Shown here: piece by piece, positions 1 to 52,485 of the stretch | Layout: each line of letters begins with the position of its first letter | Position numbering within the stretch: position 1 is the first letter of the stretch | Source: a virus | Taxonomy: Duplodnaviria > Caudoviricetes | Strand: one strand, 5' to 3' | IMG/VR virus record: IMGVR_UViG_3300033145_000528 | Coordinates: 1-52,485 of that record | DNA: 52,485 nt | Translations under genes and position numbers: made by a program | The notes under the pieces: generated by a model | The model's database searches: none | The model's input: only the letters and a program-made list of their open reading frames with translations | Told to the model about the DNA's origin: nothing

Positions 1-114
1 ATTATTGAGGGGTATATAGAAAATGAAGAAACGTGGAAAGCTATGCGTCAAACTCGGGGCTTTGTAACAATACTATTGAAGGTACTTTCTGAACTCGAGA
101 TGTGTCATGAAGTT
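1..114. repeat. Terminal direct repeat, copy 1 (assembly overlap indicating a circular or terminally redundant genome)
   Basis: Bases 1-114 are identical to 52372-52485, and an ORF starting at 52309 reads through the junction to a stop at 127-129. Confidence 0.95.
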
Positions 115-132
115 GAACTCAAGGGATGATGA

Positions 133-390
133 ATGATGAAAACAACAGTAGTCCATTGTAAGAAAGCTCCTTTTGATATCTACATTGGGCGTCCATCAAA
201 ATGGGGAAATCCATTTATTATAGGCAAGGATGGGACAAGGGAGGAGGTGATTGAGAAATATTTAGAATACATTTTGGGGAATGATAAGCTTATGGCAGCG
301 TTACCAGAACTAAAAGGGAAAAGGCTTGGATGCTGGTGTAAACCGCTGGCTTGTCATGGAGATGTGCTGGCAGAATTATGTGAAATGTAA
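133..390 (+). CDS. DUF4326 family protein
   Basis: VVHCKK..DIYIGRPSKWGNPF..G.REEVI.KY..LKGKRLGCWCKP.ACHGDVL signature. Confidence 0.9.
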   Translation: MMKTTVVHCKKAPFDIYIGRPSKWGNPFIIGKDGTREEVIEKYLEYILGNDKLMAALPELKGKRLGCWCKPLACHGDVLAELCEM

Positions 391-1637
391 TGTGGAGGAT
401 ACGAGGAATTATGAGAATAGTAGCTATTGACACCGAGACAATACGAGGGGGTGAGCCGTGGAGTGTGCAGATGGCGGATATGGGGCTGAGAAATACTGCA
501 CGTATGTATTACTGTGACATACCACAGGAAATGTGTATAGTCAAGGGGATATTAGAGAAGAATTATGTGCTCACTGTTCTCCACAATGCCAAGTTTGACC
601 TCCGAGTGCTGTCCCAGCTTAACATCCATCCTGCTCACTACGAGTGTACCATGCAGATGGCATACCTGTTAGGCGAACCCAGCCTTAGTCTGAAAGTGTT
701 GGCTTATCGGATAGCAGGTATAGACATGCTAACCTATGAGGATGTCACACGAGAAGCCACGCAAGATAAGGCACGAGCATATTTAATGGAAGTTGTATCA
801 CGGGAATGGGACGATCCTGAACCCGTCATCAAAACAGCCAATGATGGCACAACCAAATTATCATTCCCCAAAAACATTAAGGGAAAAGTGAAAAGATTGT
901 TGGCCAAAGAGGCGAACGACCCATCCACAGACCTGTATGCCGTGTGGAAAGCTATGGATATAACAGGTGGTAGAGGCCAGGTTGAGGCCATCATGGGCAT
1001 AATGGAACGTGCGTATCTGAACGAGATTGACCCGCAGGATGCCGAGGAATACGCCAAACTTGACTCTGAGGCGACTTTAGCCATTTACCCTTACCTACAC
1101 ACCCAAATAGAACGATACGGCTTGCAAGGGGTGTTAGAACGTGATATGGATATTGTCCCAATGGTCATGGAAATGGAAGACAATGGAATAAAACTGGATA
1201 TACCTGTATTAGAGGAATTGAGGACAGACTTAGATAGGCTGGCAGCAGATACACAAGTAGACATAAACTACCTGGCAAAGGGTTATGTTAATCCCAGAAG
1301 TTCCAAGCAAGTAGCGGCATTGCTACAGGACATGGGGATATACACGGATATGGAAACAAGTACGGATGCTCACATACTCGACCAGCATAGAGAGCATACT
1401 ATTGTCAATAAGATACAGGATTACAGAGCATATACCAAATTACAGTCTACTTATGTGGATGCTCTTATCAAGAAAGCACAGGCATCATCTGATGGCAAGA
1501 TACACACGCAGTTCTCCATGACACGAACTGAGACTGGGCGTCTTGCTTCATCCAAGCCGAATTTACAGAATATACCGGTGAGGACAGAGCTTGGACGTAG
1601 AATACGACAGGCATTTGTAAGTGAAAGGGGCGAATAA
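390..1637 (+). CDS. polA: Family A DNA polymerase, N-terminal part (3'-5' exonuclease, thumb, start of palm); probable start at 411
   Basis: ExoI AIDTET, ExoII LHNAKFDL, ExoIII YAKLD, KLQSTYVD, TETGRLASSKPNLQNIP. Ends IRQAFVSERGE* just before motif A. RBS GAGGA precedes ATG 411. Confidence 0.93.
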   Translation: MWRIRGIMRIVAIDTETIRGGEPWSVQMADMGLRNTARMYYCDIPQEMCIVKGILEKNYVLTVLHNAKFDLRVLSQLNIHPAHYECTMQMAYLLGEPSLSLKVLAYRIAGIDMLTYEDVTREATQDKARAYLMEVVSREWDDPEPVIKTANDGTTKLSFPKNIKGKVKRLLAKEANDPSTDLYAVWKAMDITGGRGQVEAIMGIMERAYLNEIDPQDAEEYAKLDSEATLAIYPYLHTQIERYGLQGVLERDMDIVPMVMEMEDNGIKLDIPVLEELRTDLDRLAADTQVDINYLAKGYVNPRSSKQVAALLQDMGIYTDMETSTDAHILDQHREHTIVNKIQDYRAYTKLQSTYVDALIKKAQASSDGKIHTQFSMTRTETGRLASSKPNLQNIPVRTELGRRIRQAFVSERGE

Positions 1638-1801
1638 TGCGTAAAAAGAGACGGTCTAATCTGACCACGAAACAGATTGCTAAGATAGTATTATTGATGG
1701 AGCAGGGCGTAACACAAAGACATATAGCAGAGCGGTTTAACACGACATGTACTACTGTGCGTGATGCAATTAAGCGGAATAGGGAGATGCAACATGATTA
1801 A
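1637..1801 (+). CDS. Small helix-turn-helix protein (54 aa) between the polymerase halves
   Basis: Manual translation MRKKRRSNLTTKQIAKIVLLMEQGVTQRHIAERFNTTCTTVRDAIKR; HTH pattern; TAATG coupling to the upstream gene. Confidence 0.75.
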   Translation: MRKKRRSNLTTKQIAKIVLLMEQGVTQRHIAERFNTTCTTVRDAIKRNREMQHD

Positions 1802-1850
1802 TTGTTCCCTACTTGCCCTTGACTATTCCCAAATCGAAAGGAGAGAATAA
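1794..1850 (+). pseudogene. 18-codon stub duplicating the start of the polymerase C-terminal gene (motif A)
   Basis: MINCSLLALDYSQIERRE* versus MVDCSLLALDYSQIELR at 2208; 12 identical consecutive residues with mostly synonymous nucleotide differences. Confidence 0.9.
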
Positions 1851-2215
1851 TGTCAAGAAATTTATGTAACACGGTTTGTTATTTCTGTGGTCATGAGGTT
1901 GAATTGGTTGAAGAGCCAAGAGAAATAACAAAGGGGGATGCTGGTGTTTATTACGCAGAGTATAAGGGTATGTTAGTCGCTGACGCCAGATGCCCCATCT
2001 GTTTAGCAGAATATTTAGCATGGGTTGACGATAGCAAATGTACTGGACATACAAGAAGCACGGGAGAGTACGGTAGCTTTTTTGATTTGTCGTTTCGCTC
2101 CAGTTTTGATGATGAGCCGGACGATGATGATTTACCTCAATATGATGTACAGGTAATATATCATCGTGTTAGTAGGATAAACCAGAGAATAGGGGGTAAG
2201 GTACGGAATGGTTGA
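1850..2215 (+). CDS. Hypothetical zinc-finger protein between the polymerase halves
   Basis: CYFC and CPIC pairs; RBS AAGGAG; TAATG coupling. Confidence 0.7.
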   Translation: MSRNLCNTVCYFCGHEVELVEEPREITKGDAGVYYAEYKGMLVADARCPICLAEYLAWVDDSKCTGHTRSTGEYGSFFDLSFRSSFDDEPDDDDLPQYDVQVIYHRVSRINQRIGGKVRNG

Positions 2216-2954
2216 TTGCAGCCTACTGGCATTAGATTATTCGCAAATCGAATTGCGTGTAGCAGCCCACGAGTCCCAAGACCCGACCATGCTTGACATA
2301 TTTCGTAATGATGGCGATATGCATATGACAACTGCCTGTCGAATGTTCGGATTGCCCCCTGAAAAGATTGATGACAAGAAACATAGACGACCTGCCAAGA
2401 CCACAAATTTCGGCACAATATATTTAATAAGTGCCAAGGGGCTGTGGCAACAATTCCAGCACGAGGGGCTGACTCAATTCACCAAAAAGGACTGCCGGCA
2501 TTTTCTTGATAGTTGGCGTGGGGCATATCCAGGGTTCTTTGATTGGGTAGAAGAGGTAAGCGCGGAAGCACGCCGTACTGGTATGGTTAGGGACATGTTT
2601 GGTAGGATACGATTCATCCCAGAGGTTAATTCATCACTCAAATATGTGAGGGAAGCTGGTATACGGCAGGCTGTTAATGCACCTATACAGTCAGGAGCAG
2701 GAGGTATATTAAAAGAGGCAATGAGGCAACTACAGCCTATAGTACACCAATGGCAAACTGACTATGGTATCGTATGTCGCCTTTTGCTTCAAGTTCACGA
2801 TGAGCTTATATTTGAAGTGGAAGATGAGTGGCTGCCAACAATAGCTCCACAATTACACGATATTATGGTAAATGCGGTAAGATTGAGCGTGCCTATTAAA
2901 GTGGATGTAGAAACAGGGTACAATTGGAAAGATTTGGGGGCATATAAATTCTAA
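2208..2954 (+). CDS. polA: Family A DNA polymerase, C-terminal catalytic part (motifs A, B, C)
   Basis: Motif A DYSQIELR, motif B RRPAKTTNFGTIY, NAPIQSG, motif C LQVHDELIFE. Confidence 0.95.
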   Translation: MVDCSLLALDYSQIELRVAAHESQDPTMLDIFRNDGDMHMTTACRMFGLPPEKIDDKKHRRPAKTTNFGTIYLISAKGLWQQFQHEGLTQFTKKDCRHFLDSWRGAYPGFFDWVEEVSAEARRTGMVRDMFGRIRFIPEVNSSLKYVREAGIRQAVNAPIQSGAGGILKEAMRQLQPIVHQWQTDYGIVCRLLLQVHDELIFEVEDEWLPTIAPQLHDIMVNAVRLSVPIKVDVETGYNWKDLGAYKF

Positions 2955-2968
2955 CAAGGGAGTAATAT

Positions 2969-3805
2969 ATGGAACGCATCAATAACGTAATCGTAGTATC
3001 AGACACGCATTGTGGGTGCAGGCTCGGTTTATGCCCGCCTGTAGACATCCCACTCGATGATGGTGGTTTCTATAGAGCATCAGCCCTACAACAAAAGGTA
3101 TGGGCATGGTGGGTAGAGTTCTGGGGAGAGTGGGTCCCAACCGTAACAAGGAACGAGCCCTTTGTAGTGGTTATGAATGGGGATGCCATGGATGGTGTGC
3201 ATCATGACACCGTAACCCAGATTTCGCAGAACCTATCCGACCAGAGGCGTATTGCGAAGATGGTTCTTGAGCCAGTAGTAAAACAGTGTTCCGGCAATTT
3301 CTATCTGATACGTGGTACGGAAGCCCATGTTGGCAAATCTGGTCAGAATGAGGAAACACTCGCAGAGGAACTTGGAGCTTTGCCCGATAAGCAGGGAAAT
3401 TATGCACGGTGGGATTTATGGTTGAATGTCGGTGGGAAAGGCTTGGTGAATATACTACACCACATTGGGTCTACTGGAAGCCTTGCTTATGAGACCACAG
3501 CACTCATGAAAGAATATACTGAGGCTTGTAGTGATGCAGGCAGGTGGAATCGTGAAGCCCCTCAGATAGTAGTTAGGTCGCATCGCCATAGGTCGGCTGA
3601 AATAAGAGTGCCCATAGAAGAGGGTTATGGGATTTGTATAGTTACTCCAGGATGGCAATTAAAAACCCCCCTCGTGTGGCGTGTGCCAGGTGCACGTCTT
3701 ACCACGCCTCAATTTGGCGGTATTCTTATTCGTGCAGGCGATGAGGAACTATATACCCGTAGCAAGATATGGAGTGTTGATAGGACAGAAACGGAGGAGA
3801 TATGA
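2969..3805 (+). CDS. Calcineurin-like metallophosphoesterase
   Basis: SDTHCG, NGDAMD, GTEAH, HH and SHRH metal-binding motifs. Confidence 0.8.
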   Translation: MERINNVIVVSDTHCGCRLGLCPPVDIPLDDGGFYRASALQQKVWAWWVEFWGEWVPTVTRNEPFVVVMNGDAMDGVHHDTVTQISQNLSDQRRIAKMVLEPVVKQCSGNFYLIRGTEAHVGKSGQNEETLAEELGALPDKQGNYARWDLWLNVGGKGLVNILHHIGSTGSLAYETTALMKEYTEACSDAGRWNREAPQIVVRSHRHRSAEIRVPIEEGYGICIVTPGWQLKTPLVWRVPGARLTTPQFGGILIRAGDEELYTRSKIWSVDRTETEEI

Positions 3806-4047
3806 CAAAAATAACTCTTGATGAATTGATGGGTGAAATTGATGTTCTGATAAGTGAGGCTAAAATAAGACCGGCACCGCTTACTGAAGACCAGTATCGC
3901 TGCATAAAAGTGGCACGAGAGGCGGATAATCCAGTAACTTGGCGCCGCCTTGCACAATGGTGGAAAGACAGGGGATGGGGAGAAATACGTGTAAATACGT
4001 TAAAAAGTCGTTATTACGATTATAGAATTGGGAAAGGAGACAAATGA
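3802..4047 (+). CDS. Hypothetical protein (possible HTH)
   Basis: ATGA overlap with the upstream gene, RBS GGAG. Confidence 0.6.
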   Translation: MTKITLDELMGEIDVLISEAKIRPAPLTEDQYRCIKVAREADNPVTWRRLAQWWKDRGWGEIRVNTLKSRYYDYRIGKGDK

Positions 4048-4202
4048 CTTCTCGTGATTGGGATTTTGCAATAGGCGATTTGGGAGATCCCCTTGTCGAT
4101 ATAAAACACTGGATGTTGCCGCCGTATCCAAAGTGCTTAGTAGACGCAGGGGTATATAATACACAACACAATGGGGAGGATAAATGCCAAGATATAAATT
4201 AG
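4044..4202 (+). CDS. Hypothetical protein (52 aa)
   Basis: RBS AAGGAG, ATGA overlap; MTSRDWDFAIGDLGDPLVDIKHW... Confidence 0.45.
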   Translation: MTSRDWDFAIGDLGDPLVDIKHWMLPPYPKCLVDAGVYNTQHNGEDKCQDIN

Positions 4203-4888
4203 ACCCTAAAAGAGAACGTCAACGCCCATTCCATGCCTTCGAGGTATATCGTGATCTTGGATATGGACGCACATATAGGGCGGTAGCACGGCAGGTTGAT
4301 GCGTCCCCTGGTACTATATCTCATTGGGCAAAGGTTTACAAATGGGACGAGCGTATCAAAGAGAATGACATTATTGTGCAGCGGAAAAGGGATGCTGGGG
4401 CTATAATGCCTATTGACGATCCAGTCGCCAAGCGTCTTACAGATATAATGAACAAAATGGAGGCGATTATTGATAGTTGTTTCGTGAAAGAGCCTGGTGG
4501 TGATTTCTCGCTTAAAGATAGTCTTAAAATCACGAATGCAGAAGATTTGACCAAGATTATCGCCGAATACCGTAAATTCCTCGAAACCTACCATAAATTT
4601 GTTGCAGAATATATGCCTGATAAAAAAGGCAAAGACCGTTCTACAAAGATTGATAAACTAAACGTGTTTATGGGTGATTTGTCCCAGCAAGAGCGTATTG
4701 ATGTTATGAAGGGGATTGCAAATGAAAATGCCTCTGGAAGAAATAAGCAACCTGAGGGAAGAGTTTCGGAAGCAGATTATACAGAAGTACTTGAACGAGG
4801 GAATGAAGACAGACCTGGACGTACAGGAGTTTCTGGCAGCCCTGCAAATAGCGGTAGTAGGGACGAGGAGACTATGCGGGAATCCTGA
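4184..4888 (+). CDS. terS: Terminase small subunit (HTH)
   Basis: N-terminal AFEVYRDLG.GRTYRAVA..ISHWAKVYKWDER HTH followed by helical region; lies directly before TerL. Confidence 0.75.
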   Translation: MPRYKLDPKRERQRPFHAFEVYRDLGYGRTYRAVARQVDASPGTISHWAKVYKWDERIKENDIIVQRKRDAGAIMPIDDPVAKRLTDIMNKMEAIIDSCFVKEPGGDFSLKDSLKITNAEDLTKIIAEYRKFLETYHKFVAEYMPDKKGKDRSTKIDKLNVFMGDLSQQERIDVMKGIANENASGRNKQPEGRVSEADYTEVLERGNEDRPGRTGVSGSPANSGSRDEETMRES

Positions 4889-7262
4889 CCACGTATCACA
4901 GTTCGGGGTTGTATCCGACATACTCAGAGAAGCGGTGACATATTACGTTATATGGGCGTGCAGGTCAGGTAGTAAGACATTTCTGTTTGGCGGGCTGGAT
5001 TCGTGGGTAAAGAGTTGTAGTCGCCACCATTACGAGACCCGCTTATTAGGTGGGAGTAAGGATCAATCATTATTGTCTTACAAAGCCATGAGTAGGTTTC
5101 GTGACGAAACTGACCCGTTGAATACTCGCTTGGATGGGGATATTCTACAATCACGGGCAACATTCCTAAACAAATCGGAAGTGTCAATCCTTACTGCAAG
5201 TATGACTGCGGTACGTGGGCCACATCCTCAATCACTTAAACTTGATGAAGTAGATGAGATAGATGAGGAAGTATATGAAGCCGCCCTCTCGCAACCAATG
5301 GAAAATTTTGGTTACAAAGACTCACTGGGTATGTTTTCCACGAATCACAACGTCATGGGGCAAATGGATAAAGCGCTTGTAAACGCAAAAGAGCATGGCC
5401 ACGGTATCTACAAATACTGCATTTGGGAGGTCATGGCATCGTGCAGGGATTATAACTGCTCTACGTGTCCCCTTTCCGGGATATGTCCTGGCAAGCAAAT
5501 GAAAGAAGCGGATGGTTATTATTCTGTGGGGGCGTTTATTAAGAAACTCGAAACACTCTCCTATTCCATGTTGGCACGGGATTGGTTATGTATAAAAGTA
5601 GGTCTCGGGGACACGGTGTATGAGCAGGAATGGGATGAGGATACAAATCTATGTAGCGTAGCATTGCAACAAGCCCCTGTGATATTGAGTGTTGACTTTG
5701 GTGGTGTATCGCCGTTTTCTGTAGGTGTATGGCAGGAAGCACCAGATAGACTTGGCGGAAAAGGTACGTGGATACGGGTTACCGAATTGTATATGTGTTC
5801 TGAAGGGACGTATGAAGGGTCTGATAAAAAGAAGGAAACATCTGTTACCAATGCCCAGGTCATCGCACGTGCATTAAAAGCCCCCTGGGCTAAATTAGTA
5901 ACCGAAATAATACCCGACAATTCACGTCCAGACAGCATTCAAGAGTGGAGAGAGGCATTTCCACATGCTAAAATGACTATTGTGAAAAAAGATATAGATG
6001 GCATGATAGACCGTGTTAAATCGGCTCTGAAGCCTATTACTGGCACGCCTAAGATGTTGATTAATCGTATCTGTATGCACTGGCGGCAAGAGGTGCTGAT
6101 GTATGCTGTAAAGAATGATAAGCCAGTAGATAAAAACAATCACTGTTATGACGATCAAACTGAGATACTAACTGAATATGGGTGGAAACTATTTAAGGAT
6201 TTGGATAGGCAGGAAAGGGTAGCGTCCCTTGACAATGAGCGCAATCTTATATGGGCGGAGCCATCGGAGTATGTTGATTATGATTATAATGGTGATATGC
6301 TCGAATATTCTAATCGGCATTTCGGATTCTGTGTAACACCTAATCATAATATGCTTGTCGTATCACAATTCGATGCAAAGAAAACTAAGCAGTATAATCC
6401 ACGATTTGTACCTATTGAGGATATTGGGAATGCGGTGGGAAAAGAGAATAAGGGTAAGCGTAATAGAGCCTCGGTATGGTGGATACCTATGGTATGTAAT
6501 CCCCCTGAAGTTAAAGCCGAAAAGCTGATTGATGGGTATTTTCTCGGATTCTGGTTGGCAGAGGGATGTAAGTCTATTAGCGGTTTTGGGGCTAAATATG
6601 TCCATATTGACAACACTAATATACAATTCTTAGAAAAGGCTACTGCTTCTGTAGGGCATTCTCAGAAACCATACAGGACGGATTCGGGCTGTTATAGGGT
6701 GAGCATTCGTAGTGATGAGTTGTATGATATGCTTCCGAAACAGCGTAGTTGGGAAAAGCGGATTCCAAGATGGTTCATGGAAAACGCATCCACAGCGCAG
6801 TTAAAGCGATTGTATCTTGGTATGATGGATGGGGATGGATGTTGGCAGAGTGCGAGTAGCCACTATAATACTTGTAGTTACGGGTTAGCATCTGACTTTC
6901 AGGAACTTCTAATTAGAATTGGTTTGTATGGAACACTCAGAAAAATAGGTGATGCTGGTACTATAAGTTATATAAGGGGAAGAAAAGTAATATCGAAGCA
7001 TCCGCAATATAGGGTAATTATAAATATCAATAACTCAATCTACAAAGCTATACGTGGTGAGAAACTTAAACGGATTAAGTACTCTGGGAAAATCTATTGT
7101 GTAGTTGTAGAGCCATATCATACTATCATGGTGAGGCGTAATGGTAGTACGATGTGGTGCGGGCAGACAATGGATGAGACTGGTTATTTTGCACTGGCTA
7201 AGTTAGGTGAGGAAGAGGGTGTGTATGTTGGGACTACTAAACATGATGTTATGCCAAGATAG
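4722..7262 (+). CDS. terL: Terminase large subunit containing an intein
   Basis: Walker A-like ACRSGSKT, Walker B LKLDEVDE, nuclease SVDFG and DKNNH|TMD; located between TerS and portal. RBS AAGGGG precedes ATG 4722. Confidence 0.88.
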   Translation: MKMPLEEISNLREEFRKQIIQKYLNEGMKTDLDVQEFLAALQIAVVGTRRLCGNPDHVSQFGVVSDILREAVTYYVIWACRSGSKTFLFGGLDSWVKSCSRHHYETRLLGGSKDQSLLSYKAMSRFRDETDPLNTRLDGDILQSRATFLNKSEVSILTASMTAVRGPHPQSLKLDEVDEIDEEVYEAALSQPMENFGYKDSLGMFSTNHNVMGQMDKALVNAKEHGHGIYKYCIWEVMASCRDYNCSTCPLSGICPGKQMKEADGYYSVGAFIKKLETLSYSMLARDWLCIKVGLGDTVYEQEWDEDTNLCSVALQQAPVILSVDFGGVSPFSVGVWQEAPDRLGGKGTWIRVTELYMCSEGTYEGSDKKKETSVTNAQVIARALKAPWAKLVTEIIPDNSRPDSIQEWREAFPHAKMTIVKKDIDGMIDRVKSALKPITGTPKMLINRICMHWRQEVLMYAVKNDKPVDKNNHCYDDQTEILTEYGWKLFKDLDRQERVASLDNERNLIWAEPSEYVDYDYNGDMLEYSNRHFGFCVTPNHNMLVVSQFDAKKTKQYNPRFVPIEDIGNAVGKENKGKRNRASVWWIPMVCNPPEVKAEKLIDGYFLGFWLAEGCKSISGFGAKYVHIDNTNIQFLEKATASVGHSQKPYRTDSGCYRVSIRSDELYDMLPKQRSWEKRIPRWFMENASTAQLKRLYLGMMDGDGCWQSASSHYNTCSYGLASDFQELLIRIGLYGTLRKIGDAGTISYIRGRKVISKHPQYRVIININNSIYKAIRGEKLKRIKYSGKIYCVVVEPYHTIMVRRNGSTMWCGQTMDETGYFALAKLGEEEGVYVGTTKHDVMPR
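6144..7166 (+). mobile_element. Intein (341 aa) with LAGLIDADG homing endonuclease in TerL
   Basis: Begins CYDDQTEILTEYGWK; block B VTPNHNM; LAGLIDADG-like FLGFWLAEG and YLGMMDGDG; ends YCVVVEPYHTIMVRRNG..WCGQ before a Thr. Confidence 0.92.
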
Positions 7263-7346
7263 GAGGATGAATGGCGACCCAAAGTATGTAACTATGGGTG
7301 AGAAACGAATAGAGCCATATTTACAACAAATGAAAAGAGGACTATA

Positions 7347-8126
7347 ATGCTTGAAATAAACAAAATATATCAGGGTGATTGTTTGGAATTAATGCCCGAG
7401 ATACCAGATAAAAGCATTGACATGATACTTGCTGATGTACCATATGGAACTACTGCCTGTAAGTGGGATACCATTATTCCCTTAGAACCAATGTGGGAAC
7501 AATTAAAGAGAGTTATTAAACTGAATGGGGCTATTGTAATGACAGCAAGCCAGCCTTTTACAACTACATTAATAAGTTCAAATATGAAAATGTTTAAGTA
7601 TGAGTGGATATGGATGAAAAGTCGTGCCGTAGGTTTTCCAAATGCTAAAAATAAACCAATGAATAAACACGAAAATGTGCTTATTTTTAGTAAGGGCGAT
7701 TGTGCAAATCGTTGCAAATTAAGAATGAATTATTATCCGCAGGAATTAATAGAAATTAATAAACAAGTAAATGGTATCAAGGTATGTAAAGGCGATGTTG
7801 ATGGACATGGTTTTGCCCGTCCTTCTCATAAAAAGAAACGAATACAGCAATATACAAATTTTCCAAATTCTATTTTGTCAATAGCTAATGTAGGGAATAC
7901 AGTTCACCCCACTCAAAAACCAGTTGCTCTTTTTGAATATCTGATTAAAACTTATACAAACGAAGGTGATACAGTTTTGGATTTTGTGATAGGCTCAGGC
8001 ACAACCGCAGTAGCCTGTATCCGTACAAATCGAAACTTCATCGGCATGGAATTAGACAAGAACTACTATGATATAGCGTGTAAACGTGTTGAGCAGGAAC
8101 TGGCACAAACAAAACTAAAACTCTAA
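7347..8126 (+). CDS. DNA N6-adenine/N4-cytosine methyltransferase (beta class)
   Basis: GDCLE, catalytic DVPY, HPTQKP, SAM-binding DFVIGSGTT. Confidence 0.92.
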   Translation: MLEINKIYQGDCLELMPEIPDKSIDMILADVPYGTTACKWDTIIPLEPMWEQLKRVIKLNGAIVMTASQPFTTTLISSNMKMFKYEWIWMKSRAVGFPNAKNKPMNKHENVLIFSKGDCANRCKLRMNYYPQELIEINKQVNGIKVCKGDVDGHGFARPSHKKKRIQQYTNFPNSILSIANVGNTVHPTQKPVALFEYLIKTYTNEGDTVLDFVIGSGTTAVACIRTNRNFIGMELDKNYYDIACKRVEQELAQTKLKL

Positions 8127-8172
8127 TAAGGAGAAATCATAGCAATAACACATCACATCTCCCACATATAGT

Positions 8173-8211
8173 AAAAAAGTACTTGACATATTCTGTATAT
8201 TGACATATCAT
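8173..8211 (+). promoter_or_regulatory. Sigma70-type promoter for the head operon
   Basis: AAAAAAGTAC then TTGACA (8183-8188), 17-bp spacer, TATCAT (8206-8211). Confidence 0.75.
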
Positions 8212-8278
8212 TCGGGGGACGTATCATTTCGATACATTTTCTACGTGTATCATTTTAGTACACCCGGAGGTATGTTTA

Positions 8279-9544
8279 ATGAATATGCCTACAGTATTCG
8301 CCAACTTCATCGAAAAAGCCCACCACACAAAACAATATAAAGTTCTCGCTGACGAGGCTAATTTACTTACTCGCCAAGTTCGTATTCTTCAGGATGAAAT
8401 TCAGGCATCTACCGACATAACCACTAACACCAATATTACATTAAACAAACATTACACATCTTACGATAGCCAAGTTACTCAACTCGGCAAGCTCTATGAT
8501 AATATTGCTGATTGGGGATGTATGGTAACTAAGAACATCATTGATATACGTACTGCGTTTGCAGTAGGTAATGGGATTGATGTTAAGAAACGGGACGAAT
8601 TTAGAGGGTCGGCGGAAAGGGAACTGGAGTGGGTAACAGAATTTATGCGGTATAACAACCTCGACGAGGAGATGCCGCAGGAATACGCCAAGGAAGCCGA
8701 GATAGAGGGTAAGGTATTGCTGAGGTTCTTGGTGGACGAGGAAGCTAAAAATGTCCGTATTGTCCATGTACCTTGGAGACAATTCAAATACAAAATATAC
8801 ACGCCTCCTTTTGATTTCTTTGACTATACAAGGGCTGAATATATTGGTAGTGGTGAGGCTGGTATAAAATTTGACTTGAAGCCTGAGTGGTTTGTATATA
8901 AGCGATTTGGTGGGAGTGCGAGTAAAGTAAACGAAACACCCCCAAAAACTGCTTTTATCTTGCGTGAGATAGAGGACTTGGATAAGGCGATTTGGGACTG
9001 GCGTAAAATAAACAAACTATTTTCAGTACCCACACCCGTAATTTATTGCCCTGACAAGCGAACAGCCGGAGAAGTAAATACGCGGCTTGAGGCCATTAAT
9101 TGGCGTTTGGGTAAATTGTTAATACTTGGCGGGCTCAATGTAAAATTTGAGCTTGTAGGATGGAAAGGTGATGGATATACCACGCTTAAAGAGGAGACGC
9201 AAGCTCTCGTCAAGACTATATCTGGCACTACTGGCATACCTGTCCATTTCTTTGGGTATCCAGAACTTTTATCAAATCGTGATACTGCCGAGAATTTATC
9301 CGAATTAATAGCTTTGTCTACAAGTAAAGAACGGCGCACATGGATAGGCACATATGAAGAGGTATTCCAGAAAGCTATGGTGATATATAATACAGCGTTT
9401 GAGACTAATCTCAATCCTATGGCTATCGATGCCACTATCAAAGAAACCAACATGGGTAAGGAAAATGAAACAGTATCTAACAGCAACAGTACAAGCACTG
9501 AACAGGAATCAAATAGAGGGAATAATAGACCCTCTGAGACTTGA
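8279..9544 (+). CDS. Portal protein
   Basis: Size and position between TerL and protease/scaffold; TGIPVHFFG..SNR.TAE pattern. Confidence 0.75.
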   Translation: MNMPTVFANFIEKAHHTKQYKVLADEANLLTRQVRILQDEIQASTDITTNTNITLNKHYTSYDSQVTQLGKLYDNIADWGCMVTKNIIDIRTAFAVGNGIDVKKRDEFRGSAERELEWVTEFMRYNNLDEEMPQEYAKEAEIEGKVLLRFLVDEEAKNVRIVHVPWRQFKYKIYTPPFDFFDYTRAEYIGSGEAGIKFDLKPEWFVYKRFGGSASKVNETPPKTAFILREIEDLDKAIWDWRKINKLFSVPTPVIYCPDKRTAGEVNTRLEAINWRLGKLLILGGLNVKFELVGWKGDGYTTLKEETQALVKTISGTTGIPVHFFGYPELLSNRDTAENLSELIALSTSKERRTWIGTYEEVFQKAMVIYNTAFETNLNPMAIDATIKETNMGKENETVSNSNSTSTEQESNRGNNRPSET

Positions 9545-10688
9545 GCAGTTAAAAGCTAAAGACCCCAATCCCGACATTAGAGTATATAGTGTGGGGCATG
9601 AGGGTGCAGCCAATCTGCACTTGCCTGGCATTGGCAAGAAAACATTTACATGGATACAGGCAGCCGTTCAATGGGTGGCGGATAAGCTTAATATCGGGAC
9701 TGCTGTATTCAATCAACATGACCCTAATACAAACGCCCATAAAGGGCGTATACAAATAGGTGAAGTCGTTGGCAAAGCCGTGAGGCATATAGGCGGCCGT
9801 CTTAACACACTCGCAGCCATCTATATCAAACCAGAGTTTAAGTCCAGACCCTTAGACGTGGCAAGTATAGAAGCAGACATTGAGTATGCACAGGACGGAT
9901 CTCAGGCATGGCCGACTGCTATCAATAACGTGTCGGGAGTGGCATTAGGTACTTCTGGCATTGACATCCCTGGATTTCCAGGTGCAACCCTTCTTGGCGC
10001 AGTACAGGCTTATGTGCAAGCGTTTGGAAGTGAACTAAAGGAGAAACCAATGAACTTGTCCGAAGTGAAACAAGCAGTGAAGGAGTTAGGTCTGAATCCA
10101 TCGCAGATATTTGATGTCAGCGATATTTTGTTAGATTCAAAGGTTGAGGAAAAGGTCAGAGAAGGAAAAACTAATCTTCAGAAGGGTGCGGAGCGTATCC
10201 AGAAAGAGATTGACAGTGCAAGGGACAAAATTGCGAAATTGGAGAACGAAAAGGCAGACTCAGACAAAAAGCTGCAACAATTCCAAATGCAATCCAAGAG
10301 TAGCACACTTATTGATACCTTGCTTGTTGACAAAGAACTCGATGATAAAGCAAAGGCATTTGTCAAACGCAATCTCAAGAATTTCAATACCACTGCCACC
10401 GATGAAGATGAATTGAAATCCGAGCTTAATAAATTTGTAGAAACCACTAGCAAAGAATATCAAGAATTAGCAAAAGACGTATTCGGGGTAGACATGACTA
10501 AAACCGAAGACCCCAACCAGTTTAAGCTGCCTGATGAATTTACAGTTGGTGGGCAGAAACAGATTAATACCAATTCCCAGACTCAAATTCCTGCCACTCG
10601 TGAGGGTGTGTTACGAACCGAAATGAACCCAGATGTCAACCCTTTAATTCCCGGTGGGAAAGCTGCTCAAGAAGCGCTGAGGACGTAA
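9465..10688 (+). CDS. Prohead protease/scaffold protein
   Basis: N-terminal domain with H, SIE and GVAL..PG patterns, then a long coiled coil; RBS AAGGA before ATG 9465. Confidence 0.7.
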   Translation: MKQYLTATVQALNRNQIEGIIDPLRLEQLKAKDPNPDIRVYSVGHEGAANLHLPGIGKKTFTWIQAAVQWVADKLNIGTAVFNQHDPNTNAHKGRIQIGEVVGKAVRHIGGRLNTLAAIYIKPEFKSRPLDVASIEADIEYAQDGSQAWPTAINNVSGVALGTSGIDIPGFPGATLLGAVQAYVQAFGSELKEKPMNLSEVKQAVKELGLNPSQIFDVSDILLDSKVEEKVREGKTNLQKGAERIQKEIDSARDKIAKLENEKADSDKKLQQFQMQSKSSTLIDTLLVDKELDDKAKAFVKRNLKNFNTTATDEDELKSELNKFVETTSKEYQELAKDVFGVDMTKTEDPNQFKLPDEFTVGGQKQINTNSQTQIPATREGVLRTEMNPDVNPLIPGGKAAQEALRT

Positions 10689-10704
10689 ATAAGGGAAAGC
10701 TATT

Positions 10705-11091
10705 ATGGCTAAAACATTATTTAAGTTACATTCGTCCACATTCAATGATCCCTATGCAGTACTGGAGTTTACTGCTGCTACTGATTATACAGCAGGAGAT
10801 ATGATAGCTCTGGAGGATATTGTAGGGGTTATTGTAAACACAGTAAGTTCTGGTGGCCAGGCTGTACTTGTTTATGAGGCTGCGTGGATTGATGTTCCGT
10901 GTGCGGAAGTAACGTCAGGTAATCTCGCAAATTACGCCGAAGGGTGTAAAGTGTATTTCGATGCCGCTGATGAAGAGGTTAATACCGATTCCAGTGGTAA
11001 TACACTATGCGGAATCGTAAAGGTCCAACCCGCAGTAGGGGATGAGACCGTTGAAATTCATCTCATGGGTGCCCTCGGCATCGTATCCTAA
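10705..11091 (+). CDS. Head decoration/capsid cement protein (DUF2190-like)
   Basis: TA..DYTAGD, G.KVYFD and N.LCG pattern; precedes the capsid gene. Confidence 0.75.
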   Translation: MAKTLFKLHSSTFNDPYAVLEFTAATDYTAGDMIALEDIVGVIVNTVSSGGQAVLVYEAAWIDVPCAEVTSGNLANYAEGCKVYFDAADEEVNTDSSGNTLCGIVKVQPAVGDETVEIHLMGALGIVS

Positions 11092-11102
11092 AGGAGAGTG
11101 TA

Positions 11103-12155
11103 ATGAGAGGCAAAATTATCTCTGATTGGGCGCTTGTCGAGAAAATGGGTGGTATTGATAACCCTAAAGTATCCCATGCGCTTAGAGGGGCGTTAAACCG
11201 CTTCCTCGTAGAACCTAACAGTACACCATACAAGGCTGCGGCACAGGCATTCGCGAATACAGGTGATGTGAATACCGCACGGTCAGCCCTCATCCAGGCT
11301 TTCGGCACATCAGGTGATTTTCCCACCAGTGTGCTTGAGGTTTTGGATAAATATCGTCTCACTACCTATTTTGACACCGGTTACGAGCAAATATTTGACA
11401 TGATGGACATGAGAGGGTCGAATCGTAATGGATTTGATATTCTTGATGTTGATTCTGGTCTTACGTTTGCTAAAGTACCCGTAGGTCAAAAAGCCCAAAT
11501 ATACAAGATGTCTGGCACAAAAGCACATGTCACTCTTGATCAGTATGGTGGTGGGCTTGGTTGGTCGAGACTTTTGTTCGATGATAAGGAATATTGGACT
11601 ATTGAGGATAATGCTATATTCTTTAGGAATAAAGCGTACAGCTCCAAAGCTCAAAATTTCTATACTTTACTCGATAATGTAGACGCAACCTATGACCTTG
11701 CGTGGCAGGCTGTAACTGGTTCTATACCCGATACCAATGAAAATTATGTGCCTATCCGTGATATTAACACAATCAACAAAGCGTGTGAGAATATCTTGAT
11801 ACGGCTCAAAGACCTTGGTATGGGCATAACACCTGCAAGCGAATTTATCATACTTACTCCTATCCAGCTTGTCGGCAGAATACGGAGAGCATTGGGTATG
11901 GTGCAACAACCATTTGCAGGCAGTACCACGCAATTGAACTACAATGTTAGACCAATATACACTATGATGACGGAATCCAGCACCGAATACTATGTGGTAT
12001 TCCCCAAGCACAAAATCAAAGGGGCTATCCGTCAGGATTTGACTATATTCAGTGACTTTGACATTGAGTCTTACACTGATATAGCAGTCGGCTGGCAACG
12101 TTATGGTGGTGCAATTGGTGAAACTAAACAAATCGTGCGTTGCTCAACATCTTAA
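11103..12155 (+). CDS. Major capsid protein
   Basis: 350 aa; TSGDFP and YG.GLG.SR..FDD patterns; position after scaffold and decoration genes. Confidence 0.8.
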   Translation: MRGKIISDWALVEKMGGIDNPKVSHALRGALNRFLVEPNSTPYKAAAQAFANTGDVNTARSALIQAFGTSGDFPTSVLEVLDKYRLTTYFDTGYEQIFDMMDMRGSNRNGFDILDVDSGLTFAKVPVGQKAQIYKMSGTKAHVTLDQYGGGLGWSRLLFDDKEYWTIEDNAIFFRNKAYSSKAQNFYTLLDNVDATYDLAWQAVTGSIPDTNENYVPIRDINTINKACENILIRLKDLGMGITPASEFIILTPIQLVGRIRRALGMVQQPFAGSTTQLNYNVRPIYTMMTESSTEYYVVFPKHKIKGAIRQDLTIFSDFDIESYTDIAVGWQRYGGAIGETKQIVRCSTS

Positions 12156-12180
12156 TTACCATCCCAGCAACGTCGCCCGG

Positions 12181-12212
12181 TGGGGGAGTGTTCCCAGGCA
12201 TTCCCCCATTAA
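12181..12212 (+). terminator. Stem-loop after the capsid gene (weak terminator or mRNA stabiliser)
   Basis: TGGGGGAGTGT..GCATTCCCCCA hairpin with only a short T tail. Confidence 0.5.
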
Positions 12213-12227
12213 ATAAATAGGCAAGAC

Positions 12228-14645
12228 ATGTTAAGAATGACTGATATACCAAAGAAGAGACGAATATTGACACCCAAAGAAGAGGCTATCAAAAATGAGG
12301 CGCAGTCCAAGAAAACATTAGTCACTATGAGCAGTTTGCCCAAAAAACCACGAGGTAGAGTACCGTTAAATCAACAGGTGTTCGTAGTGCCCACGCCATC
12401 CAAGATCCTCAGCATGAGTGATTTGACTAAACGCAGAAAACTCTTACGACATATAGAAAGACAAGCAAGAAAGAACCGTGCAAATACACATAGTTATGGT
12501 GCGGTTACCATGGGTCCAAAAATATTTGCCGATTATGTTTCTAATGGCGCATGGAAAGGCAGAAGATGTTTTATTGTTGGGGGAGGTCCAAGTATTAAAA
12601 ATCTGGACTTGAGTTTATTGAAAAGCGAGTTAACAATCGGCATTAACAGGGCATATGAGTTATTAGATCCGAGTATACTGTTTGGAGTGGATGGTCAGAT
12701 GTGGGGATGGGTAGAACAAGGCAAATTTGGTGAGGAATCCAAGCGTAAATTTAGGGAATATAAGGGATACAAAGTCTGGATGGCGTTGCATAAGATGTTC
12801 CCATCGGACTTTTATCTTATAGAGGTGGATGACAATGCAGGATATAGGATAGGGACAACTAACAGGTTAGCATTCAAGAACAACGGCGGATACGGAGCAA
12901 TTAATTTGGCAGCAGCGTTAGGAGCCAATCCCATATATTTACTTGGCTATGATATGCGGGGTACCAAGCAGGGTAAACAGAAATGGTGGCATGACGGGTA
13001 TCCAGTCGATTATGGCGAGGATGTGTATAAAGGATATATTAAAGAAATAAACAATTTCGCGCCAATATTGAGAAAAGCAGGGTTCGAGGTTGTTAATCTT
13101 AACCCTAAATCAGCTTTGAAATGTTTTACATTTGGTAAATATAGTGAAGTTGTGAAGAAGAAACCCGTTATACCAGTGGATGCTATACAATCAATGGAAA
13201 GACCCGGCACGATTACAGCTATTACACCCACAGGGGATAGACCATTGGCATTCGCACTTTGTAAACACTGGATGGAAATGCAAACACAGAGGCCTGACCA
13301 ATGGATAGTTGTGGACGACGGGAAGGTGCCATTGAAGCCATCCCCCATGATGGACTATATACGGCGAGTACCAACATCACGAGATCCAAAGCATACATTA
13401 AGTGTTAATTTAAAGACCGCTTTGCCTCATATTAAGGGGAGTAAAGTACTGATTATGGAGGATGACGAGTATTATGCACCAAACTACATAGAAGCTATGG
13501 CAAAAGAGCTGGACACCTCTGAAGTGGTTGGGATAATGCAGGCAAAATATTACCATTTGCCGTCAGGCGGGTATGTGCAGATTGGCAACACAGCACATGC
13601 TTCCCTTGCCCAGACTGGGTTTAAAAACTCGTTCGTGCCGAAGTTACGTCAAATAATCGACCATGACAAGAATATCGACTATATAGATATGCAAATGTGG
13701 TATAAGTCTATGGCGGAGCATAAAGCCCATTTGTTTTCGGATAAGCAGAAATCCTTGTACGTCGGGATAAAAGGAATGCCAGGCAGGAAAGGTATAGGAC
13801 AAGGACACAACCCAAAATTGTATGGTAAGCACATTGACAGCGATAGAAAAGTGTTGAGAGAATGGATGCCAAATGATTATAAGGTGTATTTGGATGTGCT
13901 TAACGGCAAACTTAATGATACGAATTGTGCCACATACTTTCCGCAAATAACTGGGATAACAGTTTGCTGCAATACCAAAGACCTCATACAGAGGTCGTAT
14001 GAGTCGATAAGAAAATTTCATCCAGATATGCCCATAATCATAGTTGACGGGTCTAACACAAACAACCCATGCGCAAAATATGTAATGAGCTTAAAATCCG
14101 ATATTACGACCGTGATACAAACCAGATATAACATAGGGCATGGAAGGGGCATGTGCTTGGGTATAGATCACGCCAGAACACCATATGCGTTGATATTTGA
14201 TAGTGATATTGAATTGTTAAAGTCCCCTGTAAATGATATGATGGCTGAGATGGAGCCCGATACATTCGGGATAGGCTACATAGAGCACACTGATTTTGAT
14301 GGATATGGCATCGGAGCCAGGGTAGGTCATATAGGGGAGGATATGCCCTACCTACATCCATATTTCCAATTGATTTGCATCGCTAGTTATCGTAAATATC
14401 ATCCATATGTACATCATGGGGCACCATGTTATCTTACCATGCTCGATATTTACAAGCGGGGACTGTCGGATAAGGTGTTGAAAAGTTTTCCCGGGTTGGG
14501 CCACAGCGCTGGAAAAGATTATGGATGGGAGGGTAAACCAAGAAAGTATGTACGCCACGATGTGAGAGGGACAAGAAATGAACGTAAGAAACGTGGATTG
14601 CAGGAAATAGAGGGAAATTGGGTAAAAAATAAAGGATTGATATGA
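12228..14645 (+). CDS. Three-domain glycosyltransferase: Maf/DUF115-like domain plus two GT-A (GT2-like) domains
   Basis: CFIVGGGPSI..IGINRAY..AINLAAALGANPIYLLGYDM; ITPTGDRP..IVVDDG..IMEDDEYY; ITVCCN..IVDGS..GHGRG..IFDSD. Confidence 0.85.
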   Translation: MLRMTDIPKKRRILTPKEEAIKNEAQSKKTLVTMSSLPKKPRGRVPLNQQVFVVPTPSKILSMSDLTKRRKLLRHIERQARKNRANTHSYGAVTMGPKIFADYVSNGAWKGRRCFIVGGGPSIKNLDLSLLKSELTIGINRAYELLDPSILFGVDGQMWGWVEQGKFGEESKRKFREYKGYKVWMALHKMFPSDFYLIEVDDNAGYRIGTTNRLAFKNNGGYGAINLAAALGANPIYLLGYDMRGTKQGKQKWWHDGYPVDYGEDVYKGYIKEINNFAPILRKAGFEVVNLNPKSALKCFTFGKYSEVVKKKPVIPVDAIQSMERPGTITAITPTGDRPLAFALCKHWMEMQTQRPDQWIVVDDGKVPLKPSPMMDYIRRVPTSRDPKHTLSVNLKTALPHIKGSKVLIMEDDEYYAPNYIEAMAKELDTSEVVGIMQAKYYHLPSGGYVQIGNTAHASLAQTGFKNSFVPKLRQIIDHDKNIDYIDMQMWYKSMAEHKAHLFSDKQKSLYVGIKGMPGRKGIGQGHNPKLYGKHIDSDRKVLREWMPNDYKVYLDVLNGKLNDTNCATYFPQITGITVCCNTKDLIQRSYESIRKFHPDMPIIIVDGSNTNNPCAKYVMSLKSDITTVIQTRYNIGHGRGMCLGIDHARTPYALIFDSDIELLKSPVNDMMAEMEPDTFGIGYIEHTDFDGYGIGARVGHIGEDMPYLHPYFQLICIASYRKYHPYVHHGAPCYLTMLDIYKRGLSDKVLKSFPGLGHSAGKDYGWEGKPRKYVRHDVRGTRNERKKRGLQEIEGNWVKNKGLI

Positions 14646-15226
14646 AAACGCTATGTATTGTAACAAGATGCCACCCTAAAAGACCAAATATGCTAAAAAT
14701 ATGTGTCGGTTCTGTTAAAAGGCAAACAGGCAACGATTATACCCATTTATTGGTGAAATCAGACAAAACTGAGAATGGGTATGGGGTGGCTAAGGCAAAT
14801 GAAGCTATAAGCACCATTAAAATAAAGGACGCTAAGTACGTTATGGTGCTTGATGATGATGACTTTTTTATAGATTACACTTTTGTAGATACTCTTAAGA
14901 AAATAGCCGATAAATCAGCACCAGATATTGTAATGTTTAAGGGCGTTATACCGCCATACGGTATATTGCCTCAGGGTGAATACTGGAAGAAACCACCAGT
15001 GAGGGGGAAAATAGGGTCATTTTGTTTCGCAGTGAGTATGGAGTTGTGGAATAAGTATGTAGAGTTTTGGCGTCCGAGTGATGGCTATGTTGCTATGAGC
15101 GATTTTACGTTTATCAGGGAATGTTACAAGAATACAGAAAGCATAACGTGGATGGATAAAGTAGTAGCGTGTACGCAATTTGGAGCAAGTAGGGGGAGAG
15201 GCGAATGTCAAATTGCTCAGTCGTAA
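14642..15226 (+). CDS. GT-A glycosyltransferase
   Basis: IVTRCHPKRP..SVKRQT..YVMVLDDDD (DxD) and SDF.FI. Confidence 0.8.
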   Translation: MKTLCIVTRCHPKRPNMLKICVGSVKRQTGNDYTHLLVKSDKTENGYGVAKANEAISTIKIKDAKYVMVLDDDDFFIDYTFVDTLKKIADKSAPDIVMFKGVIPPYGILPQGEYWKKPPVRGKIGSFCFAVSMELWNKYVEFWRPSDGYVAMSDFTFIRECYKNTESITWMDKVVACTQFGASRGRGECQIAQS

Positions 15227-15846
15227 TACCTACATATAGGCGATTAGGTACGCTTGAAGAGGTACTAAAAGGGTGGTTGGAGCAAACCGATGATGTATGG
15301 TTGGCGGATTCGTCCAATAAGTTTGAGACCAGTTTGCCCATCAATCATGTGAGATTTAATCCCGACCCTGGTAATATGAATAGACATGCAATAGCGTTAT
15401 TGACTCACGGAGATTTTGTCATTAAGGCGGATGATGATGTCGTGCCATTGCCAGGACTTGGCGAGGATTTAGTAGCTGGGTCTGTTAAGAACGATGGGAT
15501 AGTTGGTATACATGGCAGGACATTTAAGGGTGAGAATTACTACGGCGATACGGTATGCTATTCAGCGGCGAAGATTGATAAGCCGATTAAGGTGGATTTT
15601 GTTGGTATTATAACATGCTCACCCAGAAAATATCTGGCATTTGATTTGAAGGGGTGCCTGACGCCAATTGAGGATGTATTCTGGCAAATGGGGGCATTCC
15701 CGAATGTGAATAAGTACGTGGTGCCTACCCGAAATTATCGGCAATTACTCACGTCAGAAGACAATAATTGCTTGTTCTATAACAAGAAGGCACGCAAACA
15801 GCGTATGAGGTATTGTCGTGAATGGTACAGGAGTATGCACAGATGA
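15205..15846 (+). CDS. GT-A glycosyltransferase (GT2/GT64-like)
   Basis: SVVIPTYRR, NRH..T..FVIKADDD, IEDVF. Confidence 0.8.
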   Translation: MSNCSVVIPTYRRLGTLEEVLKGWLEQTDDVWLADSSNKFETSLPINHVRFNPDPGNMNRHAIALLTHGDFVIKADDDVVPLPGLGEDLVAGSVKNDGIVGIHGRTFKGENYYGDTVCYSAAKIDKPIKVDFVGIITCSPRKYLAFDLKGCLTPIEDVFWQMGAFPNVNKYVVPTRNYRQLLTSEDNNCLFYNKKARKQRMRYCREWYRSMHR

Positions 15847-16376
15847 CAGCAGAAGAATACATAACACAGCATTGGATACCAAATAGGACTTGGGAACATC
15901 TTGGGTGGGCAAAACATCAGAAAAGGCTAAGACTGTGTACCGAGCCGTTAATAGGTACTACATTCGCTGATGTCGGTTGTGCGTGTGGGCACTCCACCAA
16001 GATAATGCAAGGATTTAAGAACGGAACATGGCATGGGGTAGACTTCTCGGAAACTGCCATAAAAATGGCAAGGGAATTGTTCCCCGAACTGACATTTTCT
16101 GTGGGACTTGATGGGGCGATATTTGATTCAATAGTCTGTTCTGAAGTTATTGAGCATGTGGAGGATAATGAAGCGTTTATAGGTTCTTTGATAAAAGCAA
16201 CAAAACATGTCCTACTATTAACCACACCGGCAACCAATGTTGACGATCCTGGACACCTGAGGTTGTATAATTTGGGTATGCTAACCGAATTAGTACAAAA
16301 ATACGGGGATTTCAATATTAGGACTGAGGATGGGTATTATTACATCATTGTTAGGAAGGATGAGCAAAATGGTTAA
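15843..16376 (+). CDS. Class I SAM-dependent methyltransferase
   Basis: DVGCACG, GVDFS, FDSIVCSEVIEHV, LTTP, H.RLY. Confidence 0.88.
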   Translation: MTAEEYITQHWIPNRTWEHLGWAKHQKRLRLCTEPLIGTTFADVGCACGHSTKIMQGFKNGTWHGVDFSETAIKMARELFPELTFSVGLDGAIFDSIVCSEVIEHVEDNEAFIGSLIKATKHVLLLTTPATNVDDPGHLRLYNLGMLTELVQKYGDFNIRTEDGYYYIIVRKDEQNG

Positions 16377-16911
16377 TCGTAATGCCAAGAAATTATTGTT
16401 TGCAGTAGCGGACGCCTGCGAAGAGGTAGGATTGGACTATTTCCTTTATGGGGGCACATGTCTGGGCGCAGTAAGGGAAAAGCGATTTATAAAAATAGAT
16501 AGGGATGTGGATTTCGCCTGCCTATTAGAAGACCTCGCACCGGTTGTGCTTGAATTGAACAAAATACTAATGAAAGCAGGGCTGGATACTGAAATTGTTG
16601 ACCATCGTCATTTTGCTAAATGGGATGGGAGCGTGTATGCTATGAAGTTTGCGGGATTTGGGGAACACGGGGAGATAGCCGCATTCAAACGGCACGGGGA
16701 TAAGCGTGTTATACCATCACATGCGGATAAATACTGGTTGGTGCATAATGCACGTTTCCTTGAGGAACTCAGAACTATAAAATTTTATGGGCGCGCATTC
16801 CATGTTCCTAAGGATACAGATGGGTTCTTGACTGAGAAGTATGGGGATTGGAGAACGCCGCATACGAAATTTTATAACGTATCAAAATGTAGAATGGATA
16901 AACTACCGTGA
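16369..16911 (+). CDS. licD: LicD-family phosphotransferase
   Basis: YFLYGGTCLGAVRE..FI..DRDVD and F.G..F.VP...FL..KYGDWRTP. Confidence 0.88.
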   Translation: MVNRNAKKLLFAVADACEEVGLDYFLYGGTCLGAVREKRFIKIDRDVDFACLLEDLAPVVLELNKILMKAGLDTEIVDHRHFAKWDGSVYAMKFAGFGEHGEIAAFKRHGDKRVIPSHADKYWLVHNARFLEELRTIKFYGRAFHVPKDTDGFLTEKYGDWRTPHTKFYNVSKCRMDKLP

Positions 16912-17345
16912 TATTTGGTTATACTGCAGGTGCATACGACCTATTTCATGTTGGTCACTTGAATATATTACGTACTGCCAAATCCATGTGTGACAGACTG
17001 ATAGTGGCGGTATCAACGGATGAGCTGGTAGAATTATATAAAGGGCATAAGCCAATTATACCATTTAAACAAAGGCTTGAAATAGTCAGGGGTATATGGT
17101 ATGTGGATAGTGTCGTACGCAGGAATGAACGGAACATATACAAGGAATGGACAAGAATACATTTCAATAAAGTATTTGTGGGGGATGATTGGGCGGATGA
17201 TAAGCAGTGGAATGAATGGGAAATGCAGCTTAAAGAGTATAGTGTGGATATTGTCTATTTACCCAGAACACCTGATATATCAACTACTACGATTATCCAA
17301 ACTATACTTCAACACAAGCGAAAACACCATAAGGTAAGGAGATAA
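16908..17345 (+). CDS. Glycerol-3-phosphate cytidylyltransferase-like protein (TagD family)
   Basis: YTAGAYDLFHVGH, VAVSTDE, VGDDW, YLPRTPDISTT. Confidence 0.9.
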   Translation: MIFGYTAGAYDLFHVGHLNILRTAKSMCDRLIVAVSTDELVELYKGHKPIIPFKQRLEIVRGIWYVDSVVRRNERNIYKEWTRIHFNKVFVGDDWADDKQWNEWEMQLKEYSVDIVYLPRTPDISTTTIIQTILQHKRKHHKVRR

Positions 17346-17348
17346 ATA

Positions 17349-17615
17349 ATGGCAGTTAAGACAAAACTTGACCAAGCATGGAATACGAATGAGGTAATAG
17401 CTAATGTGTTTGAGGTAAGGGCACAGGCGGAGAATGTATATAATGTGCTTCAGGAGTCTATTGCAAGGATTAATGAAATTACAGCGGGTGCAAGCTTCAG
17501 TGATGTAGATGATGAGATTAAAAGTGAAGGTCGGGATATTATACAAATCTTGAATCAGGCAAAACAGGCATTTGACGGACATGCCGAATTTCTTGCATGG
17601 AGGCAGCCAAAATGA
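17349..17615 (+). CDS. Hypothetical helical protein
   Basis: RBS AAGGAG; 88-aa ORF. Confidence 0.65.
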   Translation: MAVKTKLDQAWNTNEVIANVFEVRAQAENVYNVLQESIARINEITAGASFSDVDDEIKSEGRDIIQILNQAKQAFDGHAEFLAWRQPK

Positions 17616-17688
17616 TATGGATAATACTACTTGTATATTTAATAGTAACTTTATTCTTTTGGTCGCTTTGTGTAGTAGCAAAGGATGA

Positions 17689-19140
17689 ATGATGGCACTC
17701 AGTATCACAAGACCAGCAAGTGATATAATTGTTACGGGGGATTCTTCAGATATATTCGAGGATATATGGACTGAAGACCAAGCTCAAGGATGGGGCGTTT
17801 TTACAAGGCTTAGTGATGGTCAATACCATAGTACCGAGAGAATAGTATTCGGTGATGACACTACTCCTACAAACGTATCCGACATAGATTGCTGTGTTAA
17901 ATTTGGTGATGGTAAATATTTCTATACTAAGGATAATGCAAAAGTTACGCTTGGTGAGAAACTTGACAGCGAAACAGCTGTGAAGGGATGCTTTATAATC
18001 TTTGATGATTTGGGTGATGATGCAACAAGTATAGAAATGAAAGGTACGCTGAACCTGTATAATACATCTATTAAGCAAATATTGGTTGGTGGTGATATTT
18101 ATCATGCCCATCAACTAAACTTGAACGGTGCTGGTGAGTTCATTGATTCGCAGTTAAGATTTCTAAATGCAATAAATATTAGCACAGTATACACGACCTA
18201 TGGTATTCAGTATGAAGAATTTATTAACGGAATTAGAGTATTTGATGATATGACACTTACAAATTTCGTAAGTAAAAATATTAGTGCAGGTGCTTATAAT
18301 TTTGTTCCAAATAGAAGTGATATAACAGTTTATCTTGTAAACCCGAAAATAGGTGGTGGCAGCTTCTTCTATGCTTGGTCAATTATTCGTGCTGATACAT
18401 ATGTTAGAGGGTACTCAACTACTTTGACATGGCGTAGTGGTTCAACAATGCACGTAGATGCAAATACTTATCAGCAATTTCCATTTAATATTCATGTTAA
18501 AGACAAAGATGGGAATAATCTATCTGAAGTAACATGCTTGCTTGAAGATAAAGATGACGCTGAAGCTTTTAGTGTAGAAACGGCTGGCAGTGGGAAAATA
18601 GTCCAGCAATGGGTAAATTATAAAACTTATGATTCGACTAATTATACGACCGGTGGGGCAACAAAAACTCCGCATAAGCTCACCCTATCCAAAGCAGGCT
18701 ACGAAACGCTTGTAATAGATAATATCATAATAGATGAGGCAAAGGATTTGGAATTTGAACTATTGCCAGCATTGGCAGAATCAGATGTAAGATATGATAC
18801 GGACTTCGGGGAAAATAAAACTGGTAAATGTCATGTACCAGCTAAAGTCGATGTAAGGAAAGATGTAGATGTAGATGTTTCTGACAGTGGGCTTTTAGAC
18901 TTGGCGTCTGAAGACGATACAAGGTATGGCGTCACGTTTGATAATGAAACAAAAGTGGGAAACTGCGTACTTCCGCCTGAAGATAGAACAGCGGAAGGTG
19001 AAACATACGGAACTGATGGTACGGAATTTATAGGTACTTTTGTACGCAATGAGATAACTGGGGCAATAATAGAAGGTCAGGCTACAATAGGGGCAGTAGT
19101 CGGTCAAGCAACAGCAGGAATAGTGGTAGCAGGAGAATGA
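17689..19140 (+). CDS. Hypothetical virion-associated beta-rich protein with C-terminal repeats
   Basis: Long ORF in the structural operon; four acidic DVR-type repeats near the C-terminus. Confidence 0.6.
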   Translation: MMALSITRPASDIIVTGDSSDIFEDIWTEDQAQGWGVFTRLSDGQYHSTERIVFGDDTTPTNVSDIDCCVKFGDGKYFYTKDNAKVTLGEKLDSETAVKGCFIIFDDLGDDATSIEMKGTLNLYNTSIKQILVGGDIYHAHQLNLNGAGEFIDSQLRFLNAINISTVYTTYGIQYEEFINGIRVFDDMTLTNFVSKNISAGAYNFVPNRSDITVYLVNPKIGGGSFFYAWSIIRADTYVRGYSTTLTWRSGSTMHVDANTYQQFPFNIHVKDKDGNNLSEVTCLLEDKDDAEAFSVETAGSGKIVQQWVNYKTYDSTNYTTGGATKTPHKLTLSKAGYETLVIDNIIIDEAKDLEFELLPALAESDVRYDTDFGENKTGKCHVPAKVDVRKDVDVDVSDSGLLDLASEDDTRYGVTFDNETKVGNCVLPPEDRTAEGETYGTDGTEFIGTFVRNEITGAIIEGQATIGAVVGQATAGIVVAGE

Positions 19141-19141
19141 T

Positions 19142-19459
19142 ATGGCACTCGGAGATGCAGTAGAAGGAGCACGACATACAGCACAGAGAATAACGTGGCA
19201 GGACGAGGATGGGAATGCTTGGGTACTCACCAACTCAACTATAACAGGTACTATACGCCCAAAACGGGGTGGGACGACACGAGCCATCACAGGAACATTG
19301 GAGCTTGTGGATTCTGGCGACAATGGGCAATTTGACTGGACATATAGCGCAGCCGATATTGTTGAGGGCAAATTTTGGGTACAGTTCAAGGCAACATATG
19401 CCGACGGAACATATGATTTAACGAAGAAAGCCGAATTTAACGTATTAGAGGCAATATAG
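19142..19459 (+). CDS. BppU-like Ig-fold structural protein
   Basis: G.FDWTY.AAD...G.FWVQF.ATY.DG pattern. Confidence 0.55.
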   Translation: MALGDAVEGARHTAQRITWQDEDGNAWVLTNSTITGTIRPKRGGTTRAITGTLELVDSGDNGQFDWTYSAADIVEGKFWVQFKATYADGTYDLTKKAEFNVLEAI

Positions 19460-19467
19460 GAGGGGTC

Positions 19468-19935
19468 ATGGCTATAATAGTTGGAACAAATAGCTGGATA
19501 ACGGAAGCGGACGCTAACATCTACATGGGGAATAGACTTGATGCGGATAGTTACTGGATTGATGAGGAAGCCGATAATGAACGGGCGCTTATTACGGCGT
19601 ATCAATGGCTTAATGCGGGTAAATTTACGTTTCCGACTACAGCCACGCAAAAGATGAAAGACGCACAATGTGAGATGGCATTATTCTTGCTCCAACACCA
19701 GCCCGATATTGACCTCCGCATGGGATTGCAGGCACAGGGAGTGATAACAGCAGGGGTTGTTAAAGAGCGGTATAAGAATGATAACACGGTTGAGATGCCA
19801 ATACCACCTATCGTACAGAAATTACTTGCAGGCTATGATACGGATAAGCCGGTGTATTTGGTTAATATTGAACGTAACGAAGAAGAAGGCGTGAATTATG
19901 ACGCCTATGGAAATTTGCTCACAGACGCATCATAA
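19468..19935 (+). CDS. Head-tail connector/adaptor
   Basis: NSWITEADA..Y..R, ALITA, KDAQCEMAL, PP.V..LL..Y. Confidence 0.7.
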   Translation: MAIIVGTNSWITEADANIYMGNRLDADSYWIDEEADNERALITAYQWLNAGKFTFPTTATQKMKDAQCEMALFLLQHQPDIDLRMGLQAQGVITAGVVKERYKNDNTVEMPIPPIVQKLLAGYDTDKPVYLVNIERNEEEGVNYDAYGNLLTDAS

Positions 19936-19946
19936 GGAGGTAAATT

Positions 19947-20093
19947 ATGCCTACACCAAATAAGGGTGAGACAGAGCAGCATTTTGTGAGCCGTTGTATC
20001 AGTTATTTGTTTCACAGGGAAGGGTTCAAGGATAAGAAGAAGGCGGCTGGGAGATGTTATGGTATTTATAGGTCTTGGAAGAGGAAACAATGA
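19947..20093 (+). CDS. Small phage protein (48 aa)
   Basis: RBS AAGGAGG; MPTPNKGETEQHFVSRCI..AAGRCYGIYRSW, resembling a recurrent small morphogenesis-region protein. Confidence 0.7.
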   Translation: MPTPNKGETEQHFVSRCISYLFHREGFKDKKKAAGRCYGIYRSWKRKQ

Positions 20094-20425
20094 TTGGATC
20101 GTACTTAGTAGACACAATAACCCTGCGTATGGACAAGGGTAGTGACAAATGGCAAGAGCCAAATACGCCTGAGGATGTTACTGTGAAGGCGTTTATTGAT
20201 TACGGTGAACATCGTATTCAGAATGAAGCGGGGGAAGTAGTAGTGAGTATGGCAAAGGTGTACATGAGACCGCGCACACTTATCGTGAGTGGGTTTGCCA
20301 CACGGGCTGCCAACACTATCAGCTATAAAGACAAGATAATATACGACGGAATAGCACACGCTATAATGAAAATAAGCAGATCCCGAGATTTTAGTGTAAG
20401 GAGTATGGACGTATATGTCGCCTAA
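20090..20425 (+). CDS. Head closure protein (putative)
   Basis: D.W.EP and GEVVVS.A.VY patterns; position. Confidence 0.6.
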   Translation: MIGSYLVDTITLRMDKGSDKWQEPNTPEDVTVKAFIDYGEHRIQNEAGEVVVSMAKVYMRPRTLIVSGFATRAANTISYKDKIIYDGIAHAIMKISRSRDFSVRSMDVYVA

Positions 20426-20909
20426 AAGCTTGACAATGGAATTGGATATGTCAGAAGTTCTACGTAATATGGGGGTATTGACTAACCACGTTATGCCCAG
20501 TAAGATACGTGCGGGGTTACGACTGGCTGGTATAGAGCTTATGAAAGATGCTATAACGGTAGTGAATACTGTTCCCATTAAACGACCGGGGTATTCAAGC
20601 CCAGATCGTGTTCCTGGTGAATTGAGGGCATCTGGGGCTGTGTTCGTGGATGGTAAGAAGGTCAAGACAGCAATATCCTATGGGGAAGGAGCAACTGGTA
20701 AATACCAACCTGAAACTTATGGCGGTACTCGTATTCCTAAGAACTCACATGAGGCGTGTATAGTGTTTAATGCTCCTTATGCCGCCGAGCAGCACGAGGA
20801 ATGGCCAACCAAGACAGAACCCACAGCCGGCACTAATTATTTGGGGGGTAAATTGACCGAGAATGCTATGAAGTATACTAAGATAGTAGCAAACGGGATG
20901 AGATTATAA
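20415..20909 (+). CDS. Neck/tail completion protein (HK97 gp10-like)
   Basis: VP..GELRAS, FNAPYAAEQHE, G.NYL. Confidence 0.7.
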   Translation: MSPKSLTMELDMSEVLRNMGVLTNHVMPSKIRAGLRLAGIELMKDAITVVNTVPIKRPGYSSPDRVPGELRASGAVFVDGKKVKTAISYGEGATGKYQPETYGGTRIPKNSHEACIVFNAPYAAEQHEEWPTKTEPTAGTNYLGGKLTENAMKYTKIVANGMRL

Positions 20910-20921
20910 TTGGAGGCAGTT

Positions 20922-21134
20922 ATGGAAACTAAATACAAAGAATGTCCAAATTGCGGAAAGCCCTTTATTACGGAAGCCGAATCAAAGACATTTATGGAGG
21001 ATAAATTCAGGTGGTTTGGGCGCTTTTGCTGGCTTGGGCAATCATTAGATGGGAATTACAGTTTGATAACAAGGTATTGTTGTAGCTGTGGTCATGCCAA
21101 TATGGTATCACTTGGTAAACTTGGTGTATTATGA
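20922..21134 (+). CDS. Small zinc-ribbon protein inserted among the neck genes
   Basis: CPNCG..CCSCGH; RBS GGAGG. Confidence 0.6.
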   Translation: METKYKECPNCGKPFITEAESKTFMEDKFRWFGRFCWLGQSLDGNYSLITRYCCSCGHANMVSLGKLGVL

Positions 21135-21529
21135 TAAAAGAATTTGTTACATACATAGGTAACAATACAAGTTTCACGGTCGGAACAGACTTGTTCGCCA
21201 TAAGTGTGGACTCCGACGATATAGATGAATGCGTGGTAATTGCAGAATCCAGTCCTGGTCTGGCGGATGGGTTACTAATCGATTACCGCCAAATCCCCCT
21301 GAGAGCATACTCAAGGGCGCTTACAAGGTTTACGGCACGGGACAACGCCTACACCGTGTTTGATTGGTTACATGGCAGAATGCAATTTAGTCTGCCACAA
21401 ATAGGCAGTGGGTACATATACAGATGTAATGTAGAATGCAGAACGCCTTATTATATTGGTCTGGACGAGTCTGGAAGGCGACATGTGTATGTTGTGCCTA
21501 TTGATTTGACAACAACTAATATGACATGA
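21131..21529 (+). CDS. Tail terminator protein (putative)
   Basis: VGTDLF, A..NAY.VF..LHG, P.YIGLDE.GRH; directly before the tube gene. Confidence 0.7.
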   Translation: MIKEFVTYIGNNTSFTVGTDLFAISVDSDDIDECVVIAESSPGLADGLLIDYRQIPLRAYSRALTRFTARDNAYTVFDWLHGRMQFSLPQIGSGYIYRCNVECRTPYYIGLDESGRRHVYVVPIDLTTTNMT

Positions 21530-21539
21530 GAGGTATATT

Positions 21540-22064
21540 ATGAGTATAGGAGCCTCAGGGCCGTTAGAAGATTTGGGGCCTGCAAAAGTTACATGGGGCA
21601 CAACTGTTTTGGATACTTACGAGGAAGTGAAATTCACATTGACAGGGGAGAGCGCTGATGTTTTTGAGAATGTGTATGGCGCAACCCCAGTAGATAGCAT
21701 CTTTCTCGGTTATTCTGAGTGCACAGCATTAGTGCCCGCAACCCGACTCACACTAGGGAATTTACAGAAATTACTACCCGGTGGGAGCATTTCAGGAAGT
21801 GGATTAGTTCGCACCAATTCGGACATAGCGGTGGGTATATCACATTATGATAAGGGTCACCCGCTTATTATCCAGCCTATTATTGATGGTGTGGCATCCA
21901 CTACGAAGGGGTTGAGATTAGAGCGTGTATATCCGGTGCCTAATTTTGAGATTTCATTTAATCTCACTGCACAACGGGTATATGCCATTACATTCAAAGC
22001 ACACCCAGACTCCACAGGCATTCTCTGGAGTGCGGGTGCAATCAGTACAGCAGACTATAGCTAA
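21540..22064 (+). CDS. Major tail tube protein
   Basis: LGPAKVTWG, YGATPVD, QRVY.ITFKA.PD; position before chaperone and tape measure genes. Confidence 0.7.
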   Translation: MSIGASGPLEDLGPAKVTWGTTVLDTYEEVKFTLTGESADVFENVYGATPVDSIFLGYSECTALVPATRLTLGNLQKLLPGGSISGSGLVRTNSDIAVGISHYDKGHPLIIQPIIDGVASTTKGLRLERVYPVPNFEISFNLTAQRVYAITFKAHPDSTGILWSAGAISTADYS

Positions 22065-22076
22065 CAGGAGACAGCC

Positions 22077-22394
22077 ATGCCAAAAATTAACATTGATGAG
22101 ATTTGTGAACCCATTGAAATAACCGTAGGGGGTAAGACGTATACAGTTGCGGATATACCACCCGATACCGCCAAAAGAATGGCTGATTTGTCCAAGAAAG
22201 AGGACTACGATGAATCAGACACCACGCCTATCGTAACTATGTTGACTGAGATATTGGGTGCGACTAATGAGGACATAGCCAAATTAGGCATCCGTAAACT
22301 CGGCATCACCATGAAACAAATATTTACGGTTATTAACGATGAGGTAGAAGCAAAAAACGTCCCAAAGGTAGAAGTGAAGAAGTCCCCCAAATAG
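22077..22394 (+). CDS. Tail assembly chaperone (gpG-like)
   Basis: Between tube and tape measure genes; slippery site near the 3' end. Confidence 0.8.
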   Translation: MPKINIDEICEPIEITVGGKTYTVADIPPDTAKRMADLSKKEDYDESDTTPIVTMLTEILGATNEDIAKLGIRKLGITMKQIFTVINDEVEAKNVPKVEVKKSPK

Positions 22395-22654
22395 CTTCTA
22401 CCTTTCCAGGATTATTCACATTAGACGAATTGCTAAAGATGGGGATAAGGCAAAGGGGGTACTGGTTGAGGCAAGCTGGCGCTCTTAGACGGCAATTCAT
22501 AGCAGACGTGAGTTATGGTGTGAGAATTGGCATGGCTGATTCAAAAGATTATCAGAAAGCGATAGATGACTTGGAATTAACAGATAGGAAAGACGATTTG
22601 AAGGCTAATATGTGGGATATATTGAGTTTGTTAGGTGGTGGTAAGGGTGTTTAA
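22352..22654 (+). CDS. Tail assembly chaperone -1 frameshift extension (gpGT-like)
   Basis: A AAA AAC heptamer at 22352-22358 in the correct phase; the -1 frame is open from there to the stop at 22654. Confidence 0.8.
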   Translation, partial: KKRPKGRSEEVPQIASTFPGLFTLDELLKMGIRQRGYWLRQAGALRRQFIADVSYGVRIGMADSKDYQKAIDDLELTDRKDDLKANMWDILSLLGGGKGV

Positions 22655-25250
22655 TGTAGGGTCGGTACAAGGATATTTAAAGCTCAATACTACTGGATGG
22701 ACAAGTAGTATGGGGAGAGCTAATGCCTCACTGCAATCCTTATCTCGCTCATTCACACGATTCGGGGCAATGGCAGTTGGCTCTATCACACTGCTTACCC
22801 GCGAATACGGTAAATTTGACAAGGCTATACGGCATGCCACCAGTGTTAGTGAGCTAAGTGAGGCACAATTCAAAACAATGTCCAATATGGCGCTGGATGC
22901 CTCCATTAAATGGAATAAGGCTGCTACCGATACCGCACAGGCATTTTATTTTCTTGGGTCGGCGGGATTAACAGCTACCGAGCAAATGCAGGCATTTAAT
23001 GACACCATTATGCTATCACGAGCTATGGGAAGTGAATTGTCCATGACTGTCGAGGGATTGGTGGATATTGTTAGAGCATTCGGGTTGGAATTTGAGAATA
23101 CGGGTCATATTGCAGATATACTTGCCAAAACAATAGTAAGCTCCAATCAAAATTTCATGGACTTGGATAAGGCATTATCATATGCAGGCGCTACGGCTGC
23201 CTTTACCAATAACACGCTTGCCGAAACAACCGCTATGCTGGGTGTTATGGCTAACGCAGGCATAAAAGGCAGTATGGCGGGTACTGTGTTAAGGCGTGCT
23301 ATAGCTAACCTTATATCCCCTACTACAGAAATGCGGGATTTGATATATCGGCTGGGTTTGCACATATATGATACAACTGGGCAGATGAAGCCATTCATAG
23401 AAATTATAGGGGAAATAAGTGACAAAATGGCGGGCACAACCGAAGAGTTCCGCAATATGGTGTTTAAAGTGTTGTTTGGGGTTAGAGCTATTGGTGGGCA
23501 GATAGCACTGTTTAATTATGGCTCGAGAGCATTAAGACGGTATGCAGATGAGATAGAGAATGCTGGTGGGACTACGGAGCGTGTGGCAAAGAAACAAATG
23601 TTGGCATTCACGGAGCAATTAGGTCAATTATATAGGATAGCACAAAAACTGGCTATTATGCTCGGAGATACACTTGCATCATCATTGCTGAAAGTGATAG
23701 ACAGGATTAAATATAATATCAAGGCATTTGAGGATTATGTTAAAGTGAACACTAAAATAGTAGCGGAATCATTGAAGTGGGTAACGGTTTTGGGAGTATT
23801 ATCTTTGACAATCCCTCCACTGCTGCTTGTTATCACGGGGCTCACTAACCAATTCTTATTACTCACAAAAGCCATTGCTGGATCGGCATTAGCATTGGTA
23901 ACCAATCCCATTACGTGGCTTGTAGCGGCATTATATACATTAAGGGCTACTTTAATGAGTGATTTTTGGAAACAAGCATTGGAAAGTAAAATAATACCAT
24001 TCTTTGAAGACTTTGGCGATATAGGAGTACAAACTATTACCCAAATCATGTGGGAATTTTCATTATTACCGCAGTTTATTGGTAAAGTATTGAATAGAGT
24101 AAGTGATTACATAAAAGGTTCTGCAAATCAGGTTAAATTATATATAAAAGGCATAACGCATCTGGATATAGAAAGTCTGATACAGGCGGCTGGTATGAAT
24201 AAATATTTGCGTGAATTACTCTCAGGAGAACCAAAAGGGTTTATGGATGTGTTATTTGGTGGTGACGAGGAAGCACGCAAAGCATCATATCAAAGCTATG
24301 TGAATGACCTGAAAAACGTAGGAAAGGAGATAGTCTGGACAGGCAAAGACATTGTCAGCAACTTCGCAGAGACGATGGAGAAGGCAATCACGGAGGATAT
24401 TGGTAACTTGAGTAAATTATTGGCGGGACTTGCCAAGCATCTTCCTGCGCCATTTATGGCAGCTATAGAGGAGATAATAGAAGCAGTTGATGAACTTGGG
24501 AATATATACCGTATATTTATGGAAAAGCCGCCTGTATTGCCAGGCCTTGGAATACCTCCCGCACCAAGTGTTACGCCAGAGTTAACAGCCGCCTATGAAG
24601 AATATAAAGCACTTCTCATAGAGCAAATGAAGAAAGTGCAAGCCTCTATGAAACAACCATCTATATGGGCGGAAAGATGGGAAGAGGGGCTAAGAAAAGC
24701 GATATTTAATTTACGGAATTGGGAAGATGTATTTGCTGACGTGAATATGGGGATAAAAACTGGGTGGTCAGACACCATAAGCAGTTTTCTCAACGATACT
24801 TACATAGGAGCAAGGACATTTGAGAACCTTATAACCAATATGTTCACGACAGTATTACATAAGTTCAACGATTTTGTAGCAGAGGTGCTGGCAAGCGATT
24901 TGTGGTATGCTTTATTTGGTGGCGGTAAAACGATGGAGTTTGGTACTGCCACATTTCTCTTTGGGGGCAAAGTAGCCAAGAGCAGGCGGGATCCAGGTTG
25001 GTTACTTGACCTTCAGCGGACAATACCATATACTGCCCCATCGAAAGACTATTATACCCCGGAGCTATCCACTATGGGGTCACAAAAAGCTGCTGTAGGT
25101 AGTACGGTTATCAACATCACTAACAAAGGCACCCCAGTTACTTTGAAAGAAACCAGCCGTGTATTTGATGGTAGACGGTGGGTGATTAATGCGGTTATGA
25201 GTGAGCTTAATACAAATCCAGCATTTGCTAAGACGGTCAGAGGGGGATAA
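22647..25250 (+). CDS. Tape measure protein (TP901-type)
   Basis: AGLTA, MANAGIKGSMAGT.LR, G.MKPF; long helical protein; GTG start likely at 22647. Confidence 0.92.
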   Translation: MFNVGSVQGYLKLNTTGWTSSMGRANASLQSLSRSFTRFGAMAVGSITLLTREYGKFDKAIRHATSVSELSEAQFKTMSNMALDASIKWNKAATDTAQAFYFLGSAGLTATEQMQAFNDTIMLSRAMGSELSMTVEGLVDIVRAFGLEFENTGHIADILAKTIVSSNQNFMDLDKALSYAGATAAFTNNTLAETTAMLGVMANAGIKGSMAGTVLRRAIANLISPTTEMRDLIYRLGLHIYDTTGQMKPFIEIIGEISDKMAGTTEEFRNMVFKVLFGVRAIGGQIALFNYGSRALRRYADEIENAGGTTERVAKKQMLAFTEQLGQLYRIAQKLAIMLGDTLASSLLKVIDRIKYNIKAFEDYVKVNTKIVAESLKWVTVLGVLSLTIPPLLLVITGLTNQFLLLTKAIAGSALALVTNPITWLVAALYTLRATLMSDFWKQALESKIIPFFEDFGDIGVQTITQIMWEFSLLPQFIGKVLNRVSDYIKGSANQVKLYIKGITHLDIESLIQAAGMNKYLRELLSGEPKGFMDVLFGGDEEARKASYQSYVNDLKNVGKEIVWTGKDIVSNFAETMEKAITEDIGNLSKLLAGLAKHLPAPFMAAIEEIIEAVDELGNIYRIFMEKPPVLPGLGIPPAPSVTPELTAAYEEYKALLIEQMKKVQASMKQPSIWAERWEEGLRKAIFNLRNWEDVFADVNMGIKTGWSDTISSFLNDTYIGARTFENLITNMFTTVLHKFNDFVAEVLASDLWYALFGGGKTMEFGTATFLFGGKVAKSRRDPGWLLDLQRTIPYTAPSKDYYTPELSTMGSQKAAVGSTVINITNKGTPVTLKETSRVFDGRRWVINAVMSELNTNPAFAKTVRGG

Positions 25251-25253
25251 GAG

Positions 25254-25628
25254 ATGGTAACATTCCCAACAATATATAGACATGGGACATTGGAGCAAGA
25301 ACCCATTGTGGAATACTTTGACGATACTATGGCACAAGACCCCGCAATCAGAAGCCGATCCGATGGCGGATATATAACTTCGCGGGCGAGGTTCACACGC
25401 ATAACACGGCGGTGGACAGTACGGTATGAATTTGTGTCAAAAGCTAACAAGGATATCATTCTATCATTCGAGAATGCCAGATTAGCCGGAGCAGAAAACT
25501 TCATATTCTCAAGACCGGATTATGCAACAGCTGTAAATGTTAGATTTCTCGGCCCAGTAACTTATACTCCCAGTACCCATGCTAACTTCCTATTCTGGAC
25601 TGTGGAATTTGTGTTGGAGCAGGTATGA
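25254..25628 (+). CDS. Distal tail protein (gpM-like)
   Basis: R.R.T...RRW.V.Y, F..AR..GAE.F.F..P, W.V...LEQV. Confidence 0.7.
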   Translation: MVTFPTIYRHGTLEQEPIVEYFDDTMAQDPAIRSRSDGGYITSRARFTRITRRWTVRYEFVSKANKDIILSFENARLAGAENFIFSRPDYATAVNVRFLGPVTYTPSTHANFLFWTVEFVLEQV

Positions 25629-26602
25629 AAACATTAGATAATTCGTATATTACAGAACAACATAAGTTGGCTACATCTGGTGCGTGGATATGGCTACTGG
25701 AAATATCCGTAATAGGCACAAGTATGGTATTGAGATATACCAATAATAATAGTGCCGCTGGTTATATTACATGGAACGGCAATGACTATACCAATATGCC
25801 TTTTACGATGGACGATGTAAGTGCGTCATTGGAGGGTAAGTTTCCCGAATATAAATTACGGATAGAAGACTTATCACTTACTGGGGCTCTACGTACACAA
25901 GTACGAGCTACGGCAGGGCTTGTAGGGAGCATTGTACGGCTTCGTGTTGTACATTCTGCCCATTTAGAGCTTACCACACCAGCAATAGATGAGTCGGCAG
26001 AAGTATTGAGCTGTGAAGTCGACTTGAGTGCTGTAACGCTGACATTGGGCATTCCCAGTTTATTAAGTAGGCGGTTTCCTCGTGATAGATATTTACCCGG
26101 GTTCTGTAGACATAAGTTTGGGGGAGCATTATGCCAATATACGCAACCAACATCACCCGATGGCTCATTATATACAGCCACAAGCAACCACGTTATATTC
26201 ACACTCGACGTGGGGACGGTTGAAGGCTACCCAGTAAATAAAATATGGATGGAGAATGGAGATATTGTAAATAAGGTATTTATGTTTGCTGAGCCGCGGG
26301 GAGAACAGCGGGCATCTGGGAAGTGGGCATTAAGCAAAGACACGGGGTTTGTAATAAGTGGCTCGGTTTCCAACGATGGGTTCTTCGTAGCAGAGAACTA
26401 TTACGCCGTTACACCTACCACTGTTTATGTAAGAACAGCGGCAAAAGGTGGGCGTCCATTTACAGAGGAAACCGTACTTACCACAGTTACACTAACACTT
26501 GGTTATGACAATTGCGACCATACACTTGCCGCATGCAAACTACGGGATAATACGCAAAATTATGGTGGGAGTCCGGGCATCACAGGAGGGGTATATGGTT
26601 AA
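25625..26602 (+). CDS. Tail tip hub protein (gpL-like)
   Basis: FPR..Y...CRHKF....C.Y and CDHTL.AC..R.N..NYGG.PG cysteine cluster. Confidence 0.8.
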   Translation: MKTLDNSYITEQHKLATSGAWIWLLEISVIGTSMVLRYTNNNSAAGYITWNGNDYTNMPFTMDDVSASLEGKFPEYKLRIEDLSLTGALRTQVRATAGLVGSIVRLRVVHSAHLELTTPAIDESAEVLSCEVDLSAVTLTLGIPSLLSRRFPRDRYLPGFCRHKFGGALCQYTQPTSPDGSLYTATSNHVIFTLDVGTVEGYPVNKIWMENGDIVNKVFMFAEPRGEQRASGKWALSKDTGFVISGSVSNDGFFVAENYYAVTPTTVYVRTAAKGGRPFTEETVLTTVTLTLGYDNCDHTLAACKLRDNTQNYGGSPGITGGVYG

Positions 26603-26996
26603 TGTTAGCCACTTTGTGGGAACGCCCTTTGTGAATGGTGGAAGAAATAAAACATCGGGACTCGATTGCTGGGGGCTTGTTATGGAAGTGTTTAAGGAAT
26701 GTGGGATACAATTACCAGACTTCAGGGTTAATGCATTTGCTTCATCTAAAATAGACGAACTTGCCCATGAGGCAATAGGATTCTCACCATGGGAAGAAGT
26801 GTATAGTCCACAGGACGAAGATGCACCATTGGTCGTGTTGATGCGTATACACCCAAGTTTGATTGCGCATGCTGGGGCATACATAGGTAATAATAGGATT
26901 ATACATACTATGGAAGGCACAAACGCCGTCATATCAAGGGTTTCAAGGTTAAAAAGTCGTATTGTGGGGTATTATAGATATGTTCAAAATAACTAA
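26595..26996 (+). CDS. NlpC/P60 tail tip protein (gpK-like)
   Basis: GTPF..GGR...GLDCWGLV, HAGAYIG...IHT. Confidence 0.88.
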   Translation: MVNVSHFVGTPFVNGGRNKTSGLDCWGLVMEVFKECGIQLPDFRVNAFASSKIDELAHEAIGFSPWEEVYSPQDEDAPLVVLMRIHPSLIAHAGAYIGNNRIIHTMEGTNAVISRVSRLKSRIVGYYRYVQNN

Positions 26997-29900
26997 TATA
27001 CTTAATCCACTTACTGGCGGAGCTACTACAACAGAATATAAGTTGGAAAAGGGCGAACCATTATCAACATACATGGGATATAGGGAAGAGTGTGTGGTTA
27101 TGTATAATGGGGGGATAATTAGCTTGCCTGTGGATGAGATATTTCCTGCCGAGAACGATGAATATTTGGTCATGCCTATACCAACTGGAGGGGATGAAGG
27201 AACATGGCGGTCACTGGGGCAAATAATGGGAACAGCCACAAGTTTCATACCGGGCGCCTGGATATTACCCCTTACATTCGCGGGAGCCAACCTACTCTTC
27301 TACTTCCTACGAGAAAAGGACAAAGACCTATCCACATCCCCATCTTATTCATGGCAGCACAGAGGCAATCCATCAGCTGCACATGGCTCGGCAATGCCAA
27401 TCATTTACGGTAAGGCAAGAATTAGACCAGTATTGAAGAATCGTTACGTGAAGATAGATGGGGACAGACAAAAATTGTATGCCCTATATTCTATTGCAGC
27501 ACACAGGGTTGATGAAAGGACAGATGTATATACGTATGCGCAATTTGTACATGAAATAGGGGTACGTGGGACTGCAGCGCTGTACGGTGTGGAATATTCT
27601 ATGCCAGTCGCTTATGGCGAGTTACCCGCAGTACCGGGTGCAACACTCTTCCACCCAACCACATATAAAAATGGCATACCGGGACACGGCATGGCATCAT
27701 TCTATAACGATATTGTGATAAACGGGCGGTCAATATCAACTTATGGCGATGATGTACAATGGGAGACACGACCCGGGCTGGCTGCACAAACTATTATTAC
27801 GGGGTTTGAAGCAACGTACAGTAACATCCCAGCAGATATAGAACTTTATTTAGAAGCACCAGAGGTAAGCATGGATGCAGTAAATTTAGTGTATAGTGCT
27901 GAGTCTGGCAGGATAAAATGGAGCGCCCACACAATAAAATTCAATGGAATAGAAGTTGATATAGTAAAGGGCAGTCGTGCTGTAGAGTTCGACCATGATT
28001 ATTACCTTCATTACCGCCCAACCATATCAGCTAATAGATACTATACATCAGATAATGTTGTACCAAGTAGTGTAGATAGTTATATAATAGCGAAGTTCCA
28101 AGTAGCGCCAGCCAGTGATAAATTTCACGTGTCAGATCGCGCTATTTATGACAGGGATACATATAAAGAGTTGCCATCTGGTAGCAATTGGATTTACCCA
28201 GTTACACTAATTCAAAACGCACACAATATAGAACTTACACTCACACTCCCGCATGGGCTATTCACCGCTGCTGCGGGGGAGAATATAATGGACGGTGAGT
28301 GTAGGATATTCGCTCAGTACAGGGTAGAAAATACAGATACATGGACTAATTTTGATTTCAATTTTGCGGAGTCAGTAGACCACTCCAGAAACTATGCAAA
28401 TAATATAAACGCCGGTATAATAACCAGAGTAACCACCAAACCCATAAATCTCTCTATAAGGGCTGTGCCAGAGACGGAACCGCTTACTTACGGGGCAAAT
28501 TACGAAATGCGGGTGGCTGCCAGCTCTACATCATTAGTGAAATTAGTTAATGTAGCAAAAATAGTTTATGGGGAAGAGGACGCCAATGGTAAAAGACAAG
28601 GATTCACGTATCCCGGTGAACCATTACTTGGTATTAAAGCTCTGGCATCTGGACAAATCAGCAGTGACCTTGACGTACAGGTAGATGTGGAAAGAAGTAA
28701 AGTATGGGTGTGGAATACACGCCTCGCAAAAATACTTACCACAGTCAAGATAACACTTTATGCAACCACTAACTACATTCGTATTAAAGGTTGGTATGGG
28801 GACTGGGACGACTTTCAGGTAGGGCAGCTTATTATGATTAGTGGTGCGGTATTAAATAATGGGGTAAACAATGGTATGTATAAAATTAAAGATAAAGCGG
28901 CAAATATGCCCGCTGGTTATCACATTCTATACCTTGATAGTGATTATAGCACTATTACGATTAATGAAAATGGCGCCATGACTACGCGGATGACACTTGC
29001 TCAGGGTTGGGTGCAGGGTGATGCGAATATTCATGCATGGGCTGTTTACGATATATTGGTAAACGGGTATTACAATAGTGATACTGGCTTTTGCCATCCC
29101 ACGTACCCCTACGCAGGGAATGAAAATGGAGAAGCGGTATATGGCTGCGGAGTCAATCCTGCCTACATTGATTACGAGTCATTTAGGGAGTGGGCAGAGT
29201 ACACAGGGTATGATGGCCTCAAGTACGAGTTAAACATCGTTTTTGATACGTTTATGACAGCGTGGGACGCTATTCTACGTATATGTCAGGAAGGTAGGGG
29301 GATTGTTTATCCAGTTGGTACTAAAATCTACGCTATGGCATATCGGGATAGTGATCCTGTACAGTTATTTACTATGGGTAATATTCACGCAGATACGTTC
29401 GCACAAAAGTATATGGAGTCAAGGCAACGAGCTAACATGCTTGAAGTTAAGTATTGGGATGAGGAACGTAATTACGAGGAGACAGTATTGGCTGCAAGGA
29501 CGGAAAATTGGGATAGTGATGCAAGTCTTAACAAGCCAACCAGCATAACACTATATGGTACTACGAATTATAGTCAGGCATATCAGACTGCCCGATTTAC
29601 CATGCTCATGGAAGAATTGCTTAATAATATTATAACATTTGGCGTAGATGTGGATTCATTAGCTTCACAGGTTGGAGATGTGGTGGAAGTAGGGCATGAC
29701 GTATTGGGAACTGGAAGCAGTGGAAGAATAGTATCATATACTGATTTGAGTGGTTCAACCAATAGCGTTACACTGGACCGTACTGTAACCGCCGCTGTTG
29801 GGGATGTGCTACAGGTTAAACACTCGGACGGCACCATCGAGTCTAATACTGTTGATGCGGCCACTACCTCAGCCACATTACACTTTGCTACAGCATGGAC

Positions 29901-30405
29901 CACGGCTCCTGCCCTTCACGATATATATTCGCTCGGTACACCACAAAAATACCGTATCATAGAAATAAGCAGGACGGATGAACTCATGCGAACCCTGACT
30001 CTTATGCAGTATGATGAGAATGCGTATATTACAATATCAGATGATGATAATGATGGGGAGTTCTCGCTGCCTAAACTTGTACCGCCAAGCACATCAGTAG
30101 GGGATGTGGCTAATATACTTAATCTTGCGTCTAATGTCAAACTACAGGAAGTCGTATCAAGGAACAGAACGACGGGCGAATATGAGCCGAGTGTGGTTGT
30201 AACATTTGATTCTATGCCGCCGCCAGCCCCCAGAGGCACGTGGGAGATATATGTTCGGGATGTAGATGCAAGCGATATTAATTGGAAAGGTACATGGGAG
30301 GACAATACGGTCTATGACACCCATGAGAAGGTAGAATTGAATGGTAAGACATTTATAAGCTTGAGTGATAACAATACGACTACACCATTTAAAGTAGGAG
30401 ATTGA
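26980..30405 (+). CDS. Central tail tip/host specificity protein (gpI/gpJ-like), N-terminal part
   Basis: SPSYSW..G.AMPIIYG, YP..LLGIK.LAS.Q.S, P.QLF..GNI, VGDVVEV.HD; ends partway through an FN3-like domain. Confidence 0.85.
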   Translation: MFKITNILNPLTGGATTTEYKLEKGEPLSTYMGYREECVVMYNGGIISLPVDEIFPAENDEYLVMPIPTGGDEGTWRSLGQIMGTATSFIPGAWILPLTFAGANLLFYFLREKDKDLSTSPSYSWQHRGNPSAAHGSAMPIIYGKARIRPVLKNRYVKIDGDRQKLYALYSIAAHRVDERTDVYTYAQFVHEIGVRGTAALYGVEYSMPVAYGELPAVPGATLFHPTTYKNGIPGHGMASFYNDIVINGRSISTYGDDVQWETRPGLAAQTIITGFEATYSNIPADIELYLEAPEVSMDAVNLVYSAESGRIKWSAHTIKFNGIEVDIVKGSRAVEFDHDYYLHYRPTISANRYYTSDNVVPSSVDSYIIAKFQVAPASDKFHVSDRAIYDRDTYKELPSGSNWIYPVTLIQNAHNIELTLTLPHGLFTAAAGENIMDGECRIFAQYRVENTDTWTNFDFNFAESVDHSRNYANNINAGIITRVTTKPINLSIRAVPETEPLTYGANYEMRVAASSTSLVKLVNVAKIVYGEEDANGKRQGFTYPGEPLLGIKALASGQISSDLDVQVDVERSKVWVWNTRLAKILTTVKITLYATTNYIRIKGWYGDWDDFQVGQLIMISGAVLNNGVNNGMYKIKDKAANMPAGYHILYLDSDYSTITINENGAMTTRMTLAQGWVQGDANIHAWAVYDILVNGYYNSDTGFCHPTYPYAGNENGEAVYGCGVNPAYIDYESFREWAEYTGYDGLKYELNIVFDTFMTAWDAILRICQEGRGIVYPVGTKIYAMAYRDSDPVQLFTMGNIHADTFAQKYMESRQRANMLEVKYWDEERNYEETVLAARTENWDSDASLNKPTSITLYGTTNYSQAYQTARFTMLMEELLNNIITFGVDVDSLASQVGDVVEVGHDVLGTGSSGRIVSYTDLSGSTNSVTLDRTVTAAVGDVLQVKHSDGTIESNTVDAATTSATLHFATAWTTAPALHDIYSLGTPQKYRIIEISRTDELMRTLTLMQYDENAYITISDDDNDGEFSLPKLVPPSTSVGDVANILNLASNVKLQEVVSRNRTTGEYEPSVVVTFDSMPPPAPRGTWEIYVRDVDASDINWKGTWEDNTVYDTHEKVELNGKTFISLSDNNTTTPFKVGD

Positions 30406-30406
30406 G

Positions 30407-30964
30407 ATGAATAACCAGATTAGGAAGAAGTTTGTTGTGTGGTTAAGGAGAAAACACCCTGGTACACTTATAAAGATAAGGGATTTTATACTGTATCTTG
30501 TGAGTGCTATGGGAGTAGTGCCTATGAGTGCCACACTCGGGGTAAGGGTGCTGCGAAAAGATGGCACAGTGGAAGATAAGGGGATAGTGAGCACGCACGA
30601 GGTTACGGACGCATTTGTGGCGTATCTTGTAGACTCATTGCAGGGGACAGAAGCCGATTGGATCAATTTTAAGTATCATGATAGCGGTGAAGACGCCACT
30701 GCAGAAGACCCATCTGATACGGCACTTGGTACGCCGTGTGGGGAAGCCAGAGATACTGGTACGCAGATTGAAGGAGCTGCTAACATCTACAAGTCGGTTG
30801 CCACCCATACCTATGCCGGTACATTTGCCATAGTGGAGCATGGACTGTTTAATGCTTCGGCCAACGGCACACTTATGGATAGGTCGGTGTTTAGCGTTAT
30901 CAATGTAAATTCTGGGGATAAGGTGGAATTCACGTACCAATTGACTTGTAACTCGGGAGGATGA
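30407..30964 (+). CDS. Hypothetical tail-associated structural protein
   Basis: F.YH.SG..E...DTAL, I.EHGLFN....GTL.DRSVF..INV..GD...FTY.L pattern. Confidence 0.6.
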   Translation: MNNQIRKKFVVWLRRKHPGTLIKIRDFILYLVSAMGVVPMSATLGVRVLRKDGTVEDKGIVSTHEVTDAFVAYLVDSLQGTEADWINFKYHDSGEDATAEDPSDTALGTPCGEARDTGTQIEGAANIYKSVATHTYAGTFAIVEHGLFNASANGTLMDRSVFSVINVNSGDKVEFTYQLTCNSGG

Positions 30965-30969
30965 CCAAT

Positions 30970-32733
30970 ATGAGAAAATTACTATTATGTATATTGTTAT
31001 TGTTTTTGGTTGTGCCTGTTACGTCCTACGGGCAGTCGGGTTATACACTGCGTTCATTCTCCGCCAACATGGATTCATTACAAAGCGGGTTGACTGGTAA
31101 TATATCCGCAGAGAATTTAAGGGACGCTATTGCTTCATTGTGGAAAGGGGATTTGCCAGATAGCATCGACTTATTACTGAATTCTGCCAGAAACGAGTTT
31201 ACTATAGGTAATTTTGGAAACACAACGATTACAACGCTTGACAGTCTTGGCATCGGGACGGCAACTCCTGAAGCGAAGTTGCATGTTTCAGGTGGTGTGG
31301 GTTTGTATGACAGTGATAGAAGCATAACTTCTTTGCATCACATAGTAGACAAGAAGTATGTGGATGAAGCCGTAACTGCACTGGGGGCAAGGTATTATAT
31401 GCTCGACACTAACTCTGGAACAGCAGATTACAAACTCTGCTCCCTGACTCCGTCTGCTGGTGCGGAACAGGACACAAGCATGACATCTCTGTCGAATGAT
31501 GATTATATTCTCGGCTGGATTTCTCCAAACGCTAATGAACCAGAAAAGCTGATAACTGGAGTTTACAACTGGCGATTTTATGCCGAGAAAACAGCCGGCA
31601 CGGAAACGTTAAGACTATATTGGAAATTGGTTGAGCGGAAAAGCGATACTTCAGAGGTTATTGTTGGAACTTCCGTTGTTAGCAACGAGGTAACATCTGG
31701 CAAGAACTCGTATATCATTCCCCTAACCATATCGGCAGACCATGATTTAGCAAGTGATAGTTATGTTGTGGGAAAACTTTATGCTGATGTGTCTGGAAGT
31801 GGTTCAGCACCGAGTATTACTTTGTATTATGAGGGAAATTCTACTTCTCACTGGGATATACCCGTTAACACAGAGATACTTGACGGCAGGTATGTTAATG
31901 CTGATGGCGATACGATGACTGGTGCGTTGACTGTGCTTAATAATATACAGGCAATAAAATCTGGTGTAACAGGATTTATAAAAGTTGGTTCGGATGATGC
32001 GGAAAGTGGGGCATTTTATGCTTATGGTGATGACGCCAACATTGGTGGGCAATTAGTGTTATGGAACTCTCTGAATGAAGATACCAATTACGAATATTAT
32101 GATTTCTGGTCAAACGGTGACCAGCTCGATATGACAGCAGGGGGTAATGATATAGTTACATTCTATGGGAATGGCAATTTCACAATAACAGGTACAACCG
32201 CAACCAAAGCCTCTGGTACAACATGGGCAGAAGCATCTGACATACGTATTAAGCAAAATATCGCTGACATACAAGACGGATTAGAGAAATTACGCAACAT
32301 ACGACCCGTGAGCTTTAATTATACAGAAAAATGGGTAGATAATAACCCAGCTCTTGATACCACTACTCTACATCGGGGATTTGTGGCTGATGAACTGGAA
32401 ACCACACTTCCAAAATCCGTTGGGGTCATACCGAAAATATATAAGACAATTAAACAAGCAGTACTGGATTCAACAGGGAAAGTTATTGAGCCTGAAGTCC
32501 GTGAACTCCAATACACCGATTTAAAAACAATTACAACGCATGATGTAAATGTACTGGCAATCGCAGCTATCAAAGAACTTGATACCAAAGTTCAGGAGCT
32601 TGAAGAAAGAATAGAGATATTGGAAGCAAATCAAAAAGAAACATCATACACCCCAATAGCCCTTATGGTGGGGACTGGAGTGCTGGCAGGTTTAGCTGGA
32701 CTTTACAAACGGAGAAAATCCAACAATGCCTAA
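30970..32733 (+). CDS. Tail-fiber-like protein with peptidase S74 intramolecular chaperone, N-terminal signal peptide and C-terminal transmembrane anchor
   Basis: MRKLLLCILLLFLVVPVTSYG; LGIGTATPEAKLHV fiber repeat; ASDIRIKQNI..LEKL..IRPVSFNY..GFVADEL; coiled coil; PIALMVGTGVLAGLAGLYKRRK. Confidence 0.8.
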   Translation: MRKLLLCILLLFLVVPVTSYGQSGYTLRSFSANMDSLQSGLTGNISAENLRDAIASLWKGDLPDSIDLLLNSARNEFTIGNFGNTTITTLDSLGIGTATPEAKLHVSGGVGLYDSDRSITSLHHIVDKKYVDEAVTALGARYYMLDTNSGTADYKLCSLTPSAGAEQDTSMTSLSNDDYILGWISPNANEPEKLITGVYNWRFYAEKTAGTETLRLYWKLVERKSDTSEVIVGTSVVSNEVTSGKNSYIIPLTISADHDLASDSYVVGKLYADVSGSGSAPSITLYYEGNSTSHWDIPVNTEILDGRYVNADGDTMTGALTVLNNIQAIKSGVTGFIKVGSDDAESGAFYAYGDDANIGGQLVLWNSLNEDTNYEYYDFWSNGDQLDMTAGGNDIVTFYGNGNFTITGTTATKASGTTWAEASDIRIKQNIADIQDGLEKLRNIRPVSFNYTEKWVDNNPALDTTTLHRGFVADELETTLPKSVGVIPKIYKTIKQAVLDSTGKVIEPEVRELQYTDLKTITTHDVNVLAIAAIKELDTKVQELEERIEILEANQKETSYTPIALMVGTGVLAGLAGLYKRRKSNNA

Positions 32734-33211
32734 TGGCAGCTTTGACAGTAGTTTTGACAGTAGTTTTGAAAAAGGTGCATCACAGGCTGTAGGGGGTACG
32801 TTATCCTTCTCTGGGGATGTTGCCAGAGCATTGACTATGTATAGGGCATTTGATGGCACACTCACCCCATCTGGTGTACTAACAAAAGGCATGTATGAAG
32901 CATTTGGCGGCTCAATCTCCCCCAATGGTACGCTATCCGCTGCCATAACTATTATCCAAGCCCTCTGTGGCACGTTGGATCTTGACGGGGCATTATCGGG
33001 TCATAACCCAGATTGGCTACTTATTGACGAGGACTTAATGTGGATGGGTGAATGGTCAGCCACCCACAGTTACGATATTGACGACGTAGTTCTGCACAAA
33101 TACGGTAACGAATGGCACGTGTTTGTGAGCAAGGTGGGACATAATGTAGGGAATGCGCCAAATTCATCAGCAGTACAATGGCACAGGCTTTATCAGGAGC
33201 AATTATTATGA
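32726..33211 (+). CDS. Hypothetical tail-associated protein with G-T-L repeats and a C-terminal carbohydrate-binding-like motif
   Basis: Repeating GTL(S/T).SG units; WMGEWSATHSYDIDDVV. Confidence 0.55.
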   Translation: MPNGSFDSSFDSSFEKGASQAVGGTLSFSGDVARALTMYRAFDGTLTPSGVLTKGMYEAFGGSISPNGTLSAAITIIQALCGTLDLDGALSGHNPDWLLIDEDLMWMGEWSATHSYDIDDVVLHKYGNEWHVFVSKVGHNVGNAPNSSAVQWHRLYQEQLL

Positions 33212-34968
33212 ACAAGACCAATGACAAGAGTACGACTCTCAACCTTAACTTCACCAAAGACCACGAATATGAGGTGAAGGTGGTTGCAGTCGGGCCGGAC
33301 GGTACAAAACAACCTATAGACGAGGCTGCGTGCAACACAATAACCATTCAGGGCAAATTAGACACACCAGACTCCCCAAGCGGGCTTACCACTACTGGTT
33401 TTCTTAATGCAATTTCTTTGTCATGGACTAATCCGCTTGACTATGACCTCGACCATGTGGAAATATGGCGGTCTGACGTCAATAGTGCCGCATTTGCAAG
33501 CAAAATAGCAGAAGTTAAGGGTGTAACGTATTTGGATACGGTTGGGACACCCAATCTCACCTACTATTATTGGATTGAGGCAATAAACACATCAGGAACA
33601 GCGTCTGGTCTCCACCCAAGCACTACTGAGGGCGTTTCTGGGACGTCATTAGGGGTTGAGGTTACGGATATAGATGATTTCGCCATCGATGCTACCAAGA
33701 TGTTTATCAATACCATAATTTTGAGTGCGGATGTATGGACGGATAATAGCCCTGATGCGGGTAAGATAGCATGGAATGCCCACACCATTGTGTATAATGG
33801 CGCATCCTACCCTATTACGGCGGGCAATACGGCACTTAAGTACGTTTATTGGACTGTGGGTAGTACTACGTATTCGGCGTCAGCTACACACCCTGCATTA
33901 GGCACGACAGCCTTCATGATAGCCACCAATGCGGGGGGCATACACACACTTGTATGGAATAATTCCGCTAACATGGTGATTGGGTCGGCGTTCATCATGG
34001 ATTTGGACGTGGATAAACTCGTCGCCAATGCTGCCAGCACCAACGAGTTCGTGTCCAACACCGCCCAGATAAAAAATGGTATTATCAATGATGCAAAAAT
34101 CACGGGGACGTTGACTGTTGGGCATACGGACGCCAAATGTACTGACCCCGATGCTGACCAGACATCAGCTAATCCGCAGCCAGTTAGTTGGCTTACTGAT
34201 GCTGGGGCTATGGCTTATGAAGATTTGGTTGAAAAAGCAAAACTGGGAACAACAATAGTCGAGGGGGGCTACATTAAGACAGACTTGCTGACTGCTGATA
34301 ATATTGTTACGGGTACTTTGACAGGTAGGGTAGTACAGACAGCAGTAAGCGGACAAAGGGTAGTTGTAGATTCTTCTGATAATACAATAAAGTTTTATGA
34401 TTCAAGTGAAAATATTAAAGTTTTAATTGATGATTTAAGTGGTGGTTTTGTGAGAGTTGGACAATCAACTGGTGCAGATGGTGAATCGTGGGTCGACGTA
34501 GAAAGCGGGAAAATAAGTATTTATGATAGCTGGGTGTCTACACTCTTATCACTTCATTATTATAAACCTGCATATCCGGGATTTTATGATTTAATATTGT
34601 TTGAGGTGGGTGCATATGGAAACACTACGATAGGGTCGTCTGAACAGTCAAGCACACTAACTCTAAACGGTGATTTGATTGGAAAATACATTACTACAGA
34701 AAAATATCGAATAAGCCAAACTACTGGTAACATAACAACTGTTGGTACAGTTGACGGAGTGGACATATCATCCCATGACCATACAGGCGTTGCAGGGCAT
34801 GGAGTTAAGATAACTCATAGTAATTTAGACGGTATTGGTGCTAATGATCATCATAGTGAATCCCACTCACTCGGCTCACACAACAATGTAGATATAGTAT
34901 CACCCGCAAATGGGGATGTTTTAGAATATTCGATTGCTGACAGCAAATGGCATAATGTACAACCTTAA
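33208..34968 (+). CDS. FN3-containing tail tip/fiber protein (probable continuation of the J-like gene)
   Basis: YEVKVVAV, P..PSGL, LSWTNP.D.DL.HVEIWRS, YYYWI.AIN.SG..S; VDGVDIS.H.H knob-like C-terminus. Confidence 0.75.
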   Translation: MNKTNDKSTTLNLNFTKDHEYEVKVVAVGPDGTKQPIDEAACNTITIQGKLDTPDSPSGLTTTGFLNAISLSWTNPLDYDLDHVEIWRSDVNSAAFASKIAEVKGVTYLDTVGTPNLTYYYWIEAINTSGTASGLHPSTTEGVSGTSLGVEVTDIDDFAIDATKMFINTIILSADVWTDNSPDAGKIAWNAHTIVYNGASYPITAGNTALKYVYWTVGSTTYSASATHPALGTTAFMIATNAGGIHTLVWNNSANMVIGSAFIMDLDVDKLVANAASTNEFVSNTAQIKNGIINDAKITGTLTVGHTDAKCTDPDADQTSANPQPVSWLTDAGAMAYEDLVEKAKLGTTIVEGGYIKTDLLTADNIVTGTLTGRVVQTAVSGQRVVVDSSDNTIKFYDSSENIKVLIDDLSGGFVRVGQSTGADGESWVDVESGKISIYDSWVSTLLSLHYYKPAYPGFYDLILFEVGAYGNTTIGSSEQSSTLTLNGDLIGKYITTEKYRISQTTGNITTVGTVDGVDISSHDHTGVAGHGVKITHSNLDGIGANDHHSESHSLGSHNNVDIVSPANGDVLEYSIADSKWHNVQP

Positions 34969-34992
34969 GACCGGAGGATAAAGGAGGGTGCA

Positions 34993-35226
34993 ATGACCGA
35001 CGTAATAATATCCAATTTAATAACCATAGGTGTCGTTGGTGCAGGGTTCATTGGCAATGCCCTCTACCTGCGTGGCAATTTCGGAGCACGCATTAAGAAC
35101 AACGAGTCCAACATTTCCGCCTTATGGGACGAAAAACAGTCCATTACAACATGTGAAGCAAAAGCGGGCGGCATAGATACACGTGTGTCGAGGCTTGAAC
35201 GTATTAGAAACGGTGGGATAACTTGA
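34993..35226 (+). CDS. Putative holin/membrane protein
   Basis: N-terminal hydrophobic helix plus coiled coil, directly before the endolysin. Confidence 0.5.
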   Translation: MTDVIISNLITIGVVGAGFIGNALYLRGNFGARIKNNESNISALWDEKQSITTCEAKAGGIDTRVSRLERIRNGGIT

Positions 35227-35238
35227 AAGGCGACTCCA

Positions 35239-35679
35239 ATGATACCTAAAATGATAGTCATACATCACAGTTTAACTGCCGACAACCACACAGTCTCATG
35301 GGACAATATAAGAGATTACCATGTAAACGTTAAAGGCTGGAATGACATCGGATACCATTATGGCATCGAGCTTATTGAAGATAGGTATGAAATATTAGTA
35401 GGGCGTATGATGAATGAACAAGGCGCCCATGTCAGGTCTCATAATAACAACACACTCGGCATATGCTTTATTGGGGATTATGACCATTCAGAAGTCCCAC
35501 CAGCCATGTGGAGAAAAGGGTTGCGTCTTGTGGCAAGCCTATGTTATATTCTTAAAATAGAAGCCAGTAATGTTTATGGTCATAGGGAATTTAATAATTA
35601 TAAAACGTGTCCGGGCAGAAAATTTAACATGATTGGTTTCCGTGCACAATTAACACAAAGCATCAGAGAGTTTTCATAA
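35239..35679 (+). CDS. Endolysin, N-acetylmuramoyl-L-alanine amidase (Amidase_2)
   Basis: [35 protein letters not shown]...KTCPG. Confidence 0.95.
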
Positions 35680-35704
35680 ACTCATTAATCACAGGAGGCA
35701 TCAC

Positions 35705-35977
35705 ATGAATTGGGAAACTATAGTGGGCGTAATAACCCATCCCGTAACCGTAACCATAATCACCGCCATAGCCGGAGTATCCTTCAGGGGTTTCGTCAAG
35801 TATAAGAAGGCATTCAAAGCCTTCATAGACATCCCCAGAGCCGTGATAAACTCCCGCAGGGACGGATCAGCTGGCGGCAAACATATAACGGAGGCTGAAT
35901 ATACCCGCATCGGCAAAGAAATTGTAGAATTCATCGAAGAACTGCCACCCTTACTTAAGAAAGGGGCTCATTTATGA
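35705..35977 (+). CDS. Membrane protein (possible holin)
   Basis: N-terminal TM helix, basic stretch; RBS AGGAGG; follows the endolysin. Confidence 0.55.
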   Translation: MNWETIVGVITHPVTVTIITAIAGVSFRGFVKYKKAFKAFIDIPRAVINSRRDGSAGGKHITEAEYTRIGKEIVEFIEELPPLLKKGAHL

Positions 35978-36276
35978 AAATCAACCTCTTAACCCCCATA
36001 ACCGACCTCGACAAAACCCCCATACCAGAAGCTGACGGCAAGCCCATGACACTACGCTCCGTAATTTGCGGCGCACTCGTATCCCAAAAACAGGGAGATA
36101 ACCCACCCGGAATAGAAAAAGTCCGCCGGTACAACCTTGCTACACGGGTATTTGCTTCCGATACAATAGACTTGGGCATCGACGACCTAAAATTAATCCG
36201 TGACCTCGTGGCAGACAGCTATGTAACACTGGTAGTAGGTCAGGTATGGGGTATTCTCGACCCGCCAACATCATAA
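35974..36276 (+). CDS. Hypothetical protein
   Basis: ATGA coupling; EK..RY.LA..V.....DL...DL.LI..LV pattern. Confidence 0.65.
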   Translation: MKINLLTPITDLDKTPIPEADGKPMTLRSVICGALVSQKQGDNPPGIEKVRRYNLATRVFASDTIDLGIDDLKLIRDLVADSYVTLVVGQVWGILDPPTS

Positions 36277-36594
36277 CCGCCCGTAGACAGGACTGCCCAT
36301 TGACACTAAAGATGTAGACGGGGTAAAACACCTAAATTGCACACTACCTAATACATCAACACCACGCCCGGGGTCTAACCCACCTCGGGCTGCTTAATTT
36401 CCCATTCGACCCACCCAATTCCCTGCAACCCACCAACTTACCGCAAAACCACATTATTAATTAATAGTAATACTACCATACCCATTTATTGAAAACTGAA
36501 CACCGCATTTAAGTACCACCATACCATCACTATATTAGAAAGTCATAATAACCCAATAAACGCACGGGGTAGGGGACTGCCCTACGGCTCACGA

Positions 36595-36622
36595 TGTGCG
36601 CATAATAGGCATTATGTAAACA
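36595..36622 (+). other. dif-like XerCD recombination site
   Basis: TGTGCGCATAA-TAGGCA-TTATGTAAACA: left arm 10/11 to the E. coli dif XerC arm (GGTGCGCATAA), right arm 10/11 to the B. subtilis dif arm (TTATGTAAACT), 6-bp centre, non-coding location. Confidence 0.8.
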
Positions 36623-36878
36623 AGTATAAACAATACGACTATTGACGCCTCTTCCCCATTGCCAGTATATTACTATAATTCTATATTCTTACTTATTCTT
36701 ATGTGTAGTGTTGCAAAATGCGTCACTTATATTATAAAAACAGTATAGACCCGCAGTTAAATATCCTGTTAGCGATCCGCCAAAACAGGGGTTGTCTGAC
36801 AACGTTATGCGGGTATTGTGATATTGTAATGGGTAACGGCTTATTAGTATTATTTTTGTAAATAATTGACATTAATTA

Positions 36879-36916
36879 AAAAAAGTACTTGACAATGATG
36901 TATTGTATGTTATATT
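36879..36916 (+). promoter_or_regulatory. Early promoter (sigma70-type)
   Basis: AAAAAAGTAC-TTGACA (36889-36894), 16-bp spacer, TGnTATATT (-10 at 36911-36916). Confidence 0.7.
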
Positions 36917-37044
36917 GTATAACGGGCTATAGGAATTGGGTATTTGGTATAACAATTAGTAAGGGGGGAGGTACATGGATCACGGCAGCAGCAAGGGAAA
37001 TGGACGGGGGCTTATAAAACTAATATTAACAAGGGGGCGGTACA

Positions 37045-37284
37045 ATGTATATCGGAAAACACATTGGGTGCAATGTCAAAGCACTTAACAAGACTGCGTT
37101 ATGTAAGTATAGCCATGATACTTGGTTGTTCAGCAATAACGTGAAGCTGGCTGATTTCGAAAAAGTATGTGTAGAACCAGGGTCACAAATCGTTCTTAAC
37201 GGCATTGACTGGGGTGGCGATACTATACCGTCTTGGAAGATTATCTTTCGTGATGATAATGGTGAATTAGTGGTATATGAATAA
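37045..37284 (+). CDS. Early hypothetical protein
   Basis: RBS AAGGGGG; first gene of the small-gene array. Confidence 0.6.
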   Translation: MYIGKHIGCNVKALNKTALCKYSHDTWLFSNNVKLADFEKVCVEPGSQIVLNGIDWGGDTIPSWKIIFRDDNGELVVYE

Positions 37285-37310
37285 CATGAAACCACGAAAG
37301 GAGCAGTACA

Positions 37311-37586
37311 ATGAAACAGTACGAACAATTTAAATCAGCATTAGCTTTCCAAAAACATCTGCAAGCGGGAAAATATATACCCGATGAGGTAATTGTTGGC
37401 GGTATTTTATTCACTATGGATAATTATGACGATAGCGGAAAGGAAATATCATACAGCAATATAAAACATCAGAAACAAATGTTAATCATTACGGAAAATC
37501 GTTACAGCGTTAAGGGAACATCCGACGCAATAGTGGAGATTGACGAATTGTTTTCAAAACGAGTTGGTTTTCCGTATGTTGAATAA
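37311..37586 (+). CDS. Early hypothetical protein
   Basis: RBS AAGGAG within a repeated leader. Confidence 0.65.
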   Translation: MKQYEQFKSALAFQKHLQAGKYIPDEVIVGGILFTMDNYDDSGKEISYSNIKHQKQMLIITENRYSVKGTSDAIVEIDELFSKRVGFPYVE

Positions 37587-37603
37587 AACTACGAAAGGAT
37601 AAT

Positions 37604-37804
37604 ATGCAAGCAATCGGTAAATTAACAGTTTTTAACAAAGACTATAGAGTTCTTGTCAGACAGACAAATACTAATCGCTATTATAAGTTAGCAGCGGGAA
37701 AGATTGGAAAGTCTATGTTTTTTGACGAAGCAGACGGACTTCATTTTGAGGAAAACCCTGTGCTTTTTGCAAAATTTCTTAAAGGTGAAGTTGTTAAGAT
37801 ATGA
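37604..37804 (+). CDS. Early hypothetical protein
   Basis: RBS AAGGA within a repeated leader. Confidence 0.6.
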   Translation: MQAIGKLTVFNKDYRVLVRQTNTNRYYKLAAGKIGKSMFFDEADGLHFEENPVLFAKFLKGEVVKI

Positions 37805-37816
37805 AAGGAAAGTACA

Positions 37817-38029
37817 ATGACAGGCAAACACACAAAAACACCGTACTCGCATGGAAAACTGGTTGAGGCGTTGGAACTTATAACACGGGGTAGTCTGGAT
37901 GAAATGAAACTGTGGCTACTGGTGCATGAACCATCACAGCCAAATGAACACGAACCATTAGTAAATTGTAATAGAGCCGTGTTAAATGCATTAATTGCTA
38001 AACGAACACTTGTTGAGGTTGGAAAATAA
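37817..38029 (+). CDS. Early hypothetical protein, partial paralog of 38053-38322
   Basis: MTGKHTKTPYSHGKLVEALE. Confidence 0.6.
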   Translation: MTGKHTKTPYSHGKLVEALELITRGSLDEMKLWLLVHEPSQPNEHEPLVNCNRAVLNALIAKRTLVEVGK

Positions 38030-38052
38030 TGAAACCACGAAAGGAAAGTACA

Positions 38053-38322
38053 ATGACTAAACACACACCTACGCCTTATGAATATTCTGGCAATAGTGAG
38101 GTCATCTCCGTAAGAAACGTAACAACATTAAAGCCTGTATGCTTTATAAAGCCCGCAGATTATAATGATGCAGATTTTTTCGTTCGGGCTTGTAACAACC
38201 ATGATAGGCTTATTGAGGCATTGGAAAAGATTGCCAAGTACTCTGGTGAACCATGCAGGCAGGAATATGATTGTAAAAGCGCCCACATAGCCGAACAAGC
38301 ACTTAAACAAGCAAAGGAGTAG
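38053..38322 (+). CDS. Early hypothetical protein (KHTP..ACN.H..L.EAL type)
   Basis: Start set at ATG 38053 after the RBS; recurrent phage early-gene pattern. Confidence 0.7.
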   Translation: MTKHTPTPYEYSGNSEVISVRNVTTLKPVCFIKPADYNDADFFVRACNNHDRLIEALEKIAKYSGEPCRQEYDCKSAHIAEQALKQAKE

Positions 38323-38328
38323 AGCATT

Positions 38329-38526
38329 ATGAGAATCTTTATAACAACATTTATTGACGCTCCAGAAGACTCAGATGTGCAAACCGCAATTGATGATGCA
38401 GCGGATGGGGTTACAAATAACATAGTCCGGCTGAATACTTTACCGGAAGCATCATACCAGTTGTTAGACAACCTACAGTATAGTTTTTCAGACAATTCGG
38501 ATGAGGAAGGGGCTTATAATGGATGA
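38329..38526 (+). CDS. Early hypothetical protein
   Basis: RBS AAGGAG. Confidence 0.6.
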   Translation: MRIFITTFIDAPEDSDVQTAIDDAADGVTNNIVRLNTLPEASYQLLDNLQYSFSDNSDEEGAYNG

Positions 38527-38797
38527 CTTATGCACTGATGTATGGCAGTTTGAAACAAGCGATGAGGAAGACGCAAGTGAAGACTTGAATTACATTATTG
38601 ATAGGGCGCTCAAATTCGAAGGTTCACATGAACGGGCTTATTTGCGCAAACTCTGGGACGGTGAAAGCTGGAAATCTATTAAAGAGAAATTGTTAACAGA
38701 GGGCTCGGCGTGGCATGTCTGGTACATGGATGGAGTGCGACAGCATTTAATAAACTGTTTAGATGAGGAAAGGAAGGCGCAATTATGCAGCGGTTGA
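38519..38797 (+). CDS. Early hypothetical protein
   Basis: RBS AAGGGG before ATG 38519. Confidence 0.6.
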   Translation: MDDLCTDVWQFETSDEEDASEDLNYIIDRALKFEGSHERAYLRKLWDGESWKSIKEKLLTEGSAWHVWYMDGVRQHLINCLDEERKAQLCSG

Positions 38798-38997
38798 AGG
38801 CACGTAAAGAGCTATATGAACAGTTTAGTCGGGATAACCTTGAAAGAATAGCGCTTAATAAGTTCGGGGGGTTTATGAAAACTGAAACCATGACCGATGA
38901 CGCTATAGTCGAAGAATTGCTTTGCTATGATCAGTTCTACATCGAAAAATATGGGTATATAGCGCCCATAATTCACGAGGAGGATGTAACACAATGA
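38785..38997 (+). CDS. Early hypothetical protein
   Basis: RBS; coupled to neighbouring genes. Confidence 0.55.
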   Translation: MQRLKARKELYEQFSRDNLERIALNKFGGFMKTETMTDDAIVEELLCYDQFYIEKYGYIAPIIHEEDVTQ

Positions 38998-39290
38998 AAA
39001 CGACTGTGAGTTTTAGTAGTTTTGCTGATAGTTTTAATGCCGCGCGCCCGGGCAGCTTTAGCTATGATGGGCTGCGAGTGTTGTTTGATTATCTACGGGA
39101 ATATGAGGAAAGCACCGGAGAAGAGCTGGAGCTTGACGTTATAGCTTTCTGTAGTGAATTTTTTGAATATAATAATATTAAGGAATTCAATGAAGATTAT
39201 GGCAGTGAATACGAAAGCTATGAAGAGGTCGAAGGGGGAGTAGACGTTGTGCCTATTGACGATAATAGGTTTATTGTAAAAATATCATAA
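38994..39290 (+). CDS. Acidic phage early protein
   Basis: FSYDGL..LFDYL.EYE..TGEELELDVIA.C.EF.EY pattern; RBS GAGGAGG. Confidence 0.7.
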   Translation: MKTTVSFSSFADSFNAARPGSFSYDGLRVLFDYLREYEESTGEELELDVIAFCSEFFEYNNIKEFNEDYGSEYESYEEVEGGVDVVPIDDNRFIVKIS

Positions 39291-39310
39291 ACTATGAAAG
39301 GGGCGGTATT

Positions 39311-39472
39311 ATGACAACACAAGAAAAAAGGGAGATACTTGCACAAGCTGACATTGAACAGTACGAGGATATGTTATTATACGATATCCTCATGGATGGC
39401 TGCAAGGGCTACAATAACATTGATGAGGAAGAAATTGACAAACTGTATACTGAATTTATCGGGGAGGAATAA
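39311..39472 (+). CDS. Acidic early hypothetical protein (53 aa)
   Basis: Manual translation MTTQEKREILAQADIEQYEDMLLYDILMDGCKGYNN...; RBS AAGGGG. Confidence 0.6.
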   Translation: MTTQEKREILAQADIEQYEDMLLYDILMDGCKGYNNIDEEEIDKLYTEFIGEE

Positions 39473-39476
39473 CACA

Positions 39477-39638
39477 ATGAAACGTCCATATTTTAAAGTG
39501 TATGCATTATCGCAGCACGGTGTTGTTGTCGAATGTATCAGGTGTTACACACTGTCAAAGGCTTATAATATTGTGTATGGTATATTGGCGTTGGGATTGA
39601 AAGCACGGGTGTTTAACGTGCTGCAAAAACAGGTATAA
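39477..39638 (+). CDS. Early hypothetical protein
   Basis: RBS GGAGG before ATG 39477. Confidence 0.55.
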   Translation: MKRPYFKVYALSQHGVVVECIRCYTLSKAYNIVYGILALGLKARVFNVLQKQV

Positions 39639-39667
39639 CTATTCATTATTAACAGGAGGATAACACA

Positions 39668-39898
39668 ATGATATCAGATGCAGACAAGCAGCTATTTCAA
39701 GAGACGTTTGGAGTACCAATCACACACTTTAAAGGTACTCTTAATATATTATTACCGATTGAGGAAACTGGAATTGATATCGTTAAGTTTTGTCATTGGC
39801 TCGAACCTAATTTTGACAATATTAACAAGTCCGGGGCTCAGTTGGTTAAGGATAGGTATGGTGATGACGCTCGTATGCTTATTGAAAGGGTTATTTAA
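39668..39898 (+). CDS. Early hypothetical protein
   Basis: RBS AGGAGG in a repeated leader. Confidence 0.65.
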   Translation: MISDADKQLFQETFGVPITHFKGTLNILLPIEETGIDIVKFCHWLEPNFDNINKSGAQLVKDRYGDDARMLIERVI

Positions 39899-39913
39899 TA
39901 GGAGGATAACACA

Positions 39914-40126
39914 ATGAAGTCCTTTAGATGCATTGTTGACCTGGACGGCTTCAGGAAAACAGAAACCGGCAAGCAAAAAATATGGCGGACTGACAACCGT
40001 ATTACTTATTGCTGTTCGTCCACACCGTCATTGTTTATCTGGGAAAAGAATACCAAGTACAACCACTATGAGGGATACAGCGGGTATGTTGATCCAAGCG
40101 TAGTTACATTAACTAATGGGAGGTAA
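39914..40126 (+). CDS. Early hypothetical protein
   Basis: RBS AGGAGG in a repeated leader. Confidence 0.6.
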   Translation: MKSFRCIVDLDGFRKTETGKQKIWRTDNRITYCCSSTPSLFIWEKNTKYNHYEGYSGYVDPSVVTLTNGR

Positions 40127-40130
40127 CACG

Positions 40131-40721
40131 ATGAAATTACTACACAAATCAATCAAGGTATTAAGTGAATTCACGTCCACCGATGACGGCAGACCCGCTT
40201 TGAAAGGTGTCTTTGTTAAAGGCAATCGGGCGGTTGCGACAAACGGTAAAATGCTTGTTGAGACTAAACTTGCAGAATATAATGACCAATTCCCGGACGT
40301 AGACACTATGCTTGCAGATAATGACAAGCCAGTCATCATTCCAAAAGCGGTGTTTGACAAAGCACAAGCCAATGTACCCAGAAAGCCGCGGTTACCAATA
40401 TTGGAAAACGTATTGATGATATCGGATGGCGAGGATGTCGAGCTTATCGCAACCGACCTTGATAATTCGGTAAGCGTAAAGGGGAAAAGTATTGAGGGCG
40501 ATTATCCTGACATTGACCACGTAAAGCCAGCGGGTGATCCAGAATTCACCATCGCCGTTGATGCGGATCTTCTGGCAAAGTTATCAAAGCTGGCAAAAAA
40601 CCCCGGCAATATTAGTAAAGTAAAATTGCAATTTTACGGTGCGGAGCAGGCGATAGCATTTGAGACATATGGCAAGACTAAATTTACCGGGCTAATTGCT
40701 CCAATACGCTTGGATGCTTGA
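40131..40721 (+). CDS. DNA polymerase III beta-clamp-like protein (partial)
   Basis: RPALKGV..AVATNGKML, PILENVL..LIATDL, GDYPD...V.P, GLIAPIR. Confidence 0.7.
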   Translation: MKLLHKSIKVLSEFTSTDDGRPALKGVFVKGNRAVATNGKMLVETKLAEYNDQFPDVDTMLADNDKPVIIPKAVFDKAQANVPRKPRLPILENVLMISDGEDVELIATDLDNSVSVKGKSIEGDYPDIDHVKPAGDPEFTIAVDADLLAKLSKLAKNPGNISKVKLQFYGAEQAIAFETYGKTKFTGLIAPIRLDA

Positions 40722-40847
40722 CATGGGAATACTAATAATAGTATTTGTTATCGTTTTGGCGACTGGACTTAAACGTAGTCCGGCTAATTATACAATTCAC
40801 ATACGGCGGGGCAAAGGACGATCCCGCTAAACAATTGGAGAGGCATT

Positions 40848-41129
40848 ATGAAGACTATTAAGAAAATCAAAGTAAGCAATATGTCAAGTGAATCATCAGG
40901 GCGTGAGGTCGCAAACCAGTTCATTATTGATACTCCAGACGGTCAATACTTTCAAAGCTACGGCGCAATAATAGCTTTCCAGAACCATACTGGTATATAC
41001 CTGGATAAAAATATGTGGGACTATTCTGTTACTACGGGAAAGTATCGCAATCAGTTCCTCGGCGAGAATATCGCAGAAACAAGGAAAAAGATTAAGTCAG
41101 GTAAATACAAACTTATTGATTTGAATTAA
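40848..41129 (+). CDS. Hypothetical phage early protein
   Basis: VANQFII..YFQSY..IIA..LD...WDYS.TT.KYRNQFL pattern. Confidence 0.7.
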   Translation: MKTIKKIKVSNMSSESSGREVANQFIIDTPDGQYFQSYGAIIAFQNHTGIYLDKNMWDYSVTTGKYRNQFLGENIAETRKKIKSGKYKLIDLN

Positions 41130-41148
41130 CAAACAAGTAAGGATAATT

Positions 41149-41175
41149 AAGCCCGTCTTAATCGGCGGGCTTTTT
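41149..41175 (+). terminator. Rho-independent terminator ending the early array
   Basis: AAGCCCGTC-TTAATC-GGCGGGCTT followed by a T run. Confidence 0.85.
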
Positions 41176-41466
41176 ACTGCTTATACCATAAGCCGTCCGC
41201 CCGATACTATGCAGCATAATTTTTAAGCGGGTAAGCAGCCCCACAGGACACAATAAACGGTAAAGGTATAATAACATATTAGTCGACAATTAAAACGTGC
41301 TGTATGCCCGTTTACTGCAATCCTCGTCAATATCAGGAATTTACTATGTGATATGGGGCTGGTTGTAGGGATGTAGTAATATGGCGATATAGTGATGTAG
41401 TAAACATACTAATATTGCAGTGTGCTAATGTATGGACTAAACAACTGATGTATTCGGGTTGAAATA

Positions 41467-41653
41467 GCGTCTTCAAATGGGGTATGCCAGATGGCGTCTT
41501 CAAATGGCCGTTTTCAAATGGAAATTTCAAAACACCGTCTTCAAATGGGTCTTTTCAAATGGGGACTTTAGAATTGTGTTGCATTTTGCAACATGTGGGT
41601 TTCAAATGGGAAATTGCGTCTTCAAATGAAGTATGTTATAGGGGTTTCAAATG
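41467..41653 (+). repeat. Cluster of eight TTCAAATG direct repeats
   Basis: Copies at 41472, 41499, 41513, 41540, 41554, 41601, 41621 and 41646, plus a variant at 41526. Confidence 0.9.
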
Positions 41654-41683
41654 TTGATGGTCAAGGGAATTAGGGCATAATTG

Positions 41684-41722
41684 AAAAAAGTACTTGACAA
41701 GAACCCCCACCATGTGCAATAT
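41684..41722 (+). promoter_or_regulatory. Promoter for the replication operon
   Basis: AAAAAAGTAC-TTGACA (41694-41699); weak -10 CAATAT at 17 bp. Confidence 0.6.
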
Positions 41723-41840
41723 TGTATCCACAACGCACATCACGATACTGGGAAACGTTTAATGCCAACAATTCACACACTAATCAAAACACTAATCCGC
41801 AAAGAGCCACCTATTAGGACTGGCTGTAAGGAGGAGCAAT

Positions 41841-42023
41841 ATGAAACCACGTAAAGGCAGACGCCGTAGCAAGTCACTAAACATAAGAAACACTGATGTA
41901 ACTGGTATAGCTGGGGCGGTACGGTTATCCGATTACACTGGCAGCTACAGGGAGATATTTGATACCGCACCACGCTCTATCCCGCATATTGACTATTTAA
42001 GCCTGGGAATTCGCAATGAATAA
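41841..42023 (+). CDS. Hypothetical basic protein
   Basis: RBS AAGGAGG; ends GIRNE*. Confidence 0.55.
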   Translation: MKPRKGRRRSKSLNIRNTDVTGIAGAVRLSDYTGSYREIFDTAPRSIPHIDYLSLGIRNE

Positions 42024-42044
42024 ACCAAAGAGGAGGAAAGTAAG

Positions 42045-42290
42045 ATGAAACAAATCACTAATGTACTTGCGCACACGGGTGAGAACAGCGATATATTTTC
42101 TTGGGAGGCCATTGTAGACGAGTATGGTATTCTGCGGGTATATTGCAATAATCATTCCGTACTTGTCGTGCACACGGACAGAGAGGCTCATTTCTACGCA
42201 GATGAGCTGAATGAGTTAGGGATGAAGATTGTGGTAGTAAAAAAAGAGCACACATATGTCATGGACTTTCCGGGAATTCGCAATGAGTAA
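42045..42290 (+). CDS. Hypothetical protein
   Basis: RBS GAGGAGG; ends GIRNE*. Confidence 0.6.
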   Translation: MKQITNVLAHTGENSDIFSWEAIVDEYGILRVYCNNHSVLVVHTDREAHFYADELNELGMKIVVVKKEHTYVMDFPGIRNE

Positions 42291-43650
42291 TAGGCTCACT
42301 GAAACGGGTAATGCCAATACCCTTGTTGATATGTTCGGCGATACCATACGTTACTGTCCCCCAATGAAGGCATGGTATGTGTGGGGCGGGCGCAGATGGC
42401 ACGAGGACACTGATAAGGAGCTGTATCGTATGGCGAAAGCAGTAGCAGCCTCCTACTTCAAATTGTTAGAGGAAATGGATATTGACGACTCCAATAGAAA
42501 CCGCCTGCTCCGACATGCATACTTTAGCGAACGCCTAAGCAGCCTACAAAATATGATAACCATAGCCCAATCGGCAGATGGTATATGTGTGGACGTGGAT
42601 GATTTCGACCGTAATCCCATGCAACTCAACGTAGAAAATGGTACAATCGACCTGGACACACTTAAATTCCACAAGTTTGATAAGCAAGACTACATAACCA
42701 AACTTGCCCCCGTAACCTACACAAAGGGCGCCCGGAGTAATGTCTGGGAGGGCTTTCTGCACGATATAATACCCGACCATGCCACACGTACTTTTCTACA
42801 AACAGCAGTGGGGTATAGTCTCACGTCTGATATGAGTGAGGACAAAATGTTCCTGCTTCACGGTAGAGGGCGTAATGGCAAAACTACATTCGTATCCACT
42901 ATACTTAATATGTTAGGTGATTATGGCGCACAAGCGGCATCTAATATGCTTATGCACAAAAAGAATAGTGGTCCCAGTAACGAGTTATTCGTACTTATTG
43001 GTAAGAGGTTTGTAGCTGCTACCGAAACCGCTGAGTCCCATCGCCTTGATGAAAACCTCATTAAACAGATGACTGGTATGGATCGCATCAGTATCAACCC
43101 GAAATACCGTTCTCAAATGGAATTTACGCCCACATGGAAGATATGGCTTTCCACTAACCACGAACCCATCATTACCGGCACCGACCCTGCTATATGGCGT
43201 CGTTTGCTTAAAATTCCGTTTAACGTAACTATTGCTGAGGAAGATTGCAATCCCAAACTTAAGCCATTCCTGATGAGCAATTTAAAAGAACGTAGTGGTA
43301 TACTGAATTGGGCATTGGATGGTGTTAGGCGATGGAATGATACAGGACTTGTAATTCCCCCACACATTATTGAAGCAACAAGATGGTATAGAGCAAGCCA
43401 GGATCTCACTGGGCAATTTATAGAAGATTGTTGTCAAATTCATCCCGATGTTACCATTTCCAAAAAGAAATTGTATGAGGCATATTTGAATTATTGCAAA
43501 GGAATAAATGAAAAACCGAAGAAGAAATTAGAGTTCGGAAGCCAGATTAGTGAGCGGGAAATCAGCGATGGTAGACGTGCAAATAGTAGGTACTGGAAAG
43601 GCATAAATCTGCGTAAGACAGTAAGCCTCAACCCCTTAGACTTTAATTAG
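42283..43650 (+). CDS. D5/P4-family SF3 helicase (no primase domain)
   Basis: TETGNA..RYC....WYVW.G.RW; LNVENGTIDL; Walker A GRGRNGKTT; E..IKQMTG.D.I; STNHEP...TD.AIWRR; C-terminal winged helix. Confidence 0.92.
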   Translation: MSNRLTETGNANTLVDMFGDTIRYCPPMKAWYVWGGRRWHEDTDKELYRMAKAVAASYFKLLEEMDIDDSNRNRLLRHAYFSERLSSLQNMITIAQSADGICVDVDDFDRNPMQLNVENGTIDLDTLKFHKFDKQDYITKLAPVTYTKGARSNVWEGFLHDIIPDHATRTFLQTAVGYSLTSDMSEDKMFLLHGRGRNGKTTFVSTILNMLGDYGAQAASNMLMHKKNSGPSNELFVLIGKRFVAATETAESHRLDENLIKQMTGMDRISINPKYRSQMEFTPTWKIWLSTNHEPIITGTDPAIWRRLLKIPFNVTIAEEDCNPKLKPFLMSNLKERSGILNWALDGVRRWNDTGLVIPPHIIEATRWYRASQDLTGQFIEDCCQIHPDVTISKKKLYEAYLNYCKGINEKPKKKLEFGSQISEREISDGRRANSRYWKGINLRKTVSLNPLDFN

Positions 43651-43654
43651 GGGA

Positions 43655-43850
43655 ATGACGAAATGACGACCTCGCAAAAAATTTTACAGGGTGTAAACCC
43701 AATAGCAGTGGGGTTCTATGACACAATGACAACCTTTTCTACTTTATACGCACATGTATATTAATGTAATATAAAAAAGAAATAAGAAATATATTTAAAA
43801 GAAAAAGAAATATAAAAGAAAAAGAAAAGTATGTATGCGCGTATAAAACA
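43655..43850. other. Candidate replication origin downstream of the helicase
   Basis: ATGAC pairs at 43655/43663 and 43718/43726, then an A-rich tract bounded by the inverted repeat TTTATACGC (43743) / GCGTATAAA (43839). Confidence 0.55.
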
Positions 43851-43876
43851 TTTCAAATTAATGAGAGGAAAATGGT

Positions 43877-44104
43877 ATGGCAGGAAAACGCACAAATAAA
43901 ACTTTCGTAATTAAAACACTCAGGTTTGCTCCTGAGCAAGTACAAGACATTGAAAGGGTGTTAGAGTTTACACAACCACGTTACCCCAGTTTCAATAACT
44001 TTGTTGTGGTAGCATTAAGTAAACTTGTCAAAGAGGAAAGGAGGGAATTAGAAAAAGAGGGTATTGTCTGGGAACATCTCAGACATGGTAATAACAAATC
44101 ATAA
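43877..44104 (+). CDS. Small DNA-binding protein (ribbon-helix-helix-like)
   Basis: KTLRF..YPSFNNFV..AL..LV.EE pattern. Confidence 0.55.
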   Translation: MAGKRTNKTFVIKTLRFAPEQVQDIERVLEFTQPRYPSFNNFVVVALSKLVKEERRELEKEGIVWEHLRHGNNKS

Positions 44105-44118
44105 AAAGGAGAAGTATT

Positions 44119-44862
44119 ATGGGTGGAACAGTAGATTTACGCCCCGACAGTTTTGCCGAGGGTGGAGGGTTAATTGACGATTTCGATGGAACAATATCGG
44201 ATATTCGGTTTATCATGACGAATTATGGGGGTAGAATATCAGACGCTATACCCGTAGCGTCAGTTAGATTCACTATCGAGGACATGGAATCTGACCCTAC
44301 TCTTTATTCAGTTGGCGGATCTGATGATTTCGCACCTACTACGGATGAAATGGGGTTAAATAAGCTCAAAACGAAAGATAGCCTCACCAAAACCAGCAAG
44401 TTCGGTATGTTTATGGCATCTATTGTTGATGCTGGTTTTCCTTTGAACAAGATGGAGTCTGACAATATAAGCTATCTTGTGGGGCTTGATGCACATTTTC
44501 TGCGGAAGATTGTGGAATATAGTGGGCTGAAAAAGAAAAGTGACCGTGATAACACAGTCCTGCTTTGTACCAAGATTAACACACTGCCCTGGGAAAATAA
44601 GAAAGTTGGCAAGGGTAAAAAGGGAAAGCCCGCAGCAGTGGATGAGGGGCTTGCCAATGATGTCGCAGGGATTATTCAGAGTATGCTTCGCGATACTGAT
44701 TATGGTCTTCCAAAGAAGGATTTGATTTCGGCCTTGTTTAAGAGCAAGGAAATTGCAGCATTGTCGGATAAGAAAGGAGCGCTGAAACTTGCAGTCGATG
44801 ATACATTCCTTAACGGTAGAGAGGAATGGGCATATGAGGATGGTGTGTTATTGAAGTTATAA
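44119..44862 (+). CDS. Hypothetical protein (possible ssDNA-binding protein)
   Basis: Strong RBS; beta-rich N-terminal part with SK.G.F..S motif; replication context. Confidence 0.5.
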   Translation: MGGTVDLRPDSFAEGGGLIDDFDGTISDIRFIMTNYGGRISDAIPVASVRFTIEDMESDPTLYSVGGSDDFAPTTDEMGLNKLKTKDSLTKTSKFGMFMASIVDAGFPLNKMESDNISYLVGLDAHFLRKIVEYSGLKKKSDRDNTVLLCTKINTLPWENKKVGKGKKGKPAAVDEGLANDVAGIIQSMLRDTDYGLPKKDLISALFKSKEIAALSDKKGALKLAVDDTFLNGREEWAYEDGVLLKL

Positions 44863-44977
44863 GCCATCTAAATAGTTAATTTGAGTGGGCTGTGGCATGG
44901 CATTATGGGTAAGGGAAGGTAATAAACCATGATAAGAAACCGAACTTACCTGCCCACTCATTTAAAGGGAGTGGATT

Positions 44978-45316
44978 ATGGCATCAAGAAAAACAAACTT
45001 TACTGTATATGTGGATAAAGAACTTATGACAAAGCCAAGTGAGCTTGTCGATGCGGTATTGGCTCATATGATAAAAAAGGATCTGGATATCAAAAAAAGG
45101 AAACAGTTCTTGGTGGGCTTCATGCGTATCACCGATGACAAAGCTCAACTTGAGTTTATCAATGAGTGGGTGTTGGTGAGAGACGTAGCAACTTTTCCAT
45201 TCAGGTATAATAAGAAAGCAGGGGCAAAAACGGATGAGAATACGGAAGTTGAAGGAGGAGTTCCCGTGGACAACGGAACAGACGGAGAAAAGGAGTCCGG
45301 GACTTCATCTGAGTGA
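44978..45316 (+). CDS. Hypothetical protein
   Basis: RBS GGGAG; 112-aa ORF. Confidence 0.6.
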   Translation: MASRKTNFTVYVDKELMTKPSELVDAVLAHMIKKDLDIKKRKQFLVGFMRITDDKAQLEFINEWVLVRDVATFPFRYNKKAGAKTDENTEVEGGVPVDNGTDGEKESGTSSE

Positions 45317-45800
45317 TGTGATCCACGACATGGATAAGGAATTACTCAAGACTGGTGATAAGGAAATTGATGGGGCTACTAAGATGCAGTTCGAGAAGGG
45401 GTATTTGTGGGAAGTGGCATTGTCAAGGGCGTTTGCGGAAAAAGAAGTACCTATTTATAGGGTTCCTGAAATCAAATTGGATGGGATAGCAATGAGTCCT
45501 GATGGGGTACAAACAATTTTTGACTATTCGCATGAGAAGGTAGTCGAGGAGTATAAATGTACTTCCGCATCTTCGAGTAAGTCCCCAGCCGATAATTGGA
45601 AGTGGATTATGCAGGTGAAAGGGTATTGTAAGGCAGTCGGAGCGCTCAAATGTATTTTCCGTGTTTTCCATATTAGGGATTTCGTACCTGTGTATAACGT
45701 ATGGGAATTAGTGTTTACGCAAGCAGAATTGGATGAGAATTGGGAGGCAATATTAAATCATGCTAAAACAATGGAGAAGGGAATGGGGCATACATTGTGA
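45234..45800 (+). CDS. Cas4-like PD-(D/E)XK exonuclease
   Basis: GLHLS, G..WE, SPDG, EEYKCT, W..Q...YC. Confidence 0.8.
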   Translation: MRIRKLKEEFPWTTEQTEKRSPGLHLSDVIHDMDKELLKTGDKEIDGATKMQFEKGYLWEVALSRAFAEKEVPIYRVPEIKLDGIAMSPDGVQTIFDYSHEKVVEEYKCTSASSSKSPADNWKWIMQVKGYCKAVGALKCIFRVFHIRDFVPVYNVWELVFTQAELDENWEAILNHAKTMEKGMGHTL

Positions 45801-46053
45801 ATGTTTTACTGAACCCGACTTATATATCTGTATTAAAATAAAACAATCACTTTGGGGTGCTATCAGGGGTAAGTCAAGCATTATACTTGGTTGGAAAACA
45901 ACCGTGGAAGAAAGGGAATGTTCCATTAATAATTTTTATTCCGGTGATGATATTGTTTTGGGATATGAGGTACAAGCACTTAAAGAGCCCAAAACAGACA
46001 TTATTCCAAATGAAAGACCTGATTTAGTTTCACAAGAAGTAGCTAAAAACTAA
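45760..46053 (+). CDS. Hypothetical protein between direct repeats
   Basis: 97-aa ORF bracketed by 18-bp repeats; start uncertain. Confidence 0.45.
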   Translation: MLKQWRREWGIHCECFTEPDLYICIKIKQSLWGAIRGKSSIILGWKTTVEERECSINNFYSGDDIVLGYEVQALKEPKTDIIPNERPDLVSQEVAKN

Positions 46054-46109
46054 TCTCCGCCAAAAAGGCGGTATTGAATCATGCTAAAACAATGAAAGGG
46101 GAATAAGCT

Positions 46110-46253
46110 ATGAAATTATTTAGGGATATAATCGTAATTGCTGCTACGCTTGCTATAGTCATCGACCATATAAAGGGTGTGACGTCTTTTGAAATAGTGA
46201 TGATTATGCTCATGCTCGTATTTATTTATAATATACTATTGGGGAGGGGATAA
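46110..46253 (+). CDS. Small membrane protein (47 aa)
   Basis: Two hydrophobic segments; RBS AAGGGG. Confidence 0.5.
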   Translation: MKLFRDIIVIAATLAIVIDHIKGVTSFEIVMIMLMLVFIYNILLGRG

Positions 46254-46256
46254 ACC

Positions 46257-46955
46257 ATGGAAACAGAAGCAATTCAGGCGTACGAAAGCAAGGGTATTAA
46301 ACTGTTAGATAGTGCAAAAGACATCGTAATTATTAACCAATCGACGAGGGAATATGCGGTCGAATTTACTGCTGGGGCAAGACGTGCTATTAAGGCCATC
46401 GAAGACGAATTCCGACCAGACATCGACAAAGCTCATACACTTCACAAGGATTTATTGGCTCGGCTGAAAAAACTGACATCACCATTCAAAGAAGCAAAGG
46501 CTATTGTAGATGCGGAAATCAGCCGTGATTATATGGAGCAGGAGCAAATGCGGCGTGAAAAAGAGCGTCAAGCACGGGTAAAAGCGGACGCCGAACGTAA
46601 AAGGCAGGAAGATGCTCTCACTAAACAAGCCGAAGAAGCCATCAAAGAAGGCGATGTGGAGACCGCAGAGGCATTAGTGGACTCAAAGGTCATTACAGCG
46701 CCCATTGTGCCCGTAGCAAAGGTAGAACAGACCATAAGAACAACAGCAGGACAGGCTACGGTGAGGAAAGATATTAAAGTGGAGTTAGTGAATAAAAAAG
46801 CGGTTATCGAAGCCGTGGCTAATGGTGCATTTCCATCCACATTCTTGACTGTGGATATGGGTGTGGTGAAGCGGTATGCCAAGACAGCCGGGCTTACATT
46901 CATGCAGGGATTCCACATAACTGAGACAGCAATCGTATCAGGGAGGGCAAAGTAA
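46257..46955 (+). CDS. Coiled-coil protein of the recombination module
   Basis: Long charged helix and C-terminal GF.I.E; context. Confidence 0.6.
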   Translation: METEAIQAYESKGIKLLDSAKDIVIINQSTREYAVEFTAGARRAIKAIEDEFRPDIDKAHTLHKDLLARLKKLTSPFKEAKAIVDAEISRDYMEQEQMRREKERQARVKADAERKRQEDALTKQAEEAIKEGDVETAEALVDSKVITAPIVPVAKVEQTIRTTAGQATVRKDIKVELVNKKAVIEAVANGAFPSTFLTVDMGVVKRYAKTAGLTFMQGFHITETAIVSGRAK

Positions 46956-47245
46956 TGGGTATGCAAAAGACAATTAAGCTGAATATGCACACTACTGAGG
47001 ACTTATGGCCATATCAGGTAGTGGATGAGATACAAAAGGTGATGGAAGAAGGGGTGAAGAAGTATCCAAAAGATGAGGGATGGGCGGTTTCAGTATATGA
47101 GCATTTGGAAAGGGCGCATGACCACCTTGCTTTAGCTCGTGAGTCACGTGAGTGCCGTGTTTTTGAATCCGAAGACCATCTTGCTCATGCCTTCACCCGC
47201 TTAATGATGGCTATAGCAATCGAAAGGGGGTATATTGATGCCTAA
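46955..47245 (+). CDS. dATP/dGTP diphosphohydrolase-like protein (DUF5664)
   Basis: VM..G.KKY....W, H.ERA..HL, ES..HLAHA..RLMM. Confidence 0.7.
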   Translation: MGMQKTIKLNMHTTEDLWPYQVVDEIQKVMEEGVKKYPKDEGWAVSVYEHLERAHDHLALARESRECRVFESEDHLAHAFTRLMMAIAIERGYIDA

Positions 47246-47987
47246 AGGATTTGAGAAGATAGACTCGGGTGCTATGCCCCCACATAGATTGATTATGCGC
47301 GTGGGTGGTTTGGATAAAAGTGGTAAGACACATTTTGGGCTGACTGCGCCTGGGCCGATATCTGTTATTAACGCCGATAGGGGGCTGGAAGGTGTGGTCG
47401 AGCAATTTGCCTCTTCTAAAGAAATACATGTTACACCCAGTTTTCGGGATATGCCATCAGAGACAGAAGAACAACAAGAGAAACGCTGGGAAGAGGTATA
47501 TAATTGTTATTGGTCGGCATTGGAGGATAATGAAATAAGAAGTATTGTAATTGATACTGATAGCGAATTGTGGGATATGGCGCGGTTGGCTTTGCTTGGA
47601 CGATTGGAAAAAGTCCCACCGCTCAGATACACACAGCTCAATCGTACATTCCGGGAGATGATTGATGCTGCTTTTACACATGATAAAAACGTCATATCTA
47701 TTTGTAAGTATAGGAAACAATACGTGTCGACTACGGACAGTAATGACCTTGGTCACTGGAATGGTCTTTATGAGCCAAGCGGGTTTAGTGATATGCCTTA
47801 TATTGTGCAGATGAACCTGAGAACACAAATGACCATGACTGACGATGGACCAGTACCTACTATCACGGTTGTTAATTGCCGGCAGAATATGCAGATGAAT
47901 GGGGAAGTGTTCGAAGGGGATGAGGCACGTTTCTCATGGGTAGCAGCAAACGTTATCGAGGGCACGAGCCCAGAGGACTGGGAATGA
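47235..47987 (+). CDS. AAA_24 / Sak4-like ATPase
   Basis: Walker A GLDKSGKTH, D.G, SIVIDT Walker B. Confidence 0.75.
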   Translation: MMPKGFEKIDSGAMPPHRLIMRVGGLDKSGKTHFGLTAPGPISVINADRGLEGVVEQFASSKEIHVTPSFRDMPSETEEQQEKRWEEVYNCYWSALEDNEIRSIVIDTDSELWDMARLALLGRLEKVPPLRYTQLNRTFREMIDAAFTHDKNVISICKYRKQYVSTTDSNDLGHWNGLYEPSGFSDMPYIVQMNLRTQMTMTDDGPVPTITVVNCRQNMQMNGEVFEGDEARFSWVAANVIEGTSPEDWE

Positions 47988-48026
47988 GGATGTTTAATAA
48001 GATGATGCGGGAATAGGAGAAAAGTA

Positions 48027-48740
48027 ATGATATATATTGATAATCGCACTGGTAGTAAAGAACTCCTACCTCTATTCCCGCCTGGCAATGCTGAACTTAC
48101 ACATTTGGAATATGCCGACTTCATGTTTACAGGGCATTCTGACATCGGGAACATTGTGATAGGTATAGAACGCAAAACCATCGGGGATTTTGTGAACTCC
48201 ATGTGCAGTGGACGTCTTAGTGGGCATCAACTTATCGGCATGTTAAACTGCTACCATTACCTCTACCTCGTCATTGAGGGTATATTCAGGGCTAACCCAC
48301 GAAATGGTATATTGGAGGTGTATAGGTATGGCGGATGGCAGGAATATACTGCGGGCAAGCGGCGATTCATGGCGAGGGATATTTGGTTGTTTATGAATAC
48401 GCTCCAGGTAATATGTGGGGTGCATTGTTATCATTGTCCTCGTGAAACTGATACTGCCCACTATATCATGGCGTTACATCATTGGTGGCAGAAGGAATAT
48501 AGGGAGCACAAAGGGCATCTACAACCACATACTGGGACTACGGTGGAGTTGAGTAGGCAATCATTGGTGAGACGGGTAGCAAGTCAACTGGATGGTATAG
48601 GATGGGGGAAAGCAAAGGCAATAGATCAGAAATTCGGAACTGTGGAAGAGTTGGTGATGGCGGATGAGGAAGAATTAATGGAGATAGGGGGTATAGGGAA
48701 GAAATTGGCACACGGGATAATTGCACAACTGAGGAGCTAA
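48027..48740 (+). CDS. ERCC4 (XPF/Mus81-like) nuclease with HhH tail; probable resolvase
   Basis: IDNR, YADF, IERKT.GDF..S..SGRL..Q, LVIEG; GIG.GKA and GIGKKLA HhH motifs. Confidence 0.88.
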   Translation: MIYIDNRTGSKELLPLFPPGNAELTHLEYADFMFTGHSDIGNIVIGIERKTIGDFVNSMCSGRLSGHQLIGMLNCYHYLYLVIEGIFRANPRNGILEVYRYGGWQEYTAGKRRFMARDIWLFMNTLQVICGVHCYHCPRETDTAHYIMALHHWWQKEYREHKGHLQPHTGTTVELSRQSLVRRVASQLDGIGWGKAKAIDQKFGTVEELVMADEEELMEIGGIGKKLAHGIIAQLRS

Positions 48741-48741
48741 A

Positions 48742-48888
48742 ATGATTGAAACAGGTATATTGTTTATTTATGCATCCATATGTATCATATCAGCATCAAT
48801 AGGCTGTTGTATGGGTGCTGCGTTTGGGTTTGCGGTAGGTAGATATGTTAAAGAAATTATATTTATCTCAAACAGGGGAACAAAATAG
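48742..48888 (+). CDS. Small membrane protein (48 aa)
   Basis: Hydrophobic helix; RBS GAGGAG. Confidence 0.5.
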   Translation: MIETGILFIYASICIISASIGCCMGAAFGFAVGRYVKEIIFISNRGTK

Positions 48889-48898
48889 AGGAAAACAG

Positions 48899-49627
48899 AT
48901 GAAAACCTACAATCTCCGTAAAGGTGAGCAGTTACAAGATGAGGGCTTGTGGTGTGTGCCGTTGAAGGAGCAACCGCCAGAATACAAATGGGATATAGAT
49001 GCTATAGGATGGTGTTATACAGATATTCCACTCCAATATCCAGTCGGCGAGATTGTTGGGATTAAGGAAAAGAAAATAAAGTGGATAAAACATATTGTTG
49101 GGGAGGGTAGTCGCAATCACGTTTTATATTATGACACTTATGGAGCGCATTGTAAAGAACCAAACTGTGAATATAATAAGCCACAAAACGCTATCCGCAA
49201 ACAGGCTAAAATAGTGGATAACACAGTTAAACAAGTGCAAAAGCTAACAATTAAGGAAGTATGTAAGATATTAGATTTTGAGTTTAGAGAAGAGTTTAAT
49301 GACCCTACTTACTTTGATACTTTTGCGTTAGTAAAAAGATTTATTGCTCAGTTTAACTCTAAGTATGCCAAGCCACGACCACACTATGAGTATGGTGTTC
49401 AAGGTATTGTGAGTGGAAAATTAGCAAAAAGGAAAGGAAGATATAAGAACAAGAAGATTGTTAGGTATGAGTGTTGGTGCTGGGATAAGCAGGCAATATT
49501 TGATTTGGCTAACAGAAACGATGATTATTTGCTTTATACTGATAGTAGGTGGAAATACAAAGGTTTGCCTCTTAAAGTCCACTATAATCCGTATGTAGAA
49601 TTGCCAAAATATGCGAGGGTGAAATGA
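48899..49627 (+). CDS. Hypothetical protein (ASCH-like fragments)
   Basis: YPVGEIVGIKE, VQ.LT..E, F...FNSKY, NPYV patterns; RBS GAGG before ATG 48899. Confidence 0.5.
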   Translation: MKTYNLRKGEQLQDEGLWCVPLKEQPPEYKWDIDAIGWCYTDIPLQYPVGEIVGIKEKKIKWIKHIVGEGSRNHVLYYDTYGAHCKEPNCEYNKPQNAIRKQAKIVDNTVKQVQKLTIKEVCKILDFEFREEFNDPTYFDTFALVKRFIAQFNSKYAKPRPHYEYGVQGIVSGKLAKRKGRYKNKKIVRYECWCWDKQAIFDLANRNDDYLLYTDSRWKYKGLPLKVHYNPYVELPKYARVK

Positions 49628-49845
49628 TATTTAGAAATAAAACAAAGCATATGATTTTGGAAACATATCCAAAAGAGAATAAAATTGAAATTCGTTACCC
49701 TGATGCTTCTTACAGTTTTAAACTGGTAGCCAAATGCAGACCTGATGCTTATGTGTTTCCTATCACAGAGAAATTTCTTATTAAAAAGCTTGAACAGTTT
49801 CTTAACGGATTGTCAGAAAATAAAGGATATGATGACAAAGACTGA
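49624..49845 (+). CDS. Hypothetical protein
   Basis: ATGA coupling. Confidence 0.5.
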   Translation: MIFRNKTKHMILETYPKENKIEIRYPDASYSFKLVAKCRPDAYVFPITEKFLIKKLEQFLNGLSENKGYDDKD

Positions 49846-49851
49846 AATGAT

Positions 49852-49988
49852 GCGGGCTGTGGCGGAATGGTAGACGCAATTTGGGCTAATGATGGAGTGC
49901 GACTATCTGGTGCATTATGGAAAGTCAATGAGCCAAGGTTTGAGTCCTTATAGTCTCTGTCGTACAGGTTCGACTCCTGTCAGCTCGC
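49852..49988 (+). ncRNA. tRNA-like RNA with an enlarged central region
   Basis: Acceptor GCGGGCTG/CAGCTCGC, D-arm GCG-GAATGGTAGA-CGC, T-arm ACAGG-TTCGACT-CCTGT; about 85 nt between the D and T arms; no clear anticodon and no CCA. Confidence 0.75.
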
Positions 49989-50148
49989 ATAAATGGAATG
50001 GCAATTTCATGATACAAAGGAGTGAAGGTTTACTATCAGGTAATAGATTTGGTCAAAGATGCGAATGTGTAGATTGTGGAGCAACAGTAACTCACATATA
50101 CAAGTTGACTTATGAGCAGTCTGTATTTTAAAAAAAAGGGAGAATGGG

Positions 50149-50694
50149 ATGAAAGATGATGTTGTTGAATTAATAAGTGAAACGTATTGCGATGCTGGTT
50201 ATGTTGTAAGGGATGAGATAAAACGAAGTCATTTTGAGGACATGAAGGTAATTCCAATATCAATTAGTAATAAGGAGACTAAAGAATTTGCGGATAAACT
50301 TTCAAAAGGATTAGATGTCCAAGAGGGGCATACAATTCAAATAGTCTCTGCGTACACAGTTGGTGGTGATTATATAGGCTCTGTCAAAACAGCAAAGTTT
50401 CTATGTGAGAAGCTTGGTATACATCCTGAATTAGCAAAGCCTTCTGATTGTGTCTGCTCAATTGGGTTTTCTCGAAAAGATGGTAAATGGTATGGCTGGA
50501 GTCATCGAGCTATTTACGGTTTTAAGGTTGGCGATAAAGTTAAGAAAGGCGATTGTTGTGCCTCCTCAGGTTGGACGGATGAATATTTACACGAACATCC
50601 TGAAGAAGATTTATCATTGCCAGTTGGGTTTGTTGCAAAAAGCATATTTGATGCAAAGAGGATGGCTATTGCTTTTGCTGAATCTGTTAGTTAG
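50149..50694 (+). CDS. Hypothetical phage protein
   Basis: SIGFS....KWYGWSHRAIYGF..G..DAKRMA.AFAESVS. Confidence 0.75.
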   Translation: MKDDVVELISETYCDAGYVVRDEIKRSHFEDMKVIPISISNKETKEFADKLSKGLDVQEGHTIQIVSAYTVGGDYIGSVKTAKFLCEKLGIHPELAKPSDCVCSIGFSRKDGKWYGWSHRAIYGFKVGDKVKKGDCCASSGWTDEYLHEHPEEDLSLPVGFVAKSIFDAKRMAIAFAESVS

Positions 50695-50712
50695 ATAAAT
50701 TAAGGAGAAATT

Positions 50713-50934
50713 ATGAAACTTAATGAAATGACGATTGAGAAATTGCTTGAAGTTGTGGAAATGTGCCAATATGAGCCGCAAGGAACTTTAGCTAAGCAAC
50801 AAATTCTATCCAGATTTCACGAACAGCAGGAAGAATTGATTCTAAATTTAACAAGCTGCATACCCCCCAAACTAAAAAGGAAAACGGTTGAAAAGATGAT
50901 TGAATATTATAAAAGGAGCAATCATGAAACTTAA
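50713..50934 (+). CDS. Hypothetical protein
   Basis: RBS AAGGAG. Confidence 0.55.
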   Translation: MKLNEMTIEKLLEVVEMCQYEPQGTLAKQQILSRFHEQQEELILNLTSCIPPKLKRKTVEKMIEYYKRSNHET

Positions 50935-51061
50935 AATAATCACCATCTTGTTAATCCTCATATCGTCCGCAATTGTGATTTGGACTGGTTGGTTTGTGAT
51001 TAAAAAAGCAAACGACATATTCTGGCGACAATACTGGGAGGAGTATAGACCAAATGGATAA
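50924..51061 (+). CDS. Small membrane protein (45 aa)
   Basis: MKLKIITILLILISSAIVIWTGWF; RBS AAGGAG. Confidence 0.55.
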   Translation: MKLKIITILLILISSAIVIWTGWFVIKKANDIFWRQYWEEYRPNG

Positions 51062-51422
51062 AGGATTTTATCAGGTAAGACTCGTGCATCCACATGCTTT
51101 ATTTGTGATTCGTGTACGTGGTAATATGGTTGTTGAGGCAGATCCAATTGGTAAGTGGATGGTTGGAAAGAGCTTTATGTATGTAGGAGAATGGATTGCC
51201 AAGAAACACGGGGATTTGATGAAAATTAGAGAAACGGATAAGGAGAATGTTCATATTAGGGTGGGGCAATCAGAGTATGATGCTCTTTGTTTTTGTGAAA
51301 AGGCATGTAGGGAGTTTGTGCGTAAAGTAGAATGTGGTAAGGCTCGGAGTAGGAAAAGTTACAAAGAAATGAAAGAGGCACTCGCATTTCTTGATAGTGC
51401 AAGGCGTTTGGAGGTAGAATAA
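51054..51422 (+). CDS. Hypothetical protein
   Basis: V.EA.PI.KWM.GK and FV.KVE.G.ARS.KSY.EMK segments. Confidence 0.6.
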   Translation: MDKGFYQVRLVHPHALFVIRVRGNMVVEADPIGKWMVGKSFMYVGEWIAKKHGDLMKIRETDKENVHIRVGQSEYDALCFCEKACREFVRKVECGKARSRKSYKEMKEALAFLDSARRLEVE

Positions 51423-51492
51423 TGATTAGGAGTGTGTTTAAGAGAAGCTGCTCCAAGAACCGAAAGATTTAATGAAAATGGGGGGAGGCATT

Positions 51493-52071
51493 ATGAGACC
51501 TTGCAAAGAACATGACGAAGTTGGTTGCCCCATGACCCGTATCAATCGTGTAAATGGTGAGGGACCGATACCGTGCCATATTATGCTTATTGGGGAAGCG
51601 CCTGGCAAGAATGAGGATAAGAAAGGGAAGCCGTTTGTTGGGAAGTCTGGTAGCGAACTTACGCATCTGTATCTTGGCAGATGTGCGAGAATTAATAGGA
51701 GCAATGTATTCATCACTAATCTCGTGCGCTGTAGAACAAATGACAAGGATAGAGACCCTACGGAGAAAGAAATTAAAGCGTGTAGCCAATTGTTACTTGC
51801 TGAGTTGGCAACTATAAAGCCACGTTTTATTGGACTGATAGGACGCATATCAACTCGATGGATGTTGGGCAATGATATACGAATGGAAAAGGTACACGGA
51901 TTTGGCTATAGTAATCTCATTTTTCCTTATTGCGATGCTCTTGTCATGCCCCTCTACCATCCAGCCTATGGTCTGCACAATACGGCTATGATGAGGCATA
52001 TTATGGAAGATTGGACGAGGTTTGGGAAGATGGTTAGGGGGGACAAGAGTGTAATATGGAAACCAAAGTAG
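51493..52071 (+). CDS. Uracil-DNA glycosylase, family 4
   Basis: V.GEG, MLIGEAPG.NED..G.PFVG.SG, FITN.VRCR...RDP...EI.AC, LYHPAY. Confidence 0.92.
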   Translation: MRPCKEHDEVGCPMTRINRVNGEGPIPCHIMLIGEAPGKNEDKKGKPFVGKSGSELTHLYLGRCARINRSNVFITNLVRCRTNDKDRDPTEKEIKACSQLLLAELATIKPRFIGLIGRISTRWMLGNDIRMEKVHGFGYSNLIFPYCDALVMPLYHPAYGLHNTAMMRHIMEDWTRFGKMVRGDKSVIWKPK

Positions 52072-52115
52072 TACATTGTAAGAAAGAACTCTCAGAAAAT
52101 AAATATGTTTTATGA
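52056..52115 (+). pseudogene. Stub duplicating the 5' end of the DUF4326 gene
   Basis: METKVVHCKKELSENKYVL* versus MKTTVVHCKKAPF at 136. Confidence 0.8.
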
Positions 52116-52124
52116 AAGGAGTGA

Positions 52125-52316
52125 ATGATGAATACTGAAGCAGATTTATTAAATGCAATTAAAGAAATTCATTATGAACTGGCAGCATTACTTCCTGATC
52201 CATCTAATCCAGATTGGATGTCATTATTAACAAATGGTAATTCTGCTGATGCAAAGTGTTTACAAAATGTTTGGGATATTACAGAGAATATTTTGAAAGG
52301 GATGGATGATGATTAA
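52125..52316 (+). CDS. Hypothetical protein
   Basis: RBS AAGGAG. Confidence 0.55.
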   Translation: MMNTEADLLNAIKEIHYELAALLPDPSNPDWMSLLTNGNSADAKCLQNVWDITENILKGMDDD

Positions 52317-52485
52317 AGCAGTCGGAAAACAAATAATTTGTGATTTAGACGGGCAGAGAGATACTATTGATATTATTGAGGGGTATATAGAAAATGAAGA
52401 AACGTGGAAAGCTATGCGTCAAACTCGGGGCTTTGTAACAATACTATTGAAGGTACTTTCTGAACTCGAGATGTGTCATGAAGTT
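52309..52485 (+). CDS. Hypothetical protein spanning the circular junction (stop at 127-129)
   Basis: MIKAVGKQIICDLDGQRDTIDIIEGY...ELKG*, continuous across the terminal repeat. Confidence 0.6.
   Translation, partial: MIKAVGKQIICDLDGQRDTIDIIEGYIENEETWKAMRQTRGFVTILLKVLSELEMCHEV
52372..52485. repeat. Terminal direct repeat, copy 2
   Basis: Identical to bases 1-114. Confidence 0.95.

Follow-up and report, generated by a model that had tools for sequence, protein, structure and literature searches.

The split polymerase gene and the position of the break

How could a family A DNA polymerase (PolA) be made from a gene that is broken in two within its polymerase domain? In its usual single-chain form, this enzyme family is textbook material and a mainstay of laboratory work. 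The window analysed here (the whole stretch of DNA, 52,485 nucleotides) is a complete phage genome with terminal repeats, and its single PolA is the split one. We propose that the two halves constitute a two-chain, "genes-in-pieces" PolA, and that recombination is concentrated at the break, which is flanked by repeated copies of a Shine-Dalgarno/stop/start module, a reading to which we give a probability of roughly 0.8.

The N-half gene (390..1637, plus strand) encodes 415 aa comprising the 3'-5' exonuclease domain and the beginning of the polymerase domain, and ends in RQAFVSERGE*. The C-half gene (2208..2954, plus strand) encodes 248 aa comprising the motif A strand, the fingers with motif B, and motif C, and begins with MVDCSLLALDYSQIELR; an AAGG lies 6 nt upstream of its ATG. 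In Pfam, the N-half matched DNA_pol_A_exo1 (53.3 bits, above the cut-off) and profile positions 3-149 of 381 of DNA_pol_A (123.9 bits), and the C-half matched positions 152-381 of the same profile (222.8 bits). Both halves thus jointly span the whole DNA_pol_A profile above the cut-off, which identifies a family A DNA polymerase with a proofreading exonuclease. In the alignment to the Taq large fragment (2ktq_A), chain positions 135-309 are matched by N-half residues 245-414 and positions 312-534 by C-half residues 6-241. Because these stretches are adjacent in 2ktq_A, G414 and C4 are placed as neighbours, and the halves adjoin residue for residue on Taq and also on Klenow polymerase, with zero residues lost and four extra (E415 and M1-D3). 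Contiguous relatives run across the break loop as ...AFVAEEGCSFLAFDYSQ, with the same spacing as in the joined halves, and their loop consists of purine-rich, Shine-Dalgarno-like codons (AEEG). The break lies inside the palm, in the loop that leads into the motif A strand, one strand ahead of the catalytic Asp.

Alignment to Klenow and Taq located motif A (DYSQIELR), motif B (RRPAKTTNFGTIY) and motif C (QVHDE) in the C-half. The exonuclease positions D14/E16, N66/D70 and Y221/D225, which correspond to the three exonuclease motifs, are invariant among 16 N-halves, as are the catalytic residues of the C-half among 21 sequences. The initial annotation had described the same two reading frames with their ends and the C-half ribosome-binding site, an unbroken spacing across the junction and intact motifs, all of which is borne out here.

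Genes, relic and repeats in the gap

The 570-nt gap is filled by coupled ORFs, and a stop/start overlap occurs at every gene junction from the N-half to the C-half, involving four ORFs and a relic mini-ORF, all on the plus strand. The first copy of the boundary module (1620..1639, AGTGAAAGGGGCGAATAATG) comprises the last N-half codons, which form a Shine-Dalgarno site, and TAATG, which is the stop/start overlap with a helix-turn-helix ORF (HTH54; 1637..1801, 54 aa), the commonest gap gene, found in 8 loci. The stop of the latter overlaps the ATG of the relic (ATGATTAA), an 18-codon mini-ORF (1794..1850, MINCSLLALDYSQIERRE*) that represents a second, presumably older and synonymously diverged C-half start. 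The relic TAA overlaps the ATG of ORF121, a Cys-rich accessory ORF (1850..2215, 121 aa, CxxC...CxxC), whose stop in turn overlaps the C-half start codon (ATGGTTGA).

The relic is encoded by a 45-nt direct repeat (1794-1838 vs 2208-2252, 76% identical), in which 11 of the 45 positions differ between the relic and the live C-half start, almost all of them synonymously. With 34/45 identical positions to its own C-half and up to 38/45 to the C-half starts of other phages, the relic is as close to foreign starts as to its own. This similarity stops where the second module copy (1833..1852, ATCGAAAGGAGAGAATAATG) starts. The initial annotation was right that the gap holds ordinary coupled genes, but it had overlooked the relic C-half start and the direct repeat.

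The best PHROG match of HTH54 was phrog_20467 "HNH endonuclease", restricted to the C-terminal part and to one match (E 2.3e-7); when sought, homologs longer than HTH54 did not turn up. Neither Pfam nor PHROG revealed a nuclease domain in the gap ORFs of the window, and an intact homing endonuclease was found in none of the gaps examined. ORF121 matched no Pfam or PHROG family; the leads from a protein atlas were weak and pointed to zinc ribbons (TM no higher than 0.46), with a feature score of 0.91 to unnamed clusters. Since a copy 72% identical to ORF121 sits downstream of the C-half in another locus (L070), this ORF counts as movable cargo.

Conservation of the split among related loci

We compiled 72 related loci including the window, 61 of them distinct and drawn from many separate assemblies. 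The split falls at the same codon in 46 of the 61, whereas 9 are contiguous and 6 could not be classified; relatives split at the same residue, which the initial annotation had suggested looking for, are therefore the majority. Among the 40 split loci whose match begins at C-half residue 1, the start codon is ATG in 33 and GTG in 7, and an upstream ORF ends 8 nt inside the C-half in 33. Gap length varies from 160 to 2277 bp (median 363; 31 loci), and the 102 gap ORFs on the plus strand fall into 71 clusters, largely unrelated between loci. The phage collection yielded no close relatives of the window: tblastn with the C-half gave less than 40% identity, and blastn with 6 kb gave three short hits.

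A search of representative proteins gave 30,239 matches at E<=0.001. Nine stand-alone C-half candidates occurred among the best 150 of these, the ones inspected; they are 237-274 aa long, have a match that begins within residues 2-25, and in 7 of the 9 begin 3-15 residues ahead of the motif A Asp. Lacking genomic context, these nine were not counted as splits. Related viral loci obtained with two of the nine, P0042 and P0058, were contiguous in 38 of 40 cases, with one split (L077) and one intein at DY|SQ (L084), and related-locus scans with P0053 and P0036 gave nothing.

Of 34 loci, 19 carry the boundary module in their N-end and gap zones, with 23 occurrences in total against none in 312 kb elsewhere, an enrichment that is partly circular because the module string came from these same junctions. 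A second relic of a C-half start was found in L049, and mirror-image relics of the N-half 3' end in four further loci (L006, L071, L003 and L022). Both C-half relics, in the window and in L049, stop 12-18 nt beyond the intein insertion point. The window and L049 also share a CTGGCATTAGAT type of synonymous motif A allele, as opposed to the CTCGCCCTCGAC type of the majority. In both incoming alleles, the presumed recognition site is spanned by identical unusual synonymous codons. True inteins occur in some relatives at DY|SQ of motif A, where HNH and LAGLIDADG types are both found, and at three other sites. The PolA trees, which bear on whether the split arose once or was gained or lost repeatedly, are poorly resolved, and recombination among these loci is likely.

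Two chains or one product

The chain of stop/start overlaps implies that the halves should stay co-expressed, and we propose that their products would assemble non-covalently into one active enzyme. Chain 1 (415 aa) would provide the exonuclease, the thumb and the first palm strands, and chain 2 (248 aa) the motif A strand, the fingers and the remaining palm. Co-folding of the two halves, as the initial annotation had recommended, gave an ipSAE of 0.86 in three runs, with at least 97% of the contacts in common and a partner pLDDT of at least 90. The best control, in which chain 1 was swapped for an unrelated protein, reached 0.66, and the pair thus passes the mark (reached by 58/80 solved complexes and 2/110 mismatched pairs) at exactly the minimum margin of +0.20; this pass may reflect memory of the fold, because PolA has been solved many times as a single chain. 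The two-subunit enzyme that was one of two readings in the initial annotation is consistent with this result as well as with the conserved split, the selection on both halves and the translational coupling. If the palm is indeed assembled from two chains, the locus would offer a natural map of where the PolA fold tolerates a break, and a ready-made split polymerase for complementation designs.

It is improbable, in our estimation, that the proteins no longer form a polymerase, either through decay of the gene or through separate jobs of the halves (for instance as a proofreading exonuclease) in a phage that uses the host polymerase, even though some related phage groups are described in excerpts of one study as having no polymerase gene at all (PMC12695635). 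Median dN/dS was 0.071 for the C-half (maximum 0.132; 58 of 105 pairs usable) and 0.112 for the N-half (range 0.067-0.316; 52 of 91 pairs usable), values that indicate strong purifying selection on each half. Both halves are kept in 31 of 31 distinct split loci with both ends on the contig, and the invariance of all catalytic residues likewise speaks against loss of function. As to separate jobs, a lone C-half would be devoid of the thumb and the primer-binding part.

Rejoining of the halves in RNA, by an unrecognised self-splicing intron carrying the gap ORFs, has a smaller chance still. Phage polA genes are known to harbour group I introns, and the authors of the MEP401 study raised this explanation for their own phages (PMC10580990, in excerpt). 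In the window, the N-half, the relic mini-ORF and the C-half, i.e., all three polymerase-derived pieces, share one frame, as would suit an intron. However, Rfam detected no intron family at E<=10 in window positions 1-4000, where three matches (E 1.8-4.7) were at chance level, and no match at the gathering score in 19 related loci (140,645 bases). The gaps of relatives are unrelated in sequence, some being only 160-187 bp long and mostly filled by ORFs, and for that reason a conserved ribozyme or bypass signal is disfavoured. In 39 of the 40 split loci the halves are separately terminated or started and show a coupling overlap, and an intron would in addition need to excise precisely the four extra residues. 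The answer that these data suggest to the intron question left in print for MEP401-type phages is that there is no intron.

Joining as protein by a split intein ("fractured genes"), or in translation by ribosome bypass, is less credible again. Inteins are common in this polymerase clade, and the first conserved C-half residue is a Cys, the usual +1 nucleophile of inteins. This Cys is nevertheless native in contiguous relatives, and the four residues extra to Taq and Klenow leave no space for intein pieces of ~100 and 35 aa; the alignments to these two enzymes showed no N-intein at the N-half end and no C-intein at the C-half start. Pfam found no intein family in the gap ORFs of the window, while the true inteins of relatives do score. 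The N-half frame meets a stop 9 codons beyond its TAA, and the gap is never open throughout, which argues against a cis-intein as well as against bypass. In bypass of the T4 gene 60 type, the ribosome skips a short stretch that is not translated and lands on a codon matching the one it left. A gap of 570 nt filled with ORFs and variable among relatives is a poor fit to this, and the GAA take-off codon is not matched by a GAA at which to land ahead of the C-half TGC. The absence of intein blocks and of an intron core from the gap agrees with the initial annotation, and the splicing or bypass event that it had kept as an alternative has no support from these observations. That the split arose in sequencing or assembling this record has next to no probability, given that 46 distinct loci, drawn from numerous independent assemblies, and the isolate genome MEP401 show the same break.

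Proposed history of the gap

Under the two-chain reading, the split allele would be old and common to the whole clade, and the gap that it opened would be a hot spot in which small ORFs come and go with a portable Shine-Dalgarno/stop/start module of ~20 nt, the conserved polymerase halves serving as homology arms for the exchange. In an earlier state of the window, the HTH gene may have run directly into the C-half. Subsequent recombination with another phage would have brought in ORF121 and a fresh C-half 5' end, leaving the old start stranded as the relic. The order of these events, and any role of a homing endonuclease in them, are what we infer for this gap.

More tentatively, and with the odds against it, we hypothesize that the break is a maintained gene-capture site in an essential gene. 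The module would admit any small ORF and let it slot in with the coupled translation of the halves undisturbed, and the HNH or LAGLIDADG inteins of co-infecting relatives might cut motif A, with one-sided repair, cassette swaps and relics as the outcome. Apart from this hypothesis, the locus documents an essential gene as host of a fast-turnover array of accessory genes, whose footprints record single recombination events.

Comparison with known split polymerases and genes

The comparison with published systems follows excerpts of the papers cited. In the marine OM43 phages MEP401 and MEP402 and related metagenomic genomes, PolA is encoded in two ORFs, the first with the exonuclease and the N-part of PF00476 and the second with its C-part, separated by a small unknown ORF; the excerpt leaves an intron possible and the split site unmapped (PMC10580990). 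In OP830906, gp13 ends in ...LFLSRYGE* and gp15 begins with MILNADAKALE, which places the break in the loop that precedes motif A, as in the window. This position of the break is already published for MEP401/402, and the window phage adds another case. Both also have a gene for a calcineurin-like phosphoesterase downstream, but the MEP401/402 PolA belongs to a very distant lineage without close identity. The excerpt reports a small ORF, compared with two ORFs and a relic in the window, and does not mention a variable gap, relics or a boundary module.

T7-like cyanophages have a PolA split between the exonuclease and polymerase domains (PMC10201439, PMC12695635), described in excerpt as without precedent among PolAs, and LUZ24-like phages carry a "DNA polymerase part I/II" (PMC3890496). 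These resemble the window in having two neighbouring genes whose reassembly is inferred. Their breaks fall between domains, whereas that of the window runs through the polymerase domain inside the palm and is the more radical one. Inteins, split inteins ("fractured genes"; PMC2677866, in excerpt) and group I introns are similar to the present case in that mobile elements hit the most conserved motifs of replication genes. In contrast, the window break is devoid of intein or intron features, and its product is, as far as sequence can tell, not rejoined.

The closest parallel in kind is with genes-in-pieces generated by insertion of mobile endonucleases, such as Aeh1 nrdA/mobE, T4 topoisomerase/mobA and gene 43 (PolB) of Aeromonas phages 25 and 44RR, where an essential enzyme is cut in a functionally critical region and reassembled without RNA or protein splicing (PMC2988022, PMC3045599). 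The 43A/43B pieces co-purify and polymerise (same sources). Gene 43 is of family B and the window polymerase of family A, and in those excerpts the gaps are described as containing an intact endonuclease or, in 44RR, a spacer that is not translated, instead of an HTH remnant and unrelated small ORFs. In the window as in these systems, there are two polypeptides with short new tails at the break, encoded by ORFs with their own stop and start and with contiguous homologs in relatives.

Organization of the divided polymerase

The family A DNA polymerase (PolA) of this complete, 52,485-bp virus record with direct terminal repeats is coded by two ORFs, an N-half (390..1637, 415 aa, ending RQAFVSERGE before the stop) and a C-half (2208..2954, 248 aa, starting MVDCSLLALDYSQIELR), the only two pieces matching PF00476 in a record-wide search. 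The N-half matches a Pfam 3'-5' exonuclease model and positions 3-149 of the 381 in the DNA_pol_A profile, and the C-half positions 152-381. In structure-sequence alignments, residues 135-309 of the Taq large fragment (2ktq_A) correspond to N-half residues 245-414 and residues 312-534 to C-half residues 6-241, with concordant Klenow alignments, so that G414 and C4 are neighbouring residues of an ordinary PolA. No residue is lost at the break and four are extra (E415 and M1-D3). Motifs A, B and C align with Klenow identically or conservatively. In the three exonuclease motifs, the acidic and aromatic residues do not vary among 16 N-halves. The ORFs, Pfam matches and alignments thus agree with the initial annotation, which had described a clean split with intact motifs and no lost sequence.

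Neither half is in decay. Between split loci, the C-half has a median dN/dS of 0.071 and a maximum of 0.132 (58 of 105 pairs usable, the rest saturated), and the N-half a median of 0.112 (range 0.067-0.316; 52 of 91 pairs usable). Co-folding of the two halves, with 16 and 21 natural sequences aligned as input, gave an ipSAE of 0.86 in three runs against 0.66 for the best control. This margin is the minimum for a pass and, as many single-chain structures of PolA exist, the result indicates resemblance to the fold and not binding. Of 80 solved complexes 58 reach the same mark, as do 2 of 110 mismatched pairs. Between runs, at least 97% of contacts were in common and partner pLDDT was at least 90, and the last N-half strand (406-414) is predicted to pack against C-half residues 2-6 and 237-242.

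Two repeats were also observed. The same peptide (IIEGYIENEETWKAMRQ...) is coded by a 5'-open ORF at 1-129 and a 3'-open ORF at 52306-52485, consistent with the direct terminal repeat given for the record. A perfect 16-nt inverted repeat (TTTTGGGGAATGATAA) has arms at 272-287 and 858-873, with 570 nt between them, one in a DUF4326 gene and the other in the N-half.

Distribution of the break among relatives

The curated phage collection held no close relatives. Viral and metagenome contigs yielded 71 related loci (72 with the window); comparing the first 150 nt from the C-half match leaves 61 distinct ones. The break falls at the same codon in 46 of these, while 9 are contiguous there and 6 cannot be judged as their contigs end. 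The contiguous close relatives L042, L044, L047 and L048, with C-halves 73-78% identical, read ...AFVAEEGCSFLAFDYSQ; L054 (57% identical) and L077 (N-half tail ...FVAERSE before the stop) are split at the site, and 38 of 40 more distant loci are contiguous. L077, split but more distant, has a Cys-rich peptide of 110 residues fused to its C-half in the same frame (2665-3720) in place of the usual MxxCSLLAL lead-in, reading ...LIVTWSQMDYSQIELR.

In a C-half tree of 44 rows, the close clade (support 100/99) intermixes 33 split, 4 contiguous and 1 unknown row; the labels require 6 changes, and well-supported branches force at least 2 of these. An N-half tree (26 rows, quick method) requires 3 changes, at least 2 forced. 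These changes may reflect repeated gain, precise loss or allele recombination.

Rejoining of the halves by unrecognised splicing or ribosome bypass, an alternative raised in the initial annotation, finds no support, given the in-frame stops, the lack of inteins in the window's halves and gap ORFs and of Rfam introns in the regions searched, and the unrelated gaps. Past its first stop, the N-half frame meets a second after nine codons. The window's gap ORFs contain no intein domain, and true inteins of relatives were readily detected. Rfam searches of window positions 1-4000 (E<=10) returned no intron, only three chance-level matches below gathering, and 19 related loci (140,645 bases) gave no match at gathering score. 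Gap sequences of different relatives are unrelated to one another, which speaks against a ribozyme or bypass signal being conserved among them. By the Taq and Klenow alignments, the halves leave no room for split-intein pieces.

A relic C-half start and exchange at the break

A 45-nt direct repeat (1794-1838 and 2208-2252, 76% identity) had been overlooked initially. In the frame common to both halves, its first copy is a mini-ORF (1794..1850; ATG ATT AAT TGT ...) coding MINCSLLALDYSQIERRE before a stop, and so a second copy of the C-half start. Of the 45 positions of this relic, 11 differ from the live start, nearly all of them synonymously. It matches starts of other phages at up to 38 of 45 positions and its own genome's at 34, and being at least as near to the former it is an allele from another lineage and not a recent internal duplication. 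Similarity ends after CAAATCGAA, where a copy of the junction module, a string of about 20 nt with a Shine-Dalgarno site, stop and start, begins. The N-half, HTH54 (1637..1801), relic, ORF121 (1850..2215) and C-half are chained by the stop/start overlaps TAATG, ATGATTAA, TAATG and ATGGTTGA. The HTH stop and the relic ATG share the same 8-nt overlap (ATGATTAA) by which, at 33 of 40 related split loci, the final ORF of the gap is linked to the C-half. A second C-half relic is present in L049, where MIECSLLALDFSQIELRMTTH and a stop are followed by a small ORF and the live start. The live starts of the window (2208-2252) and L049 (232-276) have in common unusual synonymous L-A-L-D codons (CTGGCATTAGAT / CTGGCATTGGAT; CTCGCCCTCGAC in most relatives), which may mark a cleavage-resistant allele in both relic-bearing genomes.

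The gaps measure 160-2277 bp (median 363) in the 31 distinct split loci for which both ends are available. The 102 plus-strand gap ORFs of at least 35 aa, some of them chance ORFs, form 71 clusters, only 17 of which occur in two or more loci. The commonest is an HTH protein (8 loci); the best PHROG match of HTH54 is to the C-terminal part of a family annotated as HNH endonuclease (E 2.3e-7). A 72% identical copy of ORF121 lies downstream of the C-half in L070, and ORF121 is therefore movable cargo; the L070 homolog appears broken into two ORFs. Also in L070 (1-1912), a 479-aa ORF joins a repeat-rich non-polymerase region straight to C-half residues 125-248, and reflects either chimeric assembly or recombination.

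The last N-half codons, AGT GAA AGG GGC GAA TAA TG, combine a Shine-Dalgarno site with the stop/start overlap. When 4 substitutions are allowed, 23 copies of this 20-nt module lie in the N-end and gap zones (in 19 of 34 loci) and none elsewhere in the same loci (312 kb), an enrichment that is partly circular as the string was taken from these junctions. In the window it lies at 1620 and 1833, and an unrelated 63-aa ORF is preceded by a near copy at 52114. The N-half end recurs at the ends of many gap ORFs, as ...SERSE or as longer stretches such as ...NPVRTELGCRIRKAFISERSE before the stop in L006. We conclude that the N-end pieces and C-half relics are footprints of exchange, in which an illegitimate crossover was paired with one inside a conserved polymerase half.

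Endonuclease cuts may drive these exchanges. This polymerase clade has at least four intein sites in its one enzyme: exactly at DY/SQ of motif A (L045/L062, with HNH; L068, with LAGLIDADG; also L084 and P0007, P-numbers being proteins from a representative search), at TGRLAS/S (L059), at motif B, RRPAK/T (P0004, RRPAK/C...Q/TVNFG), and at NAPIQ/S (L006, L053, P0003). Both C-half relics extend past the DY/SQ insertion point, one by 12 nt and the other by 18 nt. In L007, a 246-aa DNA methyltransferase-like ORF (4942-5866, DPFGGSGT motif) interrupts polA elsewhere, between N-half residues 356 and 370, and the motif A junction is contiguous.

The N-half intein of L059 (2040-3080; TGRLAS/SKPNLQ, Intein_splicing 41.8 bits) leaves the polymerase frame open throughout, its HNH endonuclease (ORF 2329..2904) being readable in another frame only; the gene is either nested out of frame or the product of two compensating assembly indels. 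Elsewhere in the window, an 848-aa ORF (4716-7262) following a small-terminase-like gene has LAGLIDADG_3 at residues 701-756 (E 2.1e-7), and its insert, beginning CYDDQTEILTEYG, probably represents a large-terminase intein.

Comparison with known divided polymerases

In the literature searched, supplements excluded, no PolA break is mapped to the window's residue and no cassette-like gap is described. Functional genes-in-pieces are described in PMC2988022 and PMC3045599, one example being a divided PolB with parts that co-purify and can polymerise. T7-like cyanophages have an exo/pol domain split of PolA (PMC10201439 and PMC12695635) and LUZ24-like phages one of the same kind (PMC3890496), at sites different from the window's break. 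According to PMC10580990, which leaves open whether an intron is present, the OM43 phages MEP401/402, like most of the metagenomic genomes related to them, have a polymerase made up of ORF13 and ORF15, with a small unknown ORF, ORF14, in between. In OP830906, gp13 ends ...LFLSRYGE before the stop and gp15 starts MILNADAKALE, which places that break in the same loop as the window's.

Follow-up and report, generated by a model that had tools for sequence, protein, structure and literature searches.

The window analysed here, that is, the whole 52,485-nt stretch of DNA, is a phage genome record of 52,485 bp, rated complete and bounded by terminal repeats of 114 nt. The family A DNA polymerase (PolA) of this phage is encoded by two genes, an N-terminal half (N-half) and a C-terminal half (C-half), with small open reading frames (ORFs) between them. 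The gap contains, in this order, a helix-turn-helix (HTH) gene, an 18-codon stub ORF, and a conserved zinc-ribbon gene. The features of the locus are listed below.

411..1637, + strand: PolA N-half, 3'-5' exonuclease and first part of the polymerase domain; C-terminus ..RQAFVSERGE-stop.
1623..1639, + strand: left boundary 17-mer, copy 1, GAAAGGGGCGAATAATG; last four N-half codons (ERGE) and stop TAA, overlapping the HTH ATG.
1637..1801, + strand: passenger 1, HTH protein of 54 aa; Pfam HTH_28 27.3 bits (cut-off 25), HTH_7 24.0 bits (cut-off 23.8).
1794..1850, + strand: stub ORF of 18 codons, MINCSLLALDYSQIERRE-stop; copy of the C-half head (1794-1838, MIN-CSLLALDYSQIE) in frame with an N-tail mini-stub, RRE-stop.
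1836..1852, + strand: left boundary 17-mer, copy 2, GAAAGGAGAGAATAATG; AGGAG and stub stop, overlapping the zinc-ribbon ATG.
1850..2215, + strand: passenger 2, zinc-ribbon protein of 121 aa; conserved Cys C10, C13, C48, and C51, invariant MSRNL start.
2208..2954, + strand: PolA C-half, starting MVDCSLLALDYSQIELR..; motif A DYSQIELR, motif B RRPAKTTNFGTIY, motif C QVHDE.

Membership of family A (Pol I type) was judged by a 3'-5' exonuclease domain and motifs A (DYSQIELR), B (R..AK..NFG..Y), and C (HDE). The N-half matched Pfam DNA_pol_A_exo1 (PF01612; 3.8e-14) and DNA_pol_A (PF00476; 1e-35, profile positions 3-149 of 381), and the C-half matched DNA_pol_A (8.9e-66, profile positions 152-381 of 381). 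Jointly, the halves cover profile positions 3-381 and contain motifs A, B, and C in translation, and the protein aligned to Taq Pol I with an E value of 3e-34 (HMMER). An alternative ATG of the N-half is located at 390. The cut in the window (slash) is ..AFVSERG/CSLLALDYSQIE.., in a turn 6 residues before the catalytic Asp of motif A. The close uncut relative L012 reads straight through as ..AFVAEEG-CSLLALDYSQIELR.., which was aligned by HMMER to ..AFIAEEG-WLLVALDYSQIELR.. of Taq Pol I; the distance of 6 residues follows from this alignment. In an AF2 model of L012 (mean pLDDT 87), the point between G402 and C403 ends a turn (399-402) directly before a strand (403-409), the beta-strand with the catalytic Asp of motif A.

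HTH homologues were present in 7 of the 18 split loci (window included), and this family was encountered solely within the polymerase gap: both in the window and in L022, the lone carrier among the four relatives whose records were searched, the gap copy was the sole one. A search of the HTH protein against named phages gave no match. The zinc-ribbon protein represents a conserved family with 44 homologues and had no match in Pfam or PHROG. Its AF2 model (mean pLDDT 79) hit nothing at E 0.001 or better in a fold search of PDB, and only zinc-ribbon-like leads, below Atlas's own bar, in Atlas. None of the eight viral loci with homologues of this gene had it beside a PolA.

We compared the window with 17 related metagenomic split loci (18 loci in total) and with L012. 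The gap was fully visible in 10 loci, window included, and partly off contig in 8 of the 18. All 17 split relatives were split at the same G/C point. In the 10 loci with both halves, the N-half ends ..SER[GS].., the C-half begins M/V-x-x-CSLL, and the N-half stop shares 1 or 4 nt with the start that follows it (10/10). Gap sizes ranged from 221 to 922 nt among the fully visible ones and exceeded 1,424 nt in L013. When the gap genes of the related contigs were tabulated, as a preliminary description of this DNA had proposed, 42 candidate ORFs fell into 26 sequence groups (some may not be genes), with as many as five small ORFs in one array. The HTH alleles of L004, L015, and L021 were near-identical (94-97% in aa), yet their downstream ORFs differed. 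The invariant split point and the variable gap size and content support the earlier proposal that the gap is a conserved exchange slot.

The same description had taken the split to be old and under selection, and this is supported by substitution rates. The dS values between the window and the split relatives were saturated (1.7 or more, or not computable), and both halves are under purifying selection: against L001, dN/dS was 0.11 in the N-half (69% aa identity) and 0.06 in the C-half (86%). Each half has its own start and stop in 10 of the 10 loci showing both. PolA may be a two-gene enzyme whose halves would assemble without being joined. Phylogenies computed from the C-half and from N+C gave good support for the clade but did not resolve its internal branching, and monophyly of the split forms was not rejected (p-AU 0.263). 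Of the 50 top-ranking proteins of C-half size in a wider database, 34 begin at most 12 residues before DYSQIE; these include P0047, P0056, P0065, and P0067 on contigs of 52-57 kb. Among named phages, the whole locus gave no match in nucleotide searches, and in tblastn no match of the halves exceeded 40% across most of the query length; two peptide patterns found no relative in bacterial and archaeal genomes. Bacillus phage Mgbh1, a possible split form, was ruled out, its polymerase being uncut.

The junctions in the gap proved largely as first described. The two left boundary 17-mers (1623-1639 and 1836-1852) are indeed identical at 15 of 17 positions, and both passengers overlap the next polymerase start by 8 nt, namely at the HTH stop/stub ATG (1794-1801) and the zinc-ribbon stop/C-half ATG (2208-2215, ATGGTTGA). 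The remaining two junctions are TAATG overlaps of 1 nt, so all four overlap by 1 or 8 nt. The proposed common right boundary, GAATAGGG, did not hold: it is found at 1777-1784, 9 nt before the first ATG, and at 2187-2194, 13 nt before the second, in different frames, and in the zinc-ribbon gene it is part of the conserved C-terminal coding sequence of the family (..INQRIGG..). The right-side homology of the cassettes begins at the ATG.

The 17-mer was enriched in the gaps. With up to 3 mismatches, it had 4 sites in the window compared with 0.31 expected, a number reached in none of 100 shuffles; the further copies, at 52114 and 52295, are next to a second gene-head stub. Over all loci, sites differing from the consensus at no more than 3 positions numbered 9 in 9,856 nt of gaps and 4 in 109,339 nt outside (Fisher p 9e-8), and the density at internal ORF junctions of the gaps was ~25x that outside gaps. 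Among AGGRG-6 nt-ATG sites, 7 of 12 in gaps matched at least 7 of the 9 free positions, compared with 1 of 22 outside (p 0.001).

The head repeat (1794-1838 and 2208-2252; 15 codons) is identical at 34 of 45 nt (76%). As noted earlier, the 12 residues CSLLALDYSQIE are common to both heads with 7 of 12 codons differing; we counted 9 nt differences, all silent. Degenerate back-translation of these residues matched the two heads and no other site of the window, and 100 shuffled sequences contained no match. When nine random substitutions were simulated, the peptide remained unchanged in 0 of 200,000 trials. Because all nine differences are silent and no simulation kept the peptide, the divergence most likely arose in a working polymerase head, that is, in another genome. 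The stub matches the resident head at 27 of 36 core nt, compared with a mean of 26.7 of 36 between the heads of different relatives, and is closer to the heads of other lineages (31 of 36 to L021, L003, and L006). Silent divergence and nearness to other lineages agree with the suggestion that a second allele was captured in tandem. No donor was found among the relatives: the stub did not match the functional C-half start of any of them (best head match 38 of 45 nt), the MINC.. head occurred in none of them nor in the viral contigs searched, and sliding-window identity revealed no donor-like block flanking the gap. The tandem arrangement of the window is known from one assembly.

Pieces of the polymerase edges were also found in other gaps. 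Among the 10 complete gaps, five contain one, a C-head piece in the window and N-tail pieces in L007, L016, L017, and L024; the partial gap of L010 holds a polymerase-edge piece as well. The piece in L024 (20 codons) has 19 nt and 2 aa differences, and that in L017 (19 codons) has 13 nt and 3 aa differences.

We consider it probable that the split is old and selected and that the gap is a cassette array built via recombination between related phages. Small accessory ORFs are chained in the gap by stop/start overlaps of 1, 4, or 8 nt, and therefore translation could run from the N-half through the passengers to the C-half, a putative translational coupling through the gap. The final codons of the N-half, GAAAGGRGNGAATRATG, would supply a ribosome-binding site, a stop, and the next ATG (judged by its sequence, AGGGG of 17-mer copy 1 can serve as the Shine-Dalgarno site), and the first codons of the C-half, ATG-NNT-GAN, give the upstream ORF a stop in one frame. 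Because the polymerase edges supply ribosome-binding site, stop, and start, an inserted ORF could be expressed without signals of its own. Cassettes differing among related phages would be exchanged by recombination in the conserved polymerase flanks; one illegitimate crossover would add a cassette in place of replacing one, and a piece of the donor or recipient polymerase edge would remain. In the window, an N-HTH-C lineage may have been joined, after codon 15 of its C-half, to the last four N-half codons of an N-ZnF-C lineage at GAA, the only letters that 17-mer copy 2 and the head copy share at their junction. The product would be N-HTH-[C-head stub][N-tail mini-stub]-ZnF-C. We infer the recombination pathway and the roles of the passengers.

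A different driver, which we consider unlikely, would be homing endonucleases that made the slot or keep it in flux. A nuclease gene might have split PolA and left the HTH protein as its DNA-binding remnant, or cuts by an intein endonuclease at DY/SQIE might trigger cassette-stacking repair. This reading concerns origin and driver and is compatible with the cassette array. It gains from the restriction of the HTH family to the gap and from the best PHROG of the HTH protein, phrog_20467 'HNH endonuclease' (E 2.3e-7), matched at positions 59-102 of 112, the C-terminal part. LAGLIDADG domains are present in the clade, and the more distant PolAs L025 and L033 carry intein-like insertions at DY/SQIE, a site 4 codons before the end point of the window's stub. 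However, a nuclease domain was detected in neither window passenger nor in any of 19 further gap ORFs scanned, so that no nuclease gene marks this gap as a split by a free-standing homing endonuclease of the mobE/seg type. A profile search with the HTH alignment retrieved 3,809 proteins, generic multi-repeat HTH proteins at the top and small stand-alone ones (8 of the 150 listed have 50-59 aa), a result that is neutral as to a nuclease origin. A longer fused HTH form was not found, which is weak evidence.

The 17-nt N-half tail could be more than a scar and act as a dedicated joint, the whole forming an integron-like capture platform in an essential gene. Each small ORF would travel with its own ribosome-binding site, stop, and start, and such boundary-tagged cassettes would be inserted, deleted, and moved by short-homology recombination, both inside the polymerase slot and to sites elsewhere, possibly via circles as PeSLs are; the HTH protein would bind the joint. 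We regard this as improbable. Integron gene cassettes have attC recombination sites and a neighbouring tyrosine-recombinase integrase; by Pfam, none of the ORFs adjoining the array matched anything of this type. According to the available text of one report, the PeSLs of T4-type phages are repeated short expression signals that flank small non-essential ORFs, whose modules are shuffled by recombination, and consist of promoter and terminator stem-loops in intergenic hyperplastic regions (PMC2839356). By analogy, the 17-mer may work like a PeSL, and PeSLs may be the closest match for a possible shuffling of the array. Unlike a PeSL, the window repeat comprises a ribosome-binding site and a stop/start overlap from the coding end of the N-half, inside an essential gene. 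It is also not a PeSL by its signals, since promoter-like and terminator-like sites in 1-4200 were at chance level (8 compared with 8.9 expected, and 3 compared with 3.0).

It is very unlikely that the C-half head was duplicated inside this genome, with the copy drifting and the passengers being replaced later. The layout does resemble a tandem duplication of [N-tail ... C-head] in which the copies are spaced 213 nt and 414 nt apart, but the exclusively silent differences, the nearness of the stub to other lineages' heads, and the lack of kinship between the two passengers in sequence grouping argue against it.

Introns and inteins are common in polymerase genes of phages. Removal or bypass of the gap by a group I intron, an intein, a split intein, or a ribosome hop would yield a single polymerase chain, and inteins occur in this clade in TerL, UDG, and PolA itself; moreover, the first residue past the cut is Cys. 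This Cys is, however, present in uncut L012 too. In a scan of 1200-2700 with permissive filters, Rfam returned three hits, weak and unrelated and none of them significant (best E 0.91), and gap content is unrelated among relatives, which speaks against group I and group II introns. The N-half stop lies one residue past the cut and the C-half ATG/GTG three residues before it, and these 1-3 residues leave no space for intein blocks; Pfam recognised true inteins elsewhere in the clade. We thus consider a single chain extremely improbable. Hardly credible, finally, is a chimera of two co-assembled strains, an HTH carrier and a zinc-ribbon carrier: the source is metagenomic and single-cassette relatives exist, but frames and stop/start overlaps are intact at 4 of 4 junctions, the terminally repeated record is rated complete, stubs of this kind are present on five more contigs of other assemblies, and assembly graphs would have nothing to mis-join on because the longest exact word common to the copies is 9 nt (CAAATCGAA) and the join shares GAA only.

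To our knowledge, split polymerase genes of phages usually receive a one-sentence mention and are left without explanation. Our literature searches found no published report of an edge-tagged cassette array. A split PolA was already published for the OM43 phages MEP401 and MEP402; the available text describes two ORFs with a small ORF between them, a single one of 77 aa, whose intron status was left open (PMC10580990). Cassette variability, stubs, and boundary repeats are not among the features reported in the available text (PMC10580990). By BLASTP, the end of MEP401 gp13 (..IKTLFLSRYGE-stop; OP830906) aligned to the window N-tail and the start of gp15 (MILNADAKALE..) to the window C-head, which places the MEP401 cut at the same structural position as that of the window. 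As in the window, the N-half tail of MEP401 closes with GE and a stop codon, and GGAG lies shortly upstream of the following ATG. The C-halves of the two are merely 23% identical, and because polymerases so distant share the cut, the turn before motif A seems to be a place where Pol I-type enzymes in general tolerate fission. Such a point would be of interest to enzyme engineering.

The primary paper on split gene 43 is reportedly Petrov et al. 2010. In the accessible part of a review, T4-related Aeromonas phages have a split gene 43 (PolB), with a seg43 endonuclease gene in the split of phage 25 and an untranslated spacer in that of 44RR; nrdA of Aeh1 is split by mobE, and the two PolB products of phage 25 co-purify and polymerise (PMC2988022). 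As far as that part goes, the resemblance lies in an essential replication gene in pieces with differing inserts at one split, and the difference in a family B polymerase, with either a homing endonuclease gene or a non-coding stretch as the insert. In the gap ORFs scanned here, no nuclease was found, and the inserts are small-ORF arrays and copies of the gene's own edges. The 'fractured genes' of environmental phage-like sequences are, in the available text, broken genes with another gene (a free-standing endonuclease) between the parts and split inteins (PMC2677866). Their halves, as described there, carry the protein-splicing split-intein parts for which the window halves leave no room. Another report concerns a split tail gene, not a split polymerase (PMC4819975).

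If the gap is a cassette array, accessory genes would find in it a site with the means of expression already in place. The flanks encode the active site and so cannot drift, and they would serve phages as lasting homology arms through which small genes are swapped. Half of the visible gaps hold scars in the form of polymerase edges that have diverged silently, and these may be read as a record of exchange frequency. The slot is also a place to seek new accessory genes of this uncultured clade. One gap passenger was weakly Lar-like, which hints at anti-defence roles.

By sequence, no cultured phage is close to the window, a virus record that is complete at 52,485 bases and has direct terminal repeats of exactly 114 nt. 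The whole polymerase locus had no nucleotide match in 50,697 phage records, and a comparison of its N-half and C-half, the two genes for family-A DNA polymerase (PolA), with named phages gave nothing above 40% amino acid identity across most of the length. Positions 3-149 of the Pfam DNA_pol_A profile fall on the N-half and positions 152-381 on the C-half. The ORF list for the locus reads as follows.

411..1637, + strand: PolA N-half, ending ..RQAFVSERGE and a stop
1637..1801, + strand: HTH gene, 54 aa
1794..1850, + strand: stub ORF of 18 codons, MINCSLLALDYSQIERRE and a stop
1850..2215, + strand: four-cysteine (Zn-ribbon) gene, 121 aa
2208..2954, + strand: PolA C-half, starting MVDCSLLALDYSQIELR..

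In the gap between the halves, TAATG junctions (first and third) alternate with 8-nt overlaps (second and fourth).

The close relative L012 has an uncut polymerase that reads ..VREAFVAEEG-CSLLALDYSQIELR.. through the split point. HMMER aligned this stretch to ..RRAFIAEEG-WLLVALDYSQIELR.. of Taq Pol I (E 3e-34), which places the cut six residues upstream of the catalytic Asp in motif A. In the AlphaFold model of L012 (mean pLDDT 87; 90-93 in the blocks at 391-410), residues 399-402 form a turn, and the motif-A strand (403-409) starts at the first residue past the cut. A surface turn between two strands, as modeled here, is a plausible spot for a tolerated protein break. We infer that the two halves assemble. 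Essential phage genes broken into two parts around other sequence are a known kind of arrangement. A review reports that the pieces of split gene 43 of T4-related phages co-purify and polymerise, and that the inserts vary among related phages (PMC2988022). OM43 phages MEP401/402 and a cyanophage lineage are described as having a split family-A polymerase with a small unknown ORF (PMC10580990; bioRxiv 10.1101/325100). In its record, MEP401 is cut at the same structural position as the window and has the same GE-stop tail, but its C-half is just 23% identical. Three C-terminal polymerase proteins (P0081, P0082, P0085; 293-295 aa, 59-60% identical to the window C-half) start MNRLHTD..., about 45 residues upstream of the cut, and thus related polymerases may have a second split point.

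Scans of viral and metagenome contigs yielded 17 further loci of the clade with the polymerase split at the same point (L001, L003, L004, L006-L011, L013, L015-L017, L021-L024; L005 and L020 were left out as duplicates of the L001 contig). The more distant polymerases L026-L032 and L034 are uncut. Both halves lie on the contig in nine relatives and the window. In these 10 loci, ..SER[GS].. and one to two further residues close the N-half, whose stop overlaps the following start by 1 or 4 nt. ATG or GTG opens the C-half three residues ahead of Cys and follows a purine-rich stretch. Among the best 50 C-half-sized proteins of a large protein database, 34 start at most 12 residues ahead of DYSQIE, some of them at just 44-64% identity. 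Of the others, eight start 13-30 residues ahead, mostly because the gene call is extended; the motif is absent from four, and four are longer. The complete gaps of the 10 loci measure 221, 232, 250, 282, 319, 355, 458, 573, 900, and 922 nt, and two gaps that leave the contig end exceed 1,215 nt (L011) and 1,424 nt (L013). The preliminary description had viewed the gap as an exchange slot in which related phages carry different passengers. When gap contents were tabulated, all-against-all comparison of 42 candidate ORFs gave 26 groups (19 singletons), with passengers differing among relatives. The largest group was the HTH family, in seven loci (window, L004, L007, L009, L015, L021, L022); the window Zn-ribbon gene was a singleton. 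The HTH alleles of L004, L015, and L021 are 94-97% identical and are followed by different ORFs, a pattern that would be expected after recent cassette exchange.

The passengers are portable small phage genes. The HTH protein exceeded the Pfam cut-offs for HTH_28 and HTH_7; a homologue was present in one of the four relatives' records searched (L022), as a sole copy in the gap as in the window, and none was found in the 93%-complete record behind L024. The Zn-ribbon family has at least 44 members, in which the MSRNL start is invariant and four Cys are conserved. Its window member matched neither Pfam nor PHROG, and no PDB entry matched its confident predicted model at E 0.001 or better; none of its homologues on eight viral contigs adjoins a polymerase. 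L001 has, outside the gap, a homologue 50% identical to the 120-aa passenger of L021, and one passenger of L024 is weakly Lar-like. A homing endonuclease as the origin or driver of the slot is possible but not likely. The HTH protein has as its best PHROG the C-terminal part of an 'HNH endonuclease' family, and the clade often has inteins with LAGLIDADG domains. However, the gaps yielded no nuclease gene, and the 19 gap ORFs (among 20 proteins scanned) and the window's two passengers lack nuclease domains.

Apart from one element, the described window architecture was confirmed. The left-boundary 17-mers at 1623-1639 and 1836-1852, which span an N-half tail, stop, and next ATG, are indeed identical at 15 of 17 positions, and both passengers overlap the next start by 8 nt. 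The 45-nt C-half heads at 1794-1838 and 2208-2252 match at 34 positions, and the 12 residues that they have in common differ in seven codons and nine bases with no amino acid change. The head and 17-mer repeats are not chance matches, because a degenerate back-translation of the shared peptide matched these two window sites alone (0 in 100 shuffles), and four window sites matched the 17-mer with up to three mismatches against 0.31 expected. The only element that failed was GAATAGGG as a common right boundary: its two copies lie 9 nt and 13 nt from the ATG, and the second is ordinary Zn-ribbon-family coding sequence. The observation was real and its interpretation largely right.

Similar scars occur elsewhere. 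A motif scan of all gaps found N-half tail pieces in L007, L016, L017, and L024 and in the partial gap of L010, and a stub is present in five of the 10 complete gaps, window included. The L024 stub differs from the resident tail by 19 bases over 20 codons (13 codons, two residues), and that of L017 by 13 bases over 19 codons (three residues); these long stubs are, by sequence comparison, silently diverged like that of the window. The boundary consensus GAAAGGAGTGAATGATG (up to three mismatches) had nine sites in 9,856 nt of gaps, at internal ORF junctions, versus four in 109,339 nt outside (Fisher p 9e-8), with seven further sites, the resident N-half tails, set apart. Among AGGRG-6 nt-ATG sites, seven of 12 in gaps versus one of 22 outside matched the boundary at seven or more of the nine unconstrained positions (p 0.001), which indicates that the repeat is more than a ribosome-binding site. 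By this enrichment and the extra matches, cassettes tend to have a polymerase N-half end as their left edge. Repeated expression signals can drive modular shuffling in PeSL cassettes (PMC2839356). In the literature, supplements aside, we found no cassette array in a split polymerase gene with cassettes tagged by the gene's own edges; the array, the edge-derived boundaries, and the recurrent silent stubs are new here.

The window stub matches the resident head at 27 of 36 core bases, close to the mean among heads of different relatives (26.7; range 18-36), and matches the heads of L021, L003, and L006 better (31 of 36). It thus resembles a head from a different lineage. The nine differences are all silent, so the stub diverged while it was still a working head. 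An MINC.. head was sought in relatives and none was found, nor was a donor-like block beside the gap. GAAAGGAGAGAATAATG follows the head copy in the same frame and duplicates the final four codons of the N-half, the stop, and ATG; the two copies have GAA alone in common at the join. In the simplest history, two related genomes would have been joined once, illegitimately, the first contributing N-HTH-C as far as codon 15 of its C-half, and the second everything from its own N-tail onward (N-tail-ZnF-C). An assembly chimera of two strains is unlikely: no exact word over 9 nt is common to the copies, every frame and overlap is intact, and similar scars are present in other assemblies. The gap as an intron, an intein, or a bypass was not supported. 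The silent-only divergence contradicts a C-half head that was duplicated in place and then drifted.

The dN/dS between the window and L001 was 0.11 (N-half) and 0.06 (C-half), with dS at 2.4 and 1.7, respectively; against L006, L022, L023, and L012, dS was mostly too saturated for computing. The split relatives and L012 form a well-supported clade (99/100) with unresolved internal branching, and a tree grouping all split forms was not rejected (p-AU 0.263). Split forms have ..S-E-R-[GS], whereas the other state is seen in Taq and the uncut L012 (both AEEG) and in the fragment P0075 (AQEG), which is also uncut; this sequence character argues for a single origin of the split.

Upstream of PolA, the stretch from the UDG-like gene to the N-half varies from 138 to about 530 nt in L006, L012, L016, L022, and L023, with or without DUF4326; that of L006 has a 46-aa Cys-rich ORF. 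A LAGLIDADG_3 domain at residues 701-756 (E 2e-7) of the window terminase-like ORF (4716-7262, 848 aa) suggests that this ORF holds an intein. Relatives have inteins too: the L001 UDG gene (1799-3409) has LAGLIDADG_2 and Intein_splicing, the L024 PolA C-half (3001-4749) has an intein between NAPIQ and SGAGG, and L025 and L033 have an intein-like insertion between DY and SQIE, near 3000, preceded in L025 by a Mom-family gene.

Duplicated edges next to inserted ORFs may be a general feature of the window genome. A second head stub, 52056-52086 (ORF METKVVHCKKELSENKYVL and a stop), shares bases with the stop of the UDG-like gene (51472..52071). It agrees with the DUF4326 gene head (136-166) at 27 of 31 nt, a score reached in 0 of 500 shuffles. 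Downstream are an exact GAAAGGAGTGAATGATG at 52114-52130, a 63-aa ORF, a boundary-like 17-mer at 52295-52311, a 64-aa ORF spanning the terminal repeat, and the real DUF4326 gene; these two 17-mers are the sole boundary-like window sites outside the polymerase gap. The tail of a 188-aa ORF (45234..45800; ..ILNHAKTM.., 45745-45773) recurs 321 nt downstream, past a 97-aa ORF, at 46066-46094 (26 of 29 nt). Two successive small ORFs have a similar ribosome-binding site and head (ATGAAACTTAA..) at 50702-50735 and 50913-50946 (27 of 34 nt). An iteron-like array at 41462-41657 has five copies of a CGTCTTCAAATGG-type repeat, spaced 14-81 nt apart, and may be an origin or a cluster of binding sites.

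What the first reader, a model, noticed from the sequence alone, without database searches (positions are those of the whole stretch)
30970..32733. Tail-fiber/S74 chaperone protein with a signal peptide and C-terminal membrane anchor
Seen: a Sec-type leader (MRK, hydrophobic core, SYG|Q), a fiber-type motif, an intact S-D-x-R-x-K autocleavage motif (Ser codon at 32236), a coiled coil, then a hydrophobic helix and KRRK. Established: S74 domains trimerise fibers and cleave themselves off, virion fibers normally fold in the cytoplasm, and eukaryotic MYRF uses this domain to release a trimer from a membrane anchor. Inference: a phage-encoded, exported, membrane-tethered trimer that releases itself outside the cytoplasm. 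It could be a receptor-masking or superinfection-exclusion factor, a decoy, or a fiber added at lysis.
Basis: partly seen in the sequence, partly recalled or inferred. Interest (0 to 1): 0.8.

Follow-up and report, generated by a model that had tools for sequence, protein, structure and literature searches.

The report
Exported membrane-tethered self-cleaving phage fibre
A complete phage genome encodes a tail-fibre-like protein with an export signal at the front and a self-cutting folding domain plus membrane anchor at the back, so it is probably assembled outside the cytoplasm and then cuts itself free, which is not how phage fibres are normally made.

Summary
ORF 30970-32733 (+) lies in the late operon of a complete 52,485-bp siphovirus with terminal repeats. 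It encodes, in order:
- a Sec-type leader
- an orphan N-terminal region
- a confidently modelled CBM-like jelly-roll module
- a Peptidase_S74 domain (Pfam E 2.4e-13) with an intact S-D-I-R-I-K motif (Ser codon at 32236)
- a long helix
- a 17-residue hydrophobic segment followed by KRRK

None of 70 other viral S74 fibres had the anchor, and none of 51 had the leader. Both termini recur in a second phage lineage (P0062/L118), where the gene is translationally coupled to an endolysin gene. They also recur in five unrelated S74 proteins. Among the 150 S74 relatives listed, leader and anchor co-occur.

The positive-inside rule puts the passenger outside the cytoplasm. The export-tether-release mechanism is therefore well supported in silico but unproven. 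The biological role is open: receptor or glycan masking, a fibre added at lysis, or an adhesin.

Exported S74 fibres are already known in cells (Bdellovibrio MAT fibres). This scan previously noted leader+S74+anchor proteins in a myxobacterium. I therefore class this as a new, phage-borne variant of a known kind. The host is unknown.

The parts
30955..30960 (+). Shine-Dalgarno GGGAGG, 9 nt upstream of ATG 30970
   Evidence: 41 of 75 genes in the phage have a strong SD, against 6% at random positions.
30970..32733 (+). CDS of the leader-fibre-S74-anchor protein (587 aa + stop). An alternative ATG at 30961 adds MTN.
   Evidence: It is identical to database entry P0002 (587 aa).
30970..31032 (+). 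Sec-type signal peptide, residues 4-24 of the 590-aa frame. Predicted cleavage is after SYG, before Gln25.
   Evidence: A leader is conserved in P0062/L118, P0073 and P0074, with an invariant Pro.
31033..31257 (+). Orphan N-terminal region of the mature protein (residues 25-99). It is predicted helical at low confidence.
   Evidence: No homolog in a word-indexed search of residues 1-105. AlphaFold2 helices 28-76, pLDDT 45-76.
31258..31950 (+). Conserved mobile middle module (residues about 100-330). Its core (31387-31869) is a jelly-roll beta-sandwich.
   Evidence: 42-82% identity to this module in most of the 71 proteins, and in 31 viral loci. pLDDT is above 90 for residues about 140-300. Foldseek matches the CocE/NonD C-terminal jelly roll (E 1.4e-5), and CBM4, CBM22 and CBM11 (E about 3e-3).
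31951..32235 (+). Beta-rich stalk or tip preceding the cleavage site (residues 331-425). It includes a GDTMTG fibre motif.
   Evidence: PHROG tail-fibre profiles start matching at about residue 328.
32236..32421 (+). Peptidase_S74 intramolecular-chaperone domain (residues 426-487). Ser426 codon is 32236-32238 and Lys431 codon is 32251-32253.
   Evidence: A profile match to the solved phage fibre chaperone 6F45 (E 8e-4) and to MyRF ICA 7DC3 (E 0.09) aligns the S/D/R/K motif.
32536..32628 (+). Long C-terminal helix of the chaperone (residues about 526-556), taken to be a trimeric coiled coil.
   Evidence: AlphaFold2 helix, pLDDT 72-79. The coiled coil is inferred by homology to S74 domains and was not computed.
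32656..32706 (+). Hydrophobic, Gly/Ala-rich C-terminal transmembrane segment (residues 566-582).
   Evidence: The 17-mer Kyte-Doolittle score is 1.87. It is helical in the model. An equivalent segment is present in P0062/L118.
32707..32733 (+). Basic cytoplasmic tail KRRKSNNA plus stop. It overlaps the start of the next gene (32726).
26962..30405 (+). J-like central tail fibre, upstream in the same operon.
   Evidence: phrog_31 E 3.7e-60 and PF13550
30407..30964 (+). 185-aa protein whose stop overlaps ATG 30961. Its homologs sit next to ordinary S74 fibres.
   Evidence: phrog_5417. The L054 homolog lies directly upstream of an 898-aa S74 fibre that has neither leader nor anchor. An alternative start at 30524 is possible.
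32726..34968 (+). Two further fibre-like genes (161 aa and 596 aa). Neither has a leader.
34993..36390 (+). Lysis cassette: a 77-aa TM protein, the Amidase_2 endolysin (35239-35679), a 90-aa TM protein and a 100-aa ORF. It ends at the terminator-like hairpin 36366-36390, which closes the late operon.

Best explanation
This is a late-expressed phage protein made as a type I membrane protein.

1. The leader takes the chain through Sec.
2. The C-terminal hydrophobic segment, with its KRRK tail, stops transfer. This tethers the chain to the outer face of the cytoplasmic membrane.
3. Tethering holds three chains together in two dimensions. The S74 chaperone and its helix can then nucleate the trimeric fibre from the C-terminus.
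4. Ser426/Lys431 cut the chain. This releases a roughly 400-residue trimer carrying a CBM-like jelly-roll domain outside the cytoplasm. The chaperone stub (residues 426-590) stays in the membrane.

Shown: the sequence features, their conservation and their co-occurrence.

Inferred: export, trimerisation, cleavage and release.

My preferred role is that the released fibre binds envelope glycans of the infected cell. That would mask receptors or prevent re-adsorption, or otherwise act on the envelope at egress. The alternative is that the fibre is built into virions in the cytoplasm. This last step is a guess.
For: Sequence features:
- The leader has an n-region (MRK), a 14-residue h-region, and small residues at -3 and -1.
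- The anchor has a basic tail.
- Positive charges flank both hydrophobic segments on the side that the positive-inside rule (established knowledge) assigns to the cytoplasm, so the passenger is outside.
- The S74 domain and SDIRIK motif are intact.

Conservation: leader, S74, helix, anchor and basic tail are all kept in P0062/L118/L119. That lineage is 52-57% identical over the C-terminal third, but its passenger is unrelated.

Recurrence: 7 of the 150 best S74 representatives have an anchor plus basic tail, and all 7 keep SDxRxK.
- 6 of the 7 have a leader-like N-terminus. The seventh has one from an internal Met.
- 8 of the other 143 have a leader-like N-terminus.
- Fisher p = 1.4e-6 when my by-eye calls are included. 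With the strict script rule alone (3 of 7) p = 0.009.

Rarity: ordinary viral S74 fibres have neither feature (anchor 0 of 70, leader 0 of 51).

Context:
- In L118 the gene starts at the stop of an Amidase_2 endolysin gene and has its own AAGGAG. It is followed by small multi-TM proteins.
- In the window it lies about 2.2 kb upstream of the lysis cassette, in one operon with no promoter of its own.
- The phage has other fibre genes without leaders (J-like, 596 aa), so adsorption need not depend on this protein.

Precedent: Bdellovibrio MAT fibres carry a signal peptide and an S74 domain. Mutating the catalytic Ser to Ala blocks their processing and localisation (PMC10769870, passages).
Against: - No signal-peptide or membrane-topology predictor could be run, and nothing is experimental.
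- The anchor is only moderately hydrophobic (19-mer score 1.55) and short (17 residues).
- The gene sits in a classical tail-fibre position: J, then the 185-aa protein, then this gene. A homolog of the 185-aa protein precedes an ordinary S74 fibre in L054. This fits a virion fibre.
- PHROG profiles call the C-terminal 40% 'tail fiber'.
- Two of the three close relatives by sequence (P0073, P0074) have the leader but end at the helix without an anchor. The tether is therefore dispensable in some lineages.
- The AlphaFold2 model is confident only for the middle module.
- Host and envelope type are unknown.
- No data bear on what the released fibre binds.
Confidence: 0.5

Rival explanations
1. 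Extracytoplasmic fibre maturation. The protein is exported, tethered and self-released as above, but the free trimer is a true virion side fibre. It docks on tail tips only when holin lesions or lysis bring particles and the periplasmic or wall compartment together.
For: It has a tail-operon position between the J-like gene and further fibre genes, with translational coupling on both sides. A homolog of the upstream 185-aa protein lies next to an ordinary S74 fibre in L054. The mature N-terminus is conserved between P0062 and P0073 just after the leader, as expected of a docking element. Fibres of some phages attach to finished particles as a last step (recalled knowledge, no call).
Against: The window protein's mature N-terminus (residues 25-105) has no homolog at all, so no known attachment domain is present. 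In L118 the gene lies after the endolysin, among membrane-protein genes and not in a tail module. Assembly after lysis would be diluted and inefficient. No precedent was found in four literature searches.
Confidence: 0.2
2. Ordinary cytoplasmic virion fibre. The hydrophobic N-terminus is not used for export (for example, it is buried in the baseplate). The C-terminal hydrophobic segment is simply discarded with the chaperone.
For: Gene position, PHROG tail-fibre matches and the S74 domain are all typical of virion fibres. The anchor's hydrophobicity is modest.
Against: None of 51 ordinary viral S74 fibres has such a leader, and none of 70 has such an anchor. The leader has the length and cleavage-site features of a cleavable Sec signal, not of a structural helix. 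Leader and anchor co-occur across unrelated S74 proteins. Both are conserved in a second phage lineage while the passenger was swapped.
Confidence: 0.15
3. A MAT-like surface adhesin carried by the phage as cargo. The fibre stays associated with the cell surface and changes what the infected cell sticks to. It does not act on phage receptors or virions.
For: Cellular leader+S74 fibres are widespread. Examples are Bdellovibrio MAT fibres and the many earlier notes of this scan. The middle module also occurs on contigs of genome bins labelled Saccharibacteria, Falkowbacteria, Pacearchaeota and Anaerolineales.
Against: The gene has no promoter-like site of its own and is embedded in the late operon of a phage with no integrase or repressor detected. 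It would therefore be made only shortly before lysis. The region after the leader is predicted helical and is an orphan. It is not the roughly 130-residue beta-rich domain that defines MAT proteins.
Confidence: 0.1
4. The C-terminal hydrophobic segment plus basic tail is a sorting signal. A host sortase-, exosortase- or rhombosortase-type enzyme would cleave it and attach the chaperone fragment or the whole protein to the wall.
For: The tripartite look (linker, hydrophobic segment, basic cluster). There is also a sub-threshold NCBIfam match to the LPXTG anchor model (15.0 bits against a cut-off of 15.9) covering only the hydrophobic and basic part.
Against: No LPXTG, PEP, PGF or GG motif precedes the segment in P0001 or P0062. 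No NCBIfam sorting-domain model reaches its cut-off for any of the seven proteins. S74 self-cleavage already provides release.
Confidence: 0.05

Closest known systems
Phage tail fibres and tailspikes ending in an intramolecular chaperone (Peptidase_S74): K1F endosialidase, T5 L-shaped fibre, S16 long tail fibre (PDB 6F45)
   Same: S74 domain with the Ser-Lys motif, a terminal helix, a trimeric fibre upstream, and a gene in the tail operon.
   Different: These have no leader and no anchor and fold in the cytoplasm. None of the 70 (anchor) or 51 (leader) viral S74 ORFs examined has either feature.
Bdellovibrio bacteriovorus MAT (mosaic adhesive trimer) fibres, S74 subgroup, e.g. Bd3182 (PMC10769870)
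   Same: Signal peptide plus trimeric fibre plus self-cleaving S74 domain that acts on an exported protein. The tips are mosaic and swappable (passages).
   Different: MAT fibres are cellular, not phage-encoded. They share a conserved roughly 130-residue beta-rich domain after the leader, which is not seen here. No C-terminal membrane anchor is described: the word 'transmembrane' does not occur in that paper's main text.
Eukaryotic MYRF (PMC3742443, PMC3742440)
   Same: An S74/ICA domain placed just before a transmembrane segment, where autocleavage frees a trimer from a membrane tether (abstracts and passages). A weak profile match to MyRF ICA 7DC3.
   Different: The topology is opposite: the released MYRF part and its ICA domain face the cytosol, and there is no signal peptide. 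Its passenger is a transcription factor, and it is eukaryotic.
Leader+S74+C-terminal-anchor proteins of other lineages (P0158, P0186, P0189, P0205, P0220). A myxobacterial pair was noted earlier by this scan (e1-2951114).
   Same: The same order of parts: leader, passenger, SDxRxK, helix, hydrophobic segment, Arg/Lys tail.
   Different: They are short (281-435 aa), Arg/Ala-rich and at most 37% identical in the S74 region. I could not see their genomic context (one search did not complete). None is known to be phage-encoded.
Envelope proteins encoded beside receptor-binding genes that block the phage's own receptor (T5 Llp; Cor of T1 and phi80). This comparison is recalled from memory.
   Same: An exported protein encoded next to fibre or receptor-binding genes. 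This is the logic behind the masking idea.
   Different: Those are small lipoproteins unrelated to fibres. There is no sequence or structural link, and nothing here tests this function.

Membership tests
Peptidase_S74 / intramolecular chaperone auto-processing domain (PF13884) | Profile match above the curated cut-off | tested here: met
   50.6 bits against a cut-off of 22, E 2.4e-13, residues 426-487, profile positions 1-57 of 58
Peptidase_S74 / intramolecular chaperone auto-processing domain (PF13884) | Catalytic Ser and Lys in an S-D-x-x-x-K motif at the start of the domain | tested here: met
   SDIRIK at 32236-32253. It aligns with SDRRIK of 6F45. The motif definition is as quoted in PMC10769870.
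Peptidase_S74 / intramolecular chaperone auto-processing domain (PF13884) | Trimerisation and autocleavage | not testable with these tools
   The monomer AlphaFold2 model has pLDDT 31-45 over the domain. Testing needs expression of wild type against S426A.
Sec (SPase I) signal peptide | Basic n-region, h-region of about 10-15 residues, small residues at -3 and -1, no lipobox | tested here: met
   MRK, then LLLCILLLFLVVPV, then TSYG|Q. There is no [ASG]-C lipobox. This was checked by hand and by hydropathy.
Sec (SPase I) signal peptide | Score from a trained predictor (SignalP or similar) | not testable with these tools
   No such predictor was available.
Type I (N-out, C-in) single-pass membrane anchor | C-terminal hydrophobic helix followed by a cluster of basic residues | tested here: met
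   17 residues with score 1.87, then KRRK. Helical in the model. Conserved in P0062/L118.
LPXTG or other CTERM sorting signals (NCBIfam) | Signature motif before the hydrophobic segment, and a model score above the cut-off | tested here: not met
   TIGR01167 scored 15.0 against a cut-off of 15.9, matching model positions 11-32 only. No LPXTG, PEP or PGF motif is present. MYXO-CTERM scored 14.2 against 20 for P0186.
MAT fibres (Bdellovibrio type) | Conserved beta-rich domain of about 130 aa directly after the signal peptide | tested here: inconclusive
   Residues 25-100 are predicted helical at low confidence and have no homolog. I held no MAT sequence for direct comparison.
Virion tail fibre | Gene in the tail module, fibre-type repeats, C-terminal chaperone | tested here: met
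Virion tail fibre | Recognisable N-terminal virion-attachment domain, or presence in particles | tested here: inconclusive
   No homolog of residues 1-105 was found. There are no proteomic data for an uncultured phage.
MYRF-type membrane-tethered S74 release | S74 domain upstream of a transmembrane segment, so that cleavage frees the N-terminal trimer | tested here: met
   S74 at 426-487 and the TM segment at 566-582. The topology is opposite to MYRF, so this is a likeness of mechanism and not membership.

The most novel reading that the evidence does not exclude
Some tailed phages run an extracytoplasmic branch of fibre biogenesis. A Sec leader and a C-terminal 'S74 chaperone + coiled coil + membrane anchor' cassette together export fibre-type trimers, assemble them on the membrane and release them. 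The cassette is portable and can be recombined with different passengers. The released trimer either arms particles only at lysis, or coats the dying cell's receptors so that progeny are not lost on debris. Either role would be a new step in the phage life cycle.
Probability: 0.3. Interest if true: 0.8.

Novelty: new variant of a known kind. Interest (0 to 1): 0.55.

Why it matters
Tail fibres are taken to fold in the cytoplasm and join particles there. A fibre-type protein in a virulent phage's late operon that is built to fold outside the cytoplasm, on a membrane tether, and then free itself would mean one of two things. Either there is a new route of fibre assembly, or there is a new class of phage-made envelope factor built from receptor-binding parts.

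It would also show that the 'S74 next to a membrane span' design, known from animal MYRF, exists in phages in the opposite orientation. That bears on where that design came from.

In practice, the leader + S74 + anchor cassette could serve as a self-releasing display or secretion module for trimeric proteins. The mobile CBM-like module marks a large set of uncultured viruses in which 12 of 29 fibre-like proteins carry leaders.

Tried and rejected
Searches that gave little or nothing:
- tblastn of the protein against 50,697 deposited phage genomes found only one distant S74 match, in two records of the same Prochlorococcus phage.
- A single-protein locus search in viral contigs found nothing. 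Alignments were needed.
- phmmer against PDB sequences found nothing. Only the profile search worked.
- The metagenome scan with A4 returned only a second copy of the L118 protein (L119) and one ordinary S74 fibre (L120).

Calls not answered:
- The listing of cluster members. I therefore could not learn the source or context of P0062, P0073, P0074 or the five Arg-rich proteins.
- The protein-atlas search for the 185-aa neighbour.

Host assignment failed:
- The Gln after the predicted cleavage site in P0001, P0062 and P0073 recalls a Bacteroidota habit (recalled, no call).
- Strong Shine-Dalgarno use (41 of 75 genes) argues against that phylum.
- Genome-bin hits of the middle module are spread over unrelated lineages on short contigs.
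- I saw no spanin-like lipoprotein. The endolysin is a bare Amidase_2 domain. The envelope type therefore stays open.

Other:
- The AlphaFold2 model of the 185-aa neighbour was too poor (mean pLDDT 59) for a fold search.
- I did not use complex prediction. Trimerisation of an S74 domain is textbook, and the orphan N-terminus has no alignment, so neither outcome would have moved my odds.
- Rejected as an assembly chimera: the two halves are 82% and 52-57% identical to their nearest relatives, not identical, and the frame is intact.
- Rejected as a lipoprotein: there is no lipobox.

Literature: searches for a phage S74 fibre with a leader or anchor found none. For these I read only listings and abstract starts, plus passages of PMC8878798 and PMC12923769.
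Full report
WHAT IS THERE. The window is a whole virus record of 52,485 bp with direct terminal repeats, rated 100% complete. All genes read on the + strand. It is a siphovirus-type phage.
- Structural genes: small terminase, head decoration and cement proteins, tape measure (22635-25247), and a lambda-like tip (Phage_tail_L, an NlpC/P60 protein, a J-like 1147-aa protein).
- Lysis: an Amidase_2 endolysin at 35239-35679, flanked by two small single-TM proteins.
- Replication: family A DNA polymerase, a D5-type primase-helicase, and others.
- No integrase or repressor was detected in these scans.
- The endolysin implies a peptidoglycan-bearing bacterial host.

The ORF in question is 30961..32733 (590 aa). 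GGGAGG lies 9 nt before the second ATG at 30970, which gives the 587-aa product that the database also holds (P0002). Its start region overlaps the stop of the upstream 185-aa gene, and its last codons overlap the start of the next gene. I found no strong promoter-like site just upstream. The first convincing terminator-like hairpin on this strand is at 36366-36390, after the lysis genes. The gene is therefore part of the late tail-lysis operon and not an independently transcribed insert.

CHECK OF THE OBSERVATION.
- Leader: MRK, a 14-residue hydrophobic core with Pro at -6, then S-Y-G|Q.
- S74 domain: PF13884 at residues 426-487, 50.6 bits against a cut-off of 22.
- Catalytic motif: 32236-32253 translates to SDIRIK.
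- Structural link: a profile of the four closest sequences matches the solved chaperone domain of a phage long tail fibre (6F45, E 8e-4) and, weakly, the MyRF ICA domain (7DC3, E 0.09). The catalytic motif is aligned in both.
- Helix: residues about 526-556 form a long helix in the AlphaFold2 model.
- C-terminus: the protein ends with IALMVGTGVLAGLAGLY-KRRKSNNA.
- Hydropathy: the leader and this segment are the only 19-residue windows above 1.2 in the protein.
- Within the phage: of 79 + strand ORFs, only this one has a leader-like N-terminus.

No trained signal-peptide or topology predictor was available, so these calls rest on hydropathy, charge and the -3/-1 rule.

ANATOMY OF THE PASSENGER. 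Residues 25-105 have no detectable relative and are modelled as helices at low confidence.

Residues about 100-330 form a module that is 42-82% identical to modules in most of the 71 proteins found with the whole protein. It also occurs in 31 viral loci. In those proteins it is embedded in very different architectures, including beta-helix, DUF2793 and laminin-G-like parts.

Its core (about 140-300) is the only part modelled with pLDDT above 90. Foldseek matches it to the C-terminal jelly roll of CocE/NonD hydrolases (E 1.4e-5), to a cyanophage short-tail-fibre binding domain (8KE9, E 9e-4), and to CBM4, CBM22 and CBM11 modules (E about 3e-3). I read this as a glycan-binding-type jelly roll. 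The binding itself is inferred.

PHROG tail-fibre profiles match only residues about 328-561.

IS THE LEADER/ANCHOR COMBINATION MEANINGFUL? There are three lines of evidence.

(a) Background. An alignment-based scan of IMG/VR returned 79 other S74 loci, and I could read the ORF in 71 of them. None of the 70 with a complete 3' end has a hydrophobic segment plus basic tail after the terminal helix. None of the 51 with a complete 5' end has a leader. Eight loci were dropped because my frame extraction failed.

(b) Conservation. The closest relative, P0062 (668 aa), has a leader, an unrelated repeat-rich passenger, S74, helix, a hydrophobic segment and a basic tail. So does its 700-aa variant found in a viral contig (L118) and in a metagenome contig (L119). 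The next two relatives, P0073 and P0074, have the leader but end at the helix.

(c) Recurrence and association. HMMER with residues 396-590 against 1.84 billion representatives gave 5,124 hits at E <= 0.001, of which the best 150 are listed.
- My hydropathy threshold flagged 19 of these. Twelve are just the amphipathic terminal helix, and I set them aside by eye.
- Seven have a true hydrophobic segment followed by an Arg/Lys cluster: the query, P0062, and five short Arg-rich proteins. All seven keep SDxRxK.
- The strict leader rule flagged 11 of the 150, including 3 of the seven.
- By eye, three more of the seven have leaders just under the threshold, and the last has one from an internal Met.
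- Fisher's test gives p = 1.4e-6 with the by-eye calls (6/7 against 8/143) and p = 0.009 with the strict rule alone.

Since related sequences are not independent, these p-values are only indicative. Even so, the pattern (an anchor almost only where there is a leader) is what a real N-out/C-in topology predicts.

CONTEXT.

In the window the order is: J-like, 185 aa, this gene, 161 aa, 596 aa (fibre-like), 77-aa TM protein, amidase, 90-aa TM protein, terminator.

The 185-aa protein has homologs of 150 and 124 aa in two ordinary S74-fibre loci. In L054 the homolog sits directly upstream of an 898-aa S74 fibre with neither leader nor anchor. The locus therefore descends from a normal fibre locus. 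The first 40 or so residues of the 185-aa ORF are absent from those homologs. They contain a hydrophobic stretch, but an internal ATG at 30524 with GGAG 8 nt upstream is an equally good start. I draw nothing from this.

In L118 the homologous gene is not in a tail module. The order there is:
- a giant phrog_5143 protein
- a 133-aa ORF
- a 93-aa TM protein
- an Amidase_2 endolysin, 44% identical to the window's
- the leader-S74-anchor gene, which starts at the endolysin's stop behind its own AAGGAG
- several small multi-TM proteins

In L081, a leader-bearing protein with the middle module (82% identical, no S74) likewise lies between a giant phrog_5143 protein and a lysozyme gene.

Of the 31 module-bearing viral ORFs, 29 could be assessed, and 12 of these have a leader-like N-terminus. 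None has a C-terminal anchor.

The window protein thus looks like a recombinant of two kinds of leader-bearing phage proteins. Leaders on fibre-like proteins are a recurrent trait in this set of uncultured viruses.

HOW IT MOST LIKELY WORKS. Positive charges precede the first hydrophobic segment and follow the last. By the positive-inside rule (established knowledge), the roughly 540 residues between them lie outside the cytoplasm, whether or not the leader is cleaved.

S74 domains need no cofactor. They nucleate trimer folding from the C-terminus and then cut at the Ser (established for phage proteins, and quoted in PMC8878798 and PMC10769870).

A Sec substrate emerges unfolded and as a monomer. 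A C-terminal tether would keep three chains close in two dimensions, and would stop their loss to the medium until the chaperone has done its work. Cleavage at Ser426 would then free the mature trimer (residues about 25-425) and leave an approximately 18-kDa stub in the membrane. This rationale is my inference.

Exported S74 fibres that self-process are documented in Bdellovibrio. Its MAT fibres have a signal peptide, and S782A blocks both processing and localisation. An S74 domain beside a membrane span that releases a trimer is documented for MYRF, with the opposite topology.

I put export, tethering and release at about 0.5-0.6. What the released fibre does is open. I lean towards an envelope-directed role (glycan or receptor binding on the infected cell, at or before lysis) for three reasons:
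- the L118 gene sits with lysis and membrane genes
- the phage has other leader-less fibres
- the mature N-terminus has no known attachment domain

A fibre that joins particles only at lysis is the main rival. Next comes an ordinary cytoplasmic fibre whose hydrophobic ends are incidental.

COMPARISON WITH WHAT IS KNOWN.
- It is a member of the S74 family (profile and motif met).
- It is not shown to be a MAT-family member, because the defining N-terminal beta-rich domain was not seen.
- It is not an LPXTG or other CTERM sorting-signal protein (sub-threshold scores, no motif).
- It works like MYRF only in the sense of 'S74 next to a membrane span'.

This scan had already noted leader+S74+anchor genes in a myxobacterial genome (e1-2951114) and many cellular leader+S74 fibres. 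That note led me to the MAT paper. The new elements here are two: the design is phage-encoded, inside the late operon of a complete and apparently virulent phage, and it recurs in a second phage lineage beside an endolysin.

Four literature searches turned up no description of a phage S74 fibre with a leader or membrane anchor. For these I read listings and a few passages only, so this is absence in what I saw, not proof.

LIMITS.
- The host and envelope type are unknown.
- No predictor for signal peptides or topology could be run.
- The S74 region is poorly modelled as a monomer.
- The sources and contexts of P0062, P0073, P0074 and the five Arg-rich proteins could not be looked up.
- Only the top 150 of 5,124 S74 hits could be examined.
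- There are no experimental data.

Noticed in passing
window 12228-17345: A glycosylation-type gene cluster sits between the capsid genes and the head-tail genes. It holds an 805-aa protein with sialyltransferase/MptE-like and GT2 parts, a second GT2, a SAM methyltransferase, a LicD-family protein and a cytidylyltransferase. It could decorate virion proteins or host surface polymers. Similar methyltransferase and glycosyltransferase genes lie near leader-bearing module proteins in L086 and L099.
   Followed up: partly
window 390-2954: The family A DNA polymerase is split into two ORFs: 390-1637 holds the exonuclease and the first 149 profile positions, and 2208-2954 holds positions 152-381. 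A 121-aa ORF of unknown family (1850-2215) lies between them.
   Followed up: no
window 4716-7262: An 848-aa ORF directly after the small-terminase gene matches no terminase profile in my scans. It carries a LAGLIDADG_3 homing-endonuclease domain (residues 701-756) and a partial match to an intein-bearing thymidylate-synthase PHROG. It may be an intein-interrupted large terminase. This was not verified.
   Followed up: no
window 50149-50694: Strong match to Tad6, a type I Thoeris inhibitor (PF25188, E 5.7e-56). This is an anti-defence gene among the early genes.
   Followed up: no
window 30407-30964; L054 5176-5628; L042 2315-2689: A small beta-rich protein family (phrog_5417) is encoded next to S74 fibre genes in unrelated phages. 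The window's copy has an extra 40-residue N-terminal extension with a hydrophobic stretch, unless translation starts at ATG 30524. The AlphaFold2 model is of low confidence.
   Followed up: partly
L118 6525-11347: In the second phage lineage, the leader-S74-anchor gene is translationally coupled to the endolysin gene. It is followed by three small proteins with 1-4 predicted membrane spans. This is an 'envelope module' whose other members are uncharacterised.
   Followed up: partly
window 31258-31950; L081-L111; L112-L117: The CBM-like middle module is a highly conserved (45-82% identity) mobile unit. It is shared by dozens of otherwise unrelated fibre-like proteins of uncultured viruses. It also occurs on short contigs of genome bins labelled Anaerolineales, Pacearchaeota, Zipacnadia, Saccharibacteria and Falkowbacteria.
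   Followed up: partly
window 31033 (Gln25); P0062 and P0073 N-termini: Three of the four closest proteins have Gln as the first residue after the predicted leader cleavage site. That habit is associated with Bacteroidota (recalled, no call). However, 41 of 75 genes have a strong Shine-Dalgarno sequence, which does not fit that phylum (recalled).
   Followed up: partly
window 49903-49988: A tRNA-Ser (anticodon tga) lies inside the mechanically listed ORF 49889-50128, so that ORF is probably not a gene.
   Followed up: no

Follow-up and report, generated by a model that had tools for sequence, protein, structure and literature searches.

A conserved dif-like site with inward-pointing G-rich flanks as a candidate substrate of host XerCD in tailed phages without a detected integrase

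Introduction

The lox/Cre system of phage P1 cyclises terminally redundant DNA after injection and also resolves dimers of the plasmid prophage. The Xer sites cer (ColE1) and psi (pSC101) work independently of FtsK and need an accessory sequence of about 180 bp on the XerC side, bound by PepA with either ArgR or ArcA; the centre of cer is 8 bp long.

In the 161 proteobacterial dif sites described by Carnoy & Roten, the XerD arm is more conserved than the XerC arm and the inner parts are the most conserved, while the centre is constant within a species and variable between species. As set out in the Castillo review, KOPS are 8-bp GGGNAGGG motifs, about one per 13 kb, which converge on dif and serve to load FtsK, guiding it to XerCD-dif for the activation of XerD. 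The use of host Xer by filamentous viruses, double-jelly-roll viruses and microviruses that integrate at dif is established (PMC12715192), and according to Kono et al., integrating phages carry pseudo-dif sites in which the XerD arm is degenerate and the centre is longer. In full-text searches of the open literature, PMC12715192 and PMC3094311 among it, we found no report of dif-like or Xer sites in tailed phages. A dif-type Xer site with KOPS-like flanks in tailed phages without an integrase, as we propose here, would therefore appear to be previously undescribed among the open literature.

The phage genome and its gene content

The window, by which we mean the whole stretch of 52,485 bp that was analysed, is a complete virus record whose ends share a 114-bp repeat located away from the Xer-type site. 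All plausible genes lie on the + strand. The structural genes include a large terminase with a LAGLIDADG interruption, a tape-measure protein, and tail and fibre proteins, which together with the endolysin [Table 1] identify the virus as a tailed phage. For replication, the genome carries a family-A DNA polymerase (in three ORFs), a D5-type primase-helicase, an exonuclease and a Sak4-like ATPase; a 201-aa ORF has matches in two families, RusA-like resolvases and polymerase sliding clamps, and an ERCC4/HhH nuclease is encoded as well.

Six-frame searches of the window (E<=1, controls positive) found neither a tyrosine recombinase (PF00589) nor a serine recombinase (PF00239) in this complete record, and the original prediction was right that this phage has no integrase. 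Likewise, no HTH_3 repressor domain, XafT-like DUF3653 (PF12375) or FtsK-like domain (PF01580) was found in the window by six-frame searches with positive controls. Partition genes were not found in the window, in which many small early proteins are uncharacterised; nearly all of the 20 small early ORFs scanned (37-42 kb and 44-47 kb) were without a family match. With genes on one strand, its own DNA polymerase and primase-helicase, and no HTH_3 repressor, the genome looks virulent from its sequence.

Several other features were recorded in the window. The large terminase (848 aa; 4716-7262) has an inserted LAGLIDADG-type domain and weak matches to proteins in which such insertions are common, and the insertion is probably an intein. 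The polymerase ORFs (51472-52071, 390-1637 and 2208-2954) match successive parts of one PHROG profile; the split spans the ends of the record, and small ORFs lie between the parts (DUF4326 at 133-390, and another at 1850-2215). At 50149-50694, strong similarity to the type I Thoeris inhibitor Tad6 (PF25188, E 5.7e-56) marks an anti-defence gene. An N6/N4 DNA methylase is found at 7347-8126, an 805-aa protein with glycosyltransferase-2 and sialyltransferase-like matches at 12228-14645 within the structural module, and a tRNA-Ser gene (anticodon TGA) at 49903-49988 among the early/replication genes.

The 28-bp site at the late/early boundary

The site lies in a gap that was delimited as the stretch without coding-strand ORFs [Table 1]. 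Near-consensus XerC and XerD arms, a non-canonical centre and a position at the boundary of late and early genes had been described for it originally, and both the sequence and the position bear this description out. When up to 3 mismatches were allowed, the site gave one match in the window, and 0/100 shuffles reached one. With the core CGCATAA-N6-TTATGT, chosen a priori, there was again a single match at <=1 mismatch (0.09 expected). A position weight matrix (PWM) made from the family sites described below scored the window site at 36.3 bits, and the next best match was its own reverse strand at 14.4 bits.

The surroundings are regulatory in appearance, with 13 promoter-like sites between 35900 and 37400 against 4.7 expected. 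A structured RNA spanning the module was considered and rejected, as there was no Rfam match, the fold z-score was -1.0, and the consensus fold consisted only of a 6-bp palindrome with 0 covarying pairs.

Table 1. Coordinates of the features at and around the Xer-type site (positions in the window)
Feature	Position	Strand	Basis or remark
Amidase_2 endolysin, end of the late module	35239..35679	+	PF01510, E 5.4e-17
Non-coding gap, last late (lysis-region) ORF to first small early ORF	36277..36717	.	441 bp
Terminator-like hairpin followed by a T-run, after the late genes	36366..36390	+	consensus scan only
KOPS-like octamer GGGTAGGG, pointing at the XerC arm, 20 bp upstream	36567..36574	+	sequence
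XerC/XerD-type site, 28 bp: TGTGCGCATAA-TAGGCA-TTATGTAAACA	36595..36622	+	sequence, unique, family-conserved
XerC arm TGTGCGCATAA	36595-36605	+	11 bp
Centre TAGGCA	36606-36611	+	6 bp
XerD arm TTATGTAAACA	36612-36622	+	11 bp
Sigma-70-like promoter TTGACG-18-TATATT, 20 bp past the XerD arm	36642..36671	+	consensus scan
Second G-rich octamer GGGAAGAG, 1 mismatch to GGGNAGGG, pointing at the XerD arm	36649..36656	-	weak
Stronger sigma-70-like promoter	36889-36916		consensus scan

Conservation of the site among relatives

The DNA from 35500 to 38000 had no match among named phages. When viral contigs were scanned for TGCGCATAA-N6-TTATGTAAA, 21 loci were found, among which there are 17 distinct sequences; no excess over chance is claimed for them. 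Two of these loci (G003 and G011) were true relatives of the window phage. For most of its length, G003 (54,291 bp, estimated complete, 54% GC) shows synteny with the window, with 63% identity in the capsid, 51% in the terminase and 44-51% in the polymerase. Its site, TGTGCGCATAA-CTACTA-TTATGTAAACC, is oriented against the genes and occupies the corresponding long gap, which separates the last late ORF from the early promoters. G011, a 62%-complete member of the family, has the site ACTGCGCATAA-TAACCA-TTATGTAAACT downstream of the fibre gene in direct orientation. The closest relative among the viral contigs, G006, is a fragment that ends in the fibre gene and does not contain the gap; PF00589 was absent from both G003 and G006. 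A scan of metagenomes with the fibre alignment added 52 loci. In nearly all of the best 28 (L120-L147), further tail/lysis genes are syntenic as well, which places these loci in the family; the weakest share the fibre domain only.

The site was present in 14/14 family loci that reach the gap past the last late gene (the window, G003, G011, L121, L122, L123, L127, L128, L131, L136, L138, L139, L141 and L146), which represent 12 distinct lineages with GC contents of 37-59%; with such a span, the hosts must differ widely, and they are probably uncultivated. Conservation in relatives had been named at the outset as a check on the site, and it is found in every informative locus. The family sites from metagenomes (L121-L146, 11 loci) score 33-38 bits by the PWM, and the naive chance expectation, by simple arithmetic, for a match with <=2/18 mismatches in 350 kb of metagenome loci is about 0.015. 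The family loci without a site (L124, L129, L130, L135, L142, L144 and G006) all stop too early, and 8 fibre-only loci with >=3 kb downstream, which are not of the family, have no site. Of the other searches, one with the primase-helicase among viral contigs gave 1 distant locus. G009 was set aside as an informative relative, as it has only structural genes in common and no site, and relatives chosen by the amidase (70 loci, 533 kb) had no dif-like site and turned out to be unrelated to the window phage.

There is one copy of the site per genome, and the layout of 11 + 6 + 11 is kept in all 12 lineages. The distance to the site from the last late ORF is 150-1829 bp (11 lineages), and from the site to the next coding-strand ORF it is 74-698 bp (in the 8 that reach one). 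Among the 11 distinct site sequences, positions 3, 5, 8-11, 18-25 and 27 are invariant, positions 7, 17 and 26 change once each, and the outer XerC arm is variable; across the family, the XerD arm is thus nearly invariant and the XerC arm looser. The centre differs in each of the 11 sites (TAGGCA, CTACTA, CACATA, CACTTA, TGAACA, CATATA, GATATA, CCTACC, TAACCA, ACTATA and CGGTCA). The order of conservation in these columns (XerD arm, then XerC arm, then centre) is that of dif.

Between the family lineages, proteins are 40-75% identical, no homology is detectable in the early genes just past the site, and within 1.2 kb of surroundings only the 28-mer and a few short patches are common. The 28-mer has been kept while its flanks have diverged, which is indicative of a selected island of conservation, and with such a site at the equivalent place in all 14 loci, a chance match is effectively refuted. 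In our reading, the 28-mer is probably a host XerC/XerD substrate maintained by selection in recombinase-less tailed phages of about 50-57 kb. Among the best 120 of 295 clusters of capsid homologues, many of the longest contigs are 50-57 kb, two that are labelled as MAGs look like binned phage contigs, and no integrated relative was seen, the longest contigs being <=57,426 bp. No capsid match was found among 72,556 plasmid records (PLSDB).

G-rich octamers around the site

The flanking octamers were counted within 60 bp on each side of the site in the 12 lineages, in XerC-to-XerD orientation, which gave 23 flanks because the upstream flank of L128 is missing where its contig stops. Inward-pointing GGGNAGGG-like octamers with <=1 mismatch occur on the top strand of 7/11 upstream flanks (exact in 4: the window, L121, L131 and L138) and on the bottom strand of 9/12 downstream flanks (exact in 1), a total of 16/23 against about 2 expected, with 5/23 exact. 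Outward-pointing octamers were found in 0/11 upstream and 2/12 downstream flanks, that is, in 2/23 at <=1 mismatch, with 0 exact on either side (0/23). The background in random 60-bp segments of the same loci was 0.091 (<=1 mismatch) and 0.0068 (exact) per flank and strand. The binomial P for 16/23 inward flanks is about 1e-12 (background 0.085), a value that overstates independence because the lineages are related and the flanks are partly homologous. In the exact copies, the fourth base is variable (T, G, C), as in KOPS. None of 19 viral loci with dif-like sites outside the family has the inward motif (0/19), which indicates that the motif belongs to the module of this family and not to dif-like sites generally.

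The octamer upstream of the XerC arm had been noted as KOPS-like and possibly due to chance. For the window alone this caution stands, since GGGNAGGG occurs 4 times, all on the + strand, against 6.1 expected, with no genome-wide excess or KOPS polarity; in the relatives, the caution gives way, as the place and direction of the octamer are conserved. We take the flanking G-rich motif to be a putative form of KOPS. The octamer at 36649-36656 overlaps the predicted early promoter.

Other short elements were seen near the site. The 15-mer GGGGTATGGGACTCC recurs about 110-130 bp beyond the XerD arm in six loci (L121, L123, L127, L128, L136 and L141), and the G-rich element GGGGTAGGGGACTGCC of the window (36566-36581), which can form a 6-bp hairpin with CCCTAC, resembles it. 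In L127, L136, L131 and L139, 2-3 copies of the DnaA-box-like repeat TTATCAACA lie about 10-320 bp from the site, mostly with a spacing of 11 bp (22 bp in L139), and the window has none; these copies may be an origin or an iteron array. The contigs of L128 and L136 stop about 10-90 bp from the site, which may reflect either an assembly break at a sequence common to co-occurring strains or a physical end.

Arms, centres and hints of the host

Compared with the E. coli dif sequence as printed in Kono et al., the window site agrees at 10/11 positions of the XerC arm, 8/11 of the XerD arm and 2/6 of the centre; with B. subtilis dif, also as given by Kono et al., its XerD arm agrees at 10/11. Both arms are identical (22/22) to those of a site in a Pseudomonadota MAG, at a locus of 74% GC. 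This site is present as a single copy between ORFs in the 3.8-Mb assembly and is probably the dif of that genome. The site had also been put forward as a help in identifying the host, and here it disappoints, as arms identical to those of the window were found in that one 74%-GC genome only and the XerD-arm type CATAA-N6-TTATGTAAAC is rare, occurring in 4/401 sampled Pseudomonadota genomes, the one phylum sampled. The dif sites of delta-proteobacteria and Bacillus are of the XerD-arm type of the window (Carnoy & Roten; Kono et al.), which is a host hint only. A homologue of the endolysin is found on a 241-kb Thermodesulfobacteriota MAG contig, again a weak host hint. Matches of the primase-helicase to named phages, all <40% identity, were discarded as uninformative about the host, and the polymerase and capsid had no close match among named phages, which is equally uninformative.

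Two of the centres are shared between distant or unrelated phages. TAACCA is common to L138 and G011, which are distant lineages of the family with opposite site orientation and otherwise share just 113 bp of DNA at 71% identity. TAGGCA is common to the window and G010 (L172), an unrelated phage with no protein in common with the window; the G010 record (38.9 kb, a complete tailed phage) has end repeats and encodes a portal and TerL but no PF00589, and its site ACGTCGCATAA-TAGGCA-TTATGTAAACT (23295-23322) is located in a gap of 300 bp that directly follows a small-terminase-like ORF. Such sharing would be unexpected if centres drift freely, the chance of a shared centre for the family pair L138/G011 being about 0.02-0.13 (an estimate from 66 pairs). 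The shared centres could reflect a common outside partner or an exchange of modules between phages. G005 (60,023 bp; L003, L009, L013 and L015), a viral record that is estimated to be complete and lacks PF00589, carries the intergenic, dif-like site TTTGCGCATAA-CCGTTA-TTATGTAAAGT, of which four contigs have identical copies and which lacks flanking KOPS-like motifs. The occurrence of Xer-type sites in phages without an integrase may extend beyond the window family.

Discussion

In form, the phage site is like the chromosomal dif of E. coli and V. cholerae, with its 11 + 6 + 11 layout, near-consensus arms of which the XerD arm is best conserved, and GGGNAGGG-like motifs that point inward from both sides. 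It is unlike chromosomal dif in that it lies on a 52-kb virus genome instead of a chromosome terminus, its centre is TAGGCA instead of TGTATA, its G-rich motifs are about 30-60 bp from the site as against one KOPS per ~13 kb (Castillo review), and there is no genome-wide polarity. With cer and psi, it has in common an Xer core on a small circular replicon without a recombinase of its own, a non-dif centre, and a proposed role in converting multimers to monomers, whereas its 6-bp centre and KOPS-like flanks set it apart. No long conserved flank of the cer/psi type was seen in the family, only short motifs, and host-specific accessory sequences could escape alignment. The IMEX (CTXphi, VGJphi, TLCphi, the gonococcal island, dif-type double-jelly-roll phages and gokushovirus proviruses) also combine the lack of an integrase with a dif-like site for host XerCD; they are, however, non-tailed viruses or islands found integrated at dif, while the window phage is tailed and virulent-looking, with no integrated copy found. 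In contrast to pseudo-dif sites, the family sites are best conserved in the XerD arm and have a centre of exactly 6 bp. The functional analogy that we favour is P1 loxP/Cre, likewise a single recombination site on a tailed-phage genome, with the difference that P1 encodes Cre, partition and immunity genes; none of these was detected in the window phage, which would depend wholly on host enzymes.

That the site is a real Xer site with host XerCD as its enzyme appears highly probable from the sequence comparisons; host XerCD is taken as the enzyme because the phage has neither a recombinase nor a known Xer activator. A chance match, or a recently captured and functionless scrap of a host terminus, is hardly credible: the single site per genome would suit it, but 14/14 informative loci keep the site even though their proteins are 40-75% identical and their flanking DNA is unalignable. 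We also consider it very unlikely that the palindromic 28-mer is no Xer substrate but an operator, origin or packaging element that only resembles dif and to which some protein of phage or host binds. Its regulatory setting beside early promoters, the 11-bp-spaced TTATCAACA repeats adjoining it in some relatives and the simple palindrome of the inner arms are in keeping with such an element; both arms, however, equal those of a probable bacterial dif with their non-palindromic outer halves included, conservation follows the dif signature from XerD arm through XerC arm to centre, the 6-bp spacing is found in 12/12 lineages, and the XerD arm is invariant though the loci range over 37-59% GC. Conceivably, the arms bind XerCD while the G-rich flanks are not FtsK signals and provide Chi-like end protection or promoter/leader elements, any recombination then being FtsK-independent in the manner of cer/psi. 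This is quite unlikely in our view, although the motif is specific to the family (0/19 other viral dif-like loci), a -10-like hexamer directly precedes it in the alignment of several lineages, the contigs of two relatives end about 10-90 bp from the site, KOPS polarity is absent genome-wide, and the 3' ends of the motifs face the site, which would be the orientation needed by a Chi-like signal if DNA ends arise there. Against it are the five exact GGGNAGGG copies with a variable fourth base, as in KOPS, the convergent motifs on both sides, as around dif, the absence of a conserved ORF after the motif and the want of support for a structured RNA.

A further alternative is that the site is an attP with which a tailed 'IMEX' inserts, perhaps reversibly, at a host dif with a matching 6-bp centre by means of host XerCD. 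We regard this as unlikely, yet deserving of serious attention, since the phage has no integrase and there are precedents in filamentous viruses, double-jelly-roll viruses, microviruses and a 57-kb gonococcal island (PMC12715192; Castillo review). Moreover, dif centres are species-specific (Carnoy & Roten), so that lineage-specific phage centres could mirror those of the hosts; non-canonical centres are shared by distant or unrelated phages (TAACCA in L138/G011; TAGGCA in the window/G010), and 5/11 distinct centres are dif-like (CACATA, CATATA, GATATA, ACTATA and CACTTA). The other 6/11, however, are unlike the dif centres tabulated by Carnoy & Roten. No integrated relative was found, contigs being <=57.4 kb among the best 120 of 295 capsid clusters, the early-side flanks of L138, L131, L127 and L146 are without bacterial housekeeping genes, and the gene layout is virulent-looking with no repressor found. 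In addition, insertion by way of a full dif-like attP with a perfect XerD arm would leave tandem dif sites, and FtsK-XerCD would be expected to cut the element out at every division. In the stable IMEX that are known, the XerD arm is degenerate or the centre longer (Kono et al.; Castillo review); a perfect XerD arm with a 6-bp centre is the opposite, and hence any integration would be expected to be unstable.

The role that we favour over docking at host dif is resolution or cyclisation among phage copies: host FtsK-XerCD may well recombine copies of the phage with each other, resolving multimers, unlinking or cyclising them, although we hold this reading only tentatively. The original proposal was that the phage borrows host Xer either to integrate or to resolve circular multimers; that it probably borrows host XerCD is strongly supported by the conservation of the site in 14/14 loci, and between the two uses the evidence leans toward phage-with-phage recombination with some room left for integration. 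In such a reaction, XerC and XerD would bind the arms, and FtsK, loaded on the flanking motifs, would meet the bound complex and switch on XerD. Two copies of the phage site would then recombine, the pair being provided by a circular dimer or multimer, by catenated daughter circles, or by both ends of a terminally redundant genome, and the product would be unit-length circular phage DNA. The binding of XerCD, the involvement of FtsK and the pair of sites that reacts are what we infer from the sequence. The perfect XerD arm, 6-bp centre and KOPS-like flanks together imply an FtsK-activated, complete reaction. Diverse centres are expected if a match is needed between two phage copies only, and the orientation of the module relative to the genes, inverted in 8 lineages and direct in 4, fits a reaction that is independent of gene direction. 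With its dif form and inward KOPS-type octamers, the module looks, as far as sequence can tell, like a miniature chromosome terminus.

Several points speak against recombination between phage copies. A lytic phage packages from concatemers, so that the gain from resolving multimers is not evident, and FtsK acts at the division septum, which is a better fit to a replicon carried through divisions than to a lytic burst; neither partition genes nor relatives in a plasmid state were found. The shared centres hint at an outside partner such as host dif, and in the window the second octamer is weak and overlaps a promoter, with no genome-wide KOPS polarity.

More speculatively, and somewhat doubtful as it stands, the dif-type site with inward KOPS could be a portable miniature terminus that plugs the chromosome of this widespread, uncultivated and virulent-looking phage family into the FtsK-XerCD division machinery of the host. 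If true, the phages would either pass through host divisions in an unrecognised episomal carrier state or dock at host dif reversibly and under the control of FtsK. Docking, if true, would make these phages the first tailed-phage IMEX, with lineage centres that track the dif centres of their hosts, as TAGGCA and TAACCA hint. In either case, host chromosome-segregation enzymes would act on tailed-phage DNA, which would bear on circularisation, on persistence in slow-growing hosts and on the calling of phages as 'virulent' from sequence. For a phage group known only from metagenomes, the arms and the centre together would offer a simple, testable handle on host range.
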